From contig MU004193.1 of the NCBI GenBank assembly GCA_010093605.1, forward strand, positions 467,321 to 531,320: a stretch of 64,000 bases of DNA, read 5' to 3'. The notes under the pieces are model-generated. The model ran no database searches, was not told the origin of the DNA, and saw only the letters and a program-made list of their open reading frames with translations. Source of the stretch: Lophium mytilinum. Taxonomy: Eukaryota. Of this stretch, positions 1 to 64,000 are shown piece by piece. Position 1 is the stretch's first letter. Each line of letters starts with the position of its first letter. The translations under genes and the position numbers were made by a program.

Positions 1-3000
1 CCTCGAGCAGGCGCTGGGCAGCACCGGTGTCGTTGGTATGCACCGCGAGAGTCAGCCAGATGACGGGGCACAAGAGCAGCTATTCGGCTATCTGTTTGCC
101 TTCGCTTTAGGGGAAGAGACTATGACGCGTATTTTCCGGAACATCAACGCGGTCGAAAGCAGTCTTACAGACGCGCCACAGCCACAACCGCAAGCCCAGG
201 CAGAAAGCGATGCTATCAGCCGTCTGGCCGCCGAGACTGATAGTGCCCTTAAGACCTCCGACCCGCTAGTAGACCCGCTCCGGAGCCAGATTCGGAGTGT
301 GTTCAGCGGAAATGAATTGCTTCAGAACCCAGATATGCTTCCAATAGTCCTAGGCTTCTGGGTCATGCTCGCGGGCGACCATGTCTCCATTAGCAACACG
401 TCTCCTTTGTCGATATCAGTGCTCCTCGCCATCCAGGAAATTATAGATATGTCTACTCACAACAAAGCTATGGGCCACGTTACGGGAATTCTGACTCTGA
501 TATTACATCTTCTGTTCGAGAAGAATTTTGTTGCTCCTATCAGCAGCCTCCTACGCGGCCTTGCCGACAGCTTGATCGGATTTGGCATCAATCAGTTGGA
601 AGACGCGTACTACCTCTTCCGACAGTCGTCTGTTTCGGACCTCGCTGCAGAATTTCTCCTCCAGGGCATGCGGACTTCTCGTGGCCCACCTTTCATACAA
701 TTTGACCTCTCATTACAAGGCTACAGTGCCATTGAGCTTGCAGATCTCGGCCGACCGTTCCCTCCAGCTGCTGCCGGCGGCGGATACACATTTACGGCGT
801 GGATCCGTGTGGACCACTATGACAGCGATTGCCACACCACCATTTTCGGAGCTTATGATACCACTCAGACATGTTTCGTTATGGCTTACCTGGAGAAAGA
901 CACTCGCCGATTCATCCTGCAAACTTCCATGCCCACATCCGCGAAGGCGTCCCGGCTGGCTAGCATTCGCTTCAAGAACTCAAGTGTCTTGAAGGAGGGT
1001 TTGTGGTATCATGTCGCCGTGGTTCACCGACGTCCTAGTGCGAAGACAATGGGGATCGGTTCTGCCCATGCGTCCCTGTACCTCAACGGCGAGTTCACTG
1101 AATCTATGAAATGTCAGTATCCCGCCACCCCTCCCCTTATAGACGGCAGTACGGAAAGCTTTGCCTCCTTGTCTTCCACCACACAACGACCGGCACCAAT
1201 CCTTGCTTTTCTTGGGACCCCTCAGGATCTTGCTCCTCGCCTTGGACTAAATGTCACATCGTCGAAGATGTCTGTAGCCTCATTTCACTTGTTCTCCGAG
1301 CCGCTATCGGATGAAATGATTGCCGTTCACCACAAGCTCGGCCCTCGATACTGCGGGAACTACCAAGACCGACTAGGATCTTTCCAAACCTACCGTGCTT
1401 CTGCTGAGCTCCACGTTCAGAACGAGATTCTCCATCCAGGAAAAGAAGAACAGTCGGACATTGTGTCGGCGATCCGAAGCAATGCTGGAGCCATTGTCCC
1501 CGAAAATCGGGTTTTGCTAAGCTTCTCGCCAACCTCAGTTATGGACGACGATGACCGCAACAACGTCGACGAGTCGCAGTTGATTCAATCTCTTTCACGC
1601 GAGGCGGCGTTGAATCTACACAAGCATACCAGAATGCACGGCACTCCAATTATCATAAATGCCGCAGTCCCGTCTATCAACGACGCTCTCACCCAGCAAC
1701 GCGGGTACGGGCTACTTGCTGGGAAACCAGTGGTAGTGGTTCCTCAGTGCCTTGACGATGCTATGTGGAGAGCTGGTGGCTGCGTTGCAGTTGGCCTGGG
1801 GCTCGTCCAGCTGGCGCAGACCCCCGACGCTATCTTGCGCGCCGTCAAGATTCTCTTAGAGGCTGTGGAAGGTAATTGGCGCAATTGCGAGGCTATGGAA
1901 AGCAAAAATGGCTTTGCTGTACTAGCTGAAGTTCTCCGTCAGAAACTGGGATACAGCCTCGGGACACGTGCTTTTGGGCGCAAGACTACTGAAATCAACA
2001 TGACATCTGAGCAGCGTGACACCTTCGTCTCTCAATTACTCCGAGTTGTTCTACGATTTGTTGGGTATGACGATGCGAATCCAGCCGAGAGCTTGATCAT
2101 CAATCCGTTAGCTTACAGGGTTCTTATCGTTGATCTTGATATATGGCGAAAGACGTCTTCCCTAGAAACCCAAAAGCAATACTACGCGCAATTCGTTGTC
2201 TTCGCGAAGGGAAGCAAACATCACCATTACAATGTGAAACGCTTCATCCGAATTAGTAAGTACTCCATAATTATAGTTCGCGTAGGCTAACTCTTGTGAA
2301 GGGGTTGTGAAACGACTTATGGATGCGTTAAAAGGGGAATCGTTCTCCCGTGAAGTCTTCCCGCATTTCCTTGAGGCCTTTAAGATCCTTGTTCAAAGCA
2401 ATTTAAATGGGGAGAACTCTCGGTATCTGGCACTCTTTGTCACCTACGCGCTCCATGATAACCGGTCGTTCTCAAAGCGAACACTTAGGCCGAAAGCAAG
2501 CGCTATGCGACTGCGTAACAAAGTCACAGCTGTGTCAATTACTCCTACATCTACGCCCCGCTCTGCAAGTCCTAGCCAAGACTTACAAATGGCGCCCGGA
2601 CTTCCACTTGCAGAGCTTGGACTTTTAGTCCTTGAGATGATTGCAGATCTACTTTGCAGCAGGTCTAGTGTCACAGACATCCAAAGATTTGCCAAGAACG
2701 TTACCAACAAGGTAAGTAAAGCCAGCTCCGCCTACTGAAAACTGCTAACCGACCACAGTGGCTTTTATATCTCCTTGCAGAACCTGATTCGCGAGTTGTG
2801 GTCTTGGGGACGAAGATACTTGCTCGACTTCTAGTGGTCAATGGCCCAGGCTATGTCAAGAAATTTGCTGAGAAGGGCGGCGGATTCGCGATCCTAAAAA
2901 ACCGGCTCAAGTCATGGTGGAATACCCCTGGAATCTGGACAATATGCTTCGCAATCTTGTTTGACCGGGATGTCGCCGCGATCAATTTCGAACGCAAGTT

Positions 3001-6000
3001 TGATTTGTACAATCTCACTGACATTTTCGCCGCTCAAAAGATCAAAGCGTCGTACCCAGAGATTGTTCCAGTCATCGCTGCCATGCTTGAGACCGGACTC
3101 CGAGCTATCATCAAAGAGCAGTCTAGCTCGACGCCTTCCAAGCAGAATGAAGGCAGGCTTGGGGAATCATTGTCCCCTAATTCGACATTCAAGCCGAGAG
3201 GGCGAAGTCGTACGATGTCTTTGAGTGCAAAACTGGAGCCCATAGGTATGCTTCATGAATATATCTCAATTAGATGAAAATCTGCTGACCTGTTCAGATA
3301 CCCCCAGGTCTCAAGCAGAGCGAGTGGCCGACTATGCAGAGGTGCTAGGAGTGGTCGTCCAATTTTTGTCTGATGTCCATTCTAGGTCGCTGAGTTTCCG
3401 CGACTTTGCCATTCAATCAAACTACGTCCAGGAACTCCTTTTCGTGCTTTATCCATTGATTGTTACTTCAGACAAAGTCAGCGCAGAGACAGAGCTGCTG
3501 TCCCGAGGCTCTGCATTGACGTTTGAAGGCCAAGACGTAGTTATCCAACCTCTTTCCAAATCAACGAACCAGCAAGCGCCCATCGTACGTACTACTAGTG
3601 TAGAAGCTCCTGTAAGCCCTGAGGCCCAGCGAGCTATTCCCCTCCGACGCGGCTCTTCGTTCATCCTCATCTCGGCCGATAAATCGAGTGTTTCCAACGG
3701 CGTTCCTGCCATCAATCCTATTCTAACTTCTCAAAACGGCTCATCTGTCGTTCAGAAAGTGAGCAACACCGTTATCGAGGGATTGCTCGAAGTCGTCATA
3801 GGCGTTTTCCAGGATCAGCTATTTCAGCGAAAGGACTTCCCTGGTCTTGGTCTTTTCCTCAAGACTCCCCCTGGCTTCCAGGAACACCAAGCCTATTTCG
3901 AGTCTTACGTCTTACGACACGCTTTATCGGCCATCTCGACTGATATCCAACTGGACCAAAATTTGCTTCACGAGCCGAGAGTACTCGTGAACCTTTCTCG
4001 CTACGTTACACACTTGGCAGAAGCCGTGTTTGAAGGATGGTTCCTCAACGGTGCAGAACCGCTCCTAGATTTTACTGGTGGTCTGTTGGAACACCTACAA
4101 CGCCCAGAGGTTGCGAAGATAAAGAGCGTGCGCCTGTGTCATCAAGCAATTAGCATTATTCGCTCTATCTTTCTTCGTGTTGTCCTCTTACGCCTCTCCG
4201 AGAGAGACGAGTCCGACCACGAGAGTAACACGGTGAGCTTCATGAAGAAGATGATATATTGGCAAACGATCATATTATCTGCCGACAACAACGATGCCAG
4301 TATCATGCGCTTGATCTGTTATTTACTATACATGAAGCTGGTTTCAAAGGATCAAGCGGTAAGGGTAGCCGCTGCAGAGTTTTGGCGATTGCTTCTCGTA
4401 CAGAAGCCCGAAGATGCATCAGTCATCTTTGGTCACGCCATGACTACCGATCAGAAGCGCCTCTCGAAAGGATTTTTGATGCTTACCGGATTGGACAACG
4501 ATGCTTTCCTGGCCTGGATAGATGGACATCGGTCAGAACTCAAGACGTTTTTCATTGGATCGATGTCGCGAACCTGGACAGACTACGTTGCTGAACAAAA
4601 CCGAAAGACAGAGGAGACCCTTAAGAATAGGATATCGCGACGTAAAGACAGGCTCAAGCAATGGCAGACCGAAGAAGCGCTCAATGATACTGTCTGGAGC
4701 CGCCATGAGGTTCAGACCAATCACTGGAGATCCAACGTGCACGCTTCTGAACGTTTGAAGCATCAGCGCTCGTTACAAGACCAACAGGACAACCTCTCTT
4801 TCATTGCCTCGACAATTTTGAAGCTGGAGAGACAGCTACAGGGCCCATGTGGCTTGCTTGAAGACGTTGGAGAACACAAGTGGCGATTGGATGAGACCGA
4901 GGGCCGGAATCGAATGCGCATGAGAGTCATGATTGATGAGGCCTTGCGCCAAGATGATTACCAGCCAAAGCGGAAAGACTCGGACATGGTCGCCAAGAAT
5001 AAGCTGAAAGTGGAAACCGACGTTCCCAGGATATCATCTAGGGATGCTGTAGGGATAACCCCATCCGAGCAAGTAGATCCGAGCAAAAGCACCCTAGTAG
5101 AGTCAGGTAGAAAGAGATCTGATACCGACTCTTCGGCATCAGGCCTTGACGAAGATTTTGAGATGGTCGATGGCCCCATGGAAGATGAAGATGGCTTCGA
5201 AGACAAGAACCGTAAAGTCATGCGGAGTCTCCAACGCGGTGATCAAGTCCAGCACGTATGCAACGTTTCTCGTATTGTAGGTCTGGAAGCATGTGAAGGT
5301 CTTCTCATCCTGGGCAAGGACTGCTTATATCTCCTCGATGACTTTTTCCAACGCTCTGACGGAGAGATCGTGAGAGTCTGGCAGGCGCCACAGGACGAGC
5401 GGGACGCTTACGTACAGATGGCTTCAGGTCGACAGACATCCACACGCAGGCCACCCCCGAAGGACCACGAGGAAACCGCTAGATATTGGAAGTGGGGCGA
5501 AGTCATCAGCATATCTAAACGCCGATTTCTTTTCCGCGATGCCGCTATCGAGATATTTTTCGACGATGGCCGAAGCTACCTTCTGACTGCTATAACTCCT
5601 AGCACACGCAACGAGCTTTACATGAAGCTCCTCGCACGAGCTCCGCACGTGAATAAGCCAGAGAACTTGGCCCACTCCGAGAATTCCTGGAGGCTAGAGT
5701 CGTTACGCAATCCGGAGGAGGCGCCACAGACATTTGGCTCCAAATTTGCAAACGTCTTTGGCTCATCTTCCTCTAATCCTGCCACGAAGCGTTGGATGAA
5801 AGGGGAAATATCTAATTTCCACTATCTCATGCTTGTAAATACGCTTGCTGGAAGGACTTTTAACGATCTCACCCAGTATCCGGTTTTCCCTTGGGTCCTT
5901 GCAGACTATACGAGTGAGGAGTTGGATCTAACGGATCCGCGCTCTTTCCGCGATTTCTCCAAGCCGATGGGTGCTCAGACGGCACCCAGAGAGGCCGAAT

Positions 6001-7868
6001 TTAGGGACAGATACAAGATATTTGAAGAAATGGCGGACCCTAACCAACCATCTTTCCACTACGGTACCCATTACTCATCCGCCATGATTGTCACTCAATA
6101 CCTCATCCGTTTGCAGCCCTTCGTACAGTCCTACCTCCTACTGCAAGGCGGGACCTTTGATCATGCAGATAGATTGTTCTCTGATATCCATAAAACATGG
6201 CTTTCCGTCTCCAAAGAGAACATGACAGATGTACGAGAGCTAATTCCAGAGTTCTTCTACCTTCCGGAGTTTCTAAGCAATGTCAACAATTACAACTTCG
6301 GCATCAAACAAGGGGAAACGGAGCCAATCAACCACGTCAAACTACCACCATGGGCGAAGGGAGATCCGCATGTCTTTATCGCAAAACACCGCGAGGCTCT
6401 CGAGAGCCCTTATGTCAGCAAGAATTTGCATCACTGGATAGATCTAGTGTTCGGATTCAAGCAAAGGGGAGAAGCAGCTGTGGAGGCGACGAATGTATTC
6501 CACTACCTTTCCTACCACGGCGCCAGAAATTTGGACAACATCGAAGATCCGATGGAACGCCTTGCCACTATTGGCATTATTCACAATTTTGGCCAGACAC
6601 CACTTCAGGTCTTCCAGCGTGCTCATGTCCAGCATGAGGAATTCTCTCAGCGATTCAAGCGTCTAGACAATAGCGCAGAGTCTCTAACACGGTTACCTGC
6701 TACCCTCCTAGGTAAGAAAGTCATCGTTTTTTTGAATTGTAAATGCTAAGTAATTACAGAGTCAAATGAGCGGGTGGCTTCCCTGGTATATAACACAAAA
6801 TCAGACAGACTCCTCTGTTCTGCCGCATTTCGCCATAACATACCCCCAGCTTACGACCGCTACATGGAATGGGGCTTCACTGATGGCAGCGTCCGATTTT
6901 ACTCCAGCGAATCCAAGAAACTCCTGGGATTATTCGAGCATCTACATCAAGGGCAACTGACCACGTCTTTATTCGTAGATGGCAGGACCTTGATCACCGC
7001 AGGCGCAGACTGTACTGTCGCAATATGGACGATCGTCTCGGGAGCCAAGAGCATCGATCTACAGCCAGTAATATGCCTTTTTGGCCATAGAAAGCCTGTG
7101 ACTGCGCTCGCCTCTTCGCGCGCCTTCTCCGTTTTCATTTCTGCAAGTGAAGACGGTAGGGTGTTTCTATGGGACCTCAACCGTTCCGAGTTTATACGGG
7201 AGCTTGACATTGGTTTCAATCGGCATCATCTGGGCGTTCAGTGTGCTCGTATCAACAACATTACGGGTCACATCATGCTTTGTTGTGGACCTAGACTACT
7301 ATTATTCACTCTCAATGGCAGGATGCTACTTCGACAAAATATTTGCGACACTGAAGATCTTGAAGACGTTATAACGAGCTGCGCATTCTACGAGGGCGTG
7401 GGGAACGAGTGGCTAGAAAAGACTCTAGTCTTCACTGGGCATCGAAAAGGTGTTGTCAATGTAAGTTGAGACCTAGTCAACATGATTATGCGCGACTTGG
7501 AAGCCGCAAGGAAAGTCACTAACTGTAAGTTAGATCTGGCAGCTCGCTATCGGTGCCTCGGGCAAATGGACGGTAGACTTGATCAAGCGCCTCAATCACG
7601 TTGACTCAACGCGAGAAGACGGTGGGAATTGCTCGGCCGCAATCACATGCATCTTACCCTTAGCTCAGGTGGTCTACACCGGCGACGATGATGGTAGAGT
7701 GGTAAGTTCGTATTTCATCACCCTCTATATCCAAACTGAACATCACATTGCGACTCGAGGGTTATGTTGGCTGCGCATGTTGAATATCGTCGTGATCAAA
7801 AGCTAACCTTGACGATTGCGTAGTACGAATGGGACTGCGTGCAAAGGCATGGTGGCGGACCTGGATGA
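1..7868 (+). CDS. BPH1: Beige/BEACH-domain WD40 protein (Bph1/Lvs1/neurobeachin-like); 5' part lies outside the window; multi-exon
   Basis: ConA/LamG-like region (YTFTAWIRVD...WYHVAVVH), PH-BEACH, the BEACH signatures ISNFHYLMLVNTLAGRTFNDLTQYPVFPWVLADY, HYGTHYSSA, DVRELIPEFFYLPEFL and NFGQTP, then WD40 repeats. GT-AG introns at 2256-2301, 2712-2758, 3246-3297, 6712-6759, 7461-7533 and 7702-7823; last exon YEWDCVQRHGGGPG* ends at 7868. Confidence 0.93.
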
Positions 7869-8484
7869 AGTCTAGGGACCGCAAGGCTACGAAGTCGAGA
7901 GAACGTATTTTTGGAAAGGCGAAAAGTAGGTTGGTTTGTGGCGTCAGGCGGTGGGTTTTGCATTACCCGGGCAGGGTTCGTGCATTGCGCGGTACAAGGT
8001 GGGGATAGAGCTGTGATATGTCCGTGCCTGCGCGTCGTCTGCGCATGCACCTCGTTCAATTAGATCTGTTCCACACTATGGCTTTGGAAATCGGGTTCCA
8101 CGTATGGCGAAGGTGTGTTCCACTTGCATTGCCCATAGCTGTACCGCAGCGATGATAACCATATTGGAACTACTTTCAGTAAGTCGTCCTGCAACTGCTG
8201 ACGCCAGCATGGGGGCATTGATTTGACTAATGACGCAGCCGTTTTTCAAATAGCTTTTAAAGTCTAACGATAGACTGTGCGTAAGCTACGTATTTCATCC
8301 GCGTGTCAGCCTTAGAAGCGCAGTCATGAGATATACTCTAAGGAGCTTCATATTAAGAAAGCCCCACACCCAGGCTTCTAGCCCGCATCGATAGTCTTGT
8401 CAATAATCATCAAAATTGCATCCACTTCAAATACTACATGAAGTAGCCAGCCTCTACTTGAGCTTCGGAGAGGTTTCCACCCTC

Positions 8485-9954
8485 ATGGCCTCGCCGTACT
8501 CCTCTACTCAAAACACGCTTCGGCCTATCCAGGATGACTCTCAGCCACTACATAAATCTACTGAACAACCATATCCGCCGCGCTCATCGCAGGACCAATG
8601 GAGCCAGTCGTCACATTGGGAGACTGCTGGATATGTCCCTGCACAAACACAATATCATCCGGCTCCGTCCTTTGACAATTACACAGTAAATCAACCACAG
8701 TCTCGGGGAGATGCGCCGTATCCAGGCTACGCACAAATCACGCAACCGACATACACGGAGCAACTGTTCTACCCGCCCAACTCTCATTATACGCCTCAAT
8801 TATATTCTCAACAAGGCTCTTTCGAATCTGTCCCCGCTAGCTCATATAATCAAGCAGGCAGTCAATACGGGGGCAATCTCACATATCATTCAAGGCCGGC
8901 GTGGCCAGCGCCCGGCCCATTGCCGGAATCGCCTCATCAATTGTATTCGCATAATCATCTAACTTCACCGCCAGCATCAACTCAACCGTTGCCCCTACCC
9001 TCACCACGTCCACCACCGCAAGCTCGACCCGAAAATCTCCCTCGGCCACTGACTGCCATTTCAGTGGCAGACTACTTCCACCAACATGCATGTGTTCCGA
9101 TTCCATGGCGGTGGGAGCCGCTTTCTACGCCTATAAAGACCTACTATATCGAAGCAGGACCTGCATTTCTCGACAGCAAGGATTGGTTGGGAGATTGGGT
9201 CGACCAAGAGTTCCACACCGTTTGCCTGAGAGATAGGAAGAAGCCCAAAGATAGGCACAGCATGAAATACCACTTGACTGCGGAGTCGACCGGGGGTCAC
9301 TTCCGGCCAGAGAAGTTCAAATGGAAGCTTTCTAACTCGCCGGCAGGCAAGTCTAGGGGTACTCTTTGGACGTATTGCCGCGAGAAAGACGCGGGTGCTC
9401 CACCTGGACAAGTACGATTCGAGGGTCTATACGACCTTGATGGGAACAGAGTACTCACGTCTTTCAAACACAAAGATCCATCCCATGTCGTGCCTGTGGA
9501 TACATTGTCGTTCCAGCTCCCGAATGGGGAAGAGTTCCAATGGCGTAGCAATCATCCTATTAGTACCCTAGATGGATATCGCTGGGACTACCAGCGGCAT
9601 GCTCTTTTCCGGCTCTCTCGCGGTGTAGCAGAAGAATTAATCGCAGACAATGCCCCTTGGGACGGACGCGGCAAAAAGCCGCTGGACTCTGCGGACGCCT
9701 TGACCATTCGCGCCCAGAATGTCGACCACAGCATGGTCATTGCGACTCTCCAGACTATGAAGGTACGACAGTGGGAAGATGTGTTACGAGTAGAGGCACT
9801 CAACGACAAGGAAGGGGTGAAGAAGACAGTCAAGCAGGCCCGAAAAACGGAACTTGGCATAGCCTACTGGACTCAAGATGACTTCACTGGGGGGACAGCG
9901 GCGATCGGGTTTGAGCTTGGAAGTGGGATTGTAAGTGGACTGTTTGGCGCGTAG
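8485..9954 (+). CDS. Hypothetical protein: Pro/Gln/Tyr-rich disordered N-terminus plus a globular C-terminal domain
   Basis: Long uninterrupted ORF with first ATG at 8485 (MASPYSS...). Composition is protein-like; no family recognised with confidence. Confidence 0.75.
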   Translation: MASPYSSTQNTLRPIQDDSQPLHKSTEQPYPPRSSQDQWSQSSHWETAGYVPAQTQYHPAPSFDNYTVNQPQSRGDAPYPGYAQITQPTYTEQLFYPPNSHYTPQLYSQQGSFESVPASSYNQAGSQYGGNLTYHSRPAWPAPGPLPESPHQLYSHNHLTSPPASTQPLPLPSPRPPPQARPENLPRPLTAISVADYFHQHACVPIPWRWEPLSTPIKTYYIEAGPAFLDSKDWLGDWVDQEFHTVCLRDRKKPKDRHSMKYHLTAESTGGHFRPEKFKWKLSNSPAGKSRGTLWTYCREKDAGAPPGQVRFEGLYDLDGNRVLTSFKHKDPSHVVPVDTLSFQLPNGEEFQWRSNHPISTLDGYRWDYQRHALFRLSRGVAEELIADNAPWDGRGKKPLDSADALTIRAQNVDHSMVIATLQTMKVRQWEDVLRVEALNDKEGVKKTVKQARKTELGIAYWTQDDFTGGTAAIGFELGSGIVSGLFGA

Positions 9955-11135
9955 CACGATCCTATCCTCTCTGCTTTCAATCAGCAATCAACGGAGATCC
10001 GGTTGAGTGGCCACATTCTGAATGACAACATGCCACCTAATGGGGGCCTTATATCTGAAACCCGAGGCGTCACAAATTCGCGTGCACCTTCTCCCCCGCT
10101 ATGTTTTCGTACCAACTGGTATTTCTTGGTCACATGGTCAAACAGCCCTTTTCGTGCTTCCAGCCAATAGGATAAATTTTCACTCGTCGGATTTCGAAAT
10201 TTTGTGTGGTACCGAAAACCTCGAATCGATATGCACGTCAGAGTCCAATCTTAACAGCGGCTACGTACTGCCCAAGACTTCCACTTCTTGTGACCCTCAG
10301 GGTGTGTCGTATGCTGTGGAGCCTACGTGTCAGTCCCAATATGTCTCCCAAAGGCCTAACCTTATTAATGCCACATGCTTCAAGAACCAACTCAAGGCTT
10401 AACTCTAAGACATCTACAAGCTTCAAAGCCTAGGAGAAGGACGTTTCCCTGCCAGCCATAGTCGATTCCGCGTAGGCGTGAAGCTCCAATAGGTGTCTTG
10501 CATGAGACTCGAACACCTGAGGCGAGGACAGCAGAAGAGACATGCAGCAACCTAAGGGTCAACGAATGAAGCGAACCACACCATGGCGATGTGAATTGAC
10601 ATGATAGACTGAAGATATTGACGTGAGATCGGATAATCCGCTTGCAGAAAAAACCTCAACAGCAACATGGTAGTGCTACGGCATAATCCACAACAGGCCA
10701 AGGTGAAGAGAGTAAACCTTAAAGCCTCCTTATGCTCCTTCCCTTCCTGGTAGCACCGAGCCCGTCAGCACATACACAGTGCTTCGACGTCAACATCTTC
10801 CAGAGCTTCAAGCCCGCTCTTCGACTCCGACTTCCAGATGCCGGATTCTCCCTAGCACCACGAACATCTCAACCACCTCCACCCTGTTTACCACCGATGA
10901 TCTCTCCGGTGGCATGCTCGCCGTTCCTGTGCCCGCCGAGGAGCCTGTCCTCGACGTCACCGCCGGACTCGCCAAGCGCGGACATATCTACGGAATTACC
11001 ATCTCAGATGATGGCATCAGCATCATCTCCACGTGTTGCCACAACTCTCGAAGCCCATTCACACAGATAGACAAGCTGTGGCCGCGCGACTTGCCTACTA
11101 ACCTATCCCAGTAAATGCGGGGACAAAAGGGGGGT

Positions 11136-14100
11136 TCAGGCGCCCTACCGGCCCGCAACTTAGCTCAAAGACGTTTCGCCGATCCCTTTAGGAGTCACCG
11201 TTTTTAAGCCTTTTTAAAGCACCCAGTCTAGTCTTGCATTAGCGCATAGCCGGAGTTAGCGCTTATAAGGGGCCCCCTACTAAACTAAGACCTCTAAAGT
11301 GCTAATATCTAATATATAATTATGCATACTATAATAATAAAATATTAATATATTTTATTTTTAAAGCTATTAAGTAAGCTATTAAGCTATATATAAGCTA
11401 TATATTATATAGAATATCTAGAAATATAGTATATAGCCTTAGGGGCTTATAGATAGCTATATATTATTAGAAAACTCTATATAGCTAATTTTATATACTA
11501 GTTCTTTACCTATTATACTTATTAGCTATAATTTTCTCTCTTATTATACTAAGAGCTTAAAAAGTATCTAAAAGAGCACCTAAAAAGATACTAAAAGTAC
11601 TATAAAACGCACTAAAAAAGGGCCCTCTCTATACTATACTAGGTGCGCCTATTTCTCTTACCTAGTAGCCGCCTATTATTCCTAAGGATTATATTTCCGG
11701 GCCGGATTTCTATACTAGAGGCTAGCCGCCGAGGCCCTTAGTAGCTAATAAAAAAGAGAAGAAAAAGAAGAAGAAGCTTATAGCTAAGCTATATTAAGCT
11801 AATAAGTTTACCTCTCTATATAGGCCTAATAAAGAGAAAAATAATACTACTAAGCTATAAGAGCCTTAACTTATTAAGAACCTACCTACTATATCTATAA
11901 GCTAGATTTCTATAGCTTAAGTTAATAAAATTCTATTAAAAATTATTACTAGCACTCTACCTATAAGCCTTCTTATAGCTACTACTAAGGCTAGAGAAAT
12001 TATATACTCTAAGGCCTATTTACTACGCTATTTAAAGTAATTTAGGCCGCCTAAGGCCCTAGAAGAATAGTAAGAGGCTAAGGATATTTATAGACTTAAT
12101 AAGAGAGCTAAGAATCTTAATAAGTATCTTTCTAGGGGTTATAGTTCTAGATAGAACTTACTATAGCGGATTTTTAAGCTACTATTCTCTCTAGAGCTTT
12201 TTAAGTATTATAGAAAGGCTATAAATGCATATATAGCTATATAGCTATATACTAAGAATATTAATTTAAGTAGATAATAGAAAGGTATAAAGAAAAGGGC
12301 CTAGAAGAATATTAGCGCCGCTAAGCTAATAATTTAGGTTAGAATTATTATCTATATTAGAGTCTTCTAGCCGCTAAGAATAGAGAATATATAGAATTAA
12401 AGAGATAAGTAGCTAGTATATATAATTACTAAGTATATAAGCTACTATAGGTAGAAGTAGATTAAAAGATATTTCTATATTTACCTAGTAAGTTTTTAAG
12501 GTGCAAGGCTTATAATATTACCTTACTAGGTAGTAGTGTATAAGTAAGCCTTTTAATATTATAACTAGCTAAGCTTAATTTAAGCTTATTTTCTAACTAA
12601 TTAAAATTATAGAATTAATCTGTATCCGGCGCCGCTAGTATAGCTAAGAAACTGCTAAGACGCGTCCCTCTATTTAAAAAGCTTTAATTCTTTATAATAA
12701 TACTCTAAAATAACTTTTAATACTATATTATATCTAGATCTATAGTCTTAATTAATAAGATAATAGTATACTTTACCGGCCAAAGCTCTTACACTATTAA
12801 AATACCCGGAAAACCTATTTCTAAGAGCTATAAGATCTTTTCTCTCTACTAGTATAGCTACTACTACGCCTTCTAGTTTACCTCTAGAATTAATAGAGTT
12901 TACAGCCTCTCTTAATATACTTAAGCCCTTAACTATACTCTTAATACTACTAGTAAGGCTATATTTAAGCTTTATATATTACTACCTATTTATTTATAGC
13001 GCTATATTCTCTACTATAATAACTACTTTACTAATATTAATCTCTTTAGCGCCTTAAGGTCTATTAGAATTACTATCTATAGTACTATAAGGTCTAACTC
13101 TATATATTATCTAGCTGCGTATAAAGCTATAGATAAAGTAAAATTATAGCTTTCTTTTAATCTATTCTCTAGAGTAGTTATAAGAGCTCTAGGCTTAGAG
13201 AAGGACGTCCTCTTAATTATATAGTAAGATAAGAATCTTATAAGATTTCTAACTACTACTTATAGTACTTAGCTATTAAACTATAATAAGGTTCTTTGCC
13301 GCCGCCCGTATAGTTATACGGCGTAATTAAAGAAGATTATTACTAAGATATAGAGTAATAATCCTATTAAATCTCTATATCTTTCTTAGCTTTTAATTAA
13401 CTATAATAACTAGATAGAGGGTGTTAATATTTATAATTAGCTGCGCAGCTATTATAATACCTAGATTATAAGTATATATATTTAAATACCGCTCTTCTTC
13501 TAGGTATTAGATATAGTAATTATTAATACCTATATTCTCTCTAAAATTATATTCTAGATATCTAGAAGTATCTTTTTAATAGTATATAGAAGATTCTATA
13601 TATAATTAGTATAGAATCTTATTTAAATTAGCTACTAAATAATATAAAAGAATGCAGGGCCTCTAATAGGCCTTATAATATTCTTAAAGTAATATAAACT
13701 AGGTTAATTCTAGCTAAATTATATAGGCTACTACTAAGGCGCTCGCCGCCCGTATATTACTAGTAAAACTCCTCTTCTAGCTATATGCCTGCTTAGTAGA
13801 GGCTATATTATCTAGAGAGAAGTATACTTAGACTATAAAATATAGCTATACTACTATTTTTATAGGTAGAAATAGGCTTTTAAGTTACTAGGCTTTTAGA
13901 AAAGAATAAGAACTATATATAGCTATAAATTATATCTTTTACTACTTTATAGGTAGTATATAGAGCTCTTTTATAAGCCTTAGCTATATAAGAATTAGAT
14001 AGAAAGGCTATAGTAAATAGAATAACTATATAATTCTATAGTAAGGCTGTATAGCTTTAATTTAGGCCTATTCTAGCCTTAATACTATTAAAAATTAGCT

Positions 14101-14387
14101 ATATATAACTTTTTAAAGATTCTTAATATATTAGATATAACTTTATAATTTACTATTATTAACTTTAGTAGTAAATGCTAATAAATAAGAAATTTAGGCC
14201 CCTTGCTTAGTACTATATTATATTAGGCCTACGGCTTACGTGCACAAACTAACGCTAGCAGTTGACTTACCATGGGATACGTCGAAGACCTAAGACACTT
14301 TTGCGCGTCAAAGAACGCATAGTGGGATAAGTGGGTCCGTCAGGCGCCCGACCGGCCCGCATTTAAGCTCGAGGCCGTTGTGCCGAT
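11136..14387 (+). mobile_element. RIP-degenerated piggyBac-superfamily DNA transposon (boundaries approximate)
   Basis: Abrupt AT-rich, TpA-rich block at ~11200-14230, the signature of RIP. Conceptual translation retains piggyBac transposase motifs (next feature). Flanked by 48-bp imperfect direct repeats at 11136-11183 and 14340-14387. Confidence 0.9.
11546..13983 (+). pseudogene. piggyBac-type (DDE_Tnp_1_7-like) transposase pseudogene with one intron
   Basis: 12739: SIVLINKIIVYFTGQSSYTIKIPGKPISKSYKIF, a RIP version of S.DE.MV.FTGRS.HT.K.P.KPI..GYKIF. 13402: YNN*IEGVNIYN*LRSYY, equivalent to YN..MGGVD..DQLRSYY. Also *IPLFF*VLD..IINTYIL and a C-terminal Cys-rich domain eroded to Tyr codons. 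A phase-0 intron GTAAGT(12488)...CTAAC...TAG(12612) reconciles frame 2 with frame 1. The start is inferred (ATA from ATG). Confidence 0.88.
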
Positions 14388-14975
14388 ACGTTGCCGATAC
14401 GTCGCATAGTGTCTCACTATACTGCGTTATGAACGCATACGAAGCTTGCAGTCGAAACGTGATTGCTCCGGACTCAGGGAAATAAAGGAGGGGTCGGACG
14501 GACTCGATAGGGTCTGGCGAAACGTTGGGAATCTAAATCATTTTGTCCGTCGGTCGGCGACGAGTGGTATGGCCTCGAGTGGTATGGCATAAATCCCTAC
14601 TTTGGTCAGGTCGATCTGTTTTATCCCATGCTGGACATTACTATGCTCCCAGGATGCAAGAAAACTTTAGGTTATGGATACCCCTTGCAGCGACGTTTCG
14701 TAGTCGCCTGAGACAACATGCACATGAATCACAATCGCTTGCGCGAACATCACAATGAAAGTAGAGCCGAAGAAAAATGTTTATGAATGTATTTGAACAT
14801 TTTACATTTTGGAGGATAACGAGCTGTCCAAAGCTACCGGGTATCTAGAAGAAGTGATATACATACAAACGTTTTCGTTTTAATGGGCCTGCCAAAATGC
14901 ATGGGCCTGCCAAGGGGATGCCATGTGTTTTAGATCGACTAAAAGCAGCATAAGACGCCGGAAACAACATATCAC

Positions 14976-16094
14976 TTAAGCATTCGCTCTGACCTCTTGA
15001 CCAGCAGCTACCAGAGCGCTTCCTCGTCGATCGCTGCTGGCAGCCTGCATGGTTGTGCGCCTCCTCGACCGGATTTCAAGGAAGTGTCCCACGACGCTCT
15101 TGACCTGCTCCTCAAATCCGATGTGCTTGAATCCAAAAGTTCTTTCCGTCAGACTCGAGTCAAACTTGATGTCGATGTTGTGGGCTGATCCACAGTTTGG
15201 TAGCCTCCGCTTCGCAACAGCGTCTGGGAAGGCTCGCTTGATGATGTCTTTGGCGTCGTCCCACCGCGTTTGCTGGCTGAGGATGTAGCTTCGGTTGCCT
15301 GGAATTTGCGGAAGCAGGGACTGAACGTGTACTCGTGCGACGTCGTCGTTGTGGACAGTGGCGCCGGCAAACCCTCCGAAGTCTTTCCCGAGAGCTATTC
15401 CAAGAACGACAGCATTCGTACCCTTCATCGCTTCACGTGGTGTTGTTGCGAGGTCGTTGCGGCCTTCGATGAAGGCTGGGTGGAGATGGATTACGTCGAA
15501 CGAGGGCTTTTCCCTCTTGATCCAGGCTTCAGCCTCCTGCAGGGCAGCGACCTTGGAGTTGGCGTAAGCAGCAAACTCGGTTTCGTACGGTCCAGACTCG
15601 AATACCACGCGGTCCGTTGGGAGTACTGGAGTGCTTCGTCGCTCGTAGCCTTCCATCTGAGCAACGGGGGTGATGGCCACGACCGAGCTTGTGATGACTA
15701 CTCGTCGTACGGTCTGGCTCTTCTTCGCGGCTTCCAACATGCTCAGTGTTCCGAGGACGGCGGGTTGAATGAAGTGCGAGTCGTGTTCGTTCAGTGGGAT
15801 CTCGTCGCCACCGGTCATCAGCGGCGATGCAATGTGGATAACATATTTGACGCCCCGAGTAGCCTCGTCGTAGGCATATGGGTAGGTGATCTCAGGAACG
15901 ATGATAAAGCTCAGACGAGAGCCCAGGTTGAGAGCCTTGATCTGAGGATGGTTGATAATGATGTTGGCCTTGGCTTGTGACCGGACAGCGGCGCGGACAG
16001 TGTAGCCGGCGTTCAAGGCGTGGATGAGAGTTCGGAAGCCAACATGGCCAGTGGCTCCGGTAATGAGAAGATTGCAGCTCGATTCACGTCCCAT
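14976..16094 (-). CDS. NAD(P)-dependent epimerase/dehydratase-family reductase (extended SDR; aldehyde reductase II/GRE2-like)
   Basis: LLITGATGHVG Rossmann motif, VIHIASP, RRVVITSS, catalytic YANSK and VHNDDVARVH; single-exon ORF of 372 aa. Confidence 0.92.
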   Translation of the reverse strand: MGRESSCNLLITGATGHVGFRTLIHALNAGYTVRAAVRSQAKANIIINHPQIKALNLGSRLSFIIVPEITYPYAYDEATRGVKYVIHIASPLMTGGDEIPLNEHDSHFIQPAVLGTLSMLEAAKKSQTVRRVVITSSVVAITPVAQMEGYERRSTPVLPTDRVVFESGPYETEFAAYANSKVAALQEAEAWIKREKPSFDVIHLHPAFIEGRNDLATTPREAMKGTNAVVLGIALGKDFGGFAGATVHNDDVARVHVQSLLPQIPGNRSYILSQQTRWDDAKDIIKRAFPDAVAKRRLPNCGSAHNIDIKFDSSLTERTFGFKHIGFEEQVKSVVGHFLEIRSRRRTTMQAASSDRRGSALVAAGQEVRANA

Positions 16095-18407
16095 GGCGAA
16101 GGTTGTAGGAGAGGACCTCCGGAAGACAGGCAGGGAGAGAGATGAAGAATGCGGGGTAGTCGAGTAGGAGCGAGGAGAGTAGACTGGAGGACTAAAGTGC
16201 GGTATCGATGTATGATTGTTGTAACAAGGGAGAGTGACTGCACAGCAGGATCGAGTCTAATAGCAGATGGTGGTGGTGGGGGACGGAGAGGGAACACGGG
16301 AGCAGCTATATATCAATCCCCTCTGGCTGGCTGGAAGGGGTTTTCAAGCGGCGTCGCTAGATACAGTGGCATCAGCAGGGGGTGAGATTTGATTGCAGGG
16401 GGCTACACAGCTTGGCCCTCCCTGGGCTCTCTGGCTGTCAAACTTCTCTCGTGCGTGGGACGGTGAAGCGTGGAGGCGGGCACAGTCAGGCGTCCCAAGG
16501 GCGGCACGCATGCAGATGGCGTGCGCCGTCGAATCAAACTACAAGACCAGCACGGCGTCCCCGGGCCAGACGGAGGACAGGTGTCCAATGGCGGGCAGCA
16601 TCTGAAGCATCCCGACGGCGATTCAGGTTAGGCCCAGACGCGGTCTCAGCTCAGTCAACCCCGCTGGGCGCGAGGCAGTTGGGCCGGCCAGCGCCGTGGC
16701 ATCTGTGGGCTTGCGAGCTGGGAGTCGTTGTCGTCTGATGTGGTTTGGCGCCGTGTCTTGGGCTGGACTACGCGGCCAGTCTGCGAGTCGGATTCGCGAT
16801 GGCGTCGACAACACTTTCCTCGCATTGAGGTTCCAGAAGCGGCCGCGCCAACTAGCCCCAGAATCTCGTCCAGACTTGCTTTCGGGGTCATCGCCTATTC
16901 GTAGCGTAACGAGGCGCTGGGTCTGGCGAAACGCCCTGCAGCGAAAGCAGAGCCTGGAGGCGAATCTAGAGCCAGCCCCAATATACAGCGGCATAAACGG
17001 CGTGTATAGGCGTCGCCGTGGAGATGAGGATGTCTGAAAAGTGCCTGTCGAATCGATAGGGATTCGATAGCTCACCAACTCCGTAGGCCTTGGCGGCCGC
17101 GTTGCTGGGTCTCGATCGAGGCCATGCTCGACGGTGTTGTGGTTCTGGGACTAACGCTTACTGGGACGTTGCTGGTTGGTACTGGCCACCGCTGAGTGGC
17201 ATGTACGACGACAGCACGTGCCGGAGCAGGTCATGTCGACAGAGTGGAGCTCTCTGAAACATGATGAACATGATGGGCGCGGTTGTGACGTACCGACAGC
17301 GAGTGGTATGTCGGAATGTCGGCCACACGTGCTGGATCATGTGTGCTGGGAGTAGGTGATGCTGCACAGATGCTGCGTAGATGCTGCGTAGCTGTGATGG
17401 TTGAGTTTGCTGGGTCAGGTGTTGGTGTCAGGAGTGCGCGAAATTTCGGTTCAGCCGGAGCCAACCGACGCCACAGTAGTCTGCGCCATGCAGCAATCCA
17501 GCCATCTGCACCGTCGCCGACTCTCCAACCGTGGTTCGGCTATCACCCTCGGCTATCACCGTGCGCAGCGGCGTCTGGTACAGTAGATGGCTGGGACACG
17601 CACCGCCACAATACTGCTGAGCCCCCGCCGTGTCCTCTCTCGCCTCTGCGTGTCCTCTCTCGCCTCTGCGTGTCCGTCCTCTGCAGGCGGAAAACACAGC
17701 ACCTCGACACCGCGACGTCATAGCCTTGCCGAGCTAGAATGCAGTAGAGGGCCAGCTGACTGAGGCAACATCTGCATAAAAGTATCAGACGCCAGGAATA
17801 TCCTTCCCTTGATCAGCACTCTCGAATTAAGGTTGAATCGTGGAGGTGGATTTTCACCGCCACATGGCCACGCGGGCGGGAGATCTCCACGCGCCTCCCC
17901 ACTTTTACGCTTCCAGGCCCAGACGACTCGACCCTCTCGCCGGGACAGGCTTGATTACTACAAAATAGCCGCTTGCTCAGCGCGCTGATGTGCGCATCAT
18001 GCTTTGAATATCTTCACAAACTGCACTTTCACTCGCTGCGCCGTGTAAGCATGCTTTGCAAGACGGTTTCATCGCGTTTGAGATGCGATTTCGCCACTCC
18101 GAGGTGACGCGACGCTTCGACGTCACCGCTCCAACTTCGCCCTCTTAACTCGACCAAGCCCCAACTAAAACGTCGTTGTTTGCGCAATCTGCCATCTGCG
18201 GACTGCGCATCACTTAGTCGATCGTTTTGACCTTGACGACACACTCTGTAGGTACTTCTATAAGTCTTTGCTGGTAGAAAGTAGGCTTCGCGTTGCACAA
18301 TAAAACCCAATATATTCTCTACCTGCATCTCATATCCTCAAATACCCATTTGCTTCGTGAAACGTCGTTTTTCTTTCTCCAGTGTTTGATTCTTCCACAT
18401 TTTCAGC

Positions 18408-19922
18408 ATGAACGACCAACCACCTACCGGAGGTTATTACGCCCCGCAGACATCCTCGTTTCCGTCCAATCTCGCATTAGAGTCAGATTATCCTGCTCCC
18501 CTATTCGCAAAGCCTAGAGCGGAGCTTCTGGATCCTGAAGCACCTCCAGCCCCGTCGAGCATAGAACGTCCTCCACCCACTGAACAGTTCGATCAACCTC
18601 CTGCTTTTAGTCAGCCAGTCGAGGCGGCTTCAACAGTAGCACCACCTCAGCCCTACGAGGCGTACCACCCACCGAATCCCGACGACCCTCCCCCGTTCTC
18701 AGAGCAACCAGGCCCTGAATCACACCAGCCAATTATAGACGCTTCGTATCCCCCAGAAAAGCCTCAAGCCATGGCGAACACTGCGATGGTACCATCAACC
18801 GCTCCCCAATCACTTGGCGTAGAGCAATACCAACCGCCCCTCCCTCCCCGCCGCATCCAATCGAACTTCGGAGCCGACGACCCATCTAGCCCCGTGCACT
18901 ACACACGCGACCCGCACAAGCTCGTAGCATACCTCGTCCCCTTCCCGAAACCGCGAGTCCACGTCCCCGGCGCCACCCTCTCCCAAGTCCCCCCTCGCTT
19001 CCTAATCTACACACCTCCCCCGTCACCCCTTCAGAAACCAGCGGAGGGCGTCAAAGAAGACCGGATGCACAAGCTGCAGCGGAAATGGGAAGAAGAGGTG
19101 CGCGCAGCCAAAGGCAGCACCGCCAAAATTGCAAGCTGGCAAGGCGCCAAGAGCAAAGCCACCAAAGGCATTAGCTGGGCCATGTCTCAGACAAAGTCCG
19201 CGAATCTCGAGTTTCTGGGCCGTCTGGGCGAGGATCGGAAAAGCGGGCCAGCTCCAACTAATACGCAACCGGCAGAGGGTGTAGCGGAGGGAGACACCAC
19301 GCACAAGACGGTTGCGCTGGAGGAGATGGTCCTCATCTACCCCTCTACCATGCCCGGCACGCAAGAAGAGCTGCGCGCCGAATTCGTCAACTCGATGATG
19401 CGCTCCAAATCCAAAGCCCAGCGCGACGCCGTCATCGCAACCGGTCTGATCCCCGTCTCCTTCGCCATCGACGTCCTGGCTACTATCGTCTGGCCGTTCG
19501 GTGGGTTGCTGGAGATCGACAGCGTGTGGGCCTATTCGTCTATCCGAGGGGCGAAGACGGCGCGTTCGACTACGAAGCGGCTCAAATCGTCCGAAGGGGG
19601 TGGGAGTGGGAATGAACAACAGTTGCGCCTGACGTTCACGCCGTCCCCGAGGCTTGAGGTTTTGGGTCAGTATCTCGCAGCTCGGTGTCATGAGCGTGAT
19701 GCGAAGTTGTTTGCGTCGCCGGGGGTTCCGCCGACGGAGACGACGGTGTTGGAGGCGATTGGGTGGTCGCAGTCTGGACAGTTTAAGAACTGGGAAGACG
19801 AGCAGTGGGAGATTGCTGAGGTGAAGGAGGATATCAAATCAGTCATGAGTAAAGGGGCGCGCGAATGGGATAAGTGGTGTAAGGACTTTGAGAAGAATCC
19901 TGAGAAGGCGGCGAAGAAGTAA
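18408..19922 (+). CDS. Hypothetical protein: Pro-rich N-terminus, helical C-terminal domain with a hydrophobic hairpin
   Basis: 504-aa intronless ORF with coding-like codon usage; hydrophobic stretch AVIATGLIPVSFAIDVLATIVWPFGGLLEI. Confidence 0.82.
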   Translation: MNDQPPTGGYYAPQTSSFPSNLALESDYPAPLFAKPRAELLDPEAPPAPSSIERPPPTEQFDQPPAFSQPVEAASTVAPPQPYEAYHPPNPDDPPPFSEQPGPESHQPIIDASYPPEKPQAMANTAMVPSTAPQSLGVEQYQPPLPPRRIQSNFGADDPSSPVHYTRDPHKLVAYLVPFPKPRVHVPGATLSQVPPRFLIYTPPPSPLQKPAEGVKEDRMHKLQRKWEEEVRAAKGSTAKIASWQGAKSKATKGISWAMSQTKSANLEFLGRLGEDRKSGPAPTNTQPAEGVAEGDTTHKTVALEEMVLIYPSTMPGTQEELRAEFVNSMMRSKSKAQRDAVIATGLIPVSFAIDVLATIVWPFGGLLEIDSVWAYSSIRGAKTARSTTKRLKSSEGGGSGNEQQLRLTFTPSPRLEVLGQYLAARCHERDAKLFASPGVPPTETTVLEAIGWSQSGQFKNWEDEQWEIAEVKEDIKSVMSKGAREWDKWCKDFEKNPEKAAKK

Positions 19923-20091
19923 TATCGCTAGAGACCACATAGCATGAACCGGGCAGTCAATTACTAGTCTATCGTTCTAGTAATATTTCTACGAGACGTC
20001 TATGCCTTTATCCGCTATAATCACGGGCACTCACGACGTCCTGATCTACCACCTTTATGCCACCAACTCCCATCCATGCCTTCACGCCAAC

Positions 20092-21366
20092 CTACAAAGG
20101 CAAACTCCCATCCCCCGGCAAAACCAGCACCCTCCTCAACCTCTCCACATCCCCATCCCCCAACCCACAAACCTGCCTAACATACCCCTCCGCACCCCCC
20201 CACTCGCGATCAACCATCTCCAACACCGCAACCATACTCTCCTTCCGCGCCCCCATCATCCTCAGCGCCGCCTCCCTCCCCTTCCTCACCACCTCCGGCG
20301 GCAACACCACCGCCTCCGCATCCGCCCCCTCATCCTGCCTCGCCAACGCCGCCGCCAGCTCCCCCGTCGACATCGCATCCCCCGTCATCTGCGCGAGCAC
20401 GTATTTCTTAAACCCGTAGCTGGACGTGAGCCGCGAGATGAGTTTTTCTTGTAAGGGGAGCAGGCCGAGTTCGGTGAGGTTGTACTCTGCGGCGATGATG
20501 TCGCGCGGGACGCTCAGGAGGTCGAGGAGGAGGCCGATGAAGACGCCGGTGCGGTCTTTGCCGGCGGTGCAGTGGATGAGGGCGCCGAGGGGTTCTGGAT
20601 CAGGGAAGTGCGTGGGGGGAATGGGGGCGGTGGGGGAGTTGGAGAGGAAGAGGGAGTTGCGGCGGGCAGAGGGGGGTGGGAGGGAGGCGAGGTAGAGGAA
20701 TATCTTGCGGTAGGAGGGGCCGCCGTTGGTGAGGATGTCGCGGTAGGCTTGGGCGAAGCCCTGGGGTGTGTTAGCTGCTTGGACAACCGCTTTTGAGGGG
20801 AGAGGGAATCGTGGTATATGTTCTTGCGGCTTCTCAGTTTAAAGGTGCTCTCATATTCCATGTCAAACACCCGGAAGAATATCAGTATAACCTACCTCGG
20901 CGCTCTCGCCCATATACTTCATATATCTCTCCGCCAGCCTCTCCGGGCTGTAATCGTCATCAGCGAACACAGGCACCCACACTCTTTCCAAACCCTCCGC
21001 TTCCAGCATCTTGATCCACCCATCTCTCACCCCCATTCCGTCCTTCGGCAAGCCGTCCTCCCCAACTTCCACCGGCGCTTCTTCTTTTCCGTCTTTGCCT
21101 GCCACGACTCCTTTCCAGCCCTTCAAGACCTCTGGCTTCGATCGGAGGTCGAAGATGGTCTTTACGCCAGCTTCCTTAACAGCGGCCCACCCGGCCTGGT
21201 CCAATTGAGACACCTCAGCAGAGCGAAACAGGATCCGGCGCCGAACTTTCTGGCCGGTGGAGGTCACGAGGCCGCCATTGTAGAGTGCCGCATCGCGGAA
21301 GTTGTTAAGATGGGGTACGATGAAGAACGGTGGGATTGGAAGCCCGGATTCAGTTGGTGCTGCCAT
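20092..21366 (-). CDS. Protein tyrosine/serine phosphatase (Y_phosphatase3/IphP-like family)
   Basis: NFRD...LFRSA and IFDLRS motifs in exon 1 (ATG 21366); intron 20895-20761; P-loop IHCTAGKDRTG in exon 2; stop at 20092. Confidence 0.9.
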
Positions 21367-22350
21367 GGCTAGACTGAAGTGTGGAATCGCAAGGCGGACG
21401 TGATATTGACAGATACGCAAAGGATGACAGTGATTAAAAAATGTTACCCCTCGGTTTATCAAACTTGCCGTGATCTGTATCGCAATGCTCTTTCAGAGGC
21501 ACGGTGAATCAATGAAGGGAATGGAATGTAGCAGGAGGACCGGCGTGAAGTTCGATGAAGTGGCTGACCGACACACTCAGGTACGGCGCTATGAGACCCT
21601 TACAAAAGAAACAGTGACCAACCCTGGAGCTTCCAGTCGCCGAGGTTCCGGTTTCCGGGCGGTCCTATTGGTATAAATGCAGGTGAACTCGATGAAAGAC
21701 CCCGCAAGTGCCCCGCCAACTCCCCTAGTCATTGCCGAGGGACCATGGACGTTTCATGACTCTGGCCACAAACACTCTATCTTGCATCCCTCCAATCGCG
21801 GGCTGTCGTTCTAGAACGTGCTACTTTGCCTGTGAGGCATGTTGATAGTGAACAAAACGAGTTTCTGATCAAGGTACCTATGTGAATTTCTTTTTGCCGA
21901 AAACGCTTCTCGAGAAGCTTTACCGCCAGAGGATGGATAGTCATATACATAATACAATTATATTTTAGTGCAGGCCTTCCATACTTACACCTTATATCCT
22001 TATCCCTCCATTATCCGTGTGGAACTCCATATGAAGTTCTGGGCTAAATATCCGTAGCATCCCATCTTTTGCGCATTTCCTTGGAACGTATCTTAAACCC
22101 CGTAAATCAACACCAATAGAAAATACCGAGAGAAGCTATGCTTTTGCATGTCGCGCGACGATGCACCATGCCCTAACAAAGAAAAATTGCAAAACAAGGA
22201 GACCTTCCATGGGAACAAGATGATATACAAAGAAAAAGTAGTCGATTGGGGCTTCGGTAAGAGACGTCGCTCTTTCGTTTCGTGGTGATAAGCGTCGTAG
22301 GTTGCGGCCATCTAAACACGCCGGTTGGTCTGATAACATCTCTTTCGATA

Positions 22351-24015
22351 TTATTGCTCCCTCTGAAGTCCTTTCTCTAGATCCACAGTTCCATAGTCTT
22401 GTAGATCGGCACCAACATCTGGCTCTTTTGTCATGCAGCTCTCAGGCCGTCTTAAAGTTTCATGAGCAGACTCTGGTGGTTCAGTGTCATGTTCGTTTAT
22501 TCGAAATGTCGGATCTCCGGTCTCCAATCGCGTCGGCTCAGCAGTTTCGCGTTGGTCGGCCATATATTCATCGTACGTCTTGCCCGCCTTCTTGGCCAAG
22601 CGTCGAATGTGACGTGTTCGGTAGAGCCACGAGATGTGAGAAGCAAAAATACCGAGCTCTAAGAGGAGGCTGTATGCCGTCAGCTAGGGACGTTCTGATC
22701 GAAACTCGCCCATGTCCGGCGACCCTGCTTGTACTATGAAAGTAGCTTACCATATAATATAGAGTATGCCTCCAAGATAGTCAAAGGTGTGTTGTGCAAC
22801 TTGTACCCATGTCAGTAATCAAGTTCGGTCGCACTGATGCATAATAGACATACCGAGTGCCATCAACGAGAAGAAGGCCCCCGACCAGTCTACGGTAAGA
22901 AATATGAAGTCTACGCAAGTCGTTAGTATGGCAGGAGATCGCAGCTAGACAAGATCTGAATCCAGAGTCATACCGATGCCAATCACCCGGCCTTTCCTTT
23001 TGGCCAATTCGAAGTAAGGCGGGATGAGACCTAAGGCAATGATGACAGAGGCTACAATGGCCATCAAAGTGAGAGGCCAGGAAACTCCTCTTGCGTAAGG
23101 ACCCTGCTCATTGTTAGATAGGTGAGGTTACCAACATCGCAGAGATCGGAAACAGTACTCGTAGCACGCAAATGAAAAGGGCCTCAAGGCCTCCAAAAGT
23201 ACACGCAAGCACTCCCACGGTCAACGTGGTAGTCCAGACTCTCCAACCGCTTCATGGGCGTCAGCCGCTGCAACCCTTCGCTTTCGTTGCATATTTACGA
23301 ACCTATGATAGACCAAGGTCTGACCCCAACAGACAAGCGACAGAAAGCCAAAGCACTGCGGTTGTACTTGAAGTGGGATGTTGAAGTTCTGAGAGATGTT
23401 AGACGCATGAAAATGATTGTGGGATAGATCTGTTGACCTGCACAACAGCATAAACGCCGAACGGCACCGAAGCTTCACAAAGATTAGTCTCAGTATGGTA
23501 GTGGTTATCGCGTGGGACGTACCAGAAGCCCACATCATCACCATCAGGCCGGGAAGACCGTCAGTCTTCTTTGTGCGCCAATTTCGCCATATCCTGGGTG
23601 AATGAGACTCTGGATTCAAGATTAAGCACTACACGTCACTTACTGAGGTACAAGCTGACGTTGCTAATTAGTATAGTGCTCGAGCTAATCTTTCAGCGCA
23701 TCTCTCACCTGAATACACCAGCAGCTGACCCGAACACATTAGAACACGTTCCATTAGGCGGATGAAGGGGGCAAATACACTGAAAAGAGTCAGTGCCACC
23801 TCGGGCTCTACTAATGGGCCTACTTACTAGTTCCAATTGTCTAAAGGATCGCGAATTGGTTGTTAGATATTCATCTTTTCAGAACTCGGCTAACGTTCAG
23901 AGTTGGACCTACCCCAAGCACATTCGCAGCCTGCCATAGCGTAAGTTAGGAAATGATGCATGCTGAAGAGTCAAGGATCACATACAAGCGGGATTGAAGT
24001 TTGAGGACCCGCCAT
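22351..24015 (-). CDS. PQ-loop repeat membrane protein (cystinosin/Ypq-like transporter family), about 13 exons including micro-exons
   Basis: Spliced N-terminus MAGPQTSIPL|AANVLG|TIGT-I-CWCIQ|LVPQ|IWRNWRTKKTDGLPGL from exons 24015-23986, 23930-23913, 23840-23828, 23779, 23724-23709, 23654-23644 and 23593-23523. Later exons give NFNIPLQVQPQ, LIPPYFELAKRKGRVIGI and DWSGAFFSLMAL; stop at 22351. Confidence 0.88.
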
Positions 24016-27000
24016 CCGATATCGAAAGACTTGTTAAAGCTACTGGGACTGCTAAATGAAGAGACGGATGATAGACTTGGAGATGGAAAGGCAACGATAT
24101 GAAACGAACAAGTCAGGAGACCTGGGAGGCTCAATGAAACATGAGGGGGAGGTGAGGTTGATACAAAGATCGGGGAACACAACGTCGCCAATAAAGAGAC
24201 GGCCGGCCCGAAAAGTGGGCACTTTCTCAACTACTCGGGCCACGGTGCACAGCTAGAAGGAGAATGGACATGTGGACTGCAAAGCATCGCGTCAATCTAA
24301 ACACGATACTTTCAGCCGGATACGCTGCACGCCACCGTCATCAAGGGAGGCGTTCTGGCGCTCAGGAGTCACCAGTACAGCATCCGCAGAAGATGTGCAC
24401 GCGGTTGATGCGAATTGGGCGTGGGGCCGACATCCGGCGTGAGTTTACAGCCTGGCCTTACGGATTTTGGACAGGTGTATGATCAGGGCGGGCTGGCTGC
24501 GCCCTGGTTTGGTTTGGCATTTTCGCAGGAAGCGCCGCCGCCGCGTGGTAAAGCGCAGGTCCCGCGAGATACTGAGGTTTTAGCATCAGTAGTGGCGGGG
24601 GGAAATGTACCCTGCATCCGTAGTATTGTGGTGGTGAAGGTGGTTGGAGAAGCTAGGGAGTGGGCCCATCAACGGCAGCGATGTCACGTCCATGTCGGGC
24701 CTGATGATTGGCTGCGCGTAGGTTCAAGGATGTGCTGATGGCAGACAGGGGCCCGCAGAGTTCGTTCAAGCCTCCTTTTAGCTCGACGTGACTTGAAGAG
24801 TACGGCGTCTGTCGTGCCACCCACAATGCGTACTGCGCTGCGCTGCACTGCTGGAGCCGACGCCCTGCAGCCGCGCCGTGGCTCGACTTGACCGCAGAGA
24901 TTCCTCCGGGAATGATGCTGTGGAGTGTCCCGGGCGGCGAGAGAGCATAGCTGGGAGAGTCAGCTGTCCCCACTCTCGTCGACTATCGCACTCCAATCGC
25001 TGCCGCCTGTTCGCCTGCCCACAAGCGCCATCGATTAGTACCTCTGGGCATGGATGCACTCCCTTTAATGCCTCTAACTAAGTGCGGTTGCGGCGTCCTG
25101 GAGAGCGCCATGGCAGCGCTAGGTACTGAATTGTCCTCGTCTGTGAAGTGCCCGCATGCGCTGCAAATCAGCTGATTGGCAATCGCGGAGGTCACGATTG
25201 TGCTCCTGGCCAGCTCATTGGAGCAATGAGAGTGTCGAGCGTGAGACAAAACAGTTGCAACTGTGGCAAGACGGCAGAGAAGGGGTGCCCGATCCACCCA
25301 TCCCGAAGACAGGCAGGACAGGCGGCATCGACGAGGCCATGTGAGCGGGGATGCTGTCGAGGCCTCGCATCCCGGCGGCTGGACCGATTGATGGGCCTTC
25401 TCTGCTCCACTTCCCCTCTGAAACCGCCGAGCTCGAGCACAAAGCAGTCGCCGAGCCTCCCAGCCCGTCAGCCCACAGCGGCTGATGCGCCTCTTACACC
25501 TCGCCCTGGCCACAAATGCGGAGATGCGGTCGGGGAGATGCTGCGGCAGCTAAGGTTGTCTGTCCATTGTCGCCCAGGCAAGCCGAGATAACGGATATCG
25601 GAATGCCCAATTGGCCGCGGGTGCTGATCGACTCTGGGCGCCAGAGGGAGCAAACATTCTGATGCAGCCATTCGATTCCGTATACTGAAAACGTCCAGCT
25701 CTGGAGCATTATTCCCATCCGTGCACAGCAAACTGCAGCCCGCCAGCACCGGTGCTCGTGCATGGACCGGGGAGGGGAGGGAGACGGGCCTGTGCCCACC
25801 TAGCTGCACGTCATCCATCACGGCTTTACCCCAGGGGCCGAGCGTCGGTGGTGGTGAGAGTGTGGTGCGAAAGAAAAAGAGGCCTTGCCACTGCTACGCG
25901 AGCCGCGCAAACCGCCATCCTTTCAGGCCTCCTTGCTCTGCTACATCTGTTGGGACTCGGGAATGGGCCGAAACAGGCCTTTGGGACTCCCACAGCCAAC
26001 CACCACGCGAGCAACACCCCAGATCGACGAACCGTTGTTCGCCATCGGCCTGCATGCCCTGGCTCCAATCCAGACGTACAGTTGGAGCCGCTCGTTTCTA
26101 GAGTGATTGTGGAGTACAGTCGCGTCGCGGATGCTCTCCCGCGTACCGCTCTCCACAAAGCTGCAGCTGGCGTGCAGTGGCCTCATGTTTCCGGTGCCGC
26201 GATGCAATATCCCCTTAGACATATATGTACTCCATCTCGTGTTCGCCAGGGCTATAAGATGCTTCCGCGGAGTGACCGCCGAGATCCAGATCCAGATATA
26301 CATGTATCAATACGCATGCCTATCAGAAACCGCCCCCCGCATATCTCTGAACCTCTGGCGCCTTCTGCGGTTGCAAGAAAAGAATTCTGCGTGAGCCGTG
26401 AGTAAGATACATCTCGCACGAGAACGAACATGGCCATGCTGCTCGTCGGTGTGACCTCAGAATAGATCCCGTACGCCAGTCCGATTTCAAATCCAGGCTG
26501 CAGCAGTTGTACGTTTGCTGTCTTGCTGACTGCTACAGCCCCTTGACGCATCCTTTGGTTAGTTTATCTCGTAAATGCTGCATAACAAAAGGCTTTATAA
26601 CCCTGCAGAAGCTATTTCAGCCAATAGAATCTCTCTCATCGACGTCCAGTACCATAACTTACCTCCGCAGCCACCTGCACGTTAACCACAGCATGCGTCA
26701 ACAGGCTGTAGATGGCATCAGATTCAAGCCAACGCGACGGCCCGCCCCCAACCCCCCTTTGACGCCCAACGGACCGCCCTGCATCATCGAGCAACCCTAC
26801 TCCTCGTGTAACGGAGGTGAACTGGCTGCGCGTGGCTGCCGTTTGGGATCCCGCATGCAAGCCCATTCTGCCAACGGCATGGCTCTGGGAAAGCCACATC
26901 GACGCCCCGGACAACGCATGCCCAATGCGCCCGGGGAAAGGCACCATAGTCTGGAGTCGAGTTGCACCAAGCTGACGCATTGTCGTGTTTGGAGCGTGGG

Positions 27001-27752
27001 TCCCTGCGATTCGTTTCGGGCTGCATATGTTGAATGTGGAGGCAAGCGTTGTGACAGTCGCAAGAGGAAGTTTGCTCCAACACCACGGCCTCTAACCCTA
27101 TGCATGTGGTTATCGTCGGGGGCAAACATCAACTCTGATCAGTCCATGTCAGCAGAAAGGTGTGGAGTAGGGATGGAGAGCTTCAGGCCCTTTTGGACGA
27201 CATACAGGTGTGGCTTGGGATACTCTGACCAATATCAGAACACCAACCCTGAGCAATCCACTTCCCGCATCCGTCACCCAATTCACGGTTGGTGCCGTCT
27301 GGAGTTACACCATCGCGTAGCGCGGCACAGAAAAATAATAGCAGAGACCGCCAGGGCACCTACAATGATATCTTGGGCCACGGCTGAATTACTACTTTCC
27401 TACATGCAAATCGAAAGAGAAAGGGGGGAATAAATGTCGAAGTGCTAAGGAAACAAAAGAAACGGGCGTGCCAGACCGACACGAAGAATGACAGCGGCAC
27501 TAGAGCCCCGTTGGAAGTGAAAGGGCCCCAGTGTGCGAAGCAGAACCTCGCTCGCCCATGACTTTTCCCCGTGCCTGCAGAGTTATCCATCAAGAACAAA
27601 GGATGCTTCCCCATCTTCAGAAAATGTATTCCACCTCAGTAGACAACGCCCGCTTGCAACATGAACCTGAGCCTACCGAATCCTGGTTTTCACCATAAAC
27701 GCTGCATCTCTCGCTACCACTCTCATTACTGCAACACCCTGGTACGTGTGCT

Positions 27753-29275
27753 TCAAGCCTCCTCGGCGTCGTGCTCGGCTAGCTGGCCGCTCTGCTCCCT
27801 GTGCATTCTGGCTTCGATCTCCTTCAGCTGGCTCTCGCGGGCTAGCAGCTCCTGTCGCTTCTCGTTGATCTCGCGCTGCACCTTGACCTCAATCTCACGC
27901 AGCTTCTCCTCCTCGCGACGGAGTTGCTCCTCCTTCAGGCGGACCGACTGGCTGGCCAGATCTTCGGGGTTCATTGACGAGTCCCTGTCGTCGTGTCAGC
28001 AATCAATTGGAACATGCACATACGCCATCACTGAGAGTGTATGGTGGGAAAACTTACGCGGCGGCACCACCCTCGACGCTCTTGCTGAGCTTCTCGGTTC
28101 GGTAATTCTCGTACAGGAAGTCGTGCGTGATTTCCTTGAGATCGGCAAGATGGCTATGAAGGAGGGCGCTCCGGACTGCGAGGAAGTCGGAGTGTCGGGG
28201 ATTGTCAACCTCGACCACACCCCATGGGTATTGTCGGGCGCGCACCTTTCGGCCGCTGATCTCGACCACCTCCTCAGACCCGACTATAGCGAATGGCATG
28301 AGGCCACGGAGCTCGGCGTTCTCCTCCACTGTGTCCTCATCATCCTCCTCGATATCGTACGGGAAGTTGTAGACTGGAATGCGGTAGTGCTCAATATCCT
28401 CCATGACCAGCTTCTTCGACTCTGCAAGCTCGGCAGGCGTGAGGGAGTCGGCTTTTCCAATGACGGGGATGACATTGACACGGGGGGATAGGCGCTTCAT
28501 GAGTTCGATATCAAGCTCACGGAGTCTGTCACAATGGTAAGCGTGGATACAGGCTAGAAGGGACGATAGACTTACCCATGGCCTGTAGGGGTGATGAAGT
28601 AGAGAAGCACGTGGACTCGATTATCACGGAAACGAGGGTTACGCTTGATACGGGACTCTTCGGCAAGAATGTCATCGTATTGCCTCTCCAAGTAACCAAC
28701 AATCTCGGAGAAACTGCACAATGTGTAAGCGTGGATAGACTGGGCGGAGTACGATGGTCATGTACCTGGCCTCGTTATCGATCTGGTCACCGAAGCCGGG
28801 CGTGTCGACGATGGTGAGGGAAATGCGGGTGCCCTCCTCATCGAGCTCTAGCTCTGGCGATACTGGATCAGCAAACCATCATTGCGTTATGATAAGTGTT
28901 CTATGGGGTAACCTACCGACGGTGATGGGCTTGATTTTCACGCCCTCTTCGACGTGTGCGGCGGTCGGGTCATCTGAGTCCTTGTGCTGGAGAACCTTCT
29001 TGCCACAGAGCGTGTTCACAAAGGTGGTTCGTCCTGGTAGTGAGGTGTTAGAGTGGGTTGAGCGTAGACGGGAAGCCACGTACCTGTGCCTGAGGCGCCG
29101 CACACCATCAGACAAAACTGGATTCCCTTCTTGACATTCTTCTTCCTGCGGGTCTTGAGCATCTGGTAGAGTGTCAGCGCATGCGCCAGCGGCGATTGAT
29201 GCCATTGTGTTGGGACAGGGCAGGCGGAGGCCGGACAGGGACCGATTGGGGGATAGGAGGCCGTACCGAACTCAT
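27753..29275 (-). CDS. CDC11: Septin Cdc11/AspA
   Basis: MSS|MLKTRRKKNVKKGIQFCLMVCGASGTGRTTFVNTL (G1 box), TIVDTPGFGD (G3), VIPVIGKADSLT (G4), RARQYPWG and a C-terminal coiled coil; multi-exon. Confidence 0.93.
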
Positions 29276-29492
29276 TGTGGGCGTTGGAGGTTGCGAGCGG
29301 CGCGCGAGGGCAGGGGACGGGATGCTGGTGGACGGCGACGAGGCAAACGCGGTGATGGAGAAGCAGAGTCGGGGGCTCGCGGTGTGGGAGTGTTGTTGGA
29401 AGTGGTCGCCAGGAAATTTGGAGGTGCTCCTTCTCGCGGACGGCCCATGCGTAAGGGGTCGTAAACTACTCCCGAACGGGCCACGGTGGTCT

Positions 29493-29501
29493 TCACGTGA
29501 C
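29493..29501. promoter_or_regulatory. E-box (TCACGTGAC; Cbf1/bHLH-type) in the divergent CDC11/HSV2 promoter
   Basis: Perfect TCACGTGA palindrome within the ~840-bp head-to-head intergenic region; function inferred only. Confidence 0.3.
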
Positions 29502-30117
29502 GCCACGGTAGTGTGGGCAATGTAGTGTGGCCACAATCGCAGGAGTAAATTGAGTGACATACGCCGGAGCAGCTAAACTGCAAAGCCGGGGTGTAGAGAT
29601 GCACAGAGGCTGTCATTCGTCTAATGTTGACCTCCAGCTGTCACCGATGCCAGCGGAGCCAGCGGAGCCAGCGGAGTGTTTTGAGGGCCATCAAAGTCAC
29701 TTCAGGGCTGCAATACATCTGGTCCAAGAGCCAACTTCTATCACGCATTCTACCCGGGCGACTCGTGATGCTCAATCTTGACAGTGGCATTTTGATCGTG
29801 CCCTGACCGTTGCGCACGTGCCTTTGCCGTGCACGAAGCTCCCGTCTCCGCTGACAGGGTTGCCTCACTTGAACTTCTGAAGGTTCCCACGGTTCCTTCG
29901 AGGACAACCGCGGATTCACCACCTCACGGGTACAGAAGACCTCGCTCCCGCACAGCACTCCGCAGTACACCTAAACCCACCATGAGTGCAGACTGGTCCA
30001 CTAAAGCCCATCACCTCGCCGGCCTGAAGCTGCCATAACTCACAGCCACCACCCCGCCGCTGCCATCTGCAAGCTGCCACCGCCCTTCTATTACAGCCCT
30101 TGAGCCAACTCACCAAC

Positions 30118-31471
30118 ATGAATACGCGGCCCGCAATCGACGAGTCCTCAGGGCCGGCTGTGCTGTCTGCCGCCTTCAACAGCGACAACAGCTGCTTCTC
30201 GGCAGCCCTCGAAAATGGCTTCCGGAGTGAGTTCGCCCATAACCTCCAGTCCGGCCCTGCTAACCTCGCATGCAGTCTTTAATGCGAAGTCCTGTGATAT
30301 GAAATCCGCCAGAGGTGCGTCTCCCAAACGACTACAGCCAACCCGTCATTAACGCTTCTTCGCAATAGATCTTGGAACTGGTATTGGCTGCGCAGAGATG
30401 CTCGGGACAACAAAGTACATCGCACTGGTTGGCGGGGGGAAACAGCCTAAATTCCCACAAAACAAAGTTAGCATGCGCGAGGACCCTCATGAGGAGTGGG
30501 TGCTGGTGCACCGAGAGGCTGACAGGCACAAGGTCATCATCTGGAACGATCAGTCCCAAACCGCCGCCTTATCTCTCGAATTCCGCACACCAGTCCAGCG
30601 AGTACGCCTTTCGCGTGGCTACATAGTAGTCGTCCTCCTGAATAGCGTCAATCTCTACAAGTTCTCGAGCCCGCCTGAGAAAATCGCCATATTCGAAACC
30701 ACCAACAACCCATTTGGACTTTGTTGTCTAGGTGAGAAGGTCATGCTCTTTCCCGGAAGGACTCCAGGCCAAGTCCAGTTGGTAGAGCTATCGAAACGTA
30801 ACGTGAGCATCATCCCAGCCCATGGGAACCCTTTGAAGGCCCTGGAGTTGAGCAAAGACGGCGAGGTGATAGCCACCGCGAGCGAAACTGGGACCCTGAT
30901 TCGGATATGGTCAAGCGCCAACTGCACCAAGCTTGGTGAATTGCGCCGCGGACTTGATCCGGCGACCATCTTCTCACTGTCCTTCTCTCCGGACAGTAGC
31001 CTACTAGCCGTGACGTCCGATAAATGCACTTTGCATGTATTCGACGTGCCCCTCCCTAAACACCTGGAGCAAATGTCCGCAGACAGGTCCCGCAACTCTC
31101 CAACGCCGTCTGGCACCGAGCCGGATACGGGCCCTACGAACAAATGGGGAGTTCTCTCGAAGTTACCACTCCTCCCGCGGACATTCTCAGATACGTACAG
31201 CTTTGCTTCCTGTCCATTTGAGATTGGAGACGAACCGCTGGGCTGGGGTACCGGCGGCCGAGGGGCTAGCAAGTCGCCAACTTGGAATGCTCCGATCCCT
31301 GGAGTACCCGGAGGAAGGCCCACCAAAGGCCTTATAGGTTGGCTTGGCGATACGTCTCTTCTGATCATTGGTGCTGGCCACGATGCCAGGTGGGAAAAAT
31401 TCGTGGTAGGCTTGTCCCAAGAAGGGAAGCGGGTGGTTTTCAGAGAAGGCTGGAAGAAGTACCTAGAATGA
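30118..31471 (+). CDS. HSV2: PROPPIN WD40 phosphoinositide-binding protein (Hsv2/SVP1-like 2; Atg18/WIPI family)
   Basis: MNTRPAID...VLSAAFNSDNSCFSAALENGFR, ALVGGGKQPKFPQNK|VIIWND, IIPAH, ATASETGTLIRIW and ELRRG (LRRG lipid-binding motif typical of the Hsv2 group). Introns include 30467-30532. Confidence 0.88.
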
Positions 31472-32705
31472 GCGTCACTGCTCTAGAATAACCACAGCAC
31501 TTATTTTACCAACATTCACGAGATTCTCTGGTTTGGCCTTGGACTTTAAATGTCTGTTCCTCGCTCGTCATCTATTCTACGCTCGATATGTCCACGGGCT
31601 GGTAGTGCTCTAGATACGTGAGGCCTGACCTGTATAGAGAGACAAAATAGCGAATGTCGAGACGTCTTTGAGTCAGACTAATGATTCTCAGATTCTGAAG
31701 CGTTTGTCTATGCAATTTCGCTTTCATTCGCCCGCTAGAGTACCACCAATGGCTTTCTACGAAGTTCTTCTAGTCTTTGGAGCATCCCTATACTCTCTGC
31801 TATTGGTCCTCTCCTGATATCAATAGACACACTGACACTATTATGCCCAGTTGTGGATCCACGACAATCATTCCTCCACACGGCACAACTGACCCATTTC
31901 GCCTTTCAAGTTCGTCGTCGAAGGCGACCTCATTCTCCAAGTAAAGAGGCTCCTAAGCGAAGTCGACTCCTCCTCTTATGTGGATCCCCGTGGAACATAC
32001 CAAAGCTTTTATCGGTCCACCCCTTCATATCGTGGACGACATTCAGACCACCACTGGCCACAAGTTACTCGTAGGTGAATAGGATTACTCAGGGGGCTAT
32101 TCGAGTCCGAGTCCCAAGTACTTATGAAAGTATTTGTGGAGTGATGGACGGCGAATCCAACGTTCGACGAAGACAAGGGCACATTGCTTGGCCGGTTGTT
32201 AGGTGAGTGCGGCCAGCGTTTGCCATCTTGAAGTACAGTATATCCTTTGGCCATTCCCCTGAAGTTGGCGACCCCAGTGATAGCCGCATAGATTTTCCCG
32301 AACGCCGTAAATCCGCATCGGCTGAAAGATGCAGGAAACTTCAGCAGCGTGGCCGCCGTAGACGATAGGACTAGTGTAGTGGAGATATGAGCGGTTACTG
32401 GAGCTTGTGGGTAGGCAGTACGCATATGGCTCGTCGCATCGTCACGAGACGTGGTCTTACTGCCCAGGTCTGATACTCTCCGATTTTCGGGTACGATTGG
32501 AAGTGTTACGACTCGTCCACTGAGGGCTCCTAGAGACGCGATTCATGCGTTAGCCTAGCGAGGTCCTTCCTTGATAGGTAGCTAGCGCAAGACACCTCTT
32601 TCAGACCGCCGCCGGCGAGGAAACATCACCACTCCGATTCACGAACCGGAAGAATAAACGTACCATCGTCCTAACCTATCATCTCACAAAGAAAAGTGGC
32701 AAGAC

Positions 32706-33005
32706 TCACGACATAACCTGCGGTCCATGTCCATAGACTCTCTTGCCTTTTGGCCCGTAACAGATTTCCTCGAGATACATCAACCGCCTCGCTCGCACTT
32801 CTCGCATGTATCGATCTTGCTCGGGGCTTCTTTGCGGCTCCTCCTCCTCCCTAGATAACGCAAACCTGGCAATCGCGTAGCCGACGCAGACGCAGAAGCC
32901 GGCTGCGAGCATGCAAATGAGGATAATCCATCCCTGCGAGCAGATTTTAGCGAGAAGATAGTTGCGTGATAGAGGCATACATACGGGTCCTATTGCGTAC
33001 GCCAT
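32706..33005 (-). CDS. Small single-pass membrane protein
   Basis: Hydrophobic helix GWIILICMLAAGFCVCVGYAIARF followed by a charged tail (SPEQDRYMREVRARRL); true start uncertain. Confidence 0.55.
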   Translation of the reverse strand: MAYAIGPVCMPLSRNYLLAKICSQGWIILICMLAAGFCVCVGYAIARFALSREEEEPQRSPEQDRYMREVRARRLMYLEEICYGPKGKRVYGHGPQVMS

Positions 33006-34806
33006 TTCATCTCTTTTCTCCTCTGACTTTACGATGGTAATTAAGGTTAGACGCTGAATGCGGATCTAAAGGCAGTAGTGTAGTAATATAGCAAAGAAGC
33101 TGAGAAATAATATATATAGTGTTTCACGATAGAAGTAGTGGAATCGCAACACGCTCAAGTTTTTGTGAAGGGTTAGGGTATGTGCCGCAAGGCGTAGATG
33201 CGGTGGGCTGAGCCCAGTATATCGACAGCTGGTCTGTTCTATACGGGTTGCTCGGGATGCGCGGATGGCAAGGGTGTTGGATCTGGCTACAGACATGCCC
33301 ACATCCACGTGACTGTTTGGAGCCTGGTTGGACAACTGGGTTAAGGAAGCTAGGATATACTGCCGCGGGCCAATAATCAAGGGGGAAAACATGGATTTCC
33401 GGATGTCTGGAGGAGTTGACCATTGGTAGGCAATATTCTCATGTGAAGGCTGACGTGGCCTCACGAAGGCTGCACACCCACATCCTGTAGCAATTTTCTA
33501 TTGATAGGTCGGTTTCGTATACGGCTGCGAAGTCGCTGTTCGGCGGTCGGATTCCTGAATGACTTCTTCCGGTGCTGGGACGACGATATACCTAGCAACT
33601 ACGACTGGATATCCGAAGCTTTACATGGATGAAAGGTCTTCCGATGCGTGAGCAAGTTGATATTAATGGCTTTCAATTCTAGGAATCTTGACTCACTGGC
33701 TACTAGGTAACCAGCTTACCTTTTACAGTGAGCATGATTTGAGTCAAGCAAATTCTCATCCCGATAGTTTCCGTATTTACAGAAGGCAGTCCATCTTGCA
33801 CTACTTCGAACTCCACATCTGCCTTGGACTTATGATATGCGACGGGATTATCCCAAGCTGCGGCGAAGGAGACTTATGACCTGTCTCCGTACGAGACCAG
33901 AACGGGACTTCGTCTAGTGAATCGTGCGAGCGATGCTAGACTTGGTGTCATCCGAGATGTTATGGCATGTAACCTCTTGGCGAACATTTTGTTCATGTGT
34001 GTCTTTTCGTCGTAGGGTTTCGGATGGAAGTACGGACGGTGAAGAGGTCCGGTCTGGTGATGATGTGTCGGGTGGCCTGGACGCTAGTTCCTTAGCGTTC
34101 TAGCTGGCTTCATCTAATAGCTTTCGAAAAGTGACAGGCTTGCTAAAGCTATATTTCGAAGTGTTTCAAAGTACTTGAGTCACGTAGCTGTACCGTAGAA
34201 TGCTATTCTACGATGAAGTAAACTACTAGATCGTCAACGGACTTTCTCAGATAACTTCTGATTACTCAGTACACACATACAAGAGATTTTACCATACAAC
34301 AACAAGATGAGATAGACCATTGTATTTGGTTCCATAAATTACCCTGTTCGAATGCTGATCTGCACGTTATCTTCTTCTCATTCCATACTGCGGCCTCCCT
34401 ATCTACACTATATTCAAGCTATCTGGTGGCGTCTCTTGCTGAAGTCAACCTTTCTTCCGTAACCATGAGCAATGTAATTCTCAAGGCAAAAATCTCAAAA
34501 GGTTAAATTGACATCCGAGTCGCATATCATGGTGATTGATTGGACAAGCCATGGCCATGGTTGAACGTTTCCGACTAACAACCGCACACCCCGCAATCTC
34601 CATCCACCATCTCATGCAGGTACGGAAAACCATTACCAGATTCGCAACGACCTCAAGAACCGTCGCTCATGCCAGCAACAAAACACGGCACTCAGGGATC
34701 ACAACCAACCTGCATCAAAAGCCTTCTCAACCCCAAAAACTAAACACTCTCCTCCCCACATCAACCCCATTCCTCCCCCCAACCCCCAACCCCCCAACCC
34801 CCCAAA

Positions 34807-35617
34807 ATGCCCACCGGCATCCTCTGGGTCGCCTCACGCATCAAAAACCCCACCCTCACCCCCTCCCACTTCTGCACCTGGTACGAAAACACGCACATCC
34901 ACGAAGTCACCGCCCTCTCCGGCATCCCACGCGCCGCACGCTACGAAGCCATCCTCCCCTCCCCCTACCCAGGCGCCCTCTCCGCCGACGCGCCCTGGCT
35001 AACCATCTACGAGATGCCGGACATCGCGTTCCGCGAAACCGCCGAGTTCCGCGGCTTAGACGGGCAGAGCGAGCCCGCGGCGGAGCTGCTGGAGGGCGTG
35101 TTCAAGAAAGCGCGGTTCGACACGCGGTTCTACGAGTGCGTGCAGGTGCATGAGCGGGCGGGGCGCGCGGAGAAAGGTATGGCGAGAGCGCGAGAGTGGT
35201 TTTCGTTGACGGGATGGCGTGTTCGAGTGGAGTGGCTGGGCTGACTGAGGTGTAGGGCCGGCGGCTTTAATTATTTCGGCGGCGTTGACGCCGGCGGTGG
35301 GGAAGGAGGCGGATTTTGATGCGTGGTATCGCGAGGAGCATCTGAGGCTTATTGGGGAGTGTGCTGGGTATCGGCGGTCGCGGCGGTTTCGGTTGGTTAA
35401 TGCTACTGCGCTGGATGAGTTTGAGAGGGTTGAGCCAGAGGTTCCGTCGTATCTTGCTATTCATGAGTTTGATGGTGACGAGCTTCCGATGGCGGAGCTG
35501 GCGAAAGTGGACGAGACGGAGTGGAGCAAGAAGGTTGTTGCAGGGTTGACTCAGATGGAAGCGGGGTTTTATAAGTTGAAGAGGAAGTATGAAACTGAAA
35601 GCGAAGCGAAGCTGTAG
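34807..35617 (+). CDS. EthD-like dimeric alpha+beta barrel protein (two repeats)
   Basis: Repeat 1 has FCTWYENTHIHEV...AARY; repeat 2 has FDAWYREEHLRLI...GYRRSRRF...YLAIHEFD. Intron 35177-35255. Confidence 0.8.
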
Positions 35618-36221
35618 GTTGTCTCTGGCGCTGGGGACGTTATAGTAGAATAGATTTGGAATGGAAGGAAACATCTTCTCTTTTCGGATGATCGAGTACA
35701 GAACAGGCCACTACGGGACGTGAACGATGTGCATCATCACAAAAATTTCCATTCATCCTCAGACTAGTAGTCTACGTGCCTTCATCACCAACGCTCTTTC
35801 CCAGACAGCTACACACCGGTAGAGCTACGAAGCCCAAGTCGCACGGTTGCGCGAAACCAAAGCTAATCTACGTTGCCACTTCGTGAGAACTAAGTAGCAA
35901 CGTGAGAAGCACTGCGCCTTAACCAACATTGTTTATACATAGGCGCCAATTGCGCAGACATAGAAAGCAGAAAACGCTCCAATATGGTACTGCACGCTTC
36001 CTCTCTCGGAAAACGCGAAGAATGAGAAGATTAAGTAGATAGAATGGCAGAAGGCAAGACTAGAAACGTGCACATGCCGTGTCAAATTTCCCTCGAAAAA
36101 CACCGATTGATACGAAGCGAGAAGACGGATATGAATAGCGACACCTGAGCTAGTTGAGAGCAAGCCACGGTATAAGTACTCCGGCACCAGGATTCCAGGA
36201 CGTACACAACAGACTGTGGCC

Positions 36222-39200
36222 TCAGCCTATTCGTGTGTTTTCGATCGACCCCTGTTGTTTGTGGATTGGCGGACTCTGATGAGGGCTCTGCCAGAAATCC
36301 AAACTCGCGATAACATCGTTTCCAATTTCGTCCTCGTACGCGTACAGTATCTTGGGATTGGTCAGTATGGCTGCTAAAGATAGAAGGAATATCATAACGT
36401 ACCTCTCTCGTAGAAGAGTGCAACATCCGGATATTCTTGGCCGTCAGAATATGCACGAGAACTCCACTTTCCATGTGCCGGATCTCAATAAAGCTTGGTT
36501 CAAATGCCAAGATATACGGATTGAAAATCGCAAAGGCCTGCGGATTGCCTTCCCATACAATCTTCCAGTCAGGCCTCGCTCGCCATCCATTCCTGTTGAC
36601 GAACAGAGAGAAGTCTGTGTAGCAGAGTAGGAACTCGCTTGCAAGCCTCTCGATGTGGATGGGTTTGATGTTCTCCTTACGAGCGACAAAGTCAAGCGAC
36701 GTGTCGGCTTGATCAAGCAGAGACTGCGTTTCAAGAGTCTCGAGACTGACAACTTCGAAGCCTCGAGCACAACCGACGCACAGCTTCGAGCGCAGGAAAT
36801 GAATCGAGCTGGATTCTGTAGGAATGTAAAATTCCTGGTATAATTAGCGCCAAGTCTAGAAGAGCGGGGAGGTTCTGGTAAGAGGAGAGGGAAGATATCA
36901 TATCAAGGTCGCTCTCAGCTACACTCTCTACCAGAAGCGTCAGGAAATAGGGTGTACTAACCTTGTACGGCTTCAGAACATCTTGGCCGCCAGCCAGCAT
37001 CTTCGCCAAACCAGACTTTTTGGACTTCTTGCCCATGTTATCCATGGGCTCGAATACTTTGATCGTGGTTGATAGCGACGTAGTTTTGACGCAAGCAACA
37101 AGTTGCTGGCCTAAACACACCCCAGCTTTGAAGAAGTTGCAATGACAAATCTTTCTTCCTCGCTTGACCACCGATGCTTGGCTCTCCTCTGGATCTAGCG
37201 CTTCCATGGGGTAGGAGTACAGAGTTTTCTCCGTTAGTACGAGCAAGACCGAGAACTGTTCAAGAACATCAACTTGAGTAACTGATTTGCAATCCAAGAC
37301 CCGCTTTGGTTTGAAAGAGGAGTCCTTTGGCTTTCGATCACAGACGTAGACACCAGAATCAGTTCCTAAAACAAGTTTACGACCACCATCTGCGCACTTG
37401 TTAGCAAACTATATCAAGACATACACCTGATGTTTCCATACCAATCGGAACGCAACATGTGACCCGCATCGCTGGAGTGAAGAAGCCTTCGTTCAAAATC
37501 GTCTTGGTGAAGATGTTGCTTCGGTCTTTGAGATTCTTCTGTTGAGCCTCGATATGCTCCATCCACTTTTGCTGTGAGATCTGGGTACTGCAGAATAGAG
37601 TCAATTCATATCCGCCCTTGCCCAGATGCTTGAAGGTGATTGGATATCCCTGTGCTTTTGCCGCGTCTCCCTTAGGGGTACTCGACGTCATTGACTTCGT
37701 TCCGGGTAATAAGTTTGACGACGGTCTCTTGGTTATGCCCATCTTCGGCATGAGCTCCTCCATCTGTGTAATGACAAGCAGCTCGAGCGGAATAGGCTTC
37801 TTATATACCTTGTGCTCTTCGCGCTTGTTGACTAACTTCACCCTGACAAGGAGAACTGCGTGATCGAAGAGATAGCAAGTAATGTCTCCAGTGCTGTCCG
37901 TCGGGTTCTTCTTTAAGGTTCCTTTGAAGACAAGTTGGCGGTTCTCCTCGGTCAACTTGAGGTCTACATACTCCCCTGGACGGAACTTGAGGTCTCTATT
38001 GAGTTGCATAAGGTTGAAGTGGTTCTCTGCTTTGCCAGATTCCTCGTTCACTTTCGAAAGGATGCCCTTGATCATGGCGACGGCTTTTGGAATATCTTGC
38101 TTATCCGGATTGTCATCCGCGGTGCACTTCAGTATGGCCTCCAGTAGTAGAGGATATCTTGCCAATCGCGTTGTTGGCTTGGTGAGGTATCCATTGAGTT
38201 CCAGCTTTCTTGACTCCCTCATTCTCTCAACCTGATCGACAAACTTGGAGAAGTTCATGTTCGTTCTTTTCTCATGCTCAAACTCGTACTTCCCGAAAAG
38301 TTGGTTCGCGCCGTACTTGATGAAAGGACTAAAGTGAGGCACGTATTCCAGGAAAATATCTCCCACATTGCGGACTACAGGGTTCTGCTGTTGGCGTCGC
38401 GTAAGAGATTCCGCGAGCCTCGAATTGACCATGTAGACTTCTTGACAGTTGGAAAATACAGTCCGAACAAACTTTTCTCGTCGATGTTCTGGGATGGGCG
38501 ATCCAATTGCTTGGCGAAGGGGCTTCATCCAGAAATCGCGGAGGTACTCCAGATCTTTCACGAAGTCCCGCTCAGTGTACATCAGCTCGGAAATCACCTC
38601 CTGGCGCTTCTTCTCCTTGTCGTTGACGCTGTCTGCGACTTCTTTCGATACCGTGTTGATCCAAAGCTTTTGCTCGTCATCTTTGTCGTCGTGCAAGCTC
38701 GTACGTGACTCTTCCCGTTTAAGGCCTGGCTGCGGCTTCATATTCAGTCTAGCCTGCTGTTCCAGTCGACGAGGGCAAGCAATTGAGTAGCAAAGTCGGT
38801 GGCTGGTGCATGTTGGCGAGTAACATTCGGTGAGAAGAGTAAATACGCCGTTGACCTCCGTGGTATCTTCGAGCAGAGTTTCCCGGAACTGGTATACCTC
38901 GTTGTTGGAATCTCGTAGTCTGTGGGCATACGTGACATCATGAAAGAACTTTTGCGCGTCCAAGGACCTGCCTAGTAGCAGCGCCAGATTACGATCTGTT
39001 GTCTTGATGATGAACGATATGAGGTCTACAGCTTCTGCTCCCGTGAAAGCACTCTTGTAGACAAGGCCATCCTTCTCCTTTTCGTAGAGGCCGATGCGGT
39101 CTCTGAATATTTCAGCCACGCGAGACAACAGCGCAGGATACACCAAGGGGGCTCGCTTCTGAGCGACCATCATAGCTTGCTGCTGCATTGCTGCACTTGG

Positions 39201-40310
39201 TGTTCTCGAAGCGGTCGAGGGGCTTGGCCTCAGGGTCATGGAATCGCTTCGTTCCGAAGGTGACGGTACAATGGTAGAGGCCATCGACATGGTTCGGCCA
39301 GAAAAACTACCTTGGCTCGTACTCCTAGTCTTGCTTCCAGGGCCAACATTGATTGGAGGAGGAGAACCAGCTGGAACTTTATCTATGGCAGAGCCATCTT
39401 GCCCCCCCGATTCTCTTCGCCGGTTGGGTATAATGCGCCCGCTCATCGTTTGAGCGTACTCGCTATCTCGAGCATATGAAGACATGGACATGGTACGTTC
39501 GTCAGGACGTTCAGGCACAACTCGCCCCTGCGCGGTTGTCCTCGCAAGATGGTTCATGTAGGGTTGCTGTCGGAAAGCCTGAGCTGAATTAGTAACTCTT
39601 GCCGTCGAAGAATTCTGGATACGCGATGCTGAACCCACCGGGCTTTCGTAGCCTCTCCCACTGGGAGCGTGAAATTGAGGACGCGACCCCACGGCCATGG
39701 ACTGCGATCGATACTGATCAGAGTTCAAAGCAGGGGCAGATGGGGGTGGTATGCCACCGCTAGGGTATCGGTTAGGAATTGGCTTGTTGAATGGCGGCGC
39801 TCCCGGAGGTGCCATGCGCGAGTCTAGTCGCTGAGGCTGTCCATAGGGCTGACGCTCTGGACGTAAAGGCTGTGGGAGATATTGCGGCTGGGGCTGGCGC
39901 TGCTGTGCGGGAATTCCGGCACCATCCGAGTGTCGCTGTGGTGGGGGGCCATAGCCATTCATGGAGGGCCGGCTCTCGTGATCTGGGGGCGGTTGGTTAT
40001 ATTGACCGGGTGGATTGGGATATCCGTACTGAGGCCGCTGGTCGTAGCCATTTGGCGGTTGCCGTGGCGGATTGCCGTTCATGGGCTGTCTGATGGGTGG
40101 TGCTCTTCCCATCATGTCGCTGGACATGGTCTGGGCCCGGTCGACAGGCCGCATGGGCGGCTGGGAAGTCATAGTCTGGGACCGCCCTGGAGGCGGAGGC
40201 CCGAATATATCGTTGAAGACTCTGTCCCTCGCGGGGCCTGGCGTCTGGCCGCCATAATTCCCCGGAGGTCGTGCATATTCCCTCCCCTGCTGGGTGCCGT
40301 AGTCCGCCAT
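36222..40310 (-). CDS. ROM2: Rho1 guanine-nucleotide exchange factor (DEP-DH-PH-CNH)
   Basis: DEP domain (AFTGAEAVDLI...RNLALLLGRSLDAQKFFHDVTY), DH domain (KRQEVISELMYTERDFVKDL...YLTKPTTRLARYPLLL), PH domain and CNH exons to ...VIASLDFW; stop at 36222. Confidence 0.95.
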
Positions 40311-40968
40311 ACAGACTGATGCTCTCAGTACAGCGGCAGAAGGGCAACCCGCATCCGCTCAATTCGCTGCTGGGTAGGTGGGTACGTTGCTTTGGGGGTG
40401 GGGCGTGAGTTCGCGGGGACCGAGGATAGGTGGTGGAGGTCACAATCGCTCCACACGGCCGTCAACAGCCGCTGGACGTGGTGACTGTGGGGGTATGTGC
40501 CTGGGAGGAATCGAACAGGTTGCTGAGCAGGGCGTAGGTTTCAGAAGATAGATAGGTCGGAGTAGTGAAGATGGAGGAGTGGGTTGGGTGCGGAGAGCGG
40601 CCAGCCCAGCGAGAGGGTCGGGCGGCGCAGGGACTTCGGGTTTGTCGCTTCGGGAGGGTGGGTAGAATGCGATAGGATCTGGGAGGTAGGGCGTGCTGTC
40701 GGAGCGGATACTGAGGTGGAATGGGAGTTTGCGCGGGTCGGAGGGCAGCCAGGTGGAGAATCAGACAGTTGGGACCTCAAGTGCTGTGAGTCCAGTCTGC
40801 GAATGGCTAGAATTGGGCCCGCGCTAACCCCGGCCCGCATCTTCTGTCCAGACGTCGTCGCCCATCACAGCTCATCCATCACACACTGCCTTCACGCTCC
40901 GGGCATCCTTCAACGTCAGTTTGTACCAAATAGCCAGCCACCGCGCTCCTCACCCCCAGAAAGTCGCC

Positions 40969-41756
40969 ATGGAGAATGAATATGCCCCAAAGTTCGCGCC
41001 GTTCTTCGGCATGGTGAGCTCCCATTGTCAACTATACACAATAGCTCTAGCTAACAGCTCCGCAGGGTGGTGTTGCGTTTGCTGTAGGTCTTCGATCCCT
41101 ATTGAAATCCCAGAATGCTCACGCAGTGCTTGCTAGATGATCTTTGGATGTTCGTCACCACCACCGTCCTCTGCAAACAGCAACACTGACCAGCTATCTC
41201 AGGCGCTGGAGCTGCATATGGAACGGCGAAGTCAGGGATGGGCATTGCGGGTGTGGGTGTTTACAGGCCCGACCTGATAATGAAGGTAGCAGCCCCACTG
41301 CTCCGTGAATGACCTGCCACTGACTTATCTCGAAGTCCCTCATCCCTGTCGTCATGTCCGGTATCCTCGCAGTCTACGCTCTAGTGATATCGGTCCTCAT
41401 CGCGAACGACCTGAAGCCGCCCCCGAAAACTTACAGCCTGTTCGCCGGGTTCATGCATCTGTCGGCGGGGCTGTCGGTCGGCCTGACTGGCATGGCGGCA
41501 GGGTACGCTATTGGCATTGTGGGAGACACGGTCCGTTGTCACCTCGCGAGCTGATAGACGGCTTGCTAATACTGTTAGGGCGTGCGAGCGTTTATGCGAC
41601 AGTCGAGGATTTTCGTGGGCATGGTGCTGATTCTGATTTTCGCCGAGGTCTTGGGTCTTTACGGGTAGGTCACGGAAACTCTTCGATGGTCGGACGAGAC
41701 TGACAAGCTGTAGACTGATTGTAGCACTCATCCTCAACACACGCAGCTCAGGCTGA
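40969..41756 (+). CDS. VMA11: V-ATPase V0 proteolipid subunit c'
   Basis: [67 protein letters not shown]...|[36 protein letters not shown]; 7 exons including 18- and 13-nt micro-exons. Confidence 0.9.
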
Positions 41757-42902
41757 AGGAGCGAGCGGAGCTGTAAGATTGGTCTCGAGTTCGACTGTAT
41801 ATTAGAGGAGTCTGGGATGGCGATGCGGTTTGGGCTGCATATCAGTATAGGCAACTGCCAGCAACATGAACGAAGTAACTTGGAAACAAGCAGGCCTGGT
41901 GAAGCCCATATCCACAGTGCCTGTTGATATGCTGTGGATACTTGCTTGGACTGCATAAATGGAATAATTGCATACCTTTTCATGGTTGAGGCAAGTGTTG
42001 AATGCTATTTTGAATGATAAGGGAGGTCGTCTGAGGCCTAGACATCTATATAAAGACCATCAATCCGACCAATGATCTGACTGTAATATCTACAACACAT
42101 GCATACCCAATATAGACGAATCATGGAAACATTAGATATATTTTTGGTGTTCCATTCCAGCAACAGTAACACGGCTCCGTAAAGGTTTCGCTCTTACACT
42201 CGGACAAGACTACTACATACCAGCTCCCACACCTGTCGCCTATCAGAGACTCACGGATTGATCACGGACTAGATGGTGGCGGTGCTAGACTATGGGTAAT
42301 GTAGCTGCGACAAGCATCAGAAGACGGACATGGATCTACGGGCTTCACCCCACGCCGGAGTTCTGCAAAGAAGTGAAGGCTGAGGGTGAATGACTAGGTT
42401 TATACTAGTTAAGGCGTTTAGTAGAGTCTATTCACCGCATGCTGGACAGGTCGAGAGTCCTTGAGGCCTCATTCCTATACAGCTCTGCATATCACGTGAG
42501 CGATATACCGACCACCTCTCCAACACGTCCCTATCCTCGACCGGTTCGAGGCCGGTTCGGGCAATGCCGAGAGTGAATGCATGAACGCCTCATCCTCTTC
42601 AGGGCTCCCGCGCCGTCAGCCCCAAGCGTCACCGGCGCCCAACCGGCCTGCAACCCCGCTGACCTCGCTCTCGCTCTGCGAGCCACTCCCGGTGTGCAAG
42701 TAGTGTTCGACGTCTGACGTTCCCGTCTTCCAGGCCCTTTCCCAACCACAGATGCCCGGGACCTGATCCACGGTTGAATGCGACTTCAGTTGCGCGCGCA
42801 GGTCTCTCCCACACGCCGCCGACCGGCGGAAGCCATGACCTAGCCGCAAGGCAATTGCACTCCGCCAGTCGTTCTTCAGCTGCTCCTGCTCTGCTGCCCG
42901 CC

Positions 42903-44466
42903 ATGGCTTCGGCCGTTGTCCACAAGCTGCTCCACCATGCGCGCTCGCATTCCGAGGACCACCGCGACGAGTCGCCCCAGCCCGATCCGCAGGAACTGGA
43001 CGCCATGGAGCGCGTTCGCGACGACGAGAAGCGCATGCTCGCCCAGTGGGAGGACACCAAGCGCCCCCTGAGCCCGAGCCAGGTGCACATGGACGCCAGC
43101 CGCAAGATAGTCGGACATTCGTCGCGAGTCCTGCGCCAGCAAGACTTCGAGCTCATCAAGACGCTGGGAACCGGTAGGGCGCGCCCCGGCTGCTTGGAGA
43201 CTCCCGTTGCTGACAGGAACCGCGATGCGCAGGCACTTTTGCGCGAGTATGGCTCGTAAGCCTCACGAACCCCAAGGACGGCGCTGCAAACAAAGTCTTT
43301 GCATTGAAGATTCTGCGCAAAGTCGACGGTACGTAGTCGATCGCTGCGTCGCGGCAACCTGCAGCCCGCTGACCCGCGTCTTCTGCCAGTCATTCGACTG
43401 AAACAGGTCGAACATGTCCGCAACGAACGAAATGTGCTTGCTAGAGTTGCAGGACATCCCTTCATCACGACTATGGTGGCCAGCTTCCAGGACCATGATT
43501 CTCTCTACATGCTGGTGAGCGATTCGCAGCATCTCGACTACTGCGATAGCAATTGCTGACACTCTGTGCTAAACAGCTCGACTATTGCCCTGGAGGCGAA
43601 GTCTTTAGCTACCTTCGAAGAGCTCGACGATTCAACGAGCCAACGTCCCAATTCTACGCCGCCGAGATCGTTCTCATTCTAGAATTCTTGCACGAGAGTG
43701 AAGGAGTCGCATACCGGGATTTGAAACCAGAGAATATATTGATAGACGCCCAGGGGCATTTGAAACTCGTAGATTTTGGGTTTGCGAAGAAGGTGGACAA
43801 CAGTACGTGTTCGTGGCTGCATTTGCTACGTTCAAGGCTTATCATTCGCAGGGGAAACATACACACTGTGTGGAACGCCAGAGTATCTCGCGCCGGAAGT
43901 CATAAGAAACACTGGTATGTTGTTGCTATCGCGCAATTGAGACCGTAAGTACTGATTGGCTCCAGGACATGGCTGCGCGGTCGACTGGTGGGCGTTTGGC
44001 ATTCTGGTCTACGAATTTTTAGTCGGACAGCCACCATTCTGGGACCAGAACCCCATGAAGATTTACGAACAGTAAGCCCCCAACTCCCCCGTCTCATTGC
44101 AGCGCAGATCTCCCCATGTACTTCCCAACTCACACCCCCCGCAGAATCGTAGAAGGCCGCGTGCGCTACCCCTCCGCCATGTCCCCCGACGCGCGCGACC
44201 TCATCGCCGGCCTCTGCACCGTCGACACCTCGAAACGGCTCGGCAACATCAAAGGCGGCGCCAGCGCTGTAAAAGAACACCCCTGGTTCCGCAACATCGA
44301 CTGGGACGCGCTCTACCACCGCCGCGTCCAAGGGCCCATCGTGCCGCACCTGCGCGGGCCCGCCGACACGCGCAACTTCGACGAATACGAGCCAGAGCCG
44401 GAGGGGCGGGAGGAATACTCGGCCGACATGCGCGATAGATGGGAAGAGAGTTTCAAAGATTTCTAG
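42903..44466 (+). CDS. pkaB: cAMP-dependent protein kinase catalytic subunit (second, PkaB-like isoform)
   Basis: [58 protein letters not shown] and the C-terminal FKDF* hydrophobic motif; multi-exon. Isoform assignment is by eye. Confidence 0.88.
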
Positions 44467-44968
44467 AGTGGCATAAAGGCTTTTGGATCGCGGGCCCTTG
44501 GATATTCGTTATTGCGTCTTTAAGAAGAAGGGATGATGGGTTTTTACGAGAGGATGGGGGTTTTCTTCATCGCTACCTAGCTTCGGCGCACTTGAGGGTT
44601 GGGGGTGGTTATAACGCGCGATGGCTGTGAATGGCATTACGATACCTGGATGTACAGTTCATATTGAATAGGGCTTCTGAGATTGTATATTAGTACTTTG
44701 CATTTTTTCAGTTTGTACCGGTTTACGATGGAGTGCTGAGGTGCGGTCGTGTGTACGCCTGTCTTCCACTGCTTACCGTGCCTCAACAACTTTCCTAGAG
44801 CCCATAGATATGGGTCTCTATCTTATTCATATGTCCATAAATGCATTGAAGTACCACAAATGACGGCAGACAGGTGTATTAAGCGCAGTGTCATCATATC
44901 AAGTCAGAGAGATGGCATAATCGAAGAACAGAGATCAGATTCAGCAACAAAATCTAGTATACAAGTTC

Positions 44969-45340
44969 AAGCTCTCCATCAGTGTACGACAGTCCCCAGG
45001 AGCACCGATTGGGCGCTGTGAGAGACTGAACCTTTACGTACACTTGTAGAGAATAGAAGTAGACCATCCAGCGCCTTCGCAAATAGAACCAAGCTCTCCA
45101 TCAGTATACGACAGTCCTCAGGAAGCACCGATTGGGCGCTGTGAGAGACTGAACCTTTACGTACACTTGTAGAGAAAAGAAGGGATATCATCCAGCGCCT
45201 TCGCAAATAGGCCAAAGCCGTCCATCAGTATACGACAGTCTCCAGGGAGCACCGATGAGATGCTGTAAGAGACCGAACCTTTACGTACACTTGCAGAGAA
45301 AAGAAGAAAACCATCCAGCGCCATCGCAAAAAGAACAAAG
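44969..45340. repeat. Tandem repeat, 3 x ~123 bp, immediately 3' of the coiled-coil gene
   Basis: Units start at 44969, 45091 and 45215 (…CCATCAGTRTACGACAGTC…AGCACCGAT…GAACCTTTACGTACACTTG…CATCCAGCGCC…). Confidence 0.92.
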
Positions 45341-45358
45341 AACAAAGAACAAAGGAAA

Positions 45359-47191
45359 TCAGTAGTAGAAATTCTGATCGATACCGGCCCAATTCTCCGC
45401 GCTCTGGATCACCATGGCACCGAAGCGCGCCAGGTTCTCGCCGAAAGCGGACTCGCCGACGCCGTAGCTGAGGGGAATGAGGCCGAGGAAGTGGCGTCCG
45501 CTGCCGAAGGCACCGTTGCGACCGCTGAGGGAAGGCGTGTTGCTGGATTCCCACTCCTTCAGAGAGCGGTAGAGGTAGAGGCAGAGCAGAGAGAGGAAGA
45601 GGGAGAGCCACTGGTAGATGTGCAGGTGGCTGGTGGAGGGCTTGGGAGATCCGGTGAGGATCGTGAATGGGGCTGGCGCATCGGTCGGAGCCTCGTCGAC
45701 GGTAGGCTCGATCTCTGCCTGCTCGATCTCGGCCTGCTGGAGCTGAGGAGCGGTGGATTCGACGGGAGGAATGTCAATCCCTCGGATCTCGCTCATGGAG
45801 AAGGTAGGAGCATCGGTCTGAGCCTCGTTGACGGTAGGCTCGGTCTCTGCCTGCTGGAGCTGAGAAGCTGCAGGTTCGACGGGAGCAATGCTAATCGCTT
45901 GGATTTCGCTCATGGAGAAGACAGGGGCCGGGGCGGTGACAGGAGGAGTGTCAAGCTGTTGAATCTCGCTGAAGTAGAGGACAGCAGCCGGGGCGATGAC
46001 GGGAGAGGTGTGGACGCTCTTGATGGGGCTGAACGTGAGGATTGGGGCTTGGGCTGCGATGGGTGGTTGGTCGTAAATGGTCTTGAAGACAACCTCGAAC
46101 TGCTCGGGCTCTTCGTCATCCAAAGACTCGCCGGTGTCATTGAGCTCATCTTCTAATGATCCTTGAGTCGTAGAACCAGTAGTAGCGACGTTAGTACCCA
46201 TAGCCTTCTCGAGCTGAGCGTGCAATTCGCGGATCCGTTCGTCCTTGGTGGCGAGTTCGCGGTCTTTCGCCTCAAGCTCATCGTCCTTTGCCTTCAAGCT
46301 GCTGTCCAGGGATTTGCCTGGAGTCATGGCTTTCTGGAGATCGTTCTCGAGGCGTAAGATCAAGGCATCCTTGACAGAGATGATGGGGTCCTTGCCTTCC
46401 AGATCCTGCTTCAGTTGCTTGACATCGCCCTCCAGCTCGGCGATCATGGCGTTGGCGTTGGGAAGTTCGTCAGCTGAAGCCTGCAGAGTTTCCATCGTGG
46501 TCTTCAACTCCTTATTTTCGGTCTCAAGGCTGTCGTGCTTCTGTTCAAGGTCGTCCCAATCTGTCTCCCATTGGATGATGGCATCGTCCTTGAAGGTGAT
46601 GGCTTCCTCAAGTTTGGCAATGTCGGCATTCAGGTTGGCGATGGAGTCGATTGCGTCAGCACATTCAGCGCTTTTGTTGCCAAGTTCCTGGGTTTTGCGC
46701 TCAAATTCCTCCTCAAGCGTGGAGATATGGGCGTAAAGCGTCTCATTCTCGGTGGTTTTGGAGCCGATTTCGAGGGCTTGATCGTGGACATTGTTCTTCA
46801 ACTCGGCGATCTGAGCGTCTCTCTCCCTGATAGTGGCAAGAGCGTCCTTCTTCTGGTCCTGCAGTGGCTGATTCTCGCTCTCCAGGTACTTCACATGCGC
46901 TTCTAGGTTGGAGATCTCGACCTTTTGACGTGCAACCTCATCCTCCATCTCAGAGGCTTCTTCTTGTGCGGCCTTTAGTTCCTCCTGGGCTGCCTCAAGT
47001 CTGGTTTGCGCCGCTTTACCCTCTTGATAGTAGAGATTGAGGGTGTTTTGGAGGTTTGAAGTTAAGGATTTCTCACTAGAGAGCTGTCGCTTGGTGTCTT
47101 CCAGCTCGCTTTCAGAAAGTCTGATGTTCGAGTCGACGTTGAACGTGAACAAGGGCGCGCCAGCGCGCCGGGGTTGGCTAGCTCCCGACAT
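45359..47191 (-). CDS. Coiled-coil protein with internal F/L-x-F/M-S-x-I...P-V repeats and a C-terminal transmembrane helix
   Basis: Intact, intronless 610-aa ORF with ~300 aa of heptad-rich acidic coiled coil; repeats PILTFSPIKSVHTSPV, AVLYFSEIQQLDTPPV, PVFSMSEIQAISIAPV and PTFSMSEIRGIDIPPV; TM segment IYQWLSLFLSLLCLYLY. Confidence 0.85.
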   Translation of the reverse strand: MSGASQPRRAGAPLFTFNVDSNIRLSESELEDTKRQLSSEKSLTSNLQNTLNLYYQEGKAAQTRLEAAQEELKAAQEEASEMEDEVARQKVEISNLEAHVKYLESENQPLQDQKKDALATIRERDAQIAELKNNVHDQALEIGSKTTENETLYAHISTLEEEFERKTQELGNKSAECADAIDSIANLNADIAKLEEAITFKDDAIIQWETDWDDLEQKHDSLETENKELKTTMETLQASADELPNANAMIAELEGDVKQLKQDLEGKDPIISVKDALILRLENDLQKAMTPGKSLDSSLKAKDDELEAKDRELATKDERIRELHAQLEKAMGTNVATTGSTTQGSLEDELNDTGESLDDEEPEQFEVVFKTIYDQPPIAAQAPILTFSPIKSVHTSPVIAPAAVLYFSEIQQLDTPPVTAPAPVFSMSEIQAISIAPVEPAASQLQQAETEPTVNEAQTDAPTFSMSEIRGIDIPPVESTAPQLQQAEIEQAEIEPTVDEAPTDAPAPFTILTGSPKPSTSHLHIYQWLSLFLSLLCLYLYRSLKEWESSNTPSLSGRNGAFGSGRHFLGLIPLSYGVGESAFGENLARFGAMVIQSAENWAGIDQNFYY

Positions 47192-47439
47192 TGTGGAGCA
47201 CGTGACAAAGTGCCAAGAAGTCTAAAAAAATGCAAAATTTTACAAACAAGTTTAGCGATGCTGGTGATTGAAGAAGAAAAGAAACTTCAAATCAAGAGCG
47301 GGAGGTGTAGATATATACTCCACAGCCTACACAGAACAATAGCTATTCAACACAATAGGATTCATCACTCACCACAATAGCTATTGTCCGGCTGCACAGA
47401 CCCTCCGAAGTAATCCCGAACAGCCGCACGATCCGCATC

Positions 47440-48375
47440 ACGTGATAACCTTCACCGCCCGCATTTGACGTCTCATAACAAAGCTCGATGAACACCAAGT
47501 GGCGGTCTGCCTGATGCCGTCTGAGGTGGCCCGAAGGGCTCTTAGGCGCATGCAAATTCCCCTTTTCCGATTCATGATGATACACTAGGGGCCCTCAAAC
47601 GGTGACAACTAGGTGTATATGAAGTCGTTCTACAGCTGCGATATTAGAGACGTTACAGAATGAGTTGCAGAGTCTCATGTAATTTACACCGCCCTGATTT
47701 GATGTCTTATAACAGGGCTTATTGTATAGTATTTGGCGGTCTGCCTGACGCCGTCTGAGGTGGTCCAAAGAGCTCTTAGGCGTATGCAAATCCCCCTTTT
47801 CTAATTCACCATAATATGCCAGGAGCCCTCAGACGGAGATGGCCAAGTGTTCATAAAGTAGTTCTATATTTGCAATATAAGAGATGTTCCAGAGTTCATC
47901 GCATAGTCACGTGTTAATAGACACTACCCTAATCGGACGTCTCATACCGGGCTTTGTTGAACAGCTAGTGGCGGTCTGTTTGACGCCGTCTGAGGTAGCC
48001 TGAAGAGCTCTTAGGCGTATCCAAATCTTCCTTTTCTAATTCACTATAATACAACAGGGGTCCTCAGACGGTGACAGCTAAGTGTATACAAAGTAGTTCT
48101 ATATCCGCAATATAAGAGATGTAATAGAATTGTTTATAGATCCATATGTTGATATACACCATCCCTCCGATTGGCGCTTGTTGGTTCAAAATTGGCAGTG
48201 TACTCTGACGCCGTCTGAGGTGGCCCGAAGTACTCTTAGTCGTATCCAAATCACCCTTTTCTAATTTAAAAATGATGTACCAGGGGCCCTTAAACGGTGC
48301 TAGTCAAGCTTATACAGCCTAGATCCCTTTCTACGATATTGGAGACGTTGAATTTATGAAAATAATCACCGAGTG
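47440..48375. repeat. Tandem array of a ~234-bp unit (family A), 4 copies
   Basis: Core GCCGTCTGAGGT(G/A)G at 47516, 47750, 47985 and 48210, followed by CTCTTAG…CAAAT…CCTTTTC in each unit. Confidence 0.92.
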
Positions 48376-48504
48376 TTGAAATTCGGGTGGTTGGGCCCCA
48401 GCCCCCTATTTACCAGCCACCTTGACCGGTGTATATCGCTAGCCGCTGTGCCGTCCTCACCATGAAACTTCTTAACAAGCTTCACTCCCTCCCTGAAAAT
48501 TGAC

Positions 48505-48900
48505 ACTTTCAGCTTCGGCGGCGACCAAGCTCCTCCGCGCCCTTTCAGCTACGAAACATATGTACCCGCCACAAGTCTGGCGCTCGGAGAGTACGACTTG
48601 AACCCATTCTCACGCCTGGGAGACCCCACACCGCCGCCAATGGAGGAGCAAATCCGCCGTCAGAACACGCAGATTGAGAGCCTAGAGCAGCAGTACGTGA
48701 AGCACCTGGGGAGCGATCAACTTCGGCGGCGACCAAGCTCCTCCGCGCCCTTTCAGCTACGAAACAAATGTACCCGCCACAAGTCTGGTGCTCGGAGAAG
48801 GATCAAATGGAGGAGCAAATTGCTCGTCAGAAGACGCAGATTCAGAGCCTAGGAGAGTACAATTTGGACCTCTTTTCGCGCCTCGCAACCTCCCCCACGC
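48505..48900 (+). repeat. Duplicated coding-like fragment (family B), period ~208 bp
   Basis: CTTCGGCGGCGACCAAGCTCCTCCGCGCCCTTTCAGCTACGAAACA at 48513 and 48721; ATGGAGGAGCAAAT…CGTCAGAA.ACGCAGATT also duplicated; degenerate copies near 51488 and 52962. Confidence 0.85.
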
Positions 48901-49079
48901 GCGTTCAAATATATCTACATCTCCCACTCTTAATATCAATTTTCTTTGCTTCTTCATCACTAGCACCGCAAAATTTGATTGTAAGATTTTGCATTTTTCC
49001 ACTATCCGCGGCACCGTCACGTGTCCTCGCAACGGCCCCACCCCGGGCAGTCTCCGGGTTGGCCCCTTAGAAAGGCCCA

Positions 49080-49655
49080 GAGTAGTTCTATATCTGCATT
49101 ATGAAAAATGTATTAGGATAACAGATACCCCTTGGATTGGCGCTTGCTGATTCAAAATTGGCAGTGTACTCTGACACCGTTTGAGGTGGCCTAAAGTGGT
49201 CTTGGTCGCATCTCAATCACCCTTTTCTAATTCACAATAATATACTAGGGGGCCTTAAAAGGTGATAGCTAAGTGTATATAGAACAGTTCTATGGCTGCA
49301 ATATTAGAGATTTACAGCTTACAGATCCTCACATTGATATACACCACCCCTGAAATTGACGCTTGTTGATTGAAAACTGGCAGTACGATCTGACGCCGTT
49401 TGAGGTGGCACGAATTGCTCTTAGTTCTATGCAAATTACCTCATTCTGATTCAAAATGATATGCTAGGGGCTCTCAAATGGTGCTAGCTAAGTGTATACA
49501 GAGTAGGTCCATCTCTACGCCGTTCGAAACGTTGACGTTACGAGAATAATCACCGAGTCACTTGTTGTTATGTTCTCCACCACCCCTCAAATTGACGCTC
49601 GTGAAACGAAAAGTGGCAGTGTGTTCCAATGCCGTCTGAGGTGGCCCGAAGTGAT
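49080..49655. repeat. Second array of family-A units (~2.5 copies); further partial copies at ~50605-50690 and ~51130-51300
   Basis: Core motif at 49176, 49395 and 49631, and degenerate at 51177. Confidence 0.88.
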
Positions 49656-49860
49656 TGCTGGCAGAATCGCCAGGAAGTGAACGGAATGAGCTGAACATGA
49701 GGATATATTGATGAGACTACGTGAGCTTATATAGGTTATGCCAAGAAAGCTACGTATGCGTGCCATATATATAGGCTTCCAGCCGATATACCAATCCACG
49801 GACCAAAGCTATATATAGAGGGCCTAGCCCGCAATCACGAAGAGCTGTCACCTCTCTCGC

Positions 49861-50609
49861 TTTCACGTTCAACGTCGACCACAACGTCAGAATCCTGAGT
49901 GCCCTAAAGGCGTGTCCAACAATGTCAGGATCTAGCCAAGACCGGCGCGCTGGCGTGGCCTTGTTCACTTTCAACGTCGACTCAAACGTTAGATTCTCTG
50001 AAGGTGAGCTGTAGGAAACCAAACGACAGCTTACCAGTGAAAAATCTCTAACTGCAAACCTCCAAAACAAGGCGTGGCTCTAACCAAGAGCGGCGCCCTG
50101 GCGCGCCCGATTTCCCTTTCAACTTCGACACAAACATCAGATTCTCTGAAAGTGAGCTGGAAGACACCAAGCGACAGCTCTCTAGTGAGAAATCTTTAAC
50201 TGCTAACCTCTAAAACACCCTTAACCTCTACTACTACGAGGTCAAAGCCAATCGATAAGCTATTACCTCTTTTCACTCTACATTCAATATCGACTCTAAC
50301 GTTAGATTTTCCGAAAGTAAGCTAGAGGAGACCAAGCAACAGCTCTCTACTTTGACTGCCAACCTGCAAAACACCCTCAACCTCTACTACTAGGACGGAA
50401 AAGCCGCGCAAACTAGAGTCGAAGCAGCCCAGGAGGACCTGGAGGAGCTGAAGGCCGCGCAGGGAGAAGCCTTTAAGATAGAGGACGCCAGACGCTAGCT
50501 TTACTAGTAGTAAAAAGTCCTTAGCTGCCAACCTCTAAAACCCCCTCAATTTCTACTACTAGGAAGGTAAAGCCGCGCAATCTAAAATCGAGGCAGCCTA
50601 GGGGGAGCT
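49861..50609 (+). pseudogene. Five tandem, truncated, stop-containing copies of the 5' end of the 45359-47191 gene (inverted relative to it)
   Basis: 49922 reads MSGSSQDRRAGVALFTFNVDSNVRFSEGEL*ETKRQLTSEKSLTANLQN versus the gene's MSGASQPRRAGAPLFTFNVDSNIRLSESELEDTKRQLSSEKSLTSNLQN. Further copies at 49861, ~50077, ~50270 and ~50490; most stops arise by CAA>TAA or CAG>TAG. Confidence 0.9.
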
Positions 50610-51599
50610 CTTAGTTATATCTAAATCACCCTTTTCTAACTCACTACACTAAACAAGGGAGCCTTGAACGGCGCCATCCAAGTGTATACATTATTAAGGT
50701 CTAGAAGCTGGAGATTACCTAGAGTTGTCTTCCGGCGTTTTGCAAGGTAAATACTACTGTCTCAGGTCCCCTAGCACCGCGAAAAGTTCCGGCCTACGAT
50801 GTCACGTTCTAGAAGCTTCGACTTAGATGGTGGCATTTCACAACGTCTTCGCCCGGTAATATCGGCGTCTAAAGTGGCCTTACGATGCTATCTTATTACA
50901 AGCACAATGTAAAGGCTCTAATACTGTGATTTGAACCTCGGCCTTTCAAGACTTTCGGCACGGCAATACAGCTGCCTGAGGTGGTCTCGCTACGTCAATT
51001 GAATCGAGAGAGGATGGGAAAGGTTCGAGACCGTGAATTGGACGGGGTAGATCTGGCGCGGTTTGAAAGAGTGGGTTTATTTCTGGAAGTCTTGCAGTAT
51101 CATTATGAAGGCAGATGGTAATATTGCCAGCCCTGATTTTGACGCTCATTGAACGAAAATAGCAGTCCATTTTGACGCATTCTGAGGTGGCCTGGAGAGC
51201 TCGTTGGATGTCAGGAATAGCCGTTTCCTGAATTACAATAATATACTAAGGGTTCTTAATTTGTGCCAGCCGTCTATATATAAGGTAGATCTATAGCTAC
51301 AGTACTAAGCCGTACATCTAGGCACATGCATCTGTGACTGCTTGGTTTTAATGTTGCTCACTTAACACCGCAGTAAGGGAATAGCTGGTTGCTAAGCAGC
51401 TACATAGTCAAGAGACAGTCTAATCTACAGTGATAGAATTTTAGGAAATCGACGTCGCTTTTGGATCTTAGGGTGCGGATCTTTCAACTTTGGTGGCGAC
51501 CACCCTCCTCCACGCCCATCTAGCGACGAGACCTACGCCCCGGCTACAAGTCGGGCCCTAGAAGAATACATGTGCATATAATAGATCTTCCAACTTTGG

Positions 51600-51960
51600 G
51601 AGCTCGCAACCTCCCCCACGCGCGTTCAAGCATATATCTACATCTCCCGCTTTTGTTCTTAACTTCAAGTTTCTTTTCTTCTCCAACCATTAGCACCGCA
51701 AATAAACTTCTTGGCACTTTTTTACGTGTCCAACAACGCTTGGCGCGCCCTCTTTCACATTGGACTTCGATAACAACGTCAGAACTCCGGAAAGCGGGCT
51801 GGAGGACACCAATCGCCAGCTTGCTAGTGAGAAGTCCCCCAGCCTCCAAAAAGCCTCAACCTCTACTACCAGGAGGGTGAAGCCGCTCAATGCAGAGTCG
51901 AGGCAGCGCAGGCGGAGCTGAAGGCTGAGCAGAAAGAAGCCTCTAAGATGGGGGAGTAAT
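51600..51960 (+). pseudogene. Inverted copy of the promoter/5'UTR plus first ~85 codons of the coiled-coil gene
   Basis: TATATCTACATCTCCCGC…AAGTTTCTTTTCTTCT…ACTTCTTGGCACTTT…ACGTG matches the reverse complement of 47192-47320 and is followed by a frameshifted coding copy. A promoter-only copy lies at ~48905-49025. Confidence 0.85.
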
Positions 51961-52240
51961 TAAAAGCCAAAAGGTTCAGATTGCGAGCCCGGAAAAGCAT
52001 ATAGAGTATTGAAAAAGAGACTAATAATCGCACACCCCCTAATTCCTCCATCTATACCCCCCTTTCCCCCCATCCTACAATGTCTGGGCCTATTCAAGAC
52101 CGACGCGCTGGCGCGCTTTCTTTCACGTTCAACTTCGACCACAACGTCAGAGTACGTGGGGTGAGAACGGGTGTGTAGTTAGTGGCGCCCTAGGAGCCGG
52201 AGATGTAGGTAGGGCAGGCTATGTAGAAAAACGGAATTAG

Positions 52241-52917
52241 TATTTACACACCCCCTTTCTTTTCGTAGACACGCATCCCTTTTAACAAACACACCCCGTT
52301 CCGTCTTTTCTTCTGATGGGCTAGAACAGCGCGGAACTTCGCCCGGAGCTCTACTCTCACGTTGATCTATGCCGTATGTAAGGCTACACAGCCTCTCCAT
52401 TACATTACACATTCTTTACTTTTACTGCAGTGTATATAGGCTGTTCCATCGCTACCTACATGCCTAAGTGCCTAGGAACATGCCAAACTATCAAAACCTC
52501 ACCTTGTTACAGCTCCTTTGCAACATTCCTGGCCTTGATCCATTGCCGCTTGATGCAAATAACCCTCAACCGTTGCAAGATACTTAGCTTGTCACCGCTA
52601 TGCCCTTTTTCCGACTGCGGAAGCGGCTGAGGCTTAGGCTGAGAATGAGCGTTATCTTGCCGCTGTACTGTCTTCTTTAGTGGTGCTCCCTTCGACCGTG
52701 GACGTGTACTGTGGAGGCGGAGGATGAGGGTGTAAGTTTTTGTGGCCACGCCGCATTTTGACAGAGCCTTGAGAATTAGTGAGCAACTTGAGCGAGGGAA
52801 TCGGAGGTTCCGTAGCATTGATCCAGGCCAATTAGAAGATCAGACAAGAGGGGGTGTACGTGAAGTTAAAAGCCGTGTCCGTGGAGGGAAAACGGGGTGC
52901 ACAGTTATCCCTCCCCC
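52241..52917. mobile_element. Degenerate non-autonomous TIR element related to 53848-54668
   Basis: Shared internal blocks (GCCTCTCCATT 52391/53994; CCGCTGTACTG 52660/54369; TGTGGCCACGCCGCA 52741/54491) and a TIR-like right end (…CGTGGAGGGAAAACGGGGTG…TTATCCCTCCCC). Confidence 0.7.
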
Positions 52918-53130
52918 GTTCTTGATTTCAAGTTTTTTTCCTTCTTCATTTACTACCTCAACTTCGGCGGCGATTAAACTCCTTCGCGCGCCTTCCTTTA
53001 TGAAACTCACGTCCCCGCTCGAGGTCTGGTTCTTGTAGACTGCGACTTGAACCTGTTCTCGCACCTCGCAGTCCTCACCCCGGATCAAATCGAGGAGCAA
53101 ATCGCACGGCATAAGGAAACTCCTGGCCAA

Positions 53131-53710
53131 CTTTGTCTATGTGAACACCTGCTAGATAAGCCACCCCTCACGGTGACGTCGAATGATCAAGACTAGAGCC
53201 TATGCCCTAGCTTGCAATTGCGGGCTACTTTTGTCTAAGTGAACACCTGCCAGCTGGGCTACCCCTTACAGCGACATCGAGCGATTAAACTTGGGATCTG
53301 TAGTTGTATATCCGGGGTTTTGTGCTTTTGACTTGGTAATAACATACACCTCTGAAACTCGCTAGAAATGCCTGGGAGGTGGAACTACCTATTGATGGAC
53401 TAAACACCTACTGGCAGGGCCACTCCTTACGATGAAGTTGAACGGTCGAGAGTGAAGCCTGTAGTGGTATATCCAGGTGTTCATGCTTGTGACTCGGTAT
53501 TGAGACGTATATTTAGGCACACCTTAGAATTGCATAGCGGACCAGGCTAACTTTTGACTTACTGGACACGTAGTAGCTTGGCCTCCTTACAGTGGTTTCG
53601 GCCGATCAAGAGTGAAGCTATCAACTAGTATATGCGGGTGCCCGAGACTGAAACTCCTAGCTACCTTTGGCTAAATGAACGCTTGCTAGCTAGTCCACCT
53701 CTAACAGTGT
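53131..53710. repeat. Degenerate tandem repeat (family D), units of ~100-160 bp
   Basis: Motif CTTT(T)GTCTA.GTGAACACCTGC…CCAC.CCTTAC…GATCAAGA recurs at ~53131, 53228, 53388, 53550 and 53664. Confidence 0.75.
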
Positions 53711-53847
53711 CAGACAGCCCCTCGCGTTCGATTTGCTCTTCCATCTGGGCCGGGGTGGGGTGTTGTAAGGCGCGAAAGGAGATTCAAATCATATACTTCT
53801 AGGGTTAGACTTGAAGCTGGGACATAGGTCTACACAGTACTTTAGAA

Positions 53848-54668
53848 GGGGACTGATAATCCTACACTAGGTTTTTCCTCTACGTACGCCCGGTTTTCCC
53901 TGCGCATACACCCTTTTACATCTAATCTTCTAATTGGGACTCGGATTAGTGCTCCGGCGCTTACGCATTCGTACTTTATGGCAAGGCTATATAGCCTCTC
54001 CATTTTATCAAGCATTTTTACCGTTTTTAGCAGCCTATATATAACCGCGCGCTGCGCGTAAGGCCGTAGATAAAGCTATATATTAGGCCGTGCGTGAGGC
54101 CGTATATAAGGCCGTACGTGAAGCTGTATAGAGAACCGCACTTATTATAAGGCTGTGCAGTATACCCGCTTTACTATATATACTTCCTAGTTCCTATATA
54201 TATAAGCCATTATATTACTATATATATACCCACGCGCCTAGAAGTGTACTGAAATAGTTAAGACCTTACCTTATTACGGCCTCTCCGCATCAAACCTGGC
54301 CCCTCTATATTACTGCTGCCTCTATCGCCGCCTAACTCTAGATAAGACTAAGGATAAGCGCTATTCTACCGCTGTACTGCCTTCTTCTATAGTGCTCTAA
54401 GGAGTTATAGGCCTGTAGTAGTAGCGGCTAGAGCGCTATAGTAAGAGGTGCATTATAGAGGAAAAGATTAGGGACAACGTTGTAATTATTTGTGGCCACG
54501 CCGCACTTAAAGAGAGTATTTAGAATTAGTAAGAAACCTAAGCAAGTAAATTAGAGGCCTTAGAGGACCTCTCTGGACTGATTTGAAGATTAGATGTAGT
54601 AAGGGTGTATGCGCAGGAGAAAACGGGTGTACGTGGAGGAAAAACCCGGTGTAGAATTATCAGTCCCC
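53848..54668. mobile_element. MITE / non-autonomous Mutator-like element with ~84-bp TIRs
   Basis: Left TIR 53848-53930 (GGGGACTGATAATCCTACAC…CTGCGCATACACCCTT…ACATCTAATCTTC) and right TIR 54585-54668 are near-perfect reverse complements. Flanks CTTTAGAA / ATTTAGAA (7/8) form a candidate TSD. The interior is RIP-like with short ~12-bp repeats. Superfamily is inferred. Confidence 0.85.
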
Positions 54669-54995
54669 ATTTAGAATTGCCTTTTCTAATTCACTGTCAG
54701 TTAAGATGTAGCCTGATCCCCACTGGAACGACATTCACATTGTGTTTGAAGTGTTAACTTTGGGCGCCCCAATATACAACTCTACAGGCTCCAGTCTTGA
54801 TGGGTCAACACCACTATTAGAGCTGCCTTGAAGAGCTATTAGGTATGCGCTTGCTTTAGTGAATGTTAGACTGGATATAGAAGTGGACATGGCTAAAGCG
54901 CACCATTACCTACCTCCAGCTTTGCGGATCTCTAGGCCTACACTCCCCAGCTACGTCTCCAAAACCTAGCATCCCAAGCTTAAGTTCCCTTAGTC

Positions 54996-56047
54996 ATGGC
55001 GGCGGAGGCCAGCGCTTCCCTTAAAGGCTTCCGAAAGGGTATTCGGAGGTATGCCTAGATCTCCCATAAACGTAAGAGTTGTACTAACACTGCCAGCTTA
55101 TACACCACTGAGCACTACTCCGACCTCGCGATCGTCTGCAGGAAGGATACCTACGAAGTCCAAAAAGCAGTAATCTGTCCGCGGTCGGCCGTCTTCGCAA
55201 AGGCATTGCGTGGTCCGGGCAAAGTACGTGAACACAGCACCAAGAAACACAAGAATATACCACTGTTTGGGGGACAAGCGTCTAGGGGTAGCGCGGTTGA
55301 TGAAGGTCGACCACGTCCATTTTCTAGCTTTAGCCGCATCGCTTCAAAAGCCTGAAATGCTTGAGGTCTATGGAGGCCCCCAAGGTCATGCTAGCGCCTC
55401 AAGCTAAGTGAAAGCGGTGCCAAAACACTAGAGAATACGGCGTCAAAGCGAGTAAAGGTGCTTATCGTAGCTACGACCAGCTAACGTTGGACTAGGAATC
55501 AGAAGAAGTGGAGATAGATCTTTCCGTCGAGGACCCCAAGATGCTGGAGAGGATGATCTGCTTCTTCTATCACCTGGATTACCTCCCTACATCGCCCAAC
55601 AGTTTTCTCCAGCGGCATTCCGGCCAAAAGAAAGAGTATATCTCCGGAATGTGTCCCTGCGTCTCATCTCTCGAAGAACACGACATCGACTTGGCCTGGA
55701 GGCGGGGAACCTTCTGCGTCAACCACACGGCCCATAATGTGCTCAAGATTCACGCTTTGATGTACGCGATGGGCGATAAGTACGGGTGCTCAGACCTCAA
55801 GATTATTGCTAGAGCCAAGTTCGAGGCGTTCTTGGACTGCTCTTCGGGTTGCTCGGAGGTAGCTAGAGTCATCCCGATTGTCTTCGGAACCACGCCAGAT
55901 TCTGATTTGGGCCTCCGGAACCTTATCGTCGAAGAAATCGTAAAGAAGGACTACCTTGCATTCGAAGCCATGGAAAACGCCGTGGGAAAGACTGATGGCT
56001 TGCCGTTGGCGATATTGAAGGCCATGAATTCGCATTCAATCAAGTAA
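54996..56047 (+). CDS. BTB/POZ-domain protein
   Basis: Exons give LYTTEHYSDLAIVCRKDTYEVQKAVICPRSAVFAKAL|ESEEVEIDLSVEDPKMLERMICFFYHLDY…IHALMYAMGDKYGCSDLK…TTPDSDLGLRNLIV; two introns. Confidence 0.85.
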
Positions 56048-58440
56048 GCGGACACCACGAAAGCAGAGCTGCGACAAAGTGGAATACCTTAGTTTGGGTA
56101 TAGGCTCCAGTTTTGCACTGTAAAGGAGGCACTGCAAAGGAGGCCCCAGCGAGCAGTTATCAGCTTCTATGCTGTACCTCAAACTAGGTGTGATGTCAAG
56201 TTTTAGACAGCGTAACTTGAACTTCCTCTTGACGAAGAGATATCCTCGCGATGGGTCTGCCTTTGACAATGGCATCCATCCTGCAAAAGCGACATTCAAG
56301 CAGTAATGTTCGTATGCCTAAACTCATGGCCTAGTACTGTAGCTCGGTTTCAAATTAGAACATGTCTCCACCGTAAGTTTTTTTCCCCACAACCCTAACC
56401 ACGGAACGAAAGAGCATCCACGGACCCAGAACGACAGTAACCCACAGCCCCGCCGCACGAGATGTCGTATGTCGTCGCATAGCCCCCAAAGTCTCGACCC
56501 ATCCCGTCACATAACGAAATGAAGAGCTATGAATAGGTCCGAAATCGATGGCGAGGCGGAAGGGCGTGATGAGTTTCGTGGTTGGGGCTGGAAGCTACTC
56601 GGAGAGCGAAGAAGAAGATGAAAAGGTATGGCTGGCCGTTGCAGTCTGGTTGACTATCCTTCAACCTAGTGCCTACCTTTCCTTCGTTCACAATCCCTAT
56701 TCTCCAGCCGTAAAACCCACCTCGGACACCATCGCATAGGTAGTAGCCCCACCGTCCATCCCCCCCAAAAAAGCGAGTCATACCCGTCCCCCTCTTCTCA
56801 ACCCTCGGTACAACTCCCCGCTGTTGGACGCCTAACCGCCAACCACAACCCCTGCACACCTCATTGCGAATACCCACGAATTAACCCTGAAACCGATCAA
56901 TCCCGCCCGCACGTGCCCTGACACTTGACAGCTGCAACCCCCCTGGCCTTGTCCATACCACCTCCCACCCCGACAGCGCCGACCGACTGACTTCAGGCCA
57001 CGATGCTGGGTGGCGGGAGGGACGCCTGCCTACGTACACCACCACCACCACGACGCCTTGCCGCGCGCCTGAAACTGCCACGATGGCAACACCGATCGCA
57101 GCGACGTGGTGGCGGCGGCGTCGCCGGGTCTCAGACCGCGAGAGGCATTGGACGTGGTCGTGGTGTGGTGGGTTGAGTACATATATCGGTGAACCCTGGA
57201 TCGAATTAAGGTTAGGGGAGTGGGGCGGGAGTGTTTCAGAATTTTGCCATGGCCCTGGCGGATGAGTCCGTGGTTCGGCGCGGTCGGCAGGCTAGTGAGC
57301 AGTCGCGTGGCAAGCGGGAGAGCGTGTGCTTGTGCTGAGATAGGTAGGTACGAAGTAGATGATGTAGGGACAGCGATGTTGGAGTCGGTTGGACTGTCTG
57401 TGAAAATTGGGCGAATCGAAGAGCGGGACTGGAAAGAATGTGAGAGGCGATGGGAGGTTCTAGTGTTTTATCGCGGATTAGGGCGCGAAAGTAAGCGAGT
57501 CAGAATCTTCCTGTCGTTATCAGTTGTGGAGAAGGGGGGTTGAGGCTGGGATGGTTGAGGTTGAGGTGCAGGGCTTGAGATTTTAGGGTCGTTGGCTACG
57601 TCACTTGGGACCTTCGTCATCCTTTTTCTGGGGTATGAATTTTAGAGATGATGGGACTCAAGGTGTGAAGGGGAACGGATTTGCCAGTTTTGGTCGATCG
57701 CGTCTTGGTCACCTAGGTACCAGGGACGGGCGGACCGTGATCTCACGTCAGCGCTTTGCAGTCTCGGTTGCTGGGTGCTGGGTGGAGATCGTCAACTCAA
57801 CCACGGAACCATGAAAAGATGGAGTTACACTCACTCGATTGAGATACTGGTACAGAAGTATCATGCAAACCTCTAAAAGGGTCGTTTTCAGATCCAAACA
57901 AGAAAGAGAGTACATCCTCTGACGTGGCCCATATTCGACTGAGTCCCTGCTCAATTCAGGAAGATGATCTGCATCTCATTCAGACTTTGCAAGATGAGTT
58001 CGAGCCACCATAGAGTGGTGAGAGAGTACCAATATATAGATTTGGTGTTCTGGAGATACCGCAGCATCGTTCCATGTAGCGACAGGAATCAAAATGTGGT
58101 ATCATACATTTCCGAAAGCAGACGCCGCCCAGTGCTTTTTGAGCGACTCCATTCGGAGTATTCCATCCCAGCGCGCCGGAATCATATCATATCATAATCG
58201 ATGTACCTGCCATCGACCTCGTACGCTTTCGCAAGTAATAGCAGAAATAGAATCAGCGTCGCGGCTCGCACGACGCTCGGTGGATGAATTCCCCCGTCTC
58301 AGTTACACATCCATAGATCGTTTTATCGCTCAAATGCCACTTCGCCTCGAGTTGGATGCTTGCCGCCTGCGTTTTGCGCACGGCACCTAGAAACCGCTAT
58401 TCGTAAAATGGATGCATCGGACCGTCGCAATTGAATTCGT

Positions 58441-59898
58441 TCATGAGGAGTACACGGGCAGGCCACAGGCCACCCGGTACAGCTCCCATGCCAAGCCCGG
58501 CGTCTCCCTGACGACACCCTCGACGTCCTTGCGGAGGTTGAGGGCGGGATTTGCGCGGAAGGTGGCGATGACGAGATCGCGCAGGCCCCGGTCGGAGTCA
58601 ACCGTGGTCTCGTAGACGTCGCCGCAGGCATCTGGGAACTCGGGCGAGGCGTGGTGACCTGCGGCGAGGCTGGCGGCGAACTTCTGGGCGGCGAGCGACT
58701 TGAGGCCAAAGACACCGTACCTGCGCAGCAAAGGGGTTAGCGGTGCGTCTCTCGGGGGCGACTTGAGTGAATCAGGCGGTGTTGGGATCATCACGGCGCG
58801 ATGCTGGGGCGATGTGCGATGCTGGCTGGGTTGCGGTTGGAGGAGGTCGGGGCGAGTGGCATGTGGCATGCCGACGGCACGTCGTCAGCCCGCCGTTTCG
58901 TCTCCGCATCGCCGCAGGGGGCGGCTCGAGTGCCGAGGACCATGCTCCAGCCACTCCCCAGCAAAAAAACGCAGCGTGCTGCCCATTGATAGGACCGGGA
59001 ATGCGGCCGCTGGCGCTCCGCGTGTGATGGCGAGGGTCGGCAGAAAGCGCGGGGCTCGCTGGCTGTCTGTCGCAGAGACATATGCGCGGTGCAGGTGGCA
59101 TCACGGGCCCGGACGACTTTTTCTCTGCATGCAGGGGAAGGAAATTGTTGGACTCACTTTTCCGCAATGGCGTACACCTTTGCGTGCGTGACTAGGTGCG
59201 GCGCGTCACTGTCGACCGCCGGCTCTGCAAACGCCGCCTCGAAGAGGTCTTCTTCGTCCAGCTGATCCTGCATCGGCGTGTCGGGCAGCTTCGCGTCAAC
59301 ATCCTCGAAATGATCCACCGGGGCGTCCTCAATGGGCGTGAGGGGAGGTGTAACCGTGTTTGCCGCCGCCGTTGCGAGTAGCGGATCTTCGAGCTTTGCC
59401 AAGCTGAGCTTTTTGCTGCGTCTGCGGACGATCCCAGCTGCCCGCTGAGGGCTGGCTGGCGATGCTGGCCGACTTGACCGCTGCGACGCGCGGCGGGGCC
59501 TGAGGCTGTTGAGATAATCGAGATGGTAGAAATCTACGATGAGGCGTCAGCGACTGCTCCCAATGGTGCCGGGTCGTGGTGAGACCGTGAAGGCGCATAC
59601 AGTTTACCATGTGCTCGACAGCTTCTGGGTCATCCTCGCTTAGGTCGATTATACCCGTTTCAGCCTCTCGGAAAGGATTGCTGCACGCTCCGTCGAAGAA
59701 TGAGGATCGCGAGCAGATGATTGCGCGGTGAACGGGGTAGCTTCTCATGCCACAGGCGATTTTGAGATCTGAGTATTTTCCGAATTCGAGGAGACTGGGC
59801 AAAGAAATGAGCAATTGCTTGCGAATTGCTGGAGAAGCAGGCTGGGTGTCATACTTGGACAGAGCGGTCATGAGCTCCAAGGTTGGTCGTTCTGACAT
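58441..59898 (-). CDS. BTB/POZ-domain protein
   Basis: GKYSDLKIACGMRSYPVHRAIICSRSSFF…IDLSEDDPEAVEHMVN|YFYHLDY…HAKVYAIAEK|YGVFGLKSLA…TTVDSDRGLRDLV; three introns, the last at 58721-59157. Confidence 0.9.
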
Positions 59899-61903
59899 GC
59901 TGGATAATGTGGGAGTGGAGTATAGAGGTGGGAAGAGGGTAACTCTGGTCTTTAGCTGTACTCGGGGTGGGTGGCGGTGGGATATATATTGCAGAGCCGC
60001 GGCCGATTTACTACAGTTCTCCCCAACTGAATAGTAGCAACGGAGGCTAACTGGTTACGTAGCGCAGATCGGTCGGTGTTTCAACGAGTAACGTGGTTGT
60101 CAGATCGCGGAGACCGAAGTGGTAGCTGGGGGGGCCCGAAGCAGTAGTCGGTACGGCGAATAGCAGGTAGAGGATTTGGCGAGTATAATCGGAGGTATGA
60201 AGGCCGAACCCGCGAAAGAAGGGTGGAGCAAAGGGATGACAGGTAACGTTCCTTGGTACGAAAGATGGGGACAGATGGGGACAGACGGCCTTTTTGAGGT
60301 CTTCAATGCTTCACAGGGAGAAATTGATCATTTCAGCCCACAGGGCAACTCCCACTTCTTGACCCTTGCTGCCCTCACCAACTGGCTCCGCGCTGCCGAC
60401 CTATGCGCAGCCATCTGGCCATGTTTTGACGAGTCACACGGAAGCAGCAGCTGGCTCGGATGGCCAGCTCACATGATTCTCGCGCATGTGGCGTGCAGAA
60501 CGCGCCGTCTCCGTGGAAGCGACGGATTCGATGGCTTTTGGGCTGCCGGAAACCGCTGCACCCCTTCTCCACCATCCTGTCAGTCGACGCCTTGTCGCCT
60601 TGTCGCCCGGCTGCTCTCCATGGCGCAGGTTCTCGCCGCTCGACGCCCCAATTGCCATAATTAAGTTCAATCTGATGCTGTCTGAGACGGTCTACCGAGT
60701 GCACTTTGGCCGGCTGAATTGGCCAGAGTTGCGGCGTGTCCCTCACGTCTCAGCCGCGTGCCGCTGCCGGGCTGCTCGTCTAGATTTGTGATGTTGAGTA
60801 GTCTAGATTGAAGGCTCTAAGCAGCCATCATGCGCCTCTCCCCTCGGTGAATGGACAGGGTGGGTTGCGTGTCGTGCTCTTGGCCTCATTGCCACCCACC
60901 TTGACGGCGTCTTGACCAGCCAGACCCGCAGTGCATATCAGCAAGCGTGCGTCTCCCAGTGGGGTGGAAGAAGCAGCATGGAAACCCTCTCTGGGAAGGT
61001 TTACCCATAGTCTCCCAGCCTGCAAAACTGCTGATAACTAGAGCCCGCCACGGCAGTTCTGGACGAGTCGCGACGATCCTTGCCTCGCTCAGCCAGGTGT
61101 CGCTGCAAAACACCACAAAACCCCACAACTGCCGTCGGAAGGGGTCAGGGCCGAGTTGCGATGTTGTTTCCTCATGTCTTGCTGTGCGATCGTGTTACGC
61201 GCCGGCGGAGCCCTGTGTGTGGCGCCATGGCCTGATGAATACGCCTCGAGACGTCCTGACACGCGGGGGATGCCGAAGGTCAGATAATTCAGACCCGATG
61301 TTGCCACCGCAAAAGGAAATCGATGCAGAGTCAATTCGCAGAATCTGCCACGGTGATGCAAAGAAAGCGCGTTGCAGGGATGACGACGTAGGCGCTTGCT
61401 GACAAGTATCATCCACGTCGACACGGGAGGCCTGACATTTGCGGAGTTCTGGAGAAGAGTACGATCGGCTCCGAAGAAGTTCACGATTTCAGCCACCACG
61501 GATCTGACATGCAGAAAGGAGCGCGGTTGTGTCCCGCGTTAGTAGGCCAAGACGGATAAGACTGCGGCGTGAATTGCTTGCAGTGCTGGACGTTGAAACA
61601 CCTCGCTGCCGCCTTGGTGTTGCGGATTCTTCCCCCGCTGTCCATGTGTTTCTCAAGTTGAGTTTATAAAGCTCGAGCCGAATGCAGCGTAGCGTGACCG
61701 CCCGCGGTGACGCCTGTCCGTCACAAACAGCTCCCCACCACACCCACCACCACATCGCAGCTGAATCCGCCAAGCTCCAGCAACCACCACTCTGCACCCC
61801 GCCAGCTTGTGCTTCTATCGCTGCACAGCTGCATGGAACCGGTTCTCTAGCGCTCCTCACCTTCTCTCTTTCAAACACCCCACCAACGCCACCACCACCT
61901 TCG

Positions 61904-64000
61904 ATGGGTGACTACAAGCTCTCCGCCTCGCTAGAGGGCCATGAAGACGATGTAGGTCGCGACAAAGGGACAAAGACGTGTTCGTGTACTTGGTTCTCTT
62001 GAGCTGCAGGCTAACCCATCCGATTGCCAGGTCAGGGGTGTCGCGTTCCCCCATCCGAATTTCGTCGTCTCTGCCTCGAGAGATGCAACCGTACGCTTAT
62101 GGAAACTCCTCTCCCAAACCCCGCCAACCTACGACGACACGATCGTGTCGCACGGGACCGCCTTTGTCAACTCCCTCGCCTTCGTTCCACCATCCTCAGA
62201 GTTCCCAGAAGGCCTCATTGTATCTGGCGGCCAAGACACAATTATAGACGTCAGGCAACCAGCAAAGGCGGGCGCCGACAATGCCGATGCGTTACTCCTA
62301 GGACATGGCCACAACGTGTGCGCCCTGGATGTCAGTGAGGATGGGAAGTTGATCATCAGTGGCAGCTGGGACCATGACGCTCGTATATGGCAAGTGGGCA
62401 AGTGGGAGGAATCCACAGTGCTACAAGGACACGGGGCCGCTGTTTGGGCTGTCTTAGCCTACGATAAGGAGACTATCATAACTGGTACGGAGTCGCCCAT
62501 GAGCACCCCCCTATGTCATTGTACGACTTGCGTCGCACCGTTTTACTGACATGTGCATGCCAGGCTGCGCCGACAAGGCCATTCGTGTGTTTCACACTTC
62601 CGGCAAGCTCATCCGACGTCTCAAGGTCGGAGATGTTGTCCGAGCCTTATGCAGACTTCCGCCAAAGCATCCATCCGGTGCCCACTTTGCGTCATCTGGA
62701 AACGATGCTGTCATCCGACTGTGGACGATTGACGGCCGCGAAGTTGCTCAGCTACATGGACATGAGTCTTTTGTTTACTCTCTCGCATCTCTACCCGACG
62801 GTAGCATCGTCAGCTCTGGCGAAGACAGGACTGCCCGCATTTGGAACAATCAGCAGTGTATACAGACAATCACGCACCCAGCTATCTCGGTATGGTGCGT
62901 TGCCGTAAGCCCCGATAATGGAGACATAGTCACAGGGGCGAGTGATCGTATAGTGAGGGTATTCAGCAAGGCGAAGGAGCGACAGGCTGAAGAATCGAAG
63001 ATCGAGGAATTCAACGAATTAGTGAGGGGATCGGCGATTCCGAAAGAAACCCTGCCGAATATCAACAAGGACGCATTACCTGGCCCCGAGTTCCTAACTT
63101 CGAAGTCCGGAACAAAAGAAGGCCAGGTCCAAATGATCAAGGAGCTCAATGGGGATGTGTGTGCCTATACTTGGTCGACGGCAGCGAATCAATGGGTGAA
63201 TGTCGGAACTGTGGTGGAAGGCGCCGGCACTGATGGCAAAAAGATTTCCCACGAGGGCAAAGACTACGACTTTGTCTTCGACGTTGACATTGAGGAAGGC
63301 AAACCGCCGCTGAAACTGCCTTTCAATGTTACTCAGAATCCTTACGAGGTGGCGCGGAAATTTTGCGCGGACAATAAACTGCCCATCACCTACCTGGATC
63401 AAGTCACAAACTTCATAGTGACAAATACACAAGGTACAACCATTGGCCAGTCTCAGAATCAGGCCGGCGCAGATCCATGGGGCACAGAAAATCGCTACCG
63501 ACCGGGGGATGACACACCTGCGCAACCAGCGCCGCGGCCCAAACTCCTCCCACAGAAGGAGTACCTGGATATCTCCACAGCCAATCACAAGGCGATGTTC
63601 AAAAAACTCCAAGAATTCAACCAATCTCTCATCGACGATGGATCCAAAGACCTCTCCCTCAATCCAAACGACATTGAGGTTCTCGACTCCATAGTTACTA
63701 ACCTTGAAAAGGGCAAGTCTAGCAGCATAGACCCCGATTCCATCTCTCTCGTCCTGAAAACAGCTACGACATGGCCTGCCGACAAGGTTTTACCGGGCCT
63801 GGACGTCCTGCGCCTCATAACTGCCTCCTCGGGGACCTGCGTGGAGCAAATCTCCCCGCCCCTTCCTCACATCCTTGCCGACGCCAAGCTCTTCGAACCG
63901 TCTACACCACCGAACAACACCATGATGGCCATCAGAGCTTTCGTCAACCTTTTCAAGACGAAACCCGGGCGTGAACTCGCAAACGCAGAGTTCGAGACTA
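61904..64000 (+). CDS. DOA1: Ubiquitin homeostasis protein Doa1/Ufd3/Lub1 (WD40-PFU-PUL); 3' end lies outside the window
   Basis: MGDYKLSASLEGHEDD|VRGV…SASRDATVRLW, ISGSWD, further WD repeats, and the PFU domain EGKDYDFVFDVDIEEGKPPLKLPFNVTQNPYEVARKF. Confidence 0.94.

Follow-up and report, generated by a model that had tools for sequence, protein, structure and literature searches.

Exons of a single nucleotide have already been described in plants and in fungi. In the accessible text of the report on APC11 of Arabidopsis thaliana (Guo and Liu 2015, PMC4674806) the 1-nt exon is constitutive, and a later study (Yu et al. 2022, PMC8831610), as far as its available sections go, finds that plant lineages without this exon are without both of its introns together. 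The latter study also describes a 1-nt microexon in plant VPS55, with a well conserved donor, whose omission from annotations leads to wrong N-termini and wrong helix counts. Among fungi, CYP621A of Fusarium carries a 1-nt exon at which, according to the portion of the paper at hand, nearly all public gene models are wrong (Nelson and Syed 2026, PMC12940212), and the accessible part of a long-read annotation of Coprinopsis cinerea gives 13 exons of 1 nt, located in 13 genes (PMC12230235). Stwintrons, i.e. nested twin introns, are known in Pezizomycotina (Fekete et al. 2017, PMC5587772, available in part).

The gene analysed here lies on the minus strand of the window, i.e. the whole 64,000-nt stretch of Lophium mytilinum DNA under study. 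It starts with the ATG at 24015-24013, its first exons are 30, 18, 13, 1, 16 and 11 nt long, and the full model comprises 14 exons with a 927-nt coding sequence that specifies 308 aa and has its sole stop at the end. The 1-nt exon is T23779, and we regard it as very probable that it is genuine and constitutively used. RNA evidence for this gene comes from assembled contigs of one run (X1) of one study, which we treat as RNA because the contigs lack introns (the seven downstream introns are spliced), the record type itself being a guess ('RNA?'). The features of the gene, with the evidence for each, are as follows (contig 4 is a partly spliced RNA contig, contig 5 a mature one, L065 an unspliced contig of a second species, and P0002 and P0003 are related proteins):

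23986..24015, minus strand: exon 1, 30 nt, with ATG at its 5' end; from the sequence, N-terminus as in P0002/P0003
23931..23985, minus strand: intron 1, 55 nt, GTATGT..GGCAG; gone from mature contig 5, judged by length
23913..23930, minus strand: exon 2, 18 nt; from the sequence, an 18-nt exon seen letter by letter in L065
23841..23912, minus strand: intron 2, 72 nt, GTAGGT..TTTAG; still present in partly spliced contig 4
23828..23840, minus strand: exon 3, 13 nt, its last base A opening the split Ile codon; 3' edge fixed by the joint 23779/23828
23780..23827, minus strand: intron 3a, 48 nt, GTAAGT..CTGAC..TTTCAG, phase 1; excision seen directly in the joint 23779/23828
23779..23779, minus strand: single-nucleotide exon T, middle base of the Ile codon A-T-C; RNA, protein spacing and relatives
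23725..23778, minus strand: intron 3b, 54 nt, GTATTT..CTAAT..GGTCAG, phase 2; kept in contig 4, absent from contig 5 by length
23709..23724, minus strand: exon 5, 16 nt, C as third codon base, then Cys-Trp-Cys-Ile-Gln; 3' edge fixed by the joint 23654/23709
23655..23708, minus strand: intron 5, 54 nt, GTGAGA..CGTCAG; joint 23654/23709 in contig 4
23644..23654, minus strand: exon 6, 11 nt; from the sequence, an 11-nt exon seen letter by letter in L065
23594..23643, minus strand: intron 6, 50 nt, GTAAGT..ACCCAG; 5' part in contig 4, edge at 23593 from the joint of the mature contig
22351..23593, minus strand: exons 7-14 and introns 7-13; the seven introns downstream are spliced in the RNA contigs
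23818..23823, minus strand: alternative donor GTAGGC, rejected; would make a single 99-nt intron

The exons, the two introns and T23779 were all found on the minus strand where the original prediction had placed them. Each of the flanking introns possesses a donor, a branch point and an acceptor of its own: the CTGAC branch point of the 48-nt intron lies 10 nt and the CTAAT branch point of the 54-nt intron 14 nt ahead of the respective 3' site, and both introns end with a CAG acceptor. The second donor in the window, GTATTT, is weak: 16 of 18 sequences carry a G at +5, which is missing here. The T is needed both for the frame and for the conserved protein sequence. The Ile codon is indeed split across three exons, with A contributed by the 13-nt exon and C by the 16-nt exon; skipping of the T shifts the frame, as predicted (13 + 16 = 29 nt), and retention of the second intron leads to a TAA that is read directly in the sequence.

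The RNA contigs bear on both sides of the T. In contig 4, which is 196 nt long, 23828 is linked to 23779 and 23709 to 23654, and introns 2 and 3b and the beginning of intron 6 are still present. The 48 nt passed over at the joint 23779/23828 are bounded by CT..AC on the plus strand; contig 4 has a depth of 227, and 71 letters lie on the shorter side of the joint. A splicing intermediate lacking just one of the two introns had been proposed as a check, and contig 4, with the first intron gone and the second kept, is such a molecule. In the mature contig 5, letters 1-30 fall on 23564-23593 and letters 89-404 on 23985-24300, with 58 letters between them; since the letter on base 23985 could equally be the base that opens exon 2, the micro-exons together account for 59 nt (58 plus one ambiguous letter), which equals 11 + 16 + 1 + 13 + 18, whereas a form with the T skipped needs 58. 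The base is found in mRNA joined to both of its neighbours, and of the cDNA connections originally called for, the joint of exon 3 with the T is direct, while the mature Lophium form agrees by length only (59 nt); the second joint is seen letter by letter in the spliced and unspliced contigs of the second species (L002 and L065, see below).

The same data weigh on a simpler structure that the original prediction had missed. It had stated that there is no in-frame alternative AG, and no alternative acceptor was found; there is, however, one in-frame donor alternative, GTAGGC at 23823, which lies four bases downstream of GTAAGT. Used with the acceptor at 23725, it would yield a single 99-nt intron with the T inside it and a protein reading T-S-N-C-W instead of T-I-C-W. 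No other single-intron solution in the segment is both in frame and free of stops, and GTAGGT-type donors are in use elsewhere in the gene, e.g. in intron 2. Nevertheless, we give it a very slim chance: there is no RNA joint at 23823/23824, the joint 23779/23828 proves the use of GTAAGT together with the internal CAG, and the model requires 61(+1) letters, i.e. 62 nt, between the flanking exons, where the mature contig has 58(+1). Moreover, it adds one residue that is absent from every correctly built homologue inspected, and in the 17 distinct related loci described below, single-intron alternatives require weak donors and always alter the conserved motif.

One-base assembly errors are by far the commonest general cause of apparent frameshifts, and the public gene model, P0001, is aberrant at its N-terminus. 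Both points would suit an artefact: the assembly would have dropped a base from a neighbouring exon, or the locus would be a pseudogene in decay, with the AG-T-GT arising by coincidence. On the other hand, the RNA contigs compared with the window agree with it letter for letter and are free of insertions and deletions, the layout is shared by 17 distinct loci that have diverged in other respects, and expression of the gene, with splicing of 13 introns, gives an intact frame of 308 aa, so that an artefact is barely conceivable.

The product of this gene, as judged from its sequence, is a PQ-loop membrane protein of the same family as a yeast protein named Ilt1p in its source. The exon 7 translation matches the Pfam PQ-loop family PF04193 at 22.3 bits (cut-off 22, E = 1.1e-4), i.e. 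at or above the gathering score, in a test run on translations of single exons; in the same test the translations of exon 11 and of the last exon gave no PQ-loop match. Exon 11 showed only a weak match to ABC2_membrane_5, below the cut-off. Precomputed PF04193 assignments exist for the homologues P0001-P0003 and others, and the full-length homologues carry the domain. Exon 11 encodes a stretch with 100% identity to the Lophium mytilinum protein P0001, residues 1-304 of the 308-aa model align with the relative P0002 with 0 gaps, and the N-terminus of the model is identical in P0002 and P0003. Yeast homologues are 44-47% identical across about 250 residues, among them the Lachancea protein P0051, whose source name is Ilt1p (44% identity across 244 residues); ILT1 we take to be YDR090C of S. 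cerevisiae. The micro-exon cluster of 18, 13, 1, 16 and 11 nt encodes the first transmembrane helix.

A further line of evidence is the spacing of residues in this helix. In the intronless yeast orthologues P0025, P0037, P0044, P0051 and P0053 exactly one I or V stands between G-T and x-W-C, just as expected with the T included, and the same spacing is found in P0002, P0007 and P0011, contigs that we take to be transcript-derived because they are short and their reading frame is uninterrupted.

A survey of related loci shows how far the arrangement extends. From 77 related metagenome loci, 65 were informative, i.e. had the W-C-[IV]-Q coding motif (12 without such a match were left out). The layout 13-nt exon, intron, T, intron, 16-nt exon is present in 23 of the 65 (17 distinct), which bears out the expectation that AG-T-GT would be kept at orthologous loci; the other 42 are uninterrupted at this position, with neither intron there. 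Loci with just one of the two introns number 0 of 65, hence they give no hint of the pair's origin. Across 18 distinct related sequences, AG-T-GT, the 13-nt exon and the AG acceptor immediately ahead of that exon are all kept in 18/18, an intron at the position of intron 5 is found in 16/18, and the two-intron model gives the conserved 10-residue motif in every case. The AG-T-GT pattern lies far beyond chance: when spans are shuffled, about 10% of trials per locus contain some AG-N-GT flanked by 40 nt or more to either side, and the naive product across loci is 6e-19, a figure that overstates independence, the loci being related. Loci with the layout fall in Dothideomycetes-like and Sordariomycetes-like clades, and the one-base exon arrangement, being common to contigs of both kinds, appears to be old.

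In a second species the splicing can be followed letter by letter. L002 is the spliced form of L065/L066/L067, with 100% identity, and its comparison with L065 admits exactly one canonical GT/GC-AG spliced alignment, with exons of 18, 13, 1, 16 and 11 nt, the lone T at L065:581 and the homologue of intron 3b removed. No further pairs of spliced and unspliced contigs were found among the related loci beyond L002 with L065-L067.

In a recursive-splicing ratchet point AG and GT are juxtaposed, the 5' splice site is regenerated and zero nucleotides are kept. Such a ratchet point, or else a stwintron, might be proposed for this locus in place of a 1-nt exon between independent introns. The introns leave stepwise, only the first reaction creates the 5' exon that the second one uses, and stwintrons occur in Pezizomycotina (PMC5587772, partial text). 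However, the second donor (GTATTT here, GTAAGC or GTATGY in relatives) is complete and uninterrupted in the primary transcript, one base separates the two introns, and no internal intron breaks an external splice signal. Besides, the junction reads AG-T-GT with the T retained, and this one nucleotide stays in the mRNA, while a stwintron, as described in the available text on these elements, or a zero-length ratchet point leaves none. We therefore consider both structures highly unlikely, and the original view that this is not a [D1,2] stwintron stands, both donors being intact and one base being kept.

How the two introns around the 1-nt exon are removed is partly visible. In some molecules at least, the 48-nt upstream intron leaves first, with the T joined to the 13-nt exon and the 54-nt intron still in, an order that is known from a single contig, and a de Bruijn contig could thread reads from different molecules. 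In the mechanism that we favour, both flanking introns are of the ordinary short fungal kind, for which recognition takes place across the intron. Simultaneous occupancy of introns 3a and 3b looks sterically unlikely because just 10 nt separate the branch point of 3a from the T, with the AG of 3a immediately against the T and the donor of 3b directly after it, and in the proposed mechanism simultaneous processing of both would be impossible. The second intron would then be removed via GTATTT, and steric exclusion of neighbouring spliceosomes might force a stepwise, alternating order.

It is also possible, though we think it somewhat unlikely, that the 1-nt exon is real and the order is not fixed, either intron leaving first or the downstream one mostly doing so, with the intermediate seen as one of several. 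Each intron has complete signals of its own, and contigs omit rare variants and are no proof of absence; in addition, the 1-nt exon of Arabidopsis APC11 is spliced correctly in rice protoplasts, which suggests that special machinery is not needed (PMC4674806, accessible text). Against a free order, the upstream-intron-first intermediate is the only one that appears among the joints, and the tight geometry of T, branch point and donor would disfavour it on steric grounds. The joint 23724/23779, expected if the second intron leaves first, is not listed in the contigs of run X1, which show presence and not absence.

A further-reaching reading, which we hold to be doubtful, is that the cluster of 18, 13, 1, 16 and 11 nt is ancestral in leotiomyceta and owes its retention to the obligatory, alternating sequence of intron removal that it imposes, as a slow-splicing control. 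The cluster would then have been retained since before the split of Dothideomycetes and Sordariomycetes, and introns 3a and 5 would go out first and introns 2, 3b and 6 later, as in contig 4. If so, the 5' end of the pre-mRNA would serve as a detained-intron timer or checkpoint that sets the output of the PQ-loop transporter, and the 1-nt exon would mark the extreme of this arrangement, at which coexistence of two spliceosomes is impossible.

Whatever the order, the exon has consequences for annotation. It had been anticipated that such an exon is normally mis-annotated, and several public models are wrong in the first transmembrane helix: the NCBI model of the Lophium mytilinum gene (P0001, 388 aa) fails at the site of the one-base exon, and further aberrant models come from Mytilinidion (P0003), Parastagonospora (P0015), Amniculicola (P0012), Mollisia (P0083), Cercophora (P0126) and Lasiodiplodia (P0147). 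The one-base exon explains why public PQ-loop models fail exactly in this helix. By a strict regular expression 66 of 172 proteins are non-canonical, a figure that takes in N-terminal fragments as well as yeast proteins in which Ala replaces Gly and is not a count of misannotations. A fungal spliceosome is evidently able to define a one-base exon within a run of five exons of at most 18 nt each, and the arrangement persists across at least two classes of Pezizomycotina. It offers gene finders and spliced aligners a natural benchmark, and studies of the ordered removal of abutting introns a compact, conserved system in which a partly spliced intermediate is visible.

With respect to described systems, the original prediction was right that the exon is real, but it rated such exons as rarer than they are, since cases have been published in plants (APC11, VPS55) and in fungi (Coprinopsis, Fusarium CYP621A), as the accessible texts of those reports show. 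In the literature searched, with subscription journals outside its scope, no prior report on a PQ-loop gene with a stwintron or micro-exon was found. The PQ-loop one-base exon is a new, deeply conserved instance of an already known phenomenon.

As in APC11, the exon lies between canonical GT-AG introns, is essential for the frame and was missed by annotation (PMC4674806, accessible text), and, like the APC11 introns (PMC8831610, available sections), the PQ-loop introns are present or absent as a pair, 0 of 65 loci having only one of them. The APC11 exon is an A in a 422-nt region (PMC4674806), while the PQ-loop exon is a T between introns of 48 and 54 nt; unlike APC11, it has a fungal host with introns defined across the intron, and sits within a run of micro-exons. 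Plant VPS55 is likewise a small membrane protein with a conserved 1-nt microexon in its N-terminal transmembrane part; VPS55 belongs to another gene family and kingdom and, in the text available, is alternatively used in some plants (PMC8831610), whereas for the PQ-loop gene no alternative use was seen.

The Fusarium CYP621A exon is likewise a Pezizomycotina 1-nt exon that forms the middle base of a conserved codon, and for both an intronless relative serves as a length marker and there is RNA support (PMC12940212, accessible portion). It is a G (AG-G-GT), reported in that portion from Fusarium and teleomorphs only, unlike the PQ-loop T, which occurs in Dothideomycetes-like and Sordariomycetes-like contigs and for which a splicing intermediate is seen. 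The paper describes CYP621A as the first fungal gene with such an exon, to which the PQ-loop gene thus adds another. The 1-nt exons of Coprinopsis cinerea, a basidiomycete, also mean that it is not unique in fungi; in the accessible part of that annotation the genes are unnamed and a conservation analysis is absent (PMC12230235). With stwintrons the locus has in common abutting short introns, a filamentous ascomycete host and consecutive removal, but in a stwintron the internal intron breaks the external splice signal and nothing is left in the mRNA (PMC5587772, partial text), whereas here the donors are intact and a base is kept. Finally, the yeast PQ-loop homologues are intronless at the site, unlike the Lophium gene, in which two introns leave a single T between them.

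The PQ-loop membrane-protein gene opens with an ATG at 24015 on the minus strand, and its 5' portion is split into very small exons, among them the single-nucleotide exon T23779:

Features of the PQ-loop gene (window coordinates)
24015-23986, minus strand, exon 1, 30 nt
23930-23913, minus strand, exon 2, 18 nt
23840-23828, minus strand, exon 3, 13 nt
Following exon 3, intron 3a, 48 nt, donor GTAAGT, CTGAC 10 nt upstream of the 3' site, acceptor CAG
23779, minus strand, T, single-nucleotide exon, 1 nt
Following T, intron 3b, 54 nt, donor GTATTT, CTAAT 14 nt upstream of the 3' site, acceptor CAG
23724-23709, minus strand, exon 5, 16 nt
23654-23644, minus strand, exon 6, 11 nt
23593-23523, minus strand, exon 7, 71 nt
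To a stop near 22351, minus strand, seven further exons

All 13 introns of this model are 48-81 nt long, start with GT and end with AG, and the 14 exons, T included, give 927 nt, i.e. 308 codons with a single terminal stop. Omission of T joins exons 3 and 5 (13+16 nt) out of frame, and read-through into intron 3b hits a TAA. Both introns flanking T carry full signals, and re-reading of the sequence matched their description in the original prediction exactly. Elsewhere in the window, a strongly AT-rich block (12001-14000; GC 0.276 vs 0.43-0.59 in the rest) could be a degenerate repeat or an AT-rich isochore.

An in-frame alternative that the original prediction had missed was revealed by enumeration of every GT/GC...AG intron inside 23840-23709: the only single-intron solution that is both in-frame and stop-free uses a GTAGGC donor at 23823, four bases 3' of GTAAGT, and the acceptor at 23725, which extends exon 3 to 17 nt, makes T part of one 99-nt intron and turns Thr-Ile-Cys into Thr-Ser-Asn-Cys. 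The two models can therefore be told apart by the total length of the micro-exons (59 vs 62 nt) or by the number of residues at this point (one vs two). We regard the 99-nt intron as very improbable, since no assembled contig of the public sequencing run X1, from the organism of the window, has a joint at 23823/23824, the mature contig of that run gives 59 nt instead of the required 62, and in related loci each single-intron alternative adds residues or requires weak donors.

The record of X1 does not state that it is RNA, but its contigs lack the seven downstream introns at canonical sites, and we therefore took the run as RNA-derived; 59% of the words sampled from the gene occur in it, and these contigs differ from the window in no letter. 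Contig 4 (196 nt) aligns to 23629-23654, then 23709-23779, then 23828-23925, so that introns 5 and 3a are gone, while introns 3b and 2 are retained in full, as are 15 nt at the 5' end of intron 6. The joint 23779|23828 proves the use of GTAAGT and of the internal CAG, with T staying on exon 3, and the contig is the intermediate lacking one of the two introns that had been proposed as a check: the upstream intron 3a can be removed while the downstream 3b is still present. The mature form is contig 5 (734 nt): its first 30 letters align to 23564-23593 and letters 89-404 to 23985-24300, and the aligner left the 58 letters between these blocks unplaced. Because base 23985 and the first base of exon 2 carry an identical letter, one letter is ambiguous, so the micro-exons total 59 nt, in agreement with 11+16+1+13+18; a skipped T would require 58. 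The final mRNA thus has the length that removal of both introns and retention of T would give, a support that comes from the length of contig 5, not from its letters. Unspliced or partly spliced contigs with word depths of about 150-230 cover the micro-exon cluster (23594-23985, minus strand) beside the mature contig (692), and the interior of the 3' introns is covered by none of the aligned X1 contigs; the cluster may be spliced slowly, but contig depths cannot rank the parts of the gene.

A second organism provides proof at the level of letters, independent of X1 and of Lophium mytilinum. The metagenome locus L002 is 100% identical to the loci L065, L066 and L067 in gap-separated blocks, which marks it as the spliced form of their gene; it is likewise without one intron of the neighbouring gene upstream. 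When all layouts of L002:3000-3155 on L065 with GT/GC-AG introns of 20-400 nt were enumerated, exactly one solution was found, and it includes the 1-nt exon: exons of 31+, 18, 13, 1 (T at L065:581), 16, 11 and 66+ nt, separated by introns of 50, 71, 49, 55, 53 and 51 nt.

At the protein level, intronless yeast homologues, used as length markers (P0025, P0037, P0044, P0051 and P0053), show a single Ile or Val between Gly-Thr and x-Trp-Cys, and the motif predicted from the window is found as such in P0025. The closest full-length relative, P0002 (from a 1.5-kb contig), is 76% identical to the model over residues 1-304 without a gap; the exon 7 piece matches PF04193 at 22.3 bits (cut-off 22), and the homologues carry the Pfam PQ-loop domain. 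The public model of the gene, the Lophium mytilinum protein P0001 (388 aa), is 100% identical in exon 11, and has an unrelated N-terminus and no motif; its match to our model in blastp begins at residue 106 (residue 26 of ours), with about 105 N-terminal residues lacking any counterpart in homologues and exons 1-5 of our model missing. The Mytilinidion model P0003 skips from exon 2 to exon 6, and twelve other genome-derived models are disturbed at the same spot (P0012, P0015, P0065, P0066, P0067, P0083, P0091, P0101, P0103, P0126, P0147 and P0158).

An alignment of eight homologues, run against metagenome contigs, yielded 77 loci, 65 with DNA coding for W-C-[IV]-Q and 12 without. The layout of the window (13-nt exon, 48-75-nt intron, T, 48-96-nt intron, 16-nt exon) recurs in 23 of the 65, representing 17 distinct sequences by near-identity; 42 are uninterrupted at the T site, and no locus of the 65 carries one intron without the other. 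All 18 sequences (the window plus 17 distinct loci) share an unchanged A-G-T-G-T and a split codon of the form [A/G]-T-N for Ile or Val, and in each of them the two-intron model gives the conserved 10-residue motif. A pattern search placed the branch point of the upstream intron 10-13 nt from its AG in 17/18; at the second donor, position +3 is A in 17/18 and position +5 is G in 16/18, GTAAGC being the commonest form and the GTATTT of the window the weakest. After shuffling of each span, about 10% of trials produced some AG-N-GT flanked by 40 nt or more on both sides. An acceptor immediately 5' of the 13-nt exon (18/18) and an intron immediately 3' of the 16-nt exon (16/18) indicate that the neighbouring intron positions are also common to the relatives.

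Individual loci vary around this cluster. L036:1050-1250 (1.5-kb contig) has only the counterpart of intron 2, with exons 1-2 and exons 3 to 7 fused; this reflects loss of the other introns in its lineage or, alternatively, a transcript in which one intron is retained. The close Alternaria-like loci L003 (without introns 5 and 6) and L004 (without intron 5, intron 6 kept) differ either by recent intron loss or as partly spliced RNA contigs. GC-AG introns also occur, with GCAAGT as the intron 1 donor in L065 (380-429), and GCAAGT in L063 and GCGAGT in L073 after exon 5.

A FastTree phylogeny of 99 rows was built from 52 locus rows (pseudo-proteins assembled from tblastn segments, leaving out identical duplicates and loci that lacked the motif or had <190 residues recovered) and 47 named proteins chosen from 172 retrieved. 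The 1-nt-exon loci occupy two clades: one of 13 rows, with the window, Mytilinidion and Pleosporales including Parastagonospora, Alternaria, Pyrenophora and Plenodomus, and one of 8 rows, with Sordariomycetes including Cercophora, Pleurostoma and Diplogelasinospora. Uninterrupted loci cluster with yeasts, with Tuber and Morchella, with Xanthoria, Lasallia and Stereocaulon, and in one unnamed clade; L001 and the spliced transcript L002 fall within Pleosporales, and L001 may be a spliced transcript as well. According to a taxonomy look-up, Lophium (Mytilinidiales) and Parastagonospora are Dothideomycetes, Cercophora and Pleurostoma Sordariomycetes, Mollisia Leotiomycetes and Xanthoria Lecanoromycetes, all six within leotiomyceta, with Tuber (Pezizomycetes) outside. 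As coded, the tree requires 4 state changes and does not distinguish gain from loss, with FastTree local values as the only supports, and two independent gains of the arrangement are possible. We infer a single old origin, followed by joint loss of both introns, because the odd layout and the neighbouring intron positions are shared and no single-intron form occurs among the 65 loci.

As to the mechanism, the branch point of intron 3a lies 10 nt from T, with its AG abutting T and the 3b donor beginning straight after it; the recognition complexes of the two introns would probably not fit side by side, so that the two reactions would have to be consecutive. The alternation in contig 4 (3a and 5 out; 2, 3b and 6 in), a pattern from one contig of one run, is as mutual exclusion of neighbours would predict. 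In most relatives the second donor has a strong intronic part, which would compensate, through pairing with U1, for the non-consensus T at exon position -1.

The originally predicted 1-nt exon is real, and its interpretation is supported by the RNA joint, the length, the protein spacing and the conserved loci. In the literature searched, no paper was found that joins PQ-loop with stwintron, micro-exon or microexon. A zero-length recursive site is ruled out by the retention of T; in a stwintron, as defined in PMC5587772, an internal intron interrupts a splice signal of the external one, whereas here the second donor is intact and one base is kept, which rules it out as well. Earlier papers describe a 1-nt exon in Arabidopsis APC11, with mutational proof (PMC4674806), the 1-nt exons of APC11 and VPS55 throughout the land plants, both introns being absent from lineages that lack the exon (PMC8831610), 13 one-nucleotide exons in the annotation of Coprinopsis cinerea (PMC12230235), and one in Fusarium CYP621A, termed the first in a fungal gene by its authors (PMC12940212). 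The PQ-loop exon is a new case, conserved unusually widely, of this rare, already published phenomenon, to which it adds the depth of conservation in Pezizomycotina, a cluster of five micro-exons, an observed splicing intermediate and recurrent misannotation of the family's models at the 1-nt exon site.

Follow-up and report, generated by a model that had tools for sequence, protein, structure and literature searches.

A 10-kb mosaic of repeats around an expressed gene of Lophium mytilinum, at 44969-54700 of the 64-kb stretch of DNA analysed (the window), is probably, at a likelihood of roughly two in three, what remains of a single inverted partial duplication, specific to this lineage, and of nested local re-duplications, now in decay, and the locus looks like evolutionary debris rather than a working system. 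Its modular nature, proposed in a first-pass annotation together with a self-comparison as the check, is borne out by window-wide BLAST (E<1e-5), in which all 33 repeat pairs fall at 44.9-54.8 kb and none elsewhere in the window. Within the locus 4,656 of 9,732 bases belong to at least one pair, and the strongest individual pairs reach E=2e-102, a clustering far in excess of chance. A repeat search of 44000-56000 gave 24 direct families and 12 inverted pairs, and Tandem Repeats Finder reported 44969-45340 (period 124, 3.0 copies, 87% matches), 47467-48130 (period 234, 2.8 copies) and 49931-50217 (period 148, 1.9 copies). The repeat searches recover almost exactly the module order first described (three ~124-bp repeats, four A, two B, 2.5 A, five C, D), and BLAST the recurrence of A-B-P, collinear at ~48.0-49.0 kb and again at 50.6-51.7 kb. 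The features are, in order along the window:

44969-45340, unstranded: tandem repeat, three copies of ~124 bp, immediately 3' of the intact gene's stop codon (Tandem Repeats Finder)
45359-47191, minus strand: intact gene, 610 codons plus stop (ORF list, RNA contig, family search)
47226-47319, minus strand: P, upstream DNA or 5'UTR at -35 to -128 relative to the intact gene's ATG (repeat search, BLAST, alignment)
47438-48374, plus strand: A array, four ~234-bp units, A1-A4 (Tandem Repeats Finder, repeat search)
48509-48881, plus strand: B1 (48509-48716) and B2 (48717-48881), coding-like remnant (repeat search, nucleotide alignment)
48737-49109, unstranded: transcribed stretch over B2 and P2 (exact RNA contig, 373 nt, depth 88.9, 0 differences)
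48882-49035, plus strand: P2 (module alone 48882-48998) and a further ~35 nt homologous to the 5'UTR, in the opposite orientation to the gene's P (BLAST, alignment)
49116-49665, plus strand: A array of 2.5 units, A5, A6 and partial A7 (repeat search, BLAST)
49862-50609, plus strand: run of five inverted 5'-end copies, 78-87% identical to the gene, namely an opening 5'-end fragment (49862-49891), C1 (49911-50069, 5'UTR through codon 49), C2 (50067-50248), C3 (50280-50485, reaching codon 84) and C4 (50508-50609) (repeat search, alignment)
50154-50194, plus strand: 41-nt tract in C2, a perfect match to 47067-47107 in the gene, codons 29-42 (alignment)
50590-50690, plus strand: A8, partial A unit (repeat search, BLAST)
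~51110-51300, plus strand: A9, partial diverged A unit (repeat search, 51156-51202)
51484-51955, plus strand: contiguous B3 (51484-51565), P3 (51603-51702) and C5 (51730-51955, codons 7-82, with a frameshift and the ATG lost) (repeat search, BLAST, alignment)
52077-52151, plus strand: C6, ATG and 24 more codons of the gene start, unrelated sequence after (repeat search, alignment)
~52240-52915, plus strand: E1, diverged copy of E2 in the same orientation, borders approximate (repeat search, BLAST, collinear short blocks)
52905-53114, plus strand: P fragment (~52905-52957), then directly B4 (52958-53114, with an in-frame stop) (alignment, repeat search, BLAST)
53118-53724, plus strand: D, degenerate array of ~100-bp units (repeat search and inspection)
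53848-54668, unstranded: E2, 821-bp MITE-like non-autonomous element (repeat search, sequence inspection)

Domain searches place a protein-kinase gene on one side of the locus and a BTB gene on the other. The BTB domain (55059-55298), expected from the earlier description, is the sole Pfam match among 67 stop-to-stop ORFs (at least 45 codons, 47200-55300), which, again as described, encode no transposase, reverse transcriptase or helicase; no Rfam family was found in 44-56 kb. The D units were detected by the search tool at 53118-53190, 53216-53288 and 53652-53724, and further ones by eye.

The one intact coiled-coil membrane-protein gene is confirmed at 610 codons and is expressed, an exact and ungapped RNA contig (45147-47132, depth 238.7) showing no intron over that span. 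Since this contig spans at least 45147-45358, the tandem repeat at 44969-45340 is probably the gene's 3'UTR. The product has an N-terminal FxF motif, internal repeats and a long coiled coil, and close to its C-terminal end a hydrophobic segment; the C-terminal tail of ~60 residues is conserved. Pfam gives generic coiled-coil matches alone, all below cut-off, while an Atlas entry matches the gene's sequence letter for letter. The protein belongs to an unnamed fungal family whose members combine a coiled coil with a membrane segment at the C-terminal end, 54 representatives matching at E<=1e-3 (37% identity at best). The closest homologue aligns from residue 74 onward only, indicating a fast-evolving N-terminus. 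No repeats beyond the gene occur at any of six loci encoding distant homologues (24-39% identity), among which an upstream flank of 1.4-10 kb is present in three only (L003, L005 and L006).

Alignment identifies the C and P modules as copies of the upstream DNA and first ~84 codons of this gene, 74-86% identical to it, and the claim that they are inverted relative to the gene holds for every one of them. The gene's own P (47226-47319) is the template for the P copies, its positions 47226-47316 matching P2 (48998-48909) at 84.6% identity by BLAST. The B repeats (96% identity over 82 nt) have a head resembling gene codons 12-19 and a tail homologous to codons 82-106 (one search at E=0.11, and a nucleotide alignment), the middle 38 Pro-rich codons having no counterpart in the intact gene; B is an older, more diverged copy of the gene start, extending to codon 106. 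None of the C and B copies runs past codon 106 of 610, all being truncated there or earlier; stop codons are present in four of the five copies of the 49862-50609 run, and most copies overall have lost the ATG or carry stops or a frameshift. Codons 107-610 left no fragment elsewhere in the window. Homology that takes in non-coding upstream DNA, the 5'UTR, codons 1-84 in C and 82-106 in the B tail but none of 107-610 fits a partial genomic duplication; it fits neither a retro-copy nor full-length paralogues forming a family.

The substitutions separating copies from gene are symmetric (67 C>T plus G>A, 66 T>C plus A>G, 87 transversions), so repeat-induced point mutation (RIP) was rejected as the main source of divergence; the spectrum indicates old neutral drift. 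In a multiple alignment the copies group together as one clade to the exclusion of the gene, and all agree against it at 11 sites (6 synonymous, 4 non-synonymous, 1 UTR), indicating that they descend from one founder and that the gene has been kept under selection. At the C1/C2 junction a CTCCA(A/C)AA-like string is common to the 5'UTR and to codons 45-48, a short microhomology as would be expected for slippage or unequal exchange. The 41-nt tract that C2 shares with the gene is longer than expected by local alignment (p=0.0027) and by multiple alignment (p=0.0002, the only pair of 17 below 0.2). It is a candidate gene-conversion tract, so that sequence exchange between copies and gene may be continuing.

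We infer that the gene's upstream DNA, 5'UTR and first ~106 codons were copied head-to-head beside it, and that this founder was re-copied locally many times, possibly via unequal exchange or slippage at short similarities. This second step would have left the repeats that are seen, namely units of 148 bp (C1/C2) and 208 bp (B1/B2), the A array with its 234-bp period and the higher-order A-B-P(-C) of 1-3 kb. Small non-autonomous TIR transposons would then have inserted, as is evident for E2 with its target-site duplication, and everything but the parent gene has drifted neutrally, as the stops, lost start codons, frameshifts and deletions show. At present the parent is expressed and would undergo at most occasional short ectopic gene conversion with the copies. 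How old the modules are, what the ancestral state was and how they are distributed across the genome are our deductions. Such a history upholds the repeated local duplication proposed in the first-pass annotation, but the accompanying label of an undescribed system is unsupported.

The element E2 corresponds to the MITE previously placed at the end of the locus: it has terminal inverted repeats of 84 nt (88% identity) and is flanked by CTTTAGAA and ATTTAGAA, an 8-bp target-site duplication matching at 7 of 8 positions. Over 54208-54674 its DNA depth is 806-1053 against a baseline of ~150, with up to 12 variant contigs, and it is thus multi-copy in the genome. Small size, long TIRs, the target duplication, multiple copies and no family-bearing ORF are all as in MITEs; the 8-bp duplication presumably marks it as hAT-like, yet 84-nt TIRs are long for hAT. 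E1 matches it at 69% identity (52731-52916 against 54481-54668, BLAST).

Could a non-autonomous element of this kind have captured and locally amplified the promoter and 5' end, by transduplication in a Pack-MULE-like or Helitron-like manner? A genuine multi-copy TIR family is present (E1 and E2), a P fragment and B4 sit between the two elements, and excess depth, joints and loose ends point to further genomic copies of 49597-49833 and parts of A as well as of E1/E2, so that transposons may have had some part in building the array. There is also precedent for multiplied gene fragments in another Dothideomycete, PMC3538342 describing a hAT-borne histone H3-like gene transduplicated in Pyrenophora tritici-repentis. 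However, E2, the sole complete TIR element, contains no detectable homology to the gene by alignment, and the C copies do not lie between TIRs: the 'TIR-C-TIR' arrangement was the only item of the earlier description that we could not recover, a 7-nt seed search and short-word BLAST finding no inverted repeats directly bordering C6 (52077-52151), and the other C copies likewise have none. Nor are the fragments dispersed, since DNA contig depth across C, B and P (48.6-49.07 kb; 50.0-50.9 kb) is 147-178 against the baseline of ~150, making them single copy at 85% likeness or more. With no enzyme remnant in the 67 ORFs, and with staggered nested breakpoints and C1/C2 microhomology unlike fixed element ends, capture is rather unlikely, and the rolling-circle or MULE-driven amplification suggested earlier finds no support. 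It is quite improbable that the inverted 5' copies or the B2-P2 unit tune the gene through a hairpin, antisense transcripts, small RNAs or competition for promoter factors. The inverted arms (159-182 nt, 82% identical) are 2.7-2.9 kb away from the 5' end of the gene and include the perfect 41-nt stretch, a region copying the promoter and 5'UTR shows transcription at appreciable depth, and inverted duplication of target-gene pieces is the classical model of how new miRNA genes arise in plants (PMC3237417). In contrast to that model the arms here are kilobases apart and most copies are direct repeats of one another; identity outside the 41-nt tract is low for RNAi triggers, the mosaic architecture is missing from the six homologous loci, and the copies' substitution spectrum looks neutral.

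Silent-cassette gene-conversion systems, e.g. vlsE, pilS and VSG, place many partial copies of one gene end beside an expressed gene, and the opposite orientation of the copies here, their two N-terminal types (seven C-type and four B-type pieces), the one possible conversion tract and the fast-evolving N-terminus all recall such a bank. That a bank functions here to diversify the protein, as the first-pass annotation had offered, is nevertheless scarcely credible: every cassette is truncated and most are broken, they form a separate clade only 74-86% identical to the gene without conserved recombination flanks, they have promoter copies of their own whereas silent-bank cassettes would be promoterless, the 11 states they share against the gene indicate that homogenisation is rare, and the 41-nt tract is the sole hint of exchange. 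L. mytilinum is reportedly a saprobe and the gene product is no known surface antigen, unlike in such systems. An assembly artefact, with repeats wrongly expanded or ordered, is very unlikely. Exact DNA contigs tile the locus except at three internal repeats (45030-45147, 48542-48737 and 54297-54625), and the tiling runs may be the assembly's own source. However, exact contigs of 1.1-4.1 kb bridge module junctions (e.g. 50165-54297 and 47078-48542), depth is flat at ~150 through the C region, 47505-47845 and 48737-49109 are reproduced letter for letter by RNA contigs of a second study, and copies differing by 14-30% are not collapsed or duplicated reads.

The inverted partial duplication with local re-duplication that we favour most closely resembles non-processed (duplicated) pseudogene fragments in local segmental or tandem duplications: the copies span promoter, 5'UTR and coding sequence, are linked to the parent, truncated and disabled with neutral-spectrum divergence, and show nested sub-duplications, staggered breakpoints and a microhomology junction. 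The locus differs from the usual case in the unusually large number of partial copies of one gene start (seven C, four B and three P, the gene's own P not counted, in ~7 kb), in their all being inverted relative to the parent, and in their interleaving with a 234-bp satellite-like array. The debris is not wholly silent, as the RNA contig over B2 and P2, which contains a 100-codon ORF (48768-49070, plus strand), is deeper than that of the adjacent BTB gene (88.9 against 49.4); transcription of this fragment is at most incidental.

The interval 44969-54700 is a compact mosaic of repeats built around one intact gene and flanked by a gene with a protein-kinase domain and a gene with a BTB domain (Pfam), where the first-pass annotation named PKA and BTB genes. 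These Pfam matches come from some exons of the flanking genes, whereas three other short pieces (exons or ORFs) matched nothing. All 33 repeat pairs of the whole window lie inside 44.9-54.8 kb (self-BLAST, E<1e-5) and together take up 4,656 of the 9,732 bases that the interval spans, and a repeat search of 44-56 kb returned 24 direct repeat families and 12 inverted pairs. The GC content of the locus is 47-49%, against 53-57% in the flanks. The map recovered by repeat search, BLAST, tblastn and alignments agrees with the modules listed in the first-pass annotation. Its left part runs through three 124-bp repeats, the gene on the minus strand with its upstream stretch (P), four A units of ~234 bp, two copies of a coding-like remnant (B) and a P, 2.5 A units and five pieces of the gene's 5' end (C). 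Its right part comprises a partial A, a (partial A) B, P and C, a further C, the terminal inverted repeat (TIR) element E1, a P fragment and B, degenerate units of ~100 bp (D) and the TIR element E2. Every C and P copy is opposite to the gene, which bears out the inverted orientation that had been claimed.

Features of the locus (codons are those of the intact gene, matched by tblastn of its protein against the window)
44969-45340, tandem array, period 124, 3.0 copies, 87% matches (Tandem Repeats Finder)
45359-47191 (-), intact gene, ORF of 610 residues
47467-48130, tandem array, period 234, 2.8 copies (Tandem Repeats Finder)
49931-50217, tandem array, period 148, 1.9 copies (Tandem Repeats Finder)
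48882-48998, 51603-51702 and ~52905-52957, P copies, aligning with 47226-47319
49862-49891, C fragment, 30 nt
C1, codons 1-49
C2, codons 3-62
C3, codons 13-84
C4, codons 38-72
C5, codons 7-82
C6, codons 1-25, ending there
53848-54668, E2, 821 bp, 84-nt TIRs at 88%, flanks CTTTAGAA / ATTTAGAA forming a target-site duplication

None of the copies reaches beyond codon 106 of 610, and tblastn with codons 107-610 found no further match anywhere else in the window. Stops interrupt C1-C4, the ATG is gone from C2 and C5, and C5 carries a frameshift; with B4 also disabled by a stop or frameshift, only C6 (25 codons) and the coding-like B1 (70 codons) are open. P corresponds to the region -35 to -128 of the gene, and 5'UTR homology adjoins its copies P2 and P3, so the copied unit was genomic DNA extending from upstream sequence into the coding region. 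The tail of B shows homology to codons 82-106 of the gene (E=0.11 by BLASTP in a single comparison, with a convincing nucleotide alignment), its head resembles codons 12-19 and its middle consists of 38 Pro-rich codons without counterpart in the gene; the B1 peptide retrieved nothing at E<=0.1 from a protein collection of longer proteins. B is thus probably another copy of this 5' region, older than C and P and further diverged.

Identity between the copies and the gene is 74-86%. The gene stands alone against a base common to every copy at 11 sites (six synonymous, four non-synonymous and one in the UTR), indicating that they descend from one founder and that the gene has since been under constraint. 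Gene-to-copy changes are balanced, with 67 C>T+G>A, 66 T>C+A>G and 87 transversions, and on this symmetric spectrum repeat-induced point mutation (RIP) is rejected as the principal agent of decay. Changes private to single copies, added up for C1-C6, number 21 (C>T+G>A) versus 13, only 7 of the 21 being in CpA/TpG context, and a mild C>T/G>A excess is confined to C3 and C4; the intervals 50-51 kb and 52-55 kb do have an elevated TpA/ApT ratio. The contrast within the window is the AT-rich stretch 11000-14500 (GC 27-35%, TpA/ApT 1.6-1.8, (CpA+TpG)/(ApC+GpT) 0.13-0.58), whose composition is typical of a repeat mutated by RIP. Short repeats can escape RIP, and the small size of the pieces would account for their largely having done so here.

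The C1/C2 tandem junction falls at a short CTCCA(A/C)AA-like string common, in the alignments, to the 5'UTR and codons 45-48, a signature of slippage or unequal exchange that a transposon end would not leave. The youngest event is the B1/B2 duplication (96% over 82 nt). Six loci with distant homologues (24-39% identity) have in-gene repeats only and are not syntenic with either flanking gene (kinase or BTB), so the array appears lineage-specific. We propose that a founder inverted partial duplication of the gene's 5' part would have been followed by nested local re-duplications, MITE insertions and neutral drift.

The parent gene is expressed. The window is fungal in its GC content (~50-58%) and its short introns, whose GT..AG ends are confirmed by a spliced RNA contig; this contig, at 43172-44145 with depth 717.8, skips six GT..AG introns of 49-73 nt in the kinase gene and establishes the sequencing run X3 as RNA. 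An exact, ungapped RNA contig (depth 238.7) covers 45147-47132, showing the gene to be expressed and intron-free there, and its extent places the 124-bp repeats at least partly in the 3'UTR. The 610-residue protein, which has no exact entry in the protein collection searched, belongs to an unnamed fungal family without a matching curated Pfam family. Among 1.8 billion proteins, 54 cluster representatives match it at E<=1e-3, with 37% identity for the best of them. Pfam matches to the protein are generic coiled-coil ones, all below cut-off, as is the only match of the homologues P0001, P0003 and P0005, and its Atlas look-alikes are generic coiled-coil clusters only. Alignment with five homologues reveals a common plan of long coiled coil, variable Pro/Thr/Val-rich repeats, hydrophobic segment and conserved C-terminal tail of ~60 residues, with an N-terminal FxF(G) motif in four of the six sequences; we take this topology to recall tail-anchored coiled-coil proteins. 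The best homologue aligns from residue 74 onward only, indicating that the part copied in the array is the fastest-evolving part of the protein. The gene also holds a tandem repeat of its own at 45675-45928 (117-nt spacing, 76-89% identity), encoding repeated 'FSMSEI...PVE...QLQQAE' segments, and homologues likewise have in-gene repeats in the equivalent region.

Among known systems the closest kind is that of duplicated, non-processed pseudogene fragments in segmental duplications, with which the locus shares homology into the gene's promoter and 5'UTR, copies that are each truncated or bear disabling lesions, and neutral-type divergence of these copies alongside constraint on an expressed parent. 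It differs from RIP-mutated repeats in lacking a strong C>T/G>A bias at CpA in the copies. The first-pass annotation was right to see a locus of repeated local duplication, as the repeat map and self-BLAST attest. One source it suggested was rolling-circle or MULE-driven amplification, and a genuine TIR element is indeed present. E2 has TIRs, a target-site duplication, small size, no Pfam family and multiple copies. Its DNA depth is in 5-7-fold excess and as many as 12 variant contigs match it, which marks it as a true dispersed MITE-like element, of which E1 (~52240-52915) is a diverged sister copy. However, E2 contains no gene homology, and the TIR-C-TIR arrangement described earlier was not recovered, no inverted repeats being found directly flanking C6 (52077-52151). 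Unlike transduplication or Pack-MULEs, the locus has no gene fragment between TIRs with a target-site duplication; transduplication as described in Pyrenophora tritici-repentis (PMC3538342) is the contrast case. Helitron or rolling-circle capture differs in its helicase or Rep family, neither of which Pfam detects at 47200-55300 in 67 ORFs delimited by stops and no shorter than 45 codons. The sole Pfam match among these ORFs is the flanking BTB exon, which upholds the earlier statement that no transposase, helicase or reverse transcriptase is encoded. Counting matches of at least 85%, the C, B and P modules have baseline DNA depth, a measure that covers only close copies at unlinked sites. Transposon-driven amplification of the gene fragments is not favoured.

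The other two proposals gave the copies a function. A bank of silent cassettes diversifying the N-terminus finds a point of contact in a 41-nt perfect tract at which C2 (50154-50194) equals the gene (47067-47107, codons 29-42). Within it lies a site at which gene and C2 have one base in common and C1, C3 and C5 a different one, and its permutation probability is 0.0027 on the local alignment and 0.0002 on the multiple alignment, the sole pair of 17 below 0.2 (the other 16 are unremarkable). The simplest reading of this tract would be a short ectopic conversion, in either direction. A cassette bank is nevertheless disfavoured by the stops and frameshifts in C1-C5 and B4, the locus differing from silent-cassette conversion systems in that most of its cassettes lack usable open reading frames. 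With hairpin or small-RNA loci arising from inverted duplication it shares inverted arms homologous to a target gene (47013-47194 with 50067-50248, 182 nt, and 47044-47202 with 49911-50069, 159 nt, both at 82%). B2 and P2 are transcribed, as judged from unstranded contigs, under an exact RNA contig at 48737-49109 (depth 88.9); a second exact contig (depth 5.3) covers 47505-47845. The intervals 50005-50938 (C2-C4) and 53274-54207 have no X3 RNA contig, which, these being single-run contigs, is uninformative on silence. Rfam gave no match in 44-56 kb at E<=1. Wholly inside the contig at 48737-49109 is a 100-codon ATG ORF (48768-49070, +) joining the B2 tail to promoter-derived sequence, which an exact look-up did not find in the protein collection searched; it could be a chance ORF or, as a candidate only, a young chimeric gene. 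An RNA-regulatory device built from the copies would, on this evidence, not be the favoured reading.

Neutral debris is the better reading of the locus. That the array is not inert, its inverted promoter-bearing 5' fragments acting on the parent gene by conversion or RNA, we regard as very improbable. By the former route fragments could be donors or acceptors of short tracts, such as the 41-nt one, that remodel a fast-evolving N-terminus; by the latter, the agent could be the transcribed B2-P2 unit, a putative hairpin pairing the copies with the 5' end of the gene, or the 100-codon ORF as a newborn one. Were this so, the locus would be a fungal case of a gene whose own decaying partial duplicates regulate or diversify it, and its importance would be greater if the fragments proved to trade sequence with the expressed gene or to control it. 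Read as neutral debris, it is no pointer to a new biological system. It is a well-preserved case of one partial gene duplication re-copied many times in place and then decaying, and it lends itself to work on how duplications arise in the presence of RIP.

The locus is tiled, with breaks at 45030-45147, 48542-48737 and 54297-54625, by exactly matching contigs from two DNA runs, a tiling that is not independent evidence since the assembly may have been built from these runs; RNA contigs of a second study agree exactly with the assembly at 47505-47845 and 48737-49109. DNA depth is flat (~150) across the C, B and P modules and in excess at 44401-44867, 49538-50004, 53741-54674 and 56076-56542. 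Duplication by the assembly was rejected, the copies being too different from one another.

Three intervals (44742-44879, 49597-49833 and 56076-56542) have many loose ends and a DNA depth 2-4-fold in excess, indicating further copies elsewhere in the genome; none of them resembles module A, B, C, P, D or E. The dispersed flank repeats (44.6-44.97 kb and 56.05-56.6 kb), 49640-49860, the 124-bp repeat and the core modules likewise have no mutual similarity, with the sole exception of one 30-nt match (E=0.012).

The nine aligned A units have a mean column identity of 61%. A structured RNA is unsupported, the consensus fold of the nine being weak (-4.0 kcal/mol) and its covariation term unfavourable. 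The units hold an internal inverted motif, CTGAGGTGGCC...GGGGCCCTCAG. Directly right of E2, 54669-54720 carries CCTTTTCTAATTCAC, which is present in 5 of the 8 A units covering that stretch; E2 therefore seems to be inserted into a further degenerate A unit, and A-like sequence extends to ~54.7 kb. A 40-nt core of the unit A4 (48189-48229) is matched by RNA and DNA contigs that belong to other parts of the genome and run on into A-like but different sequence, the RNA contig at a depth of ~190-270, which indicates that an A-like unit is expressed at another locus.
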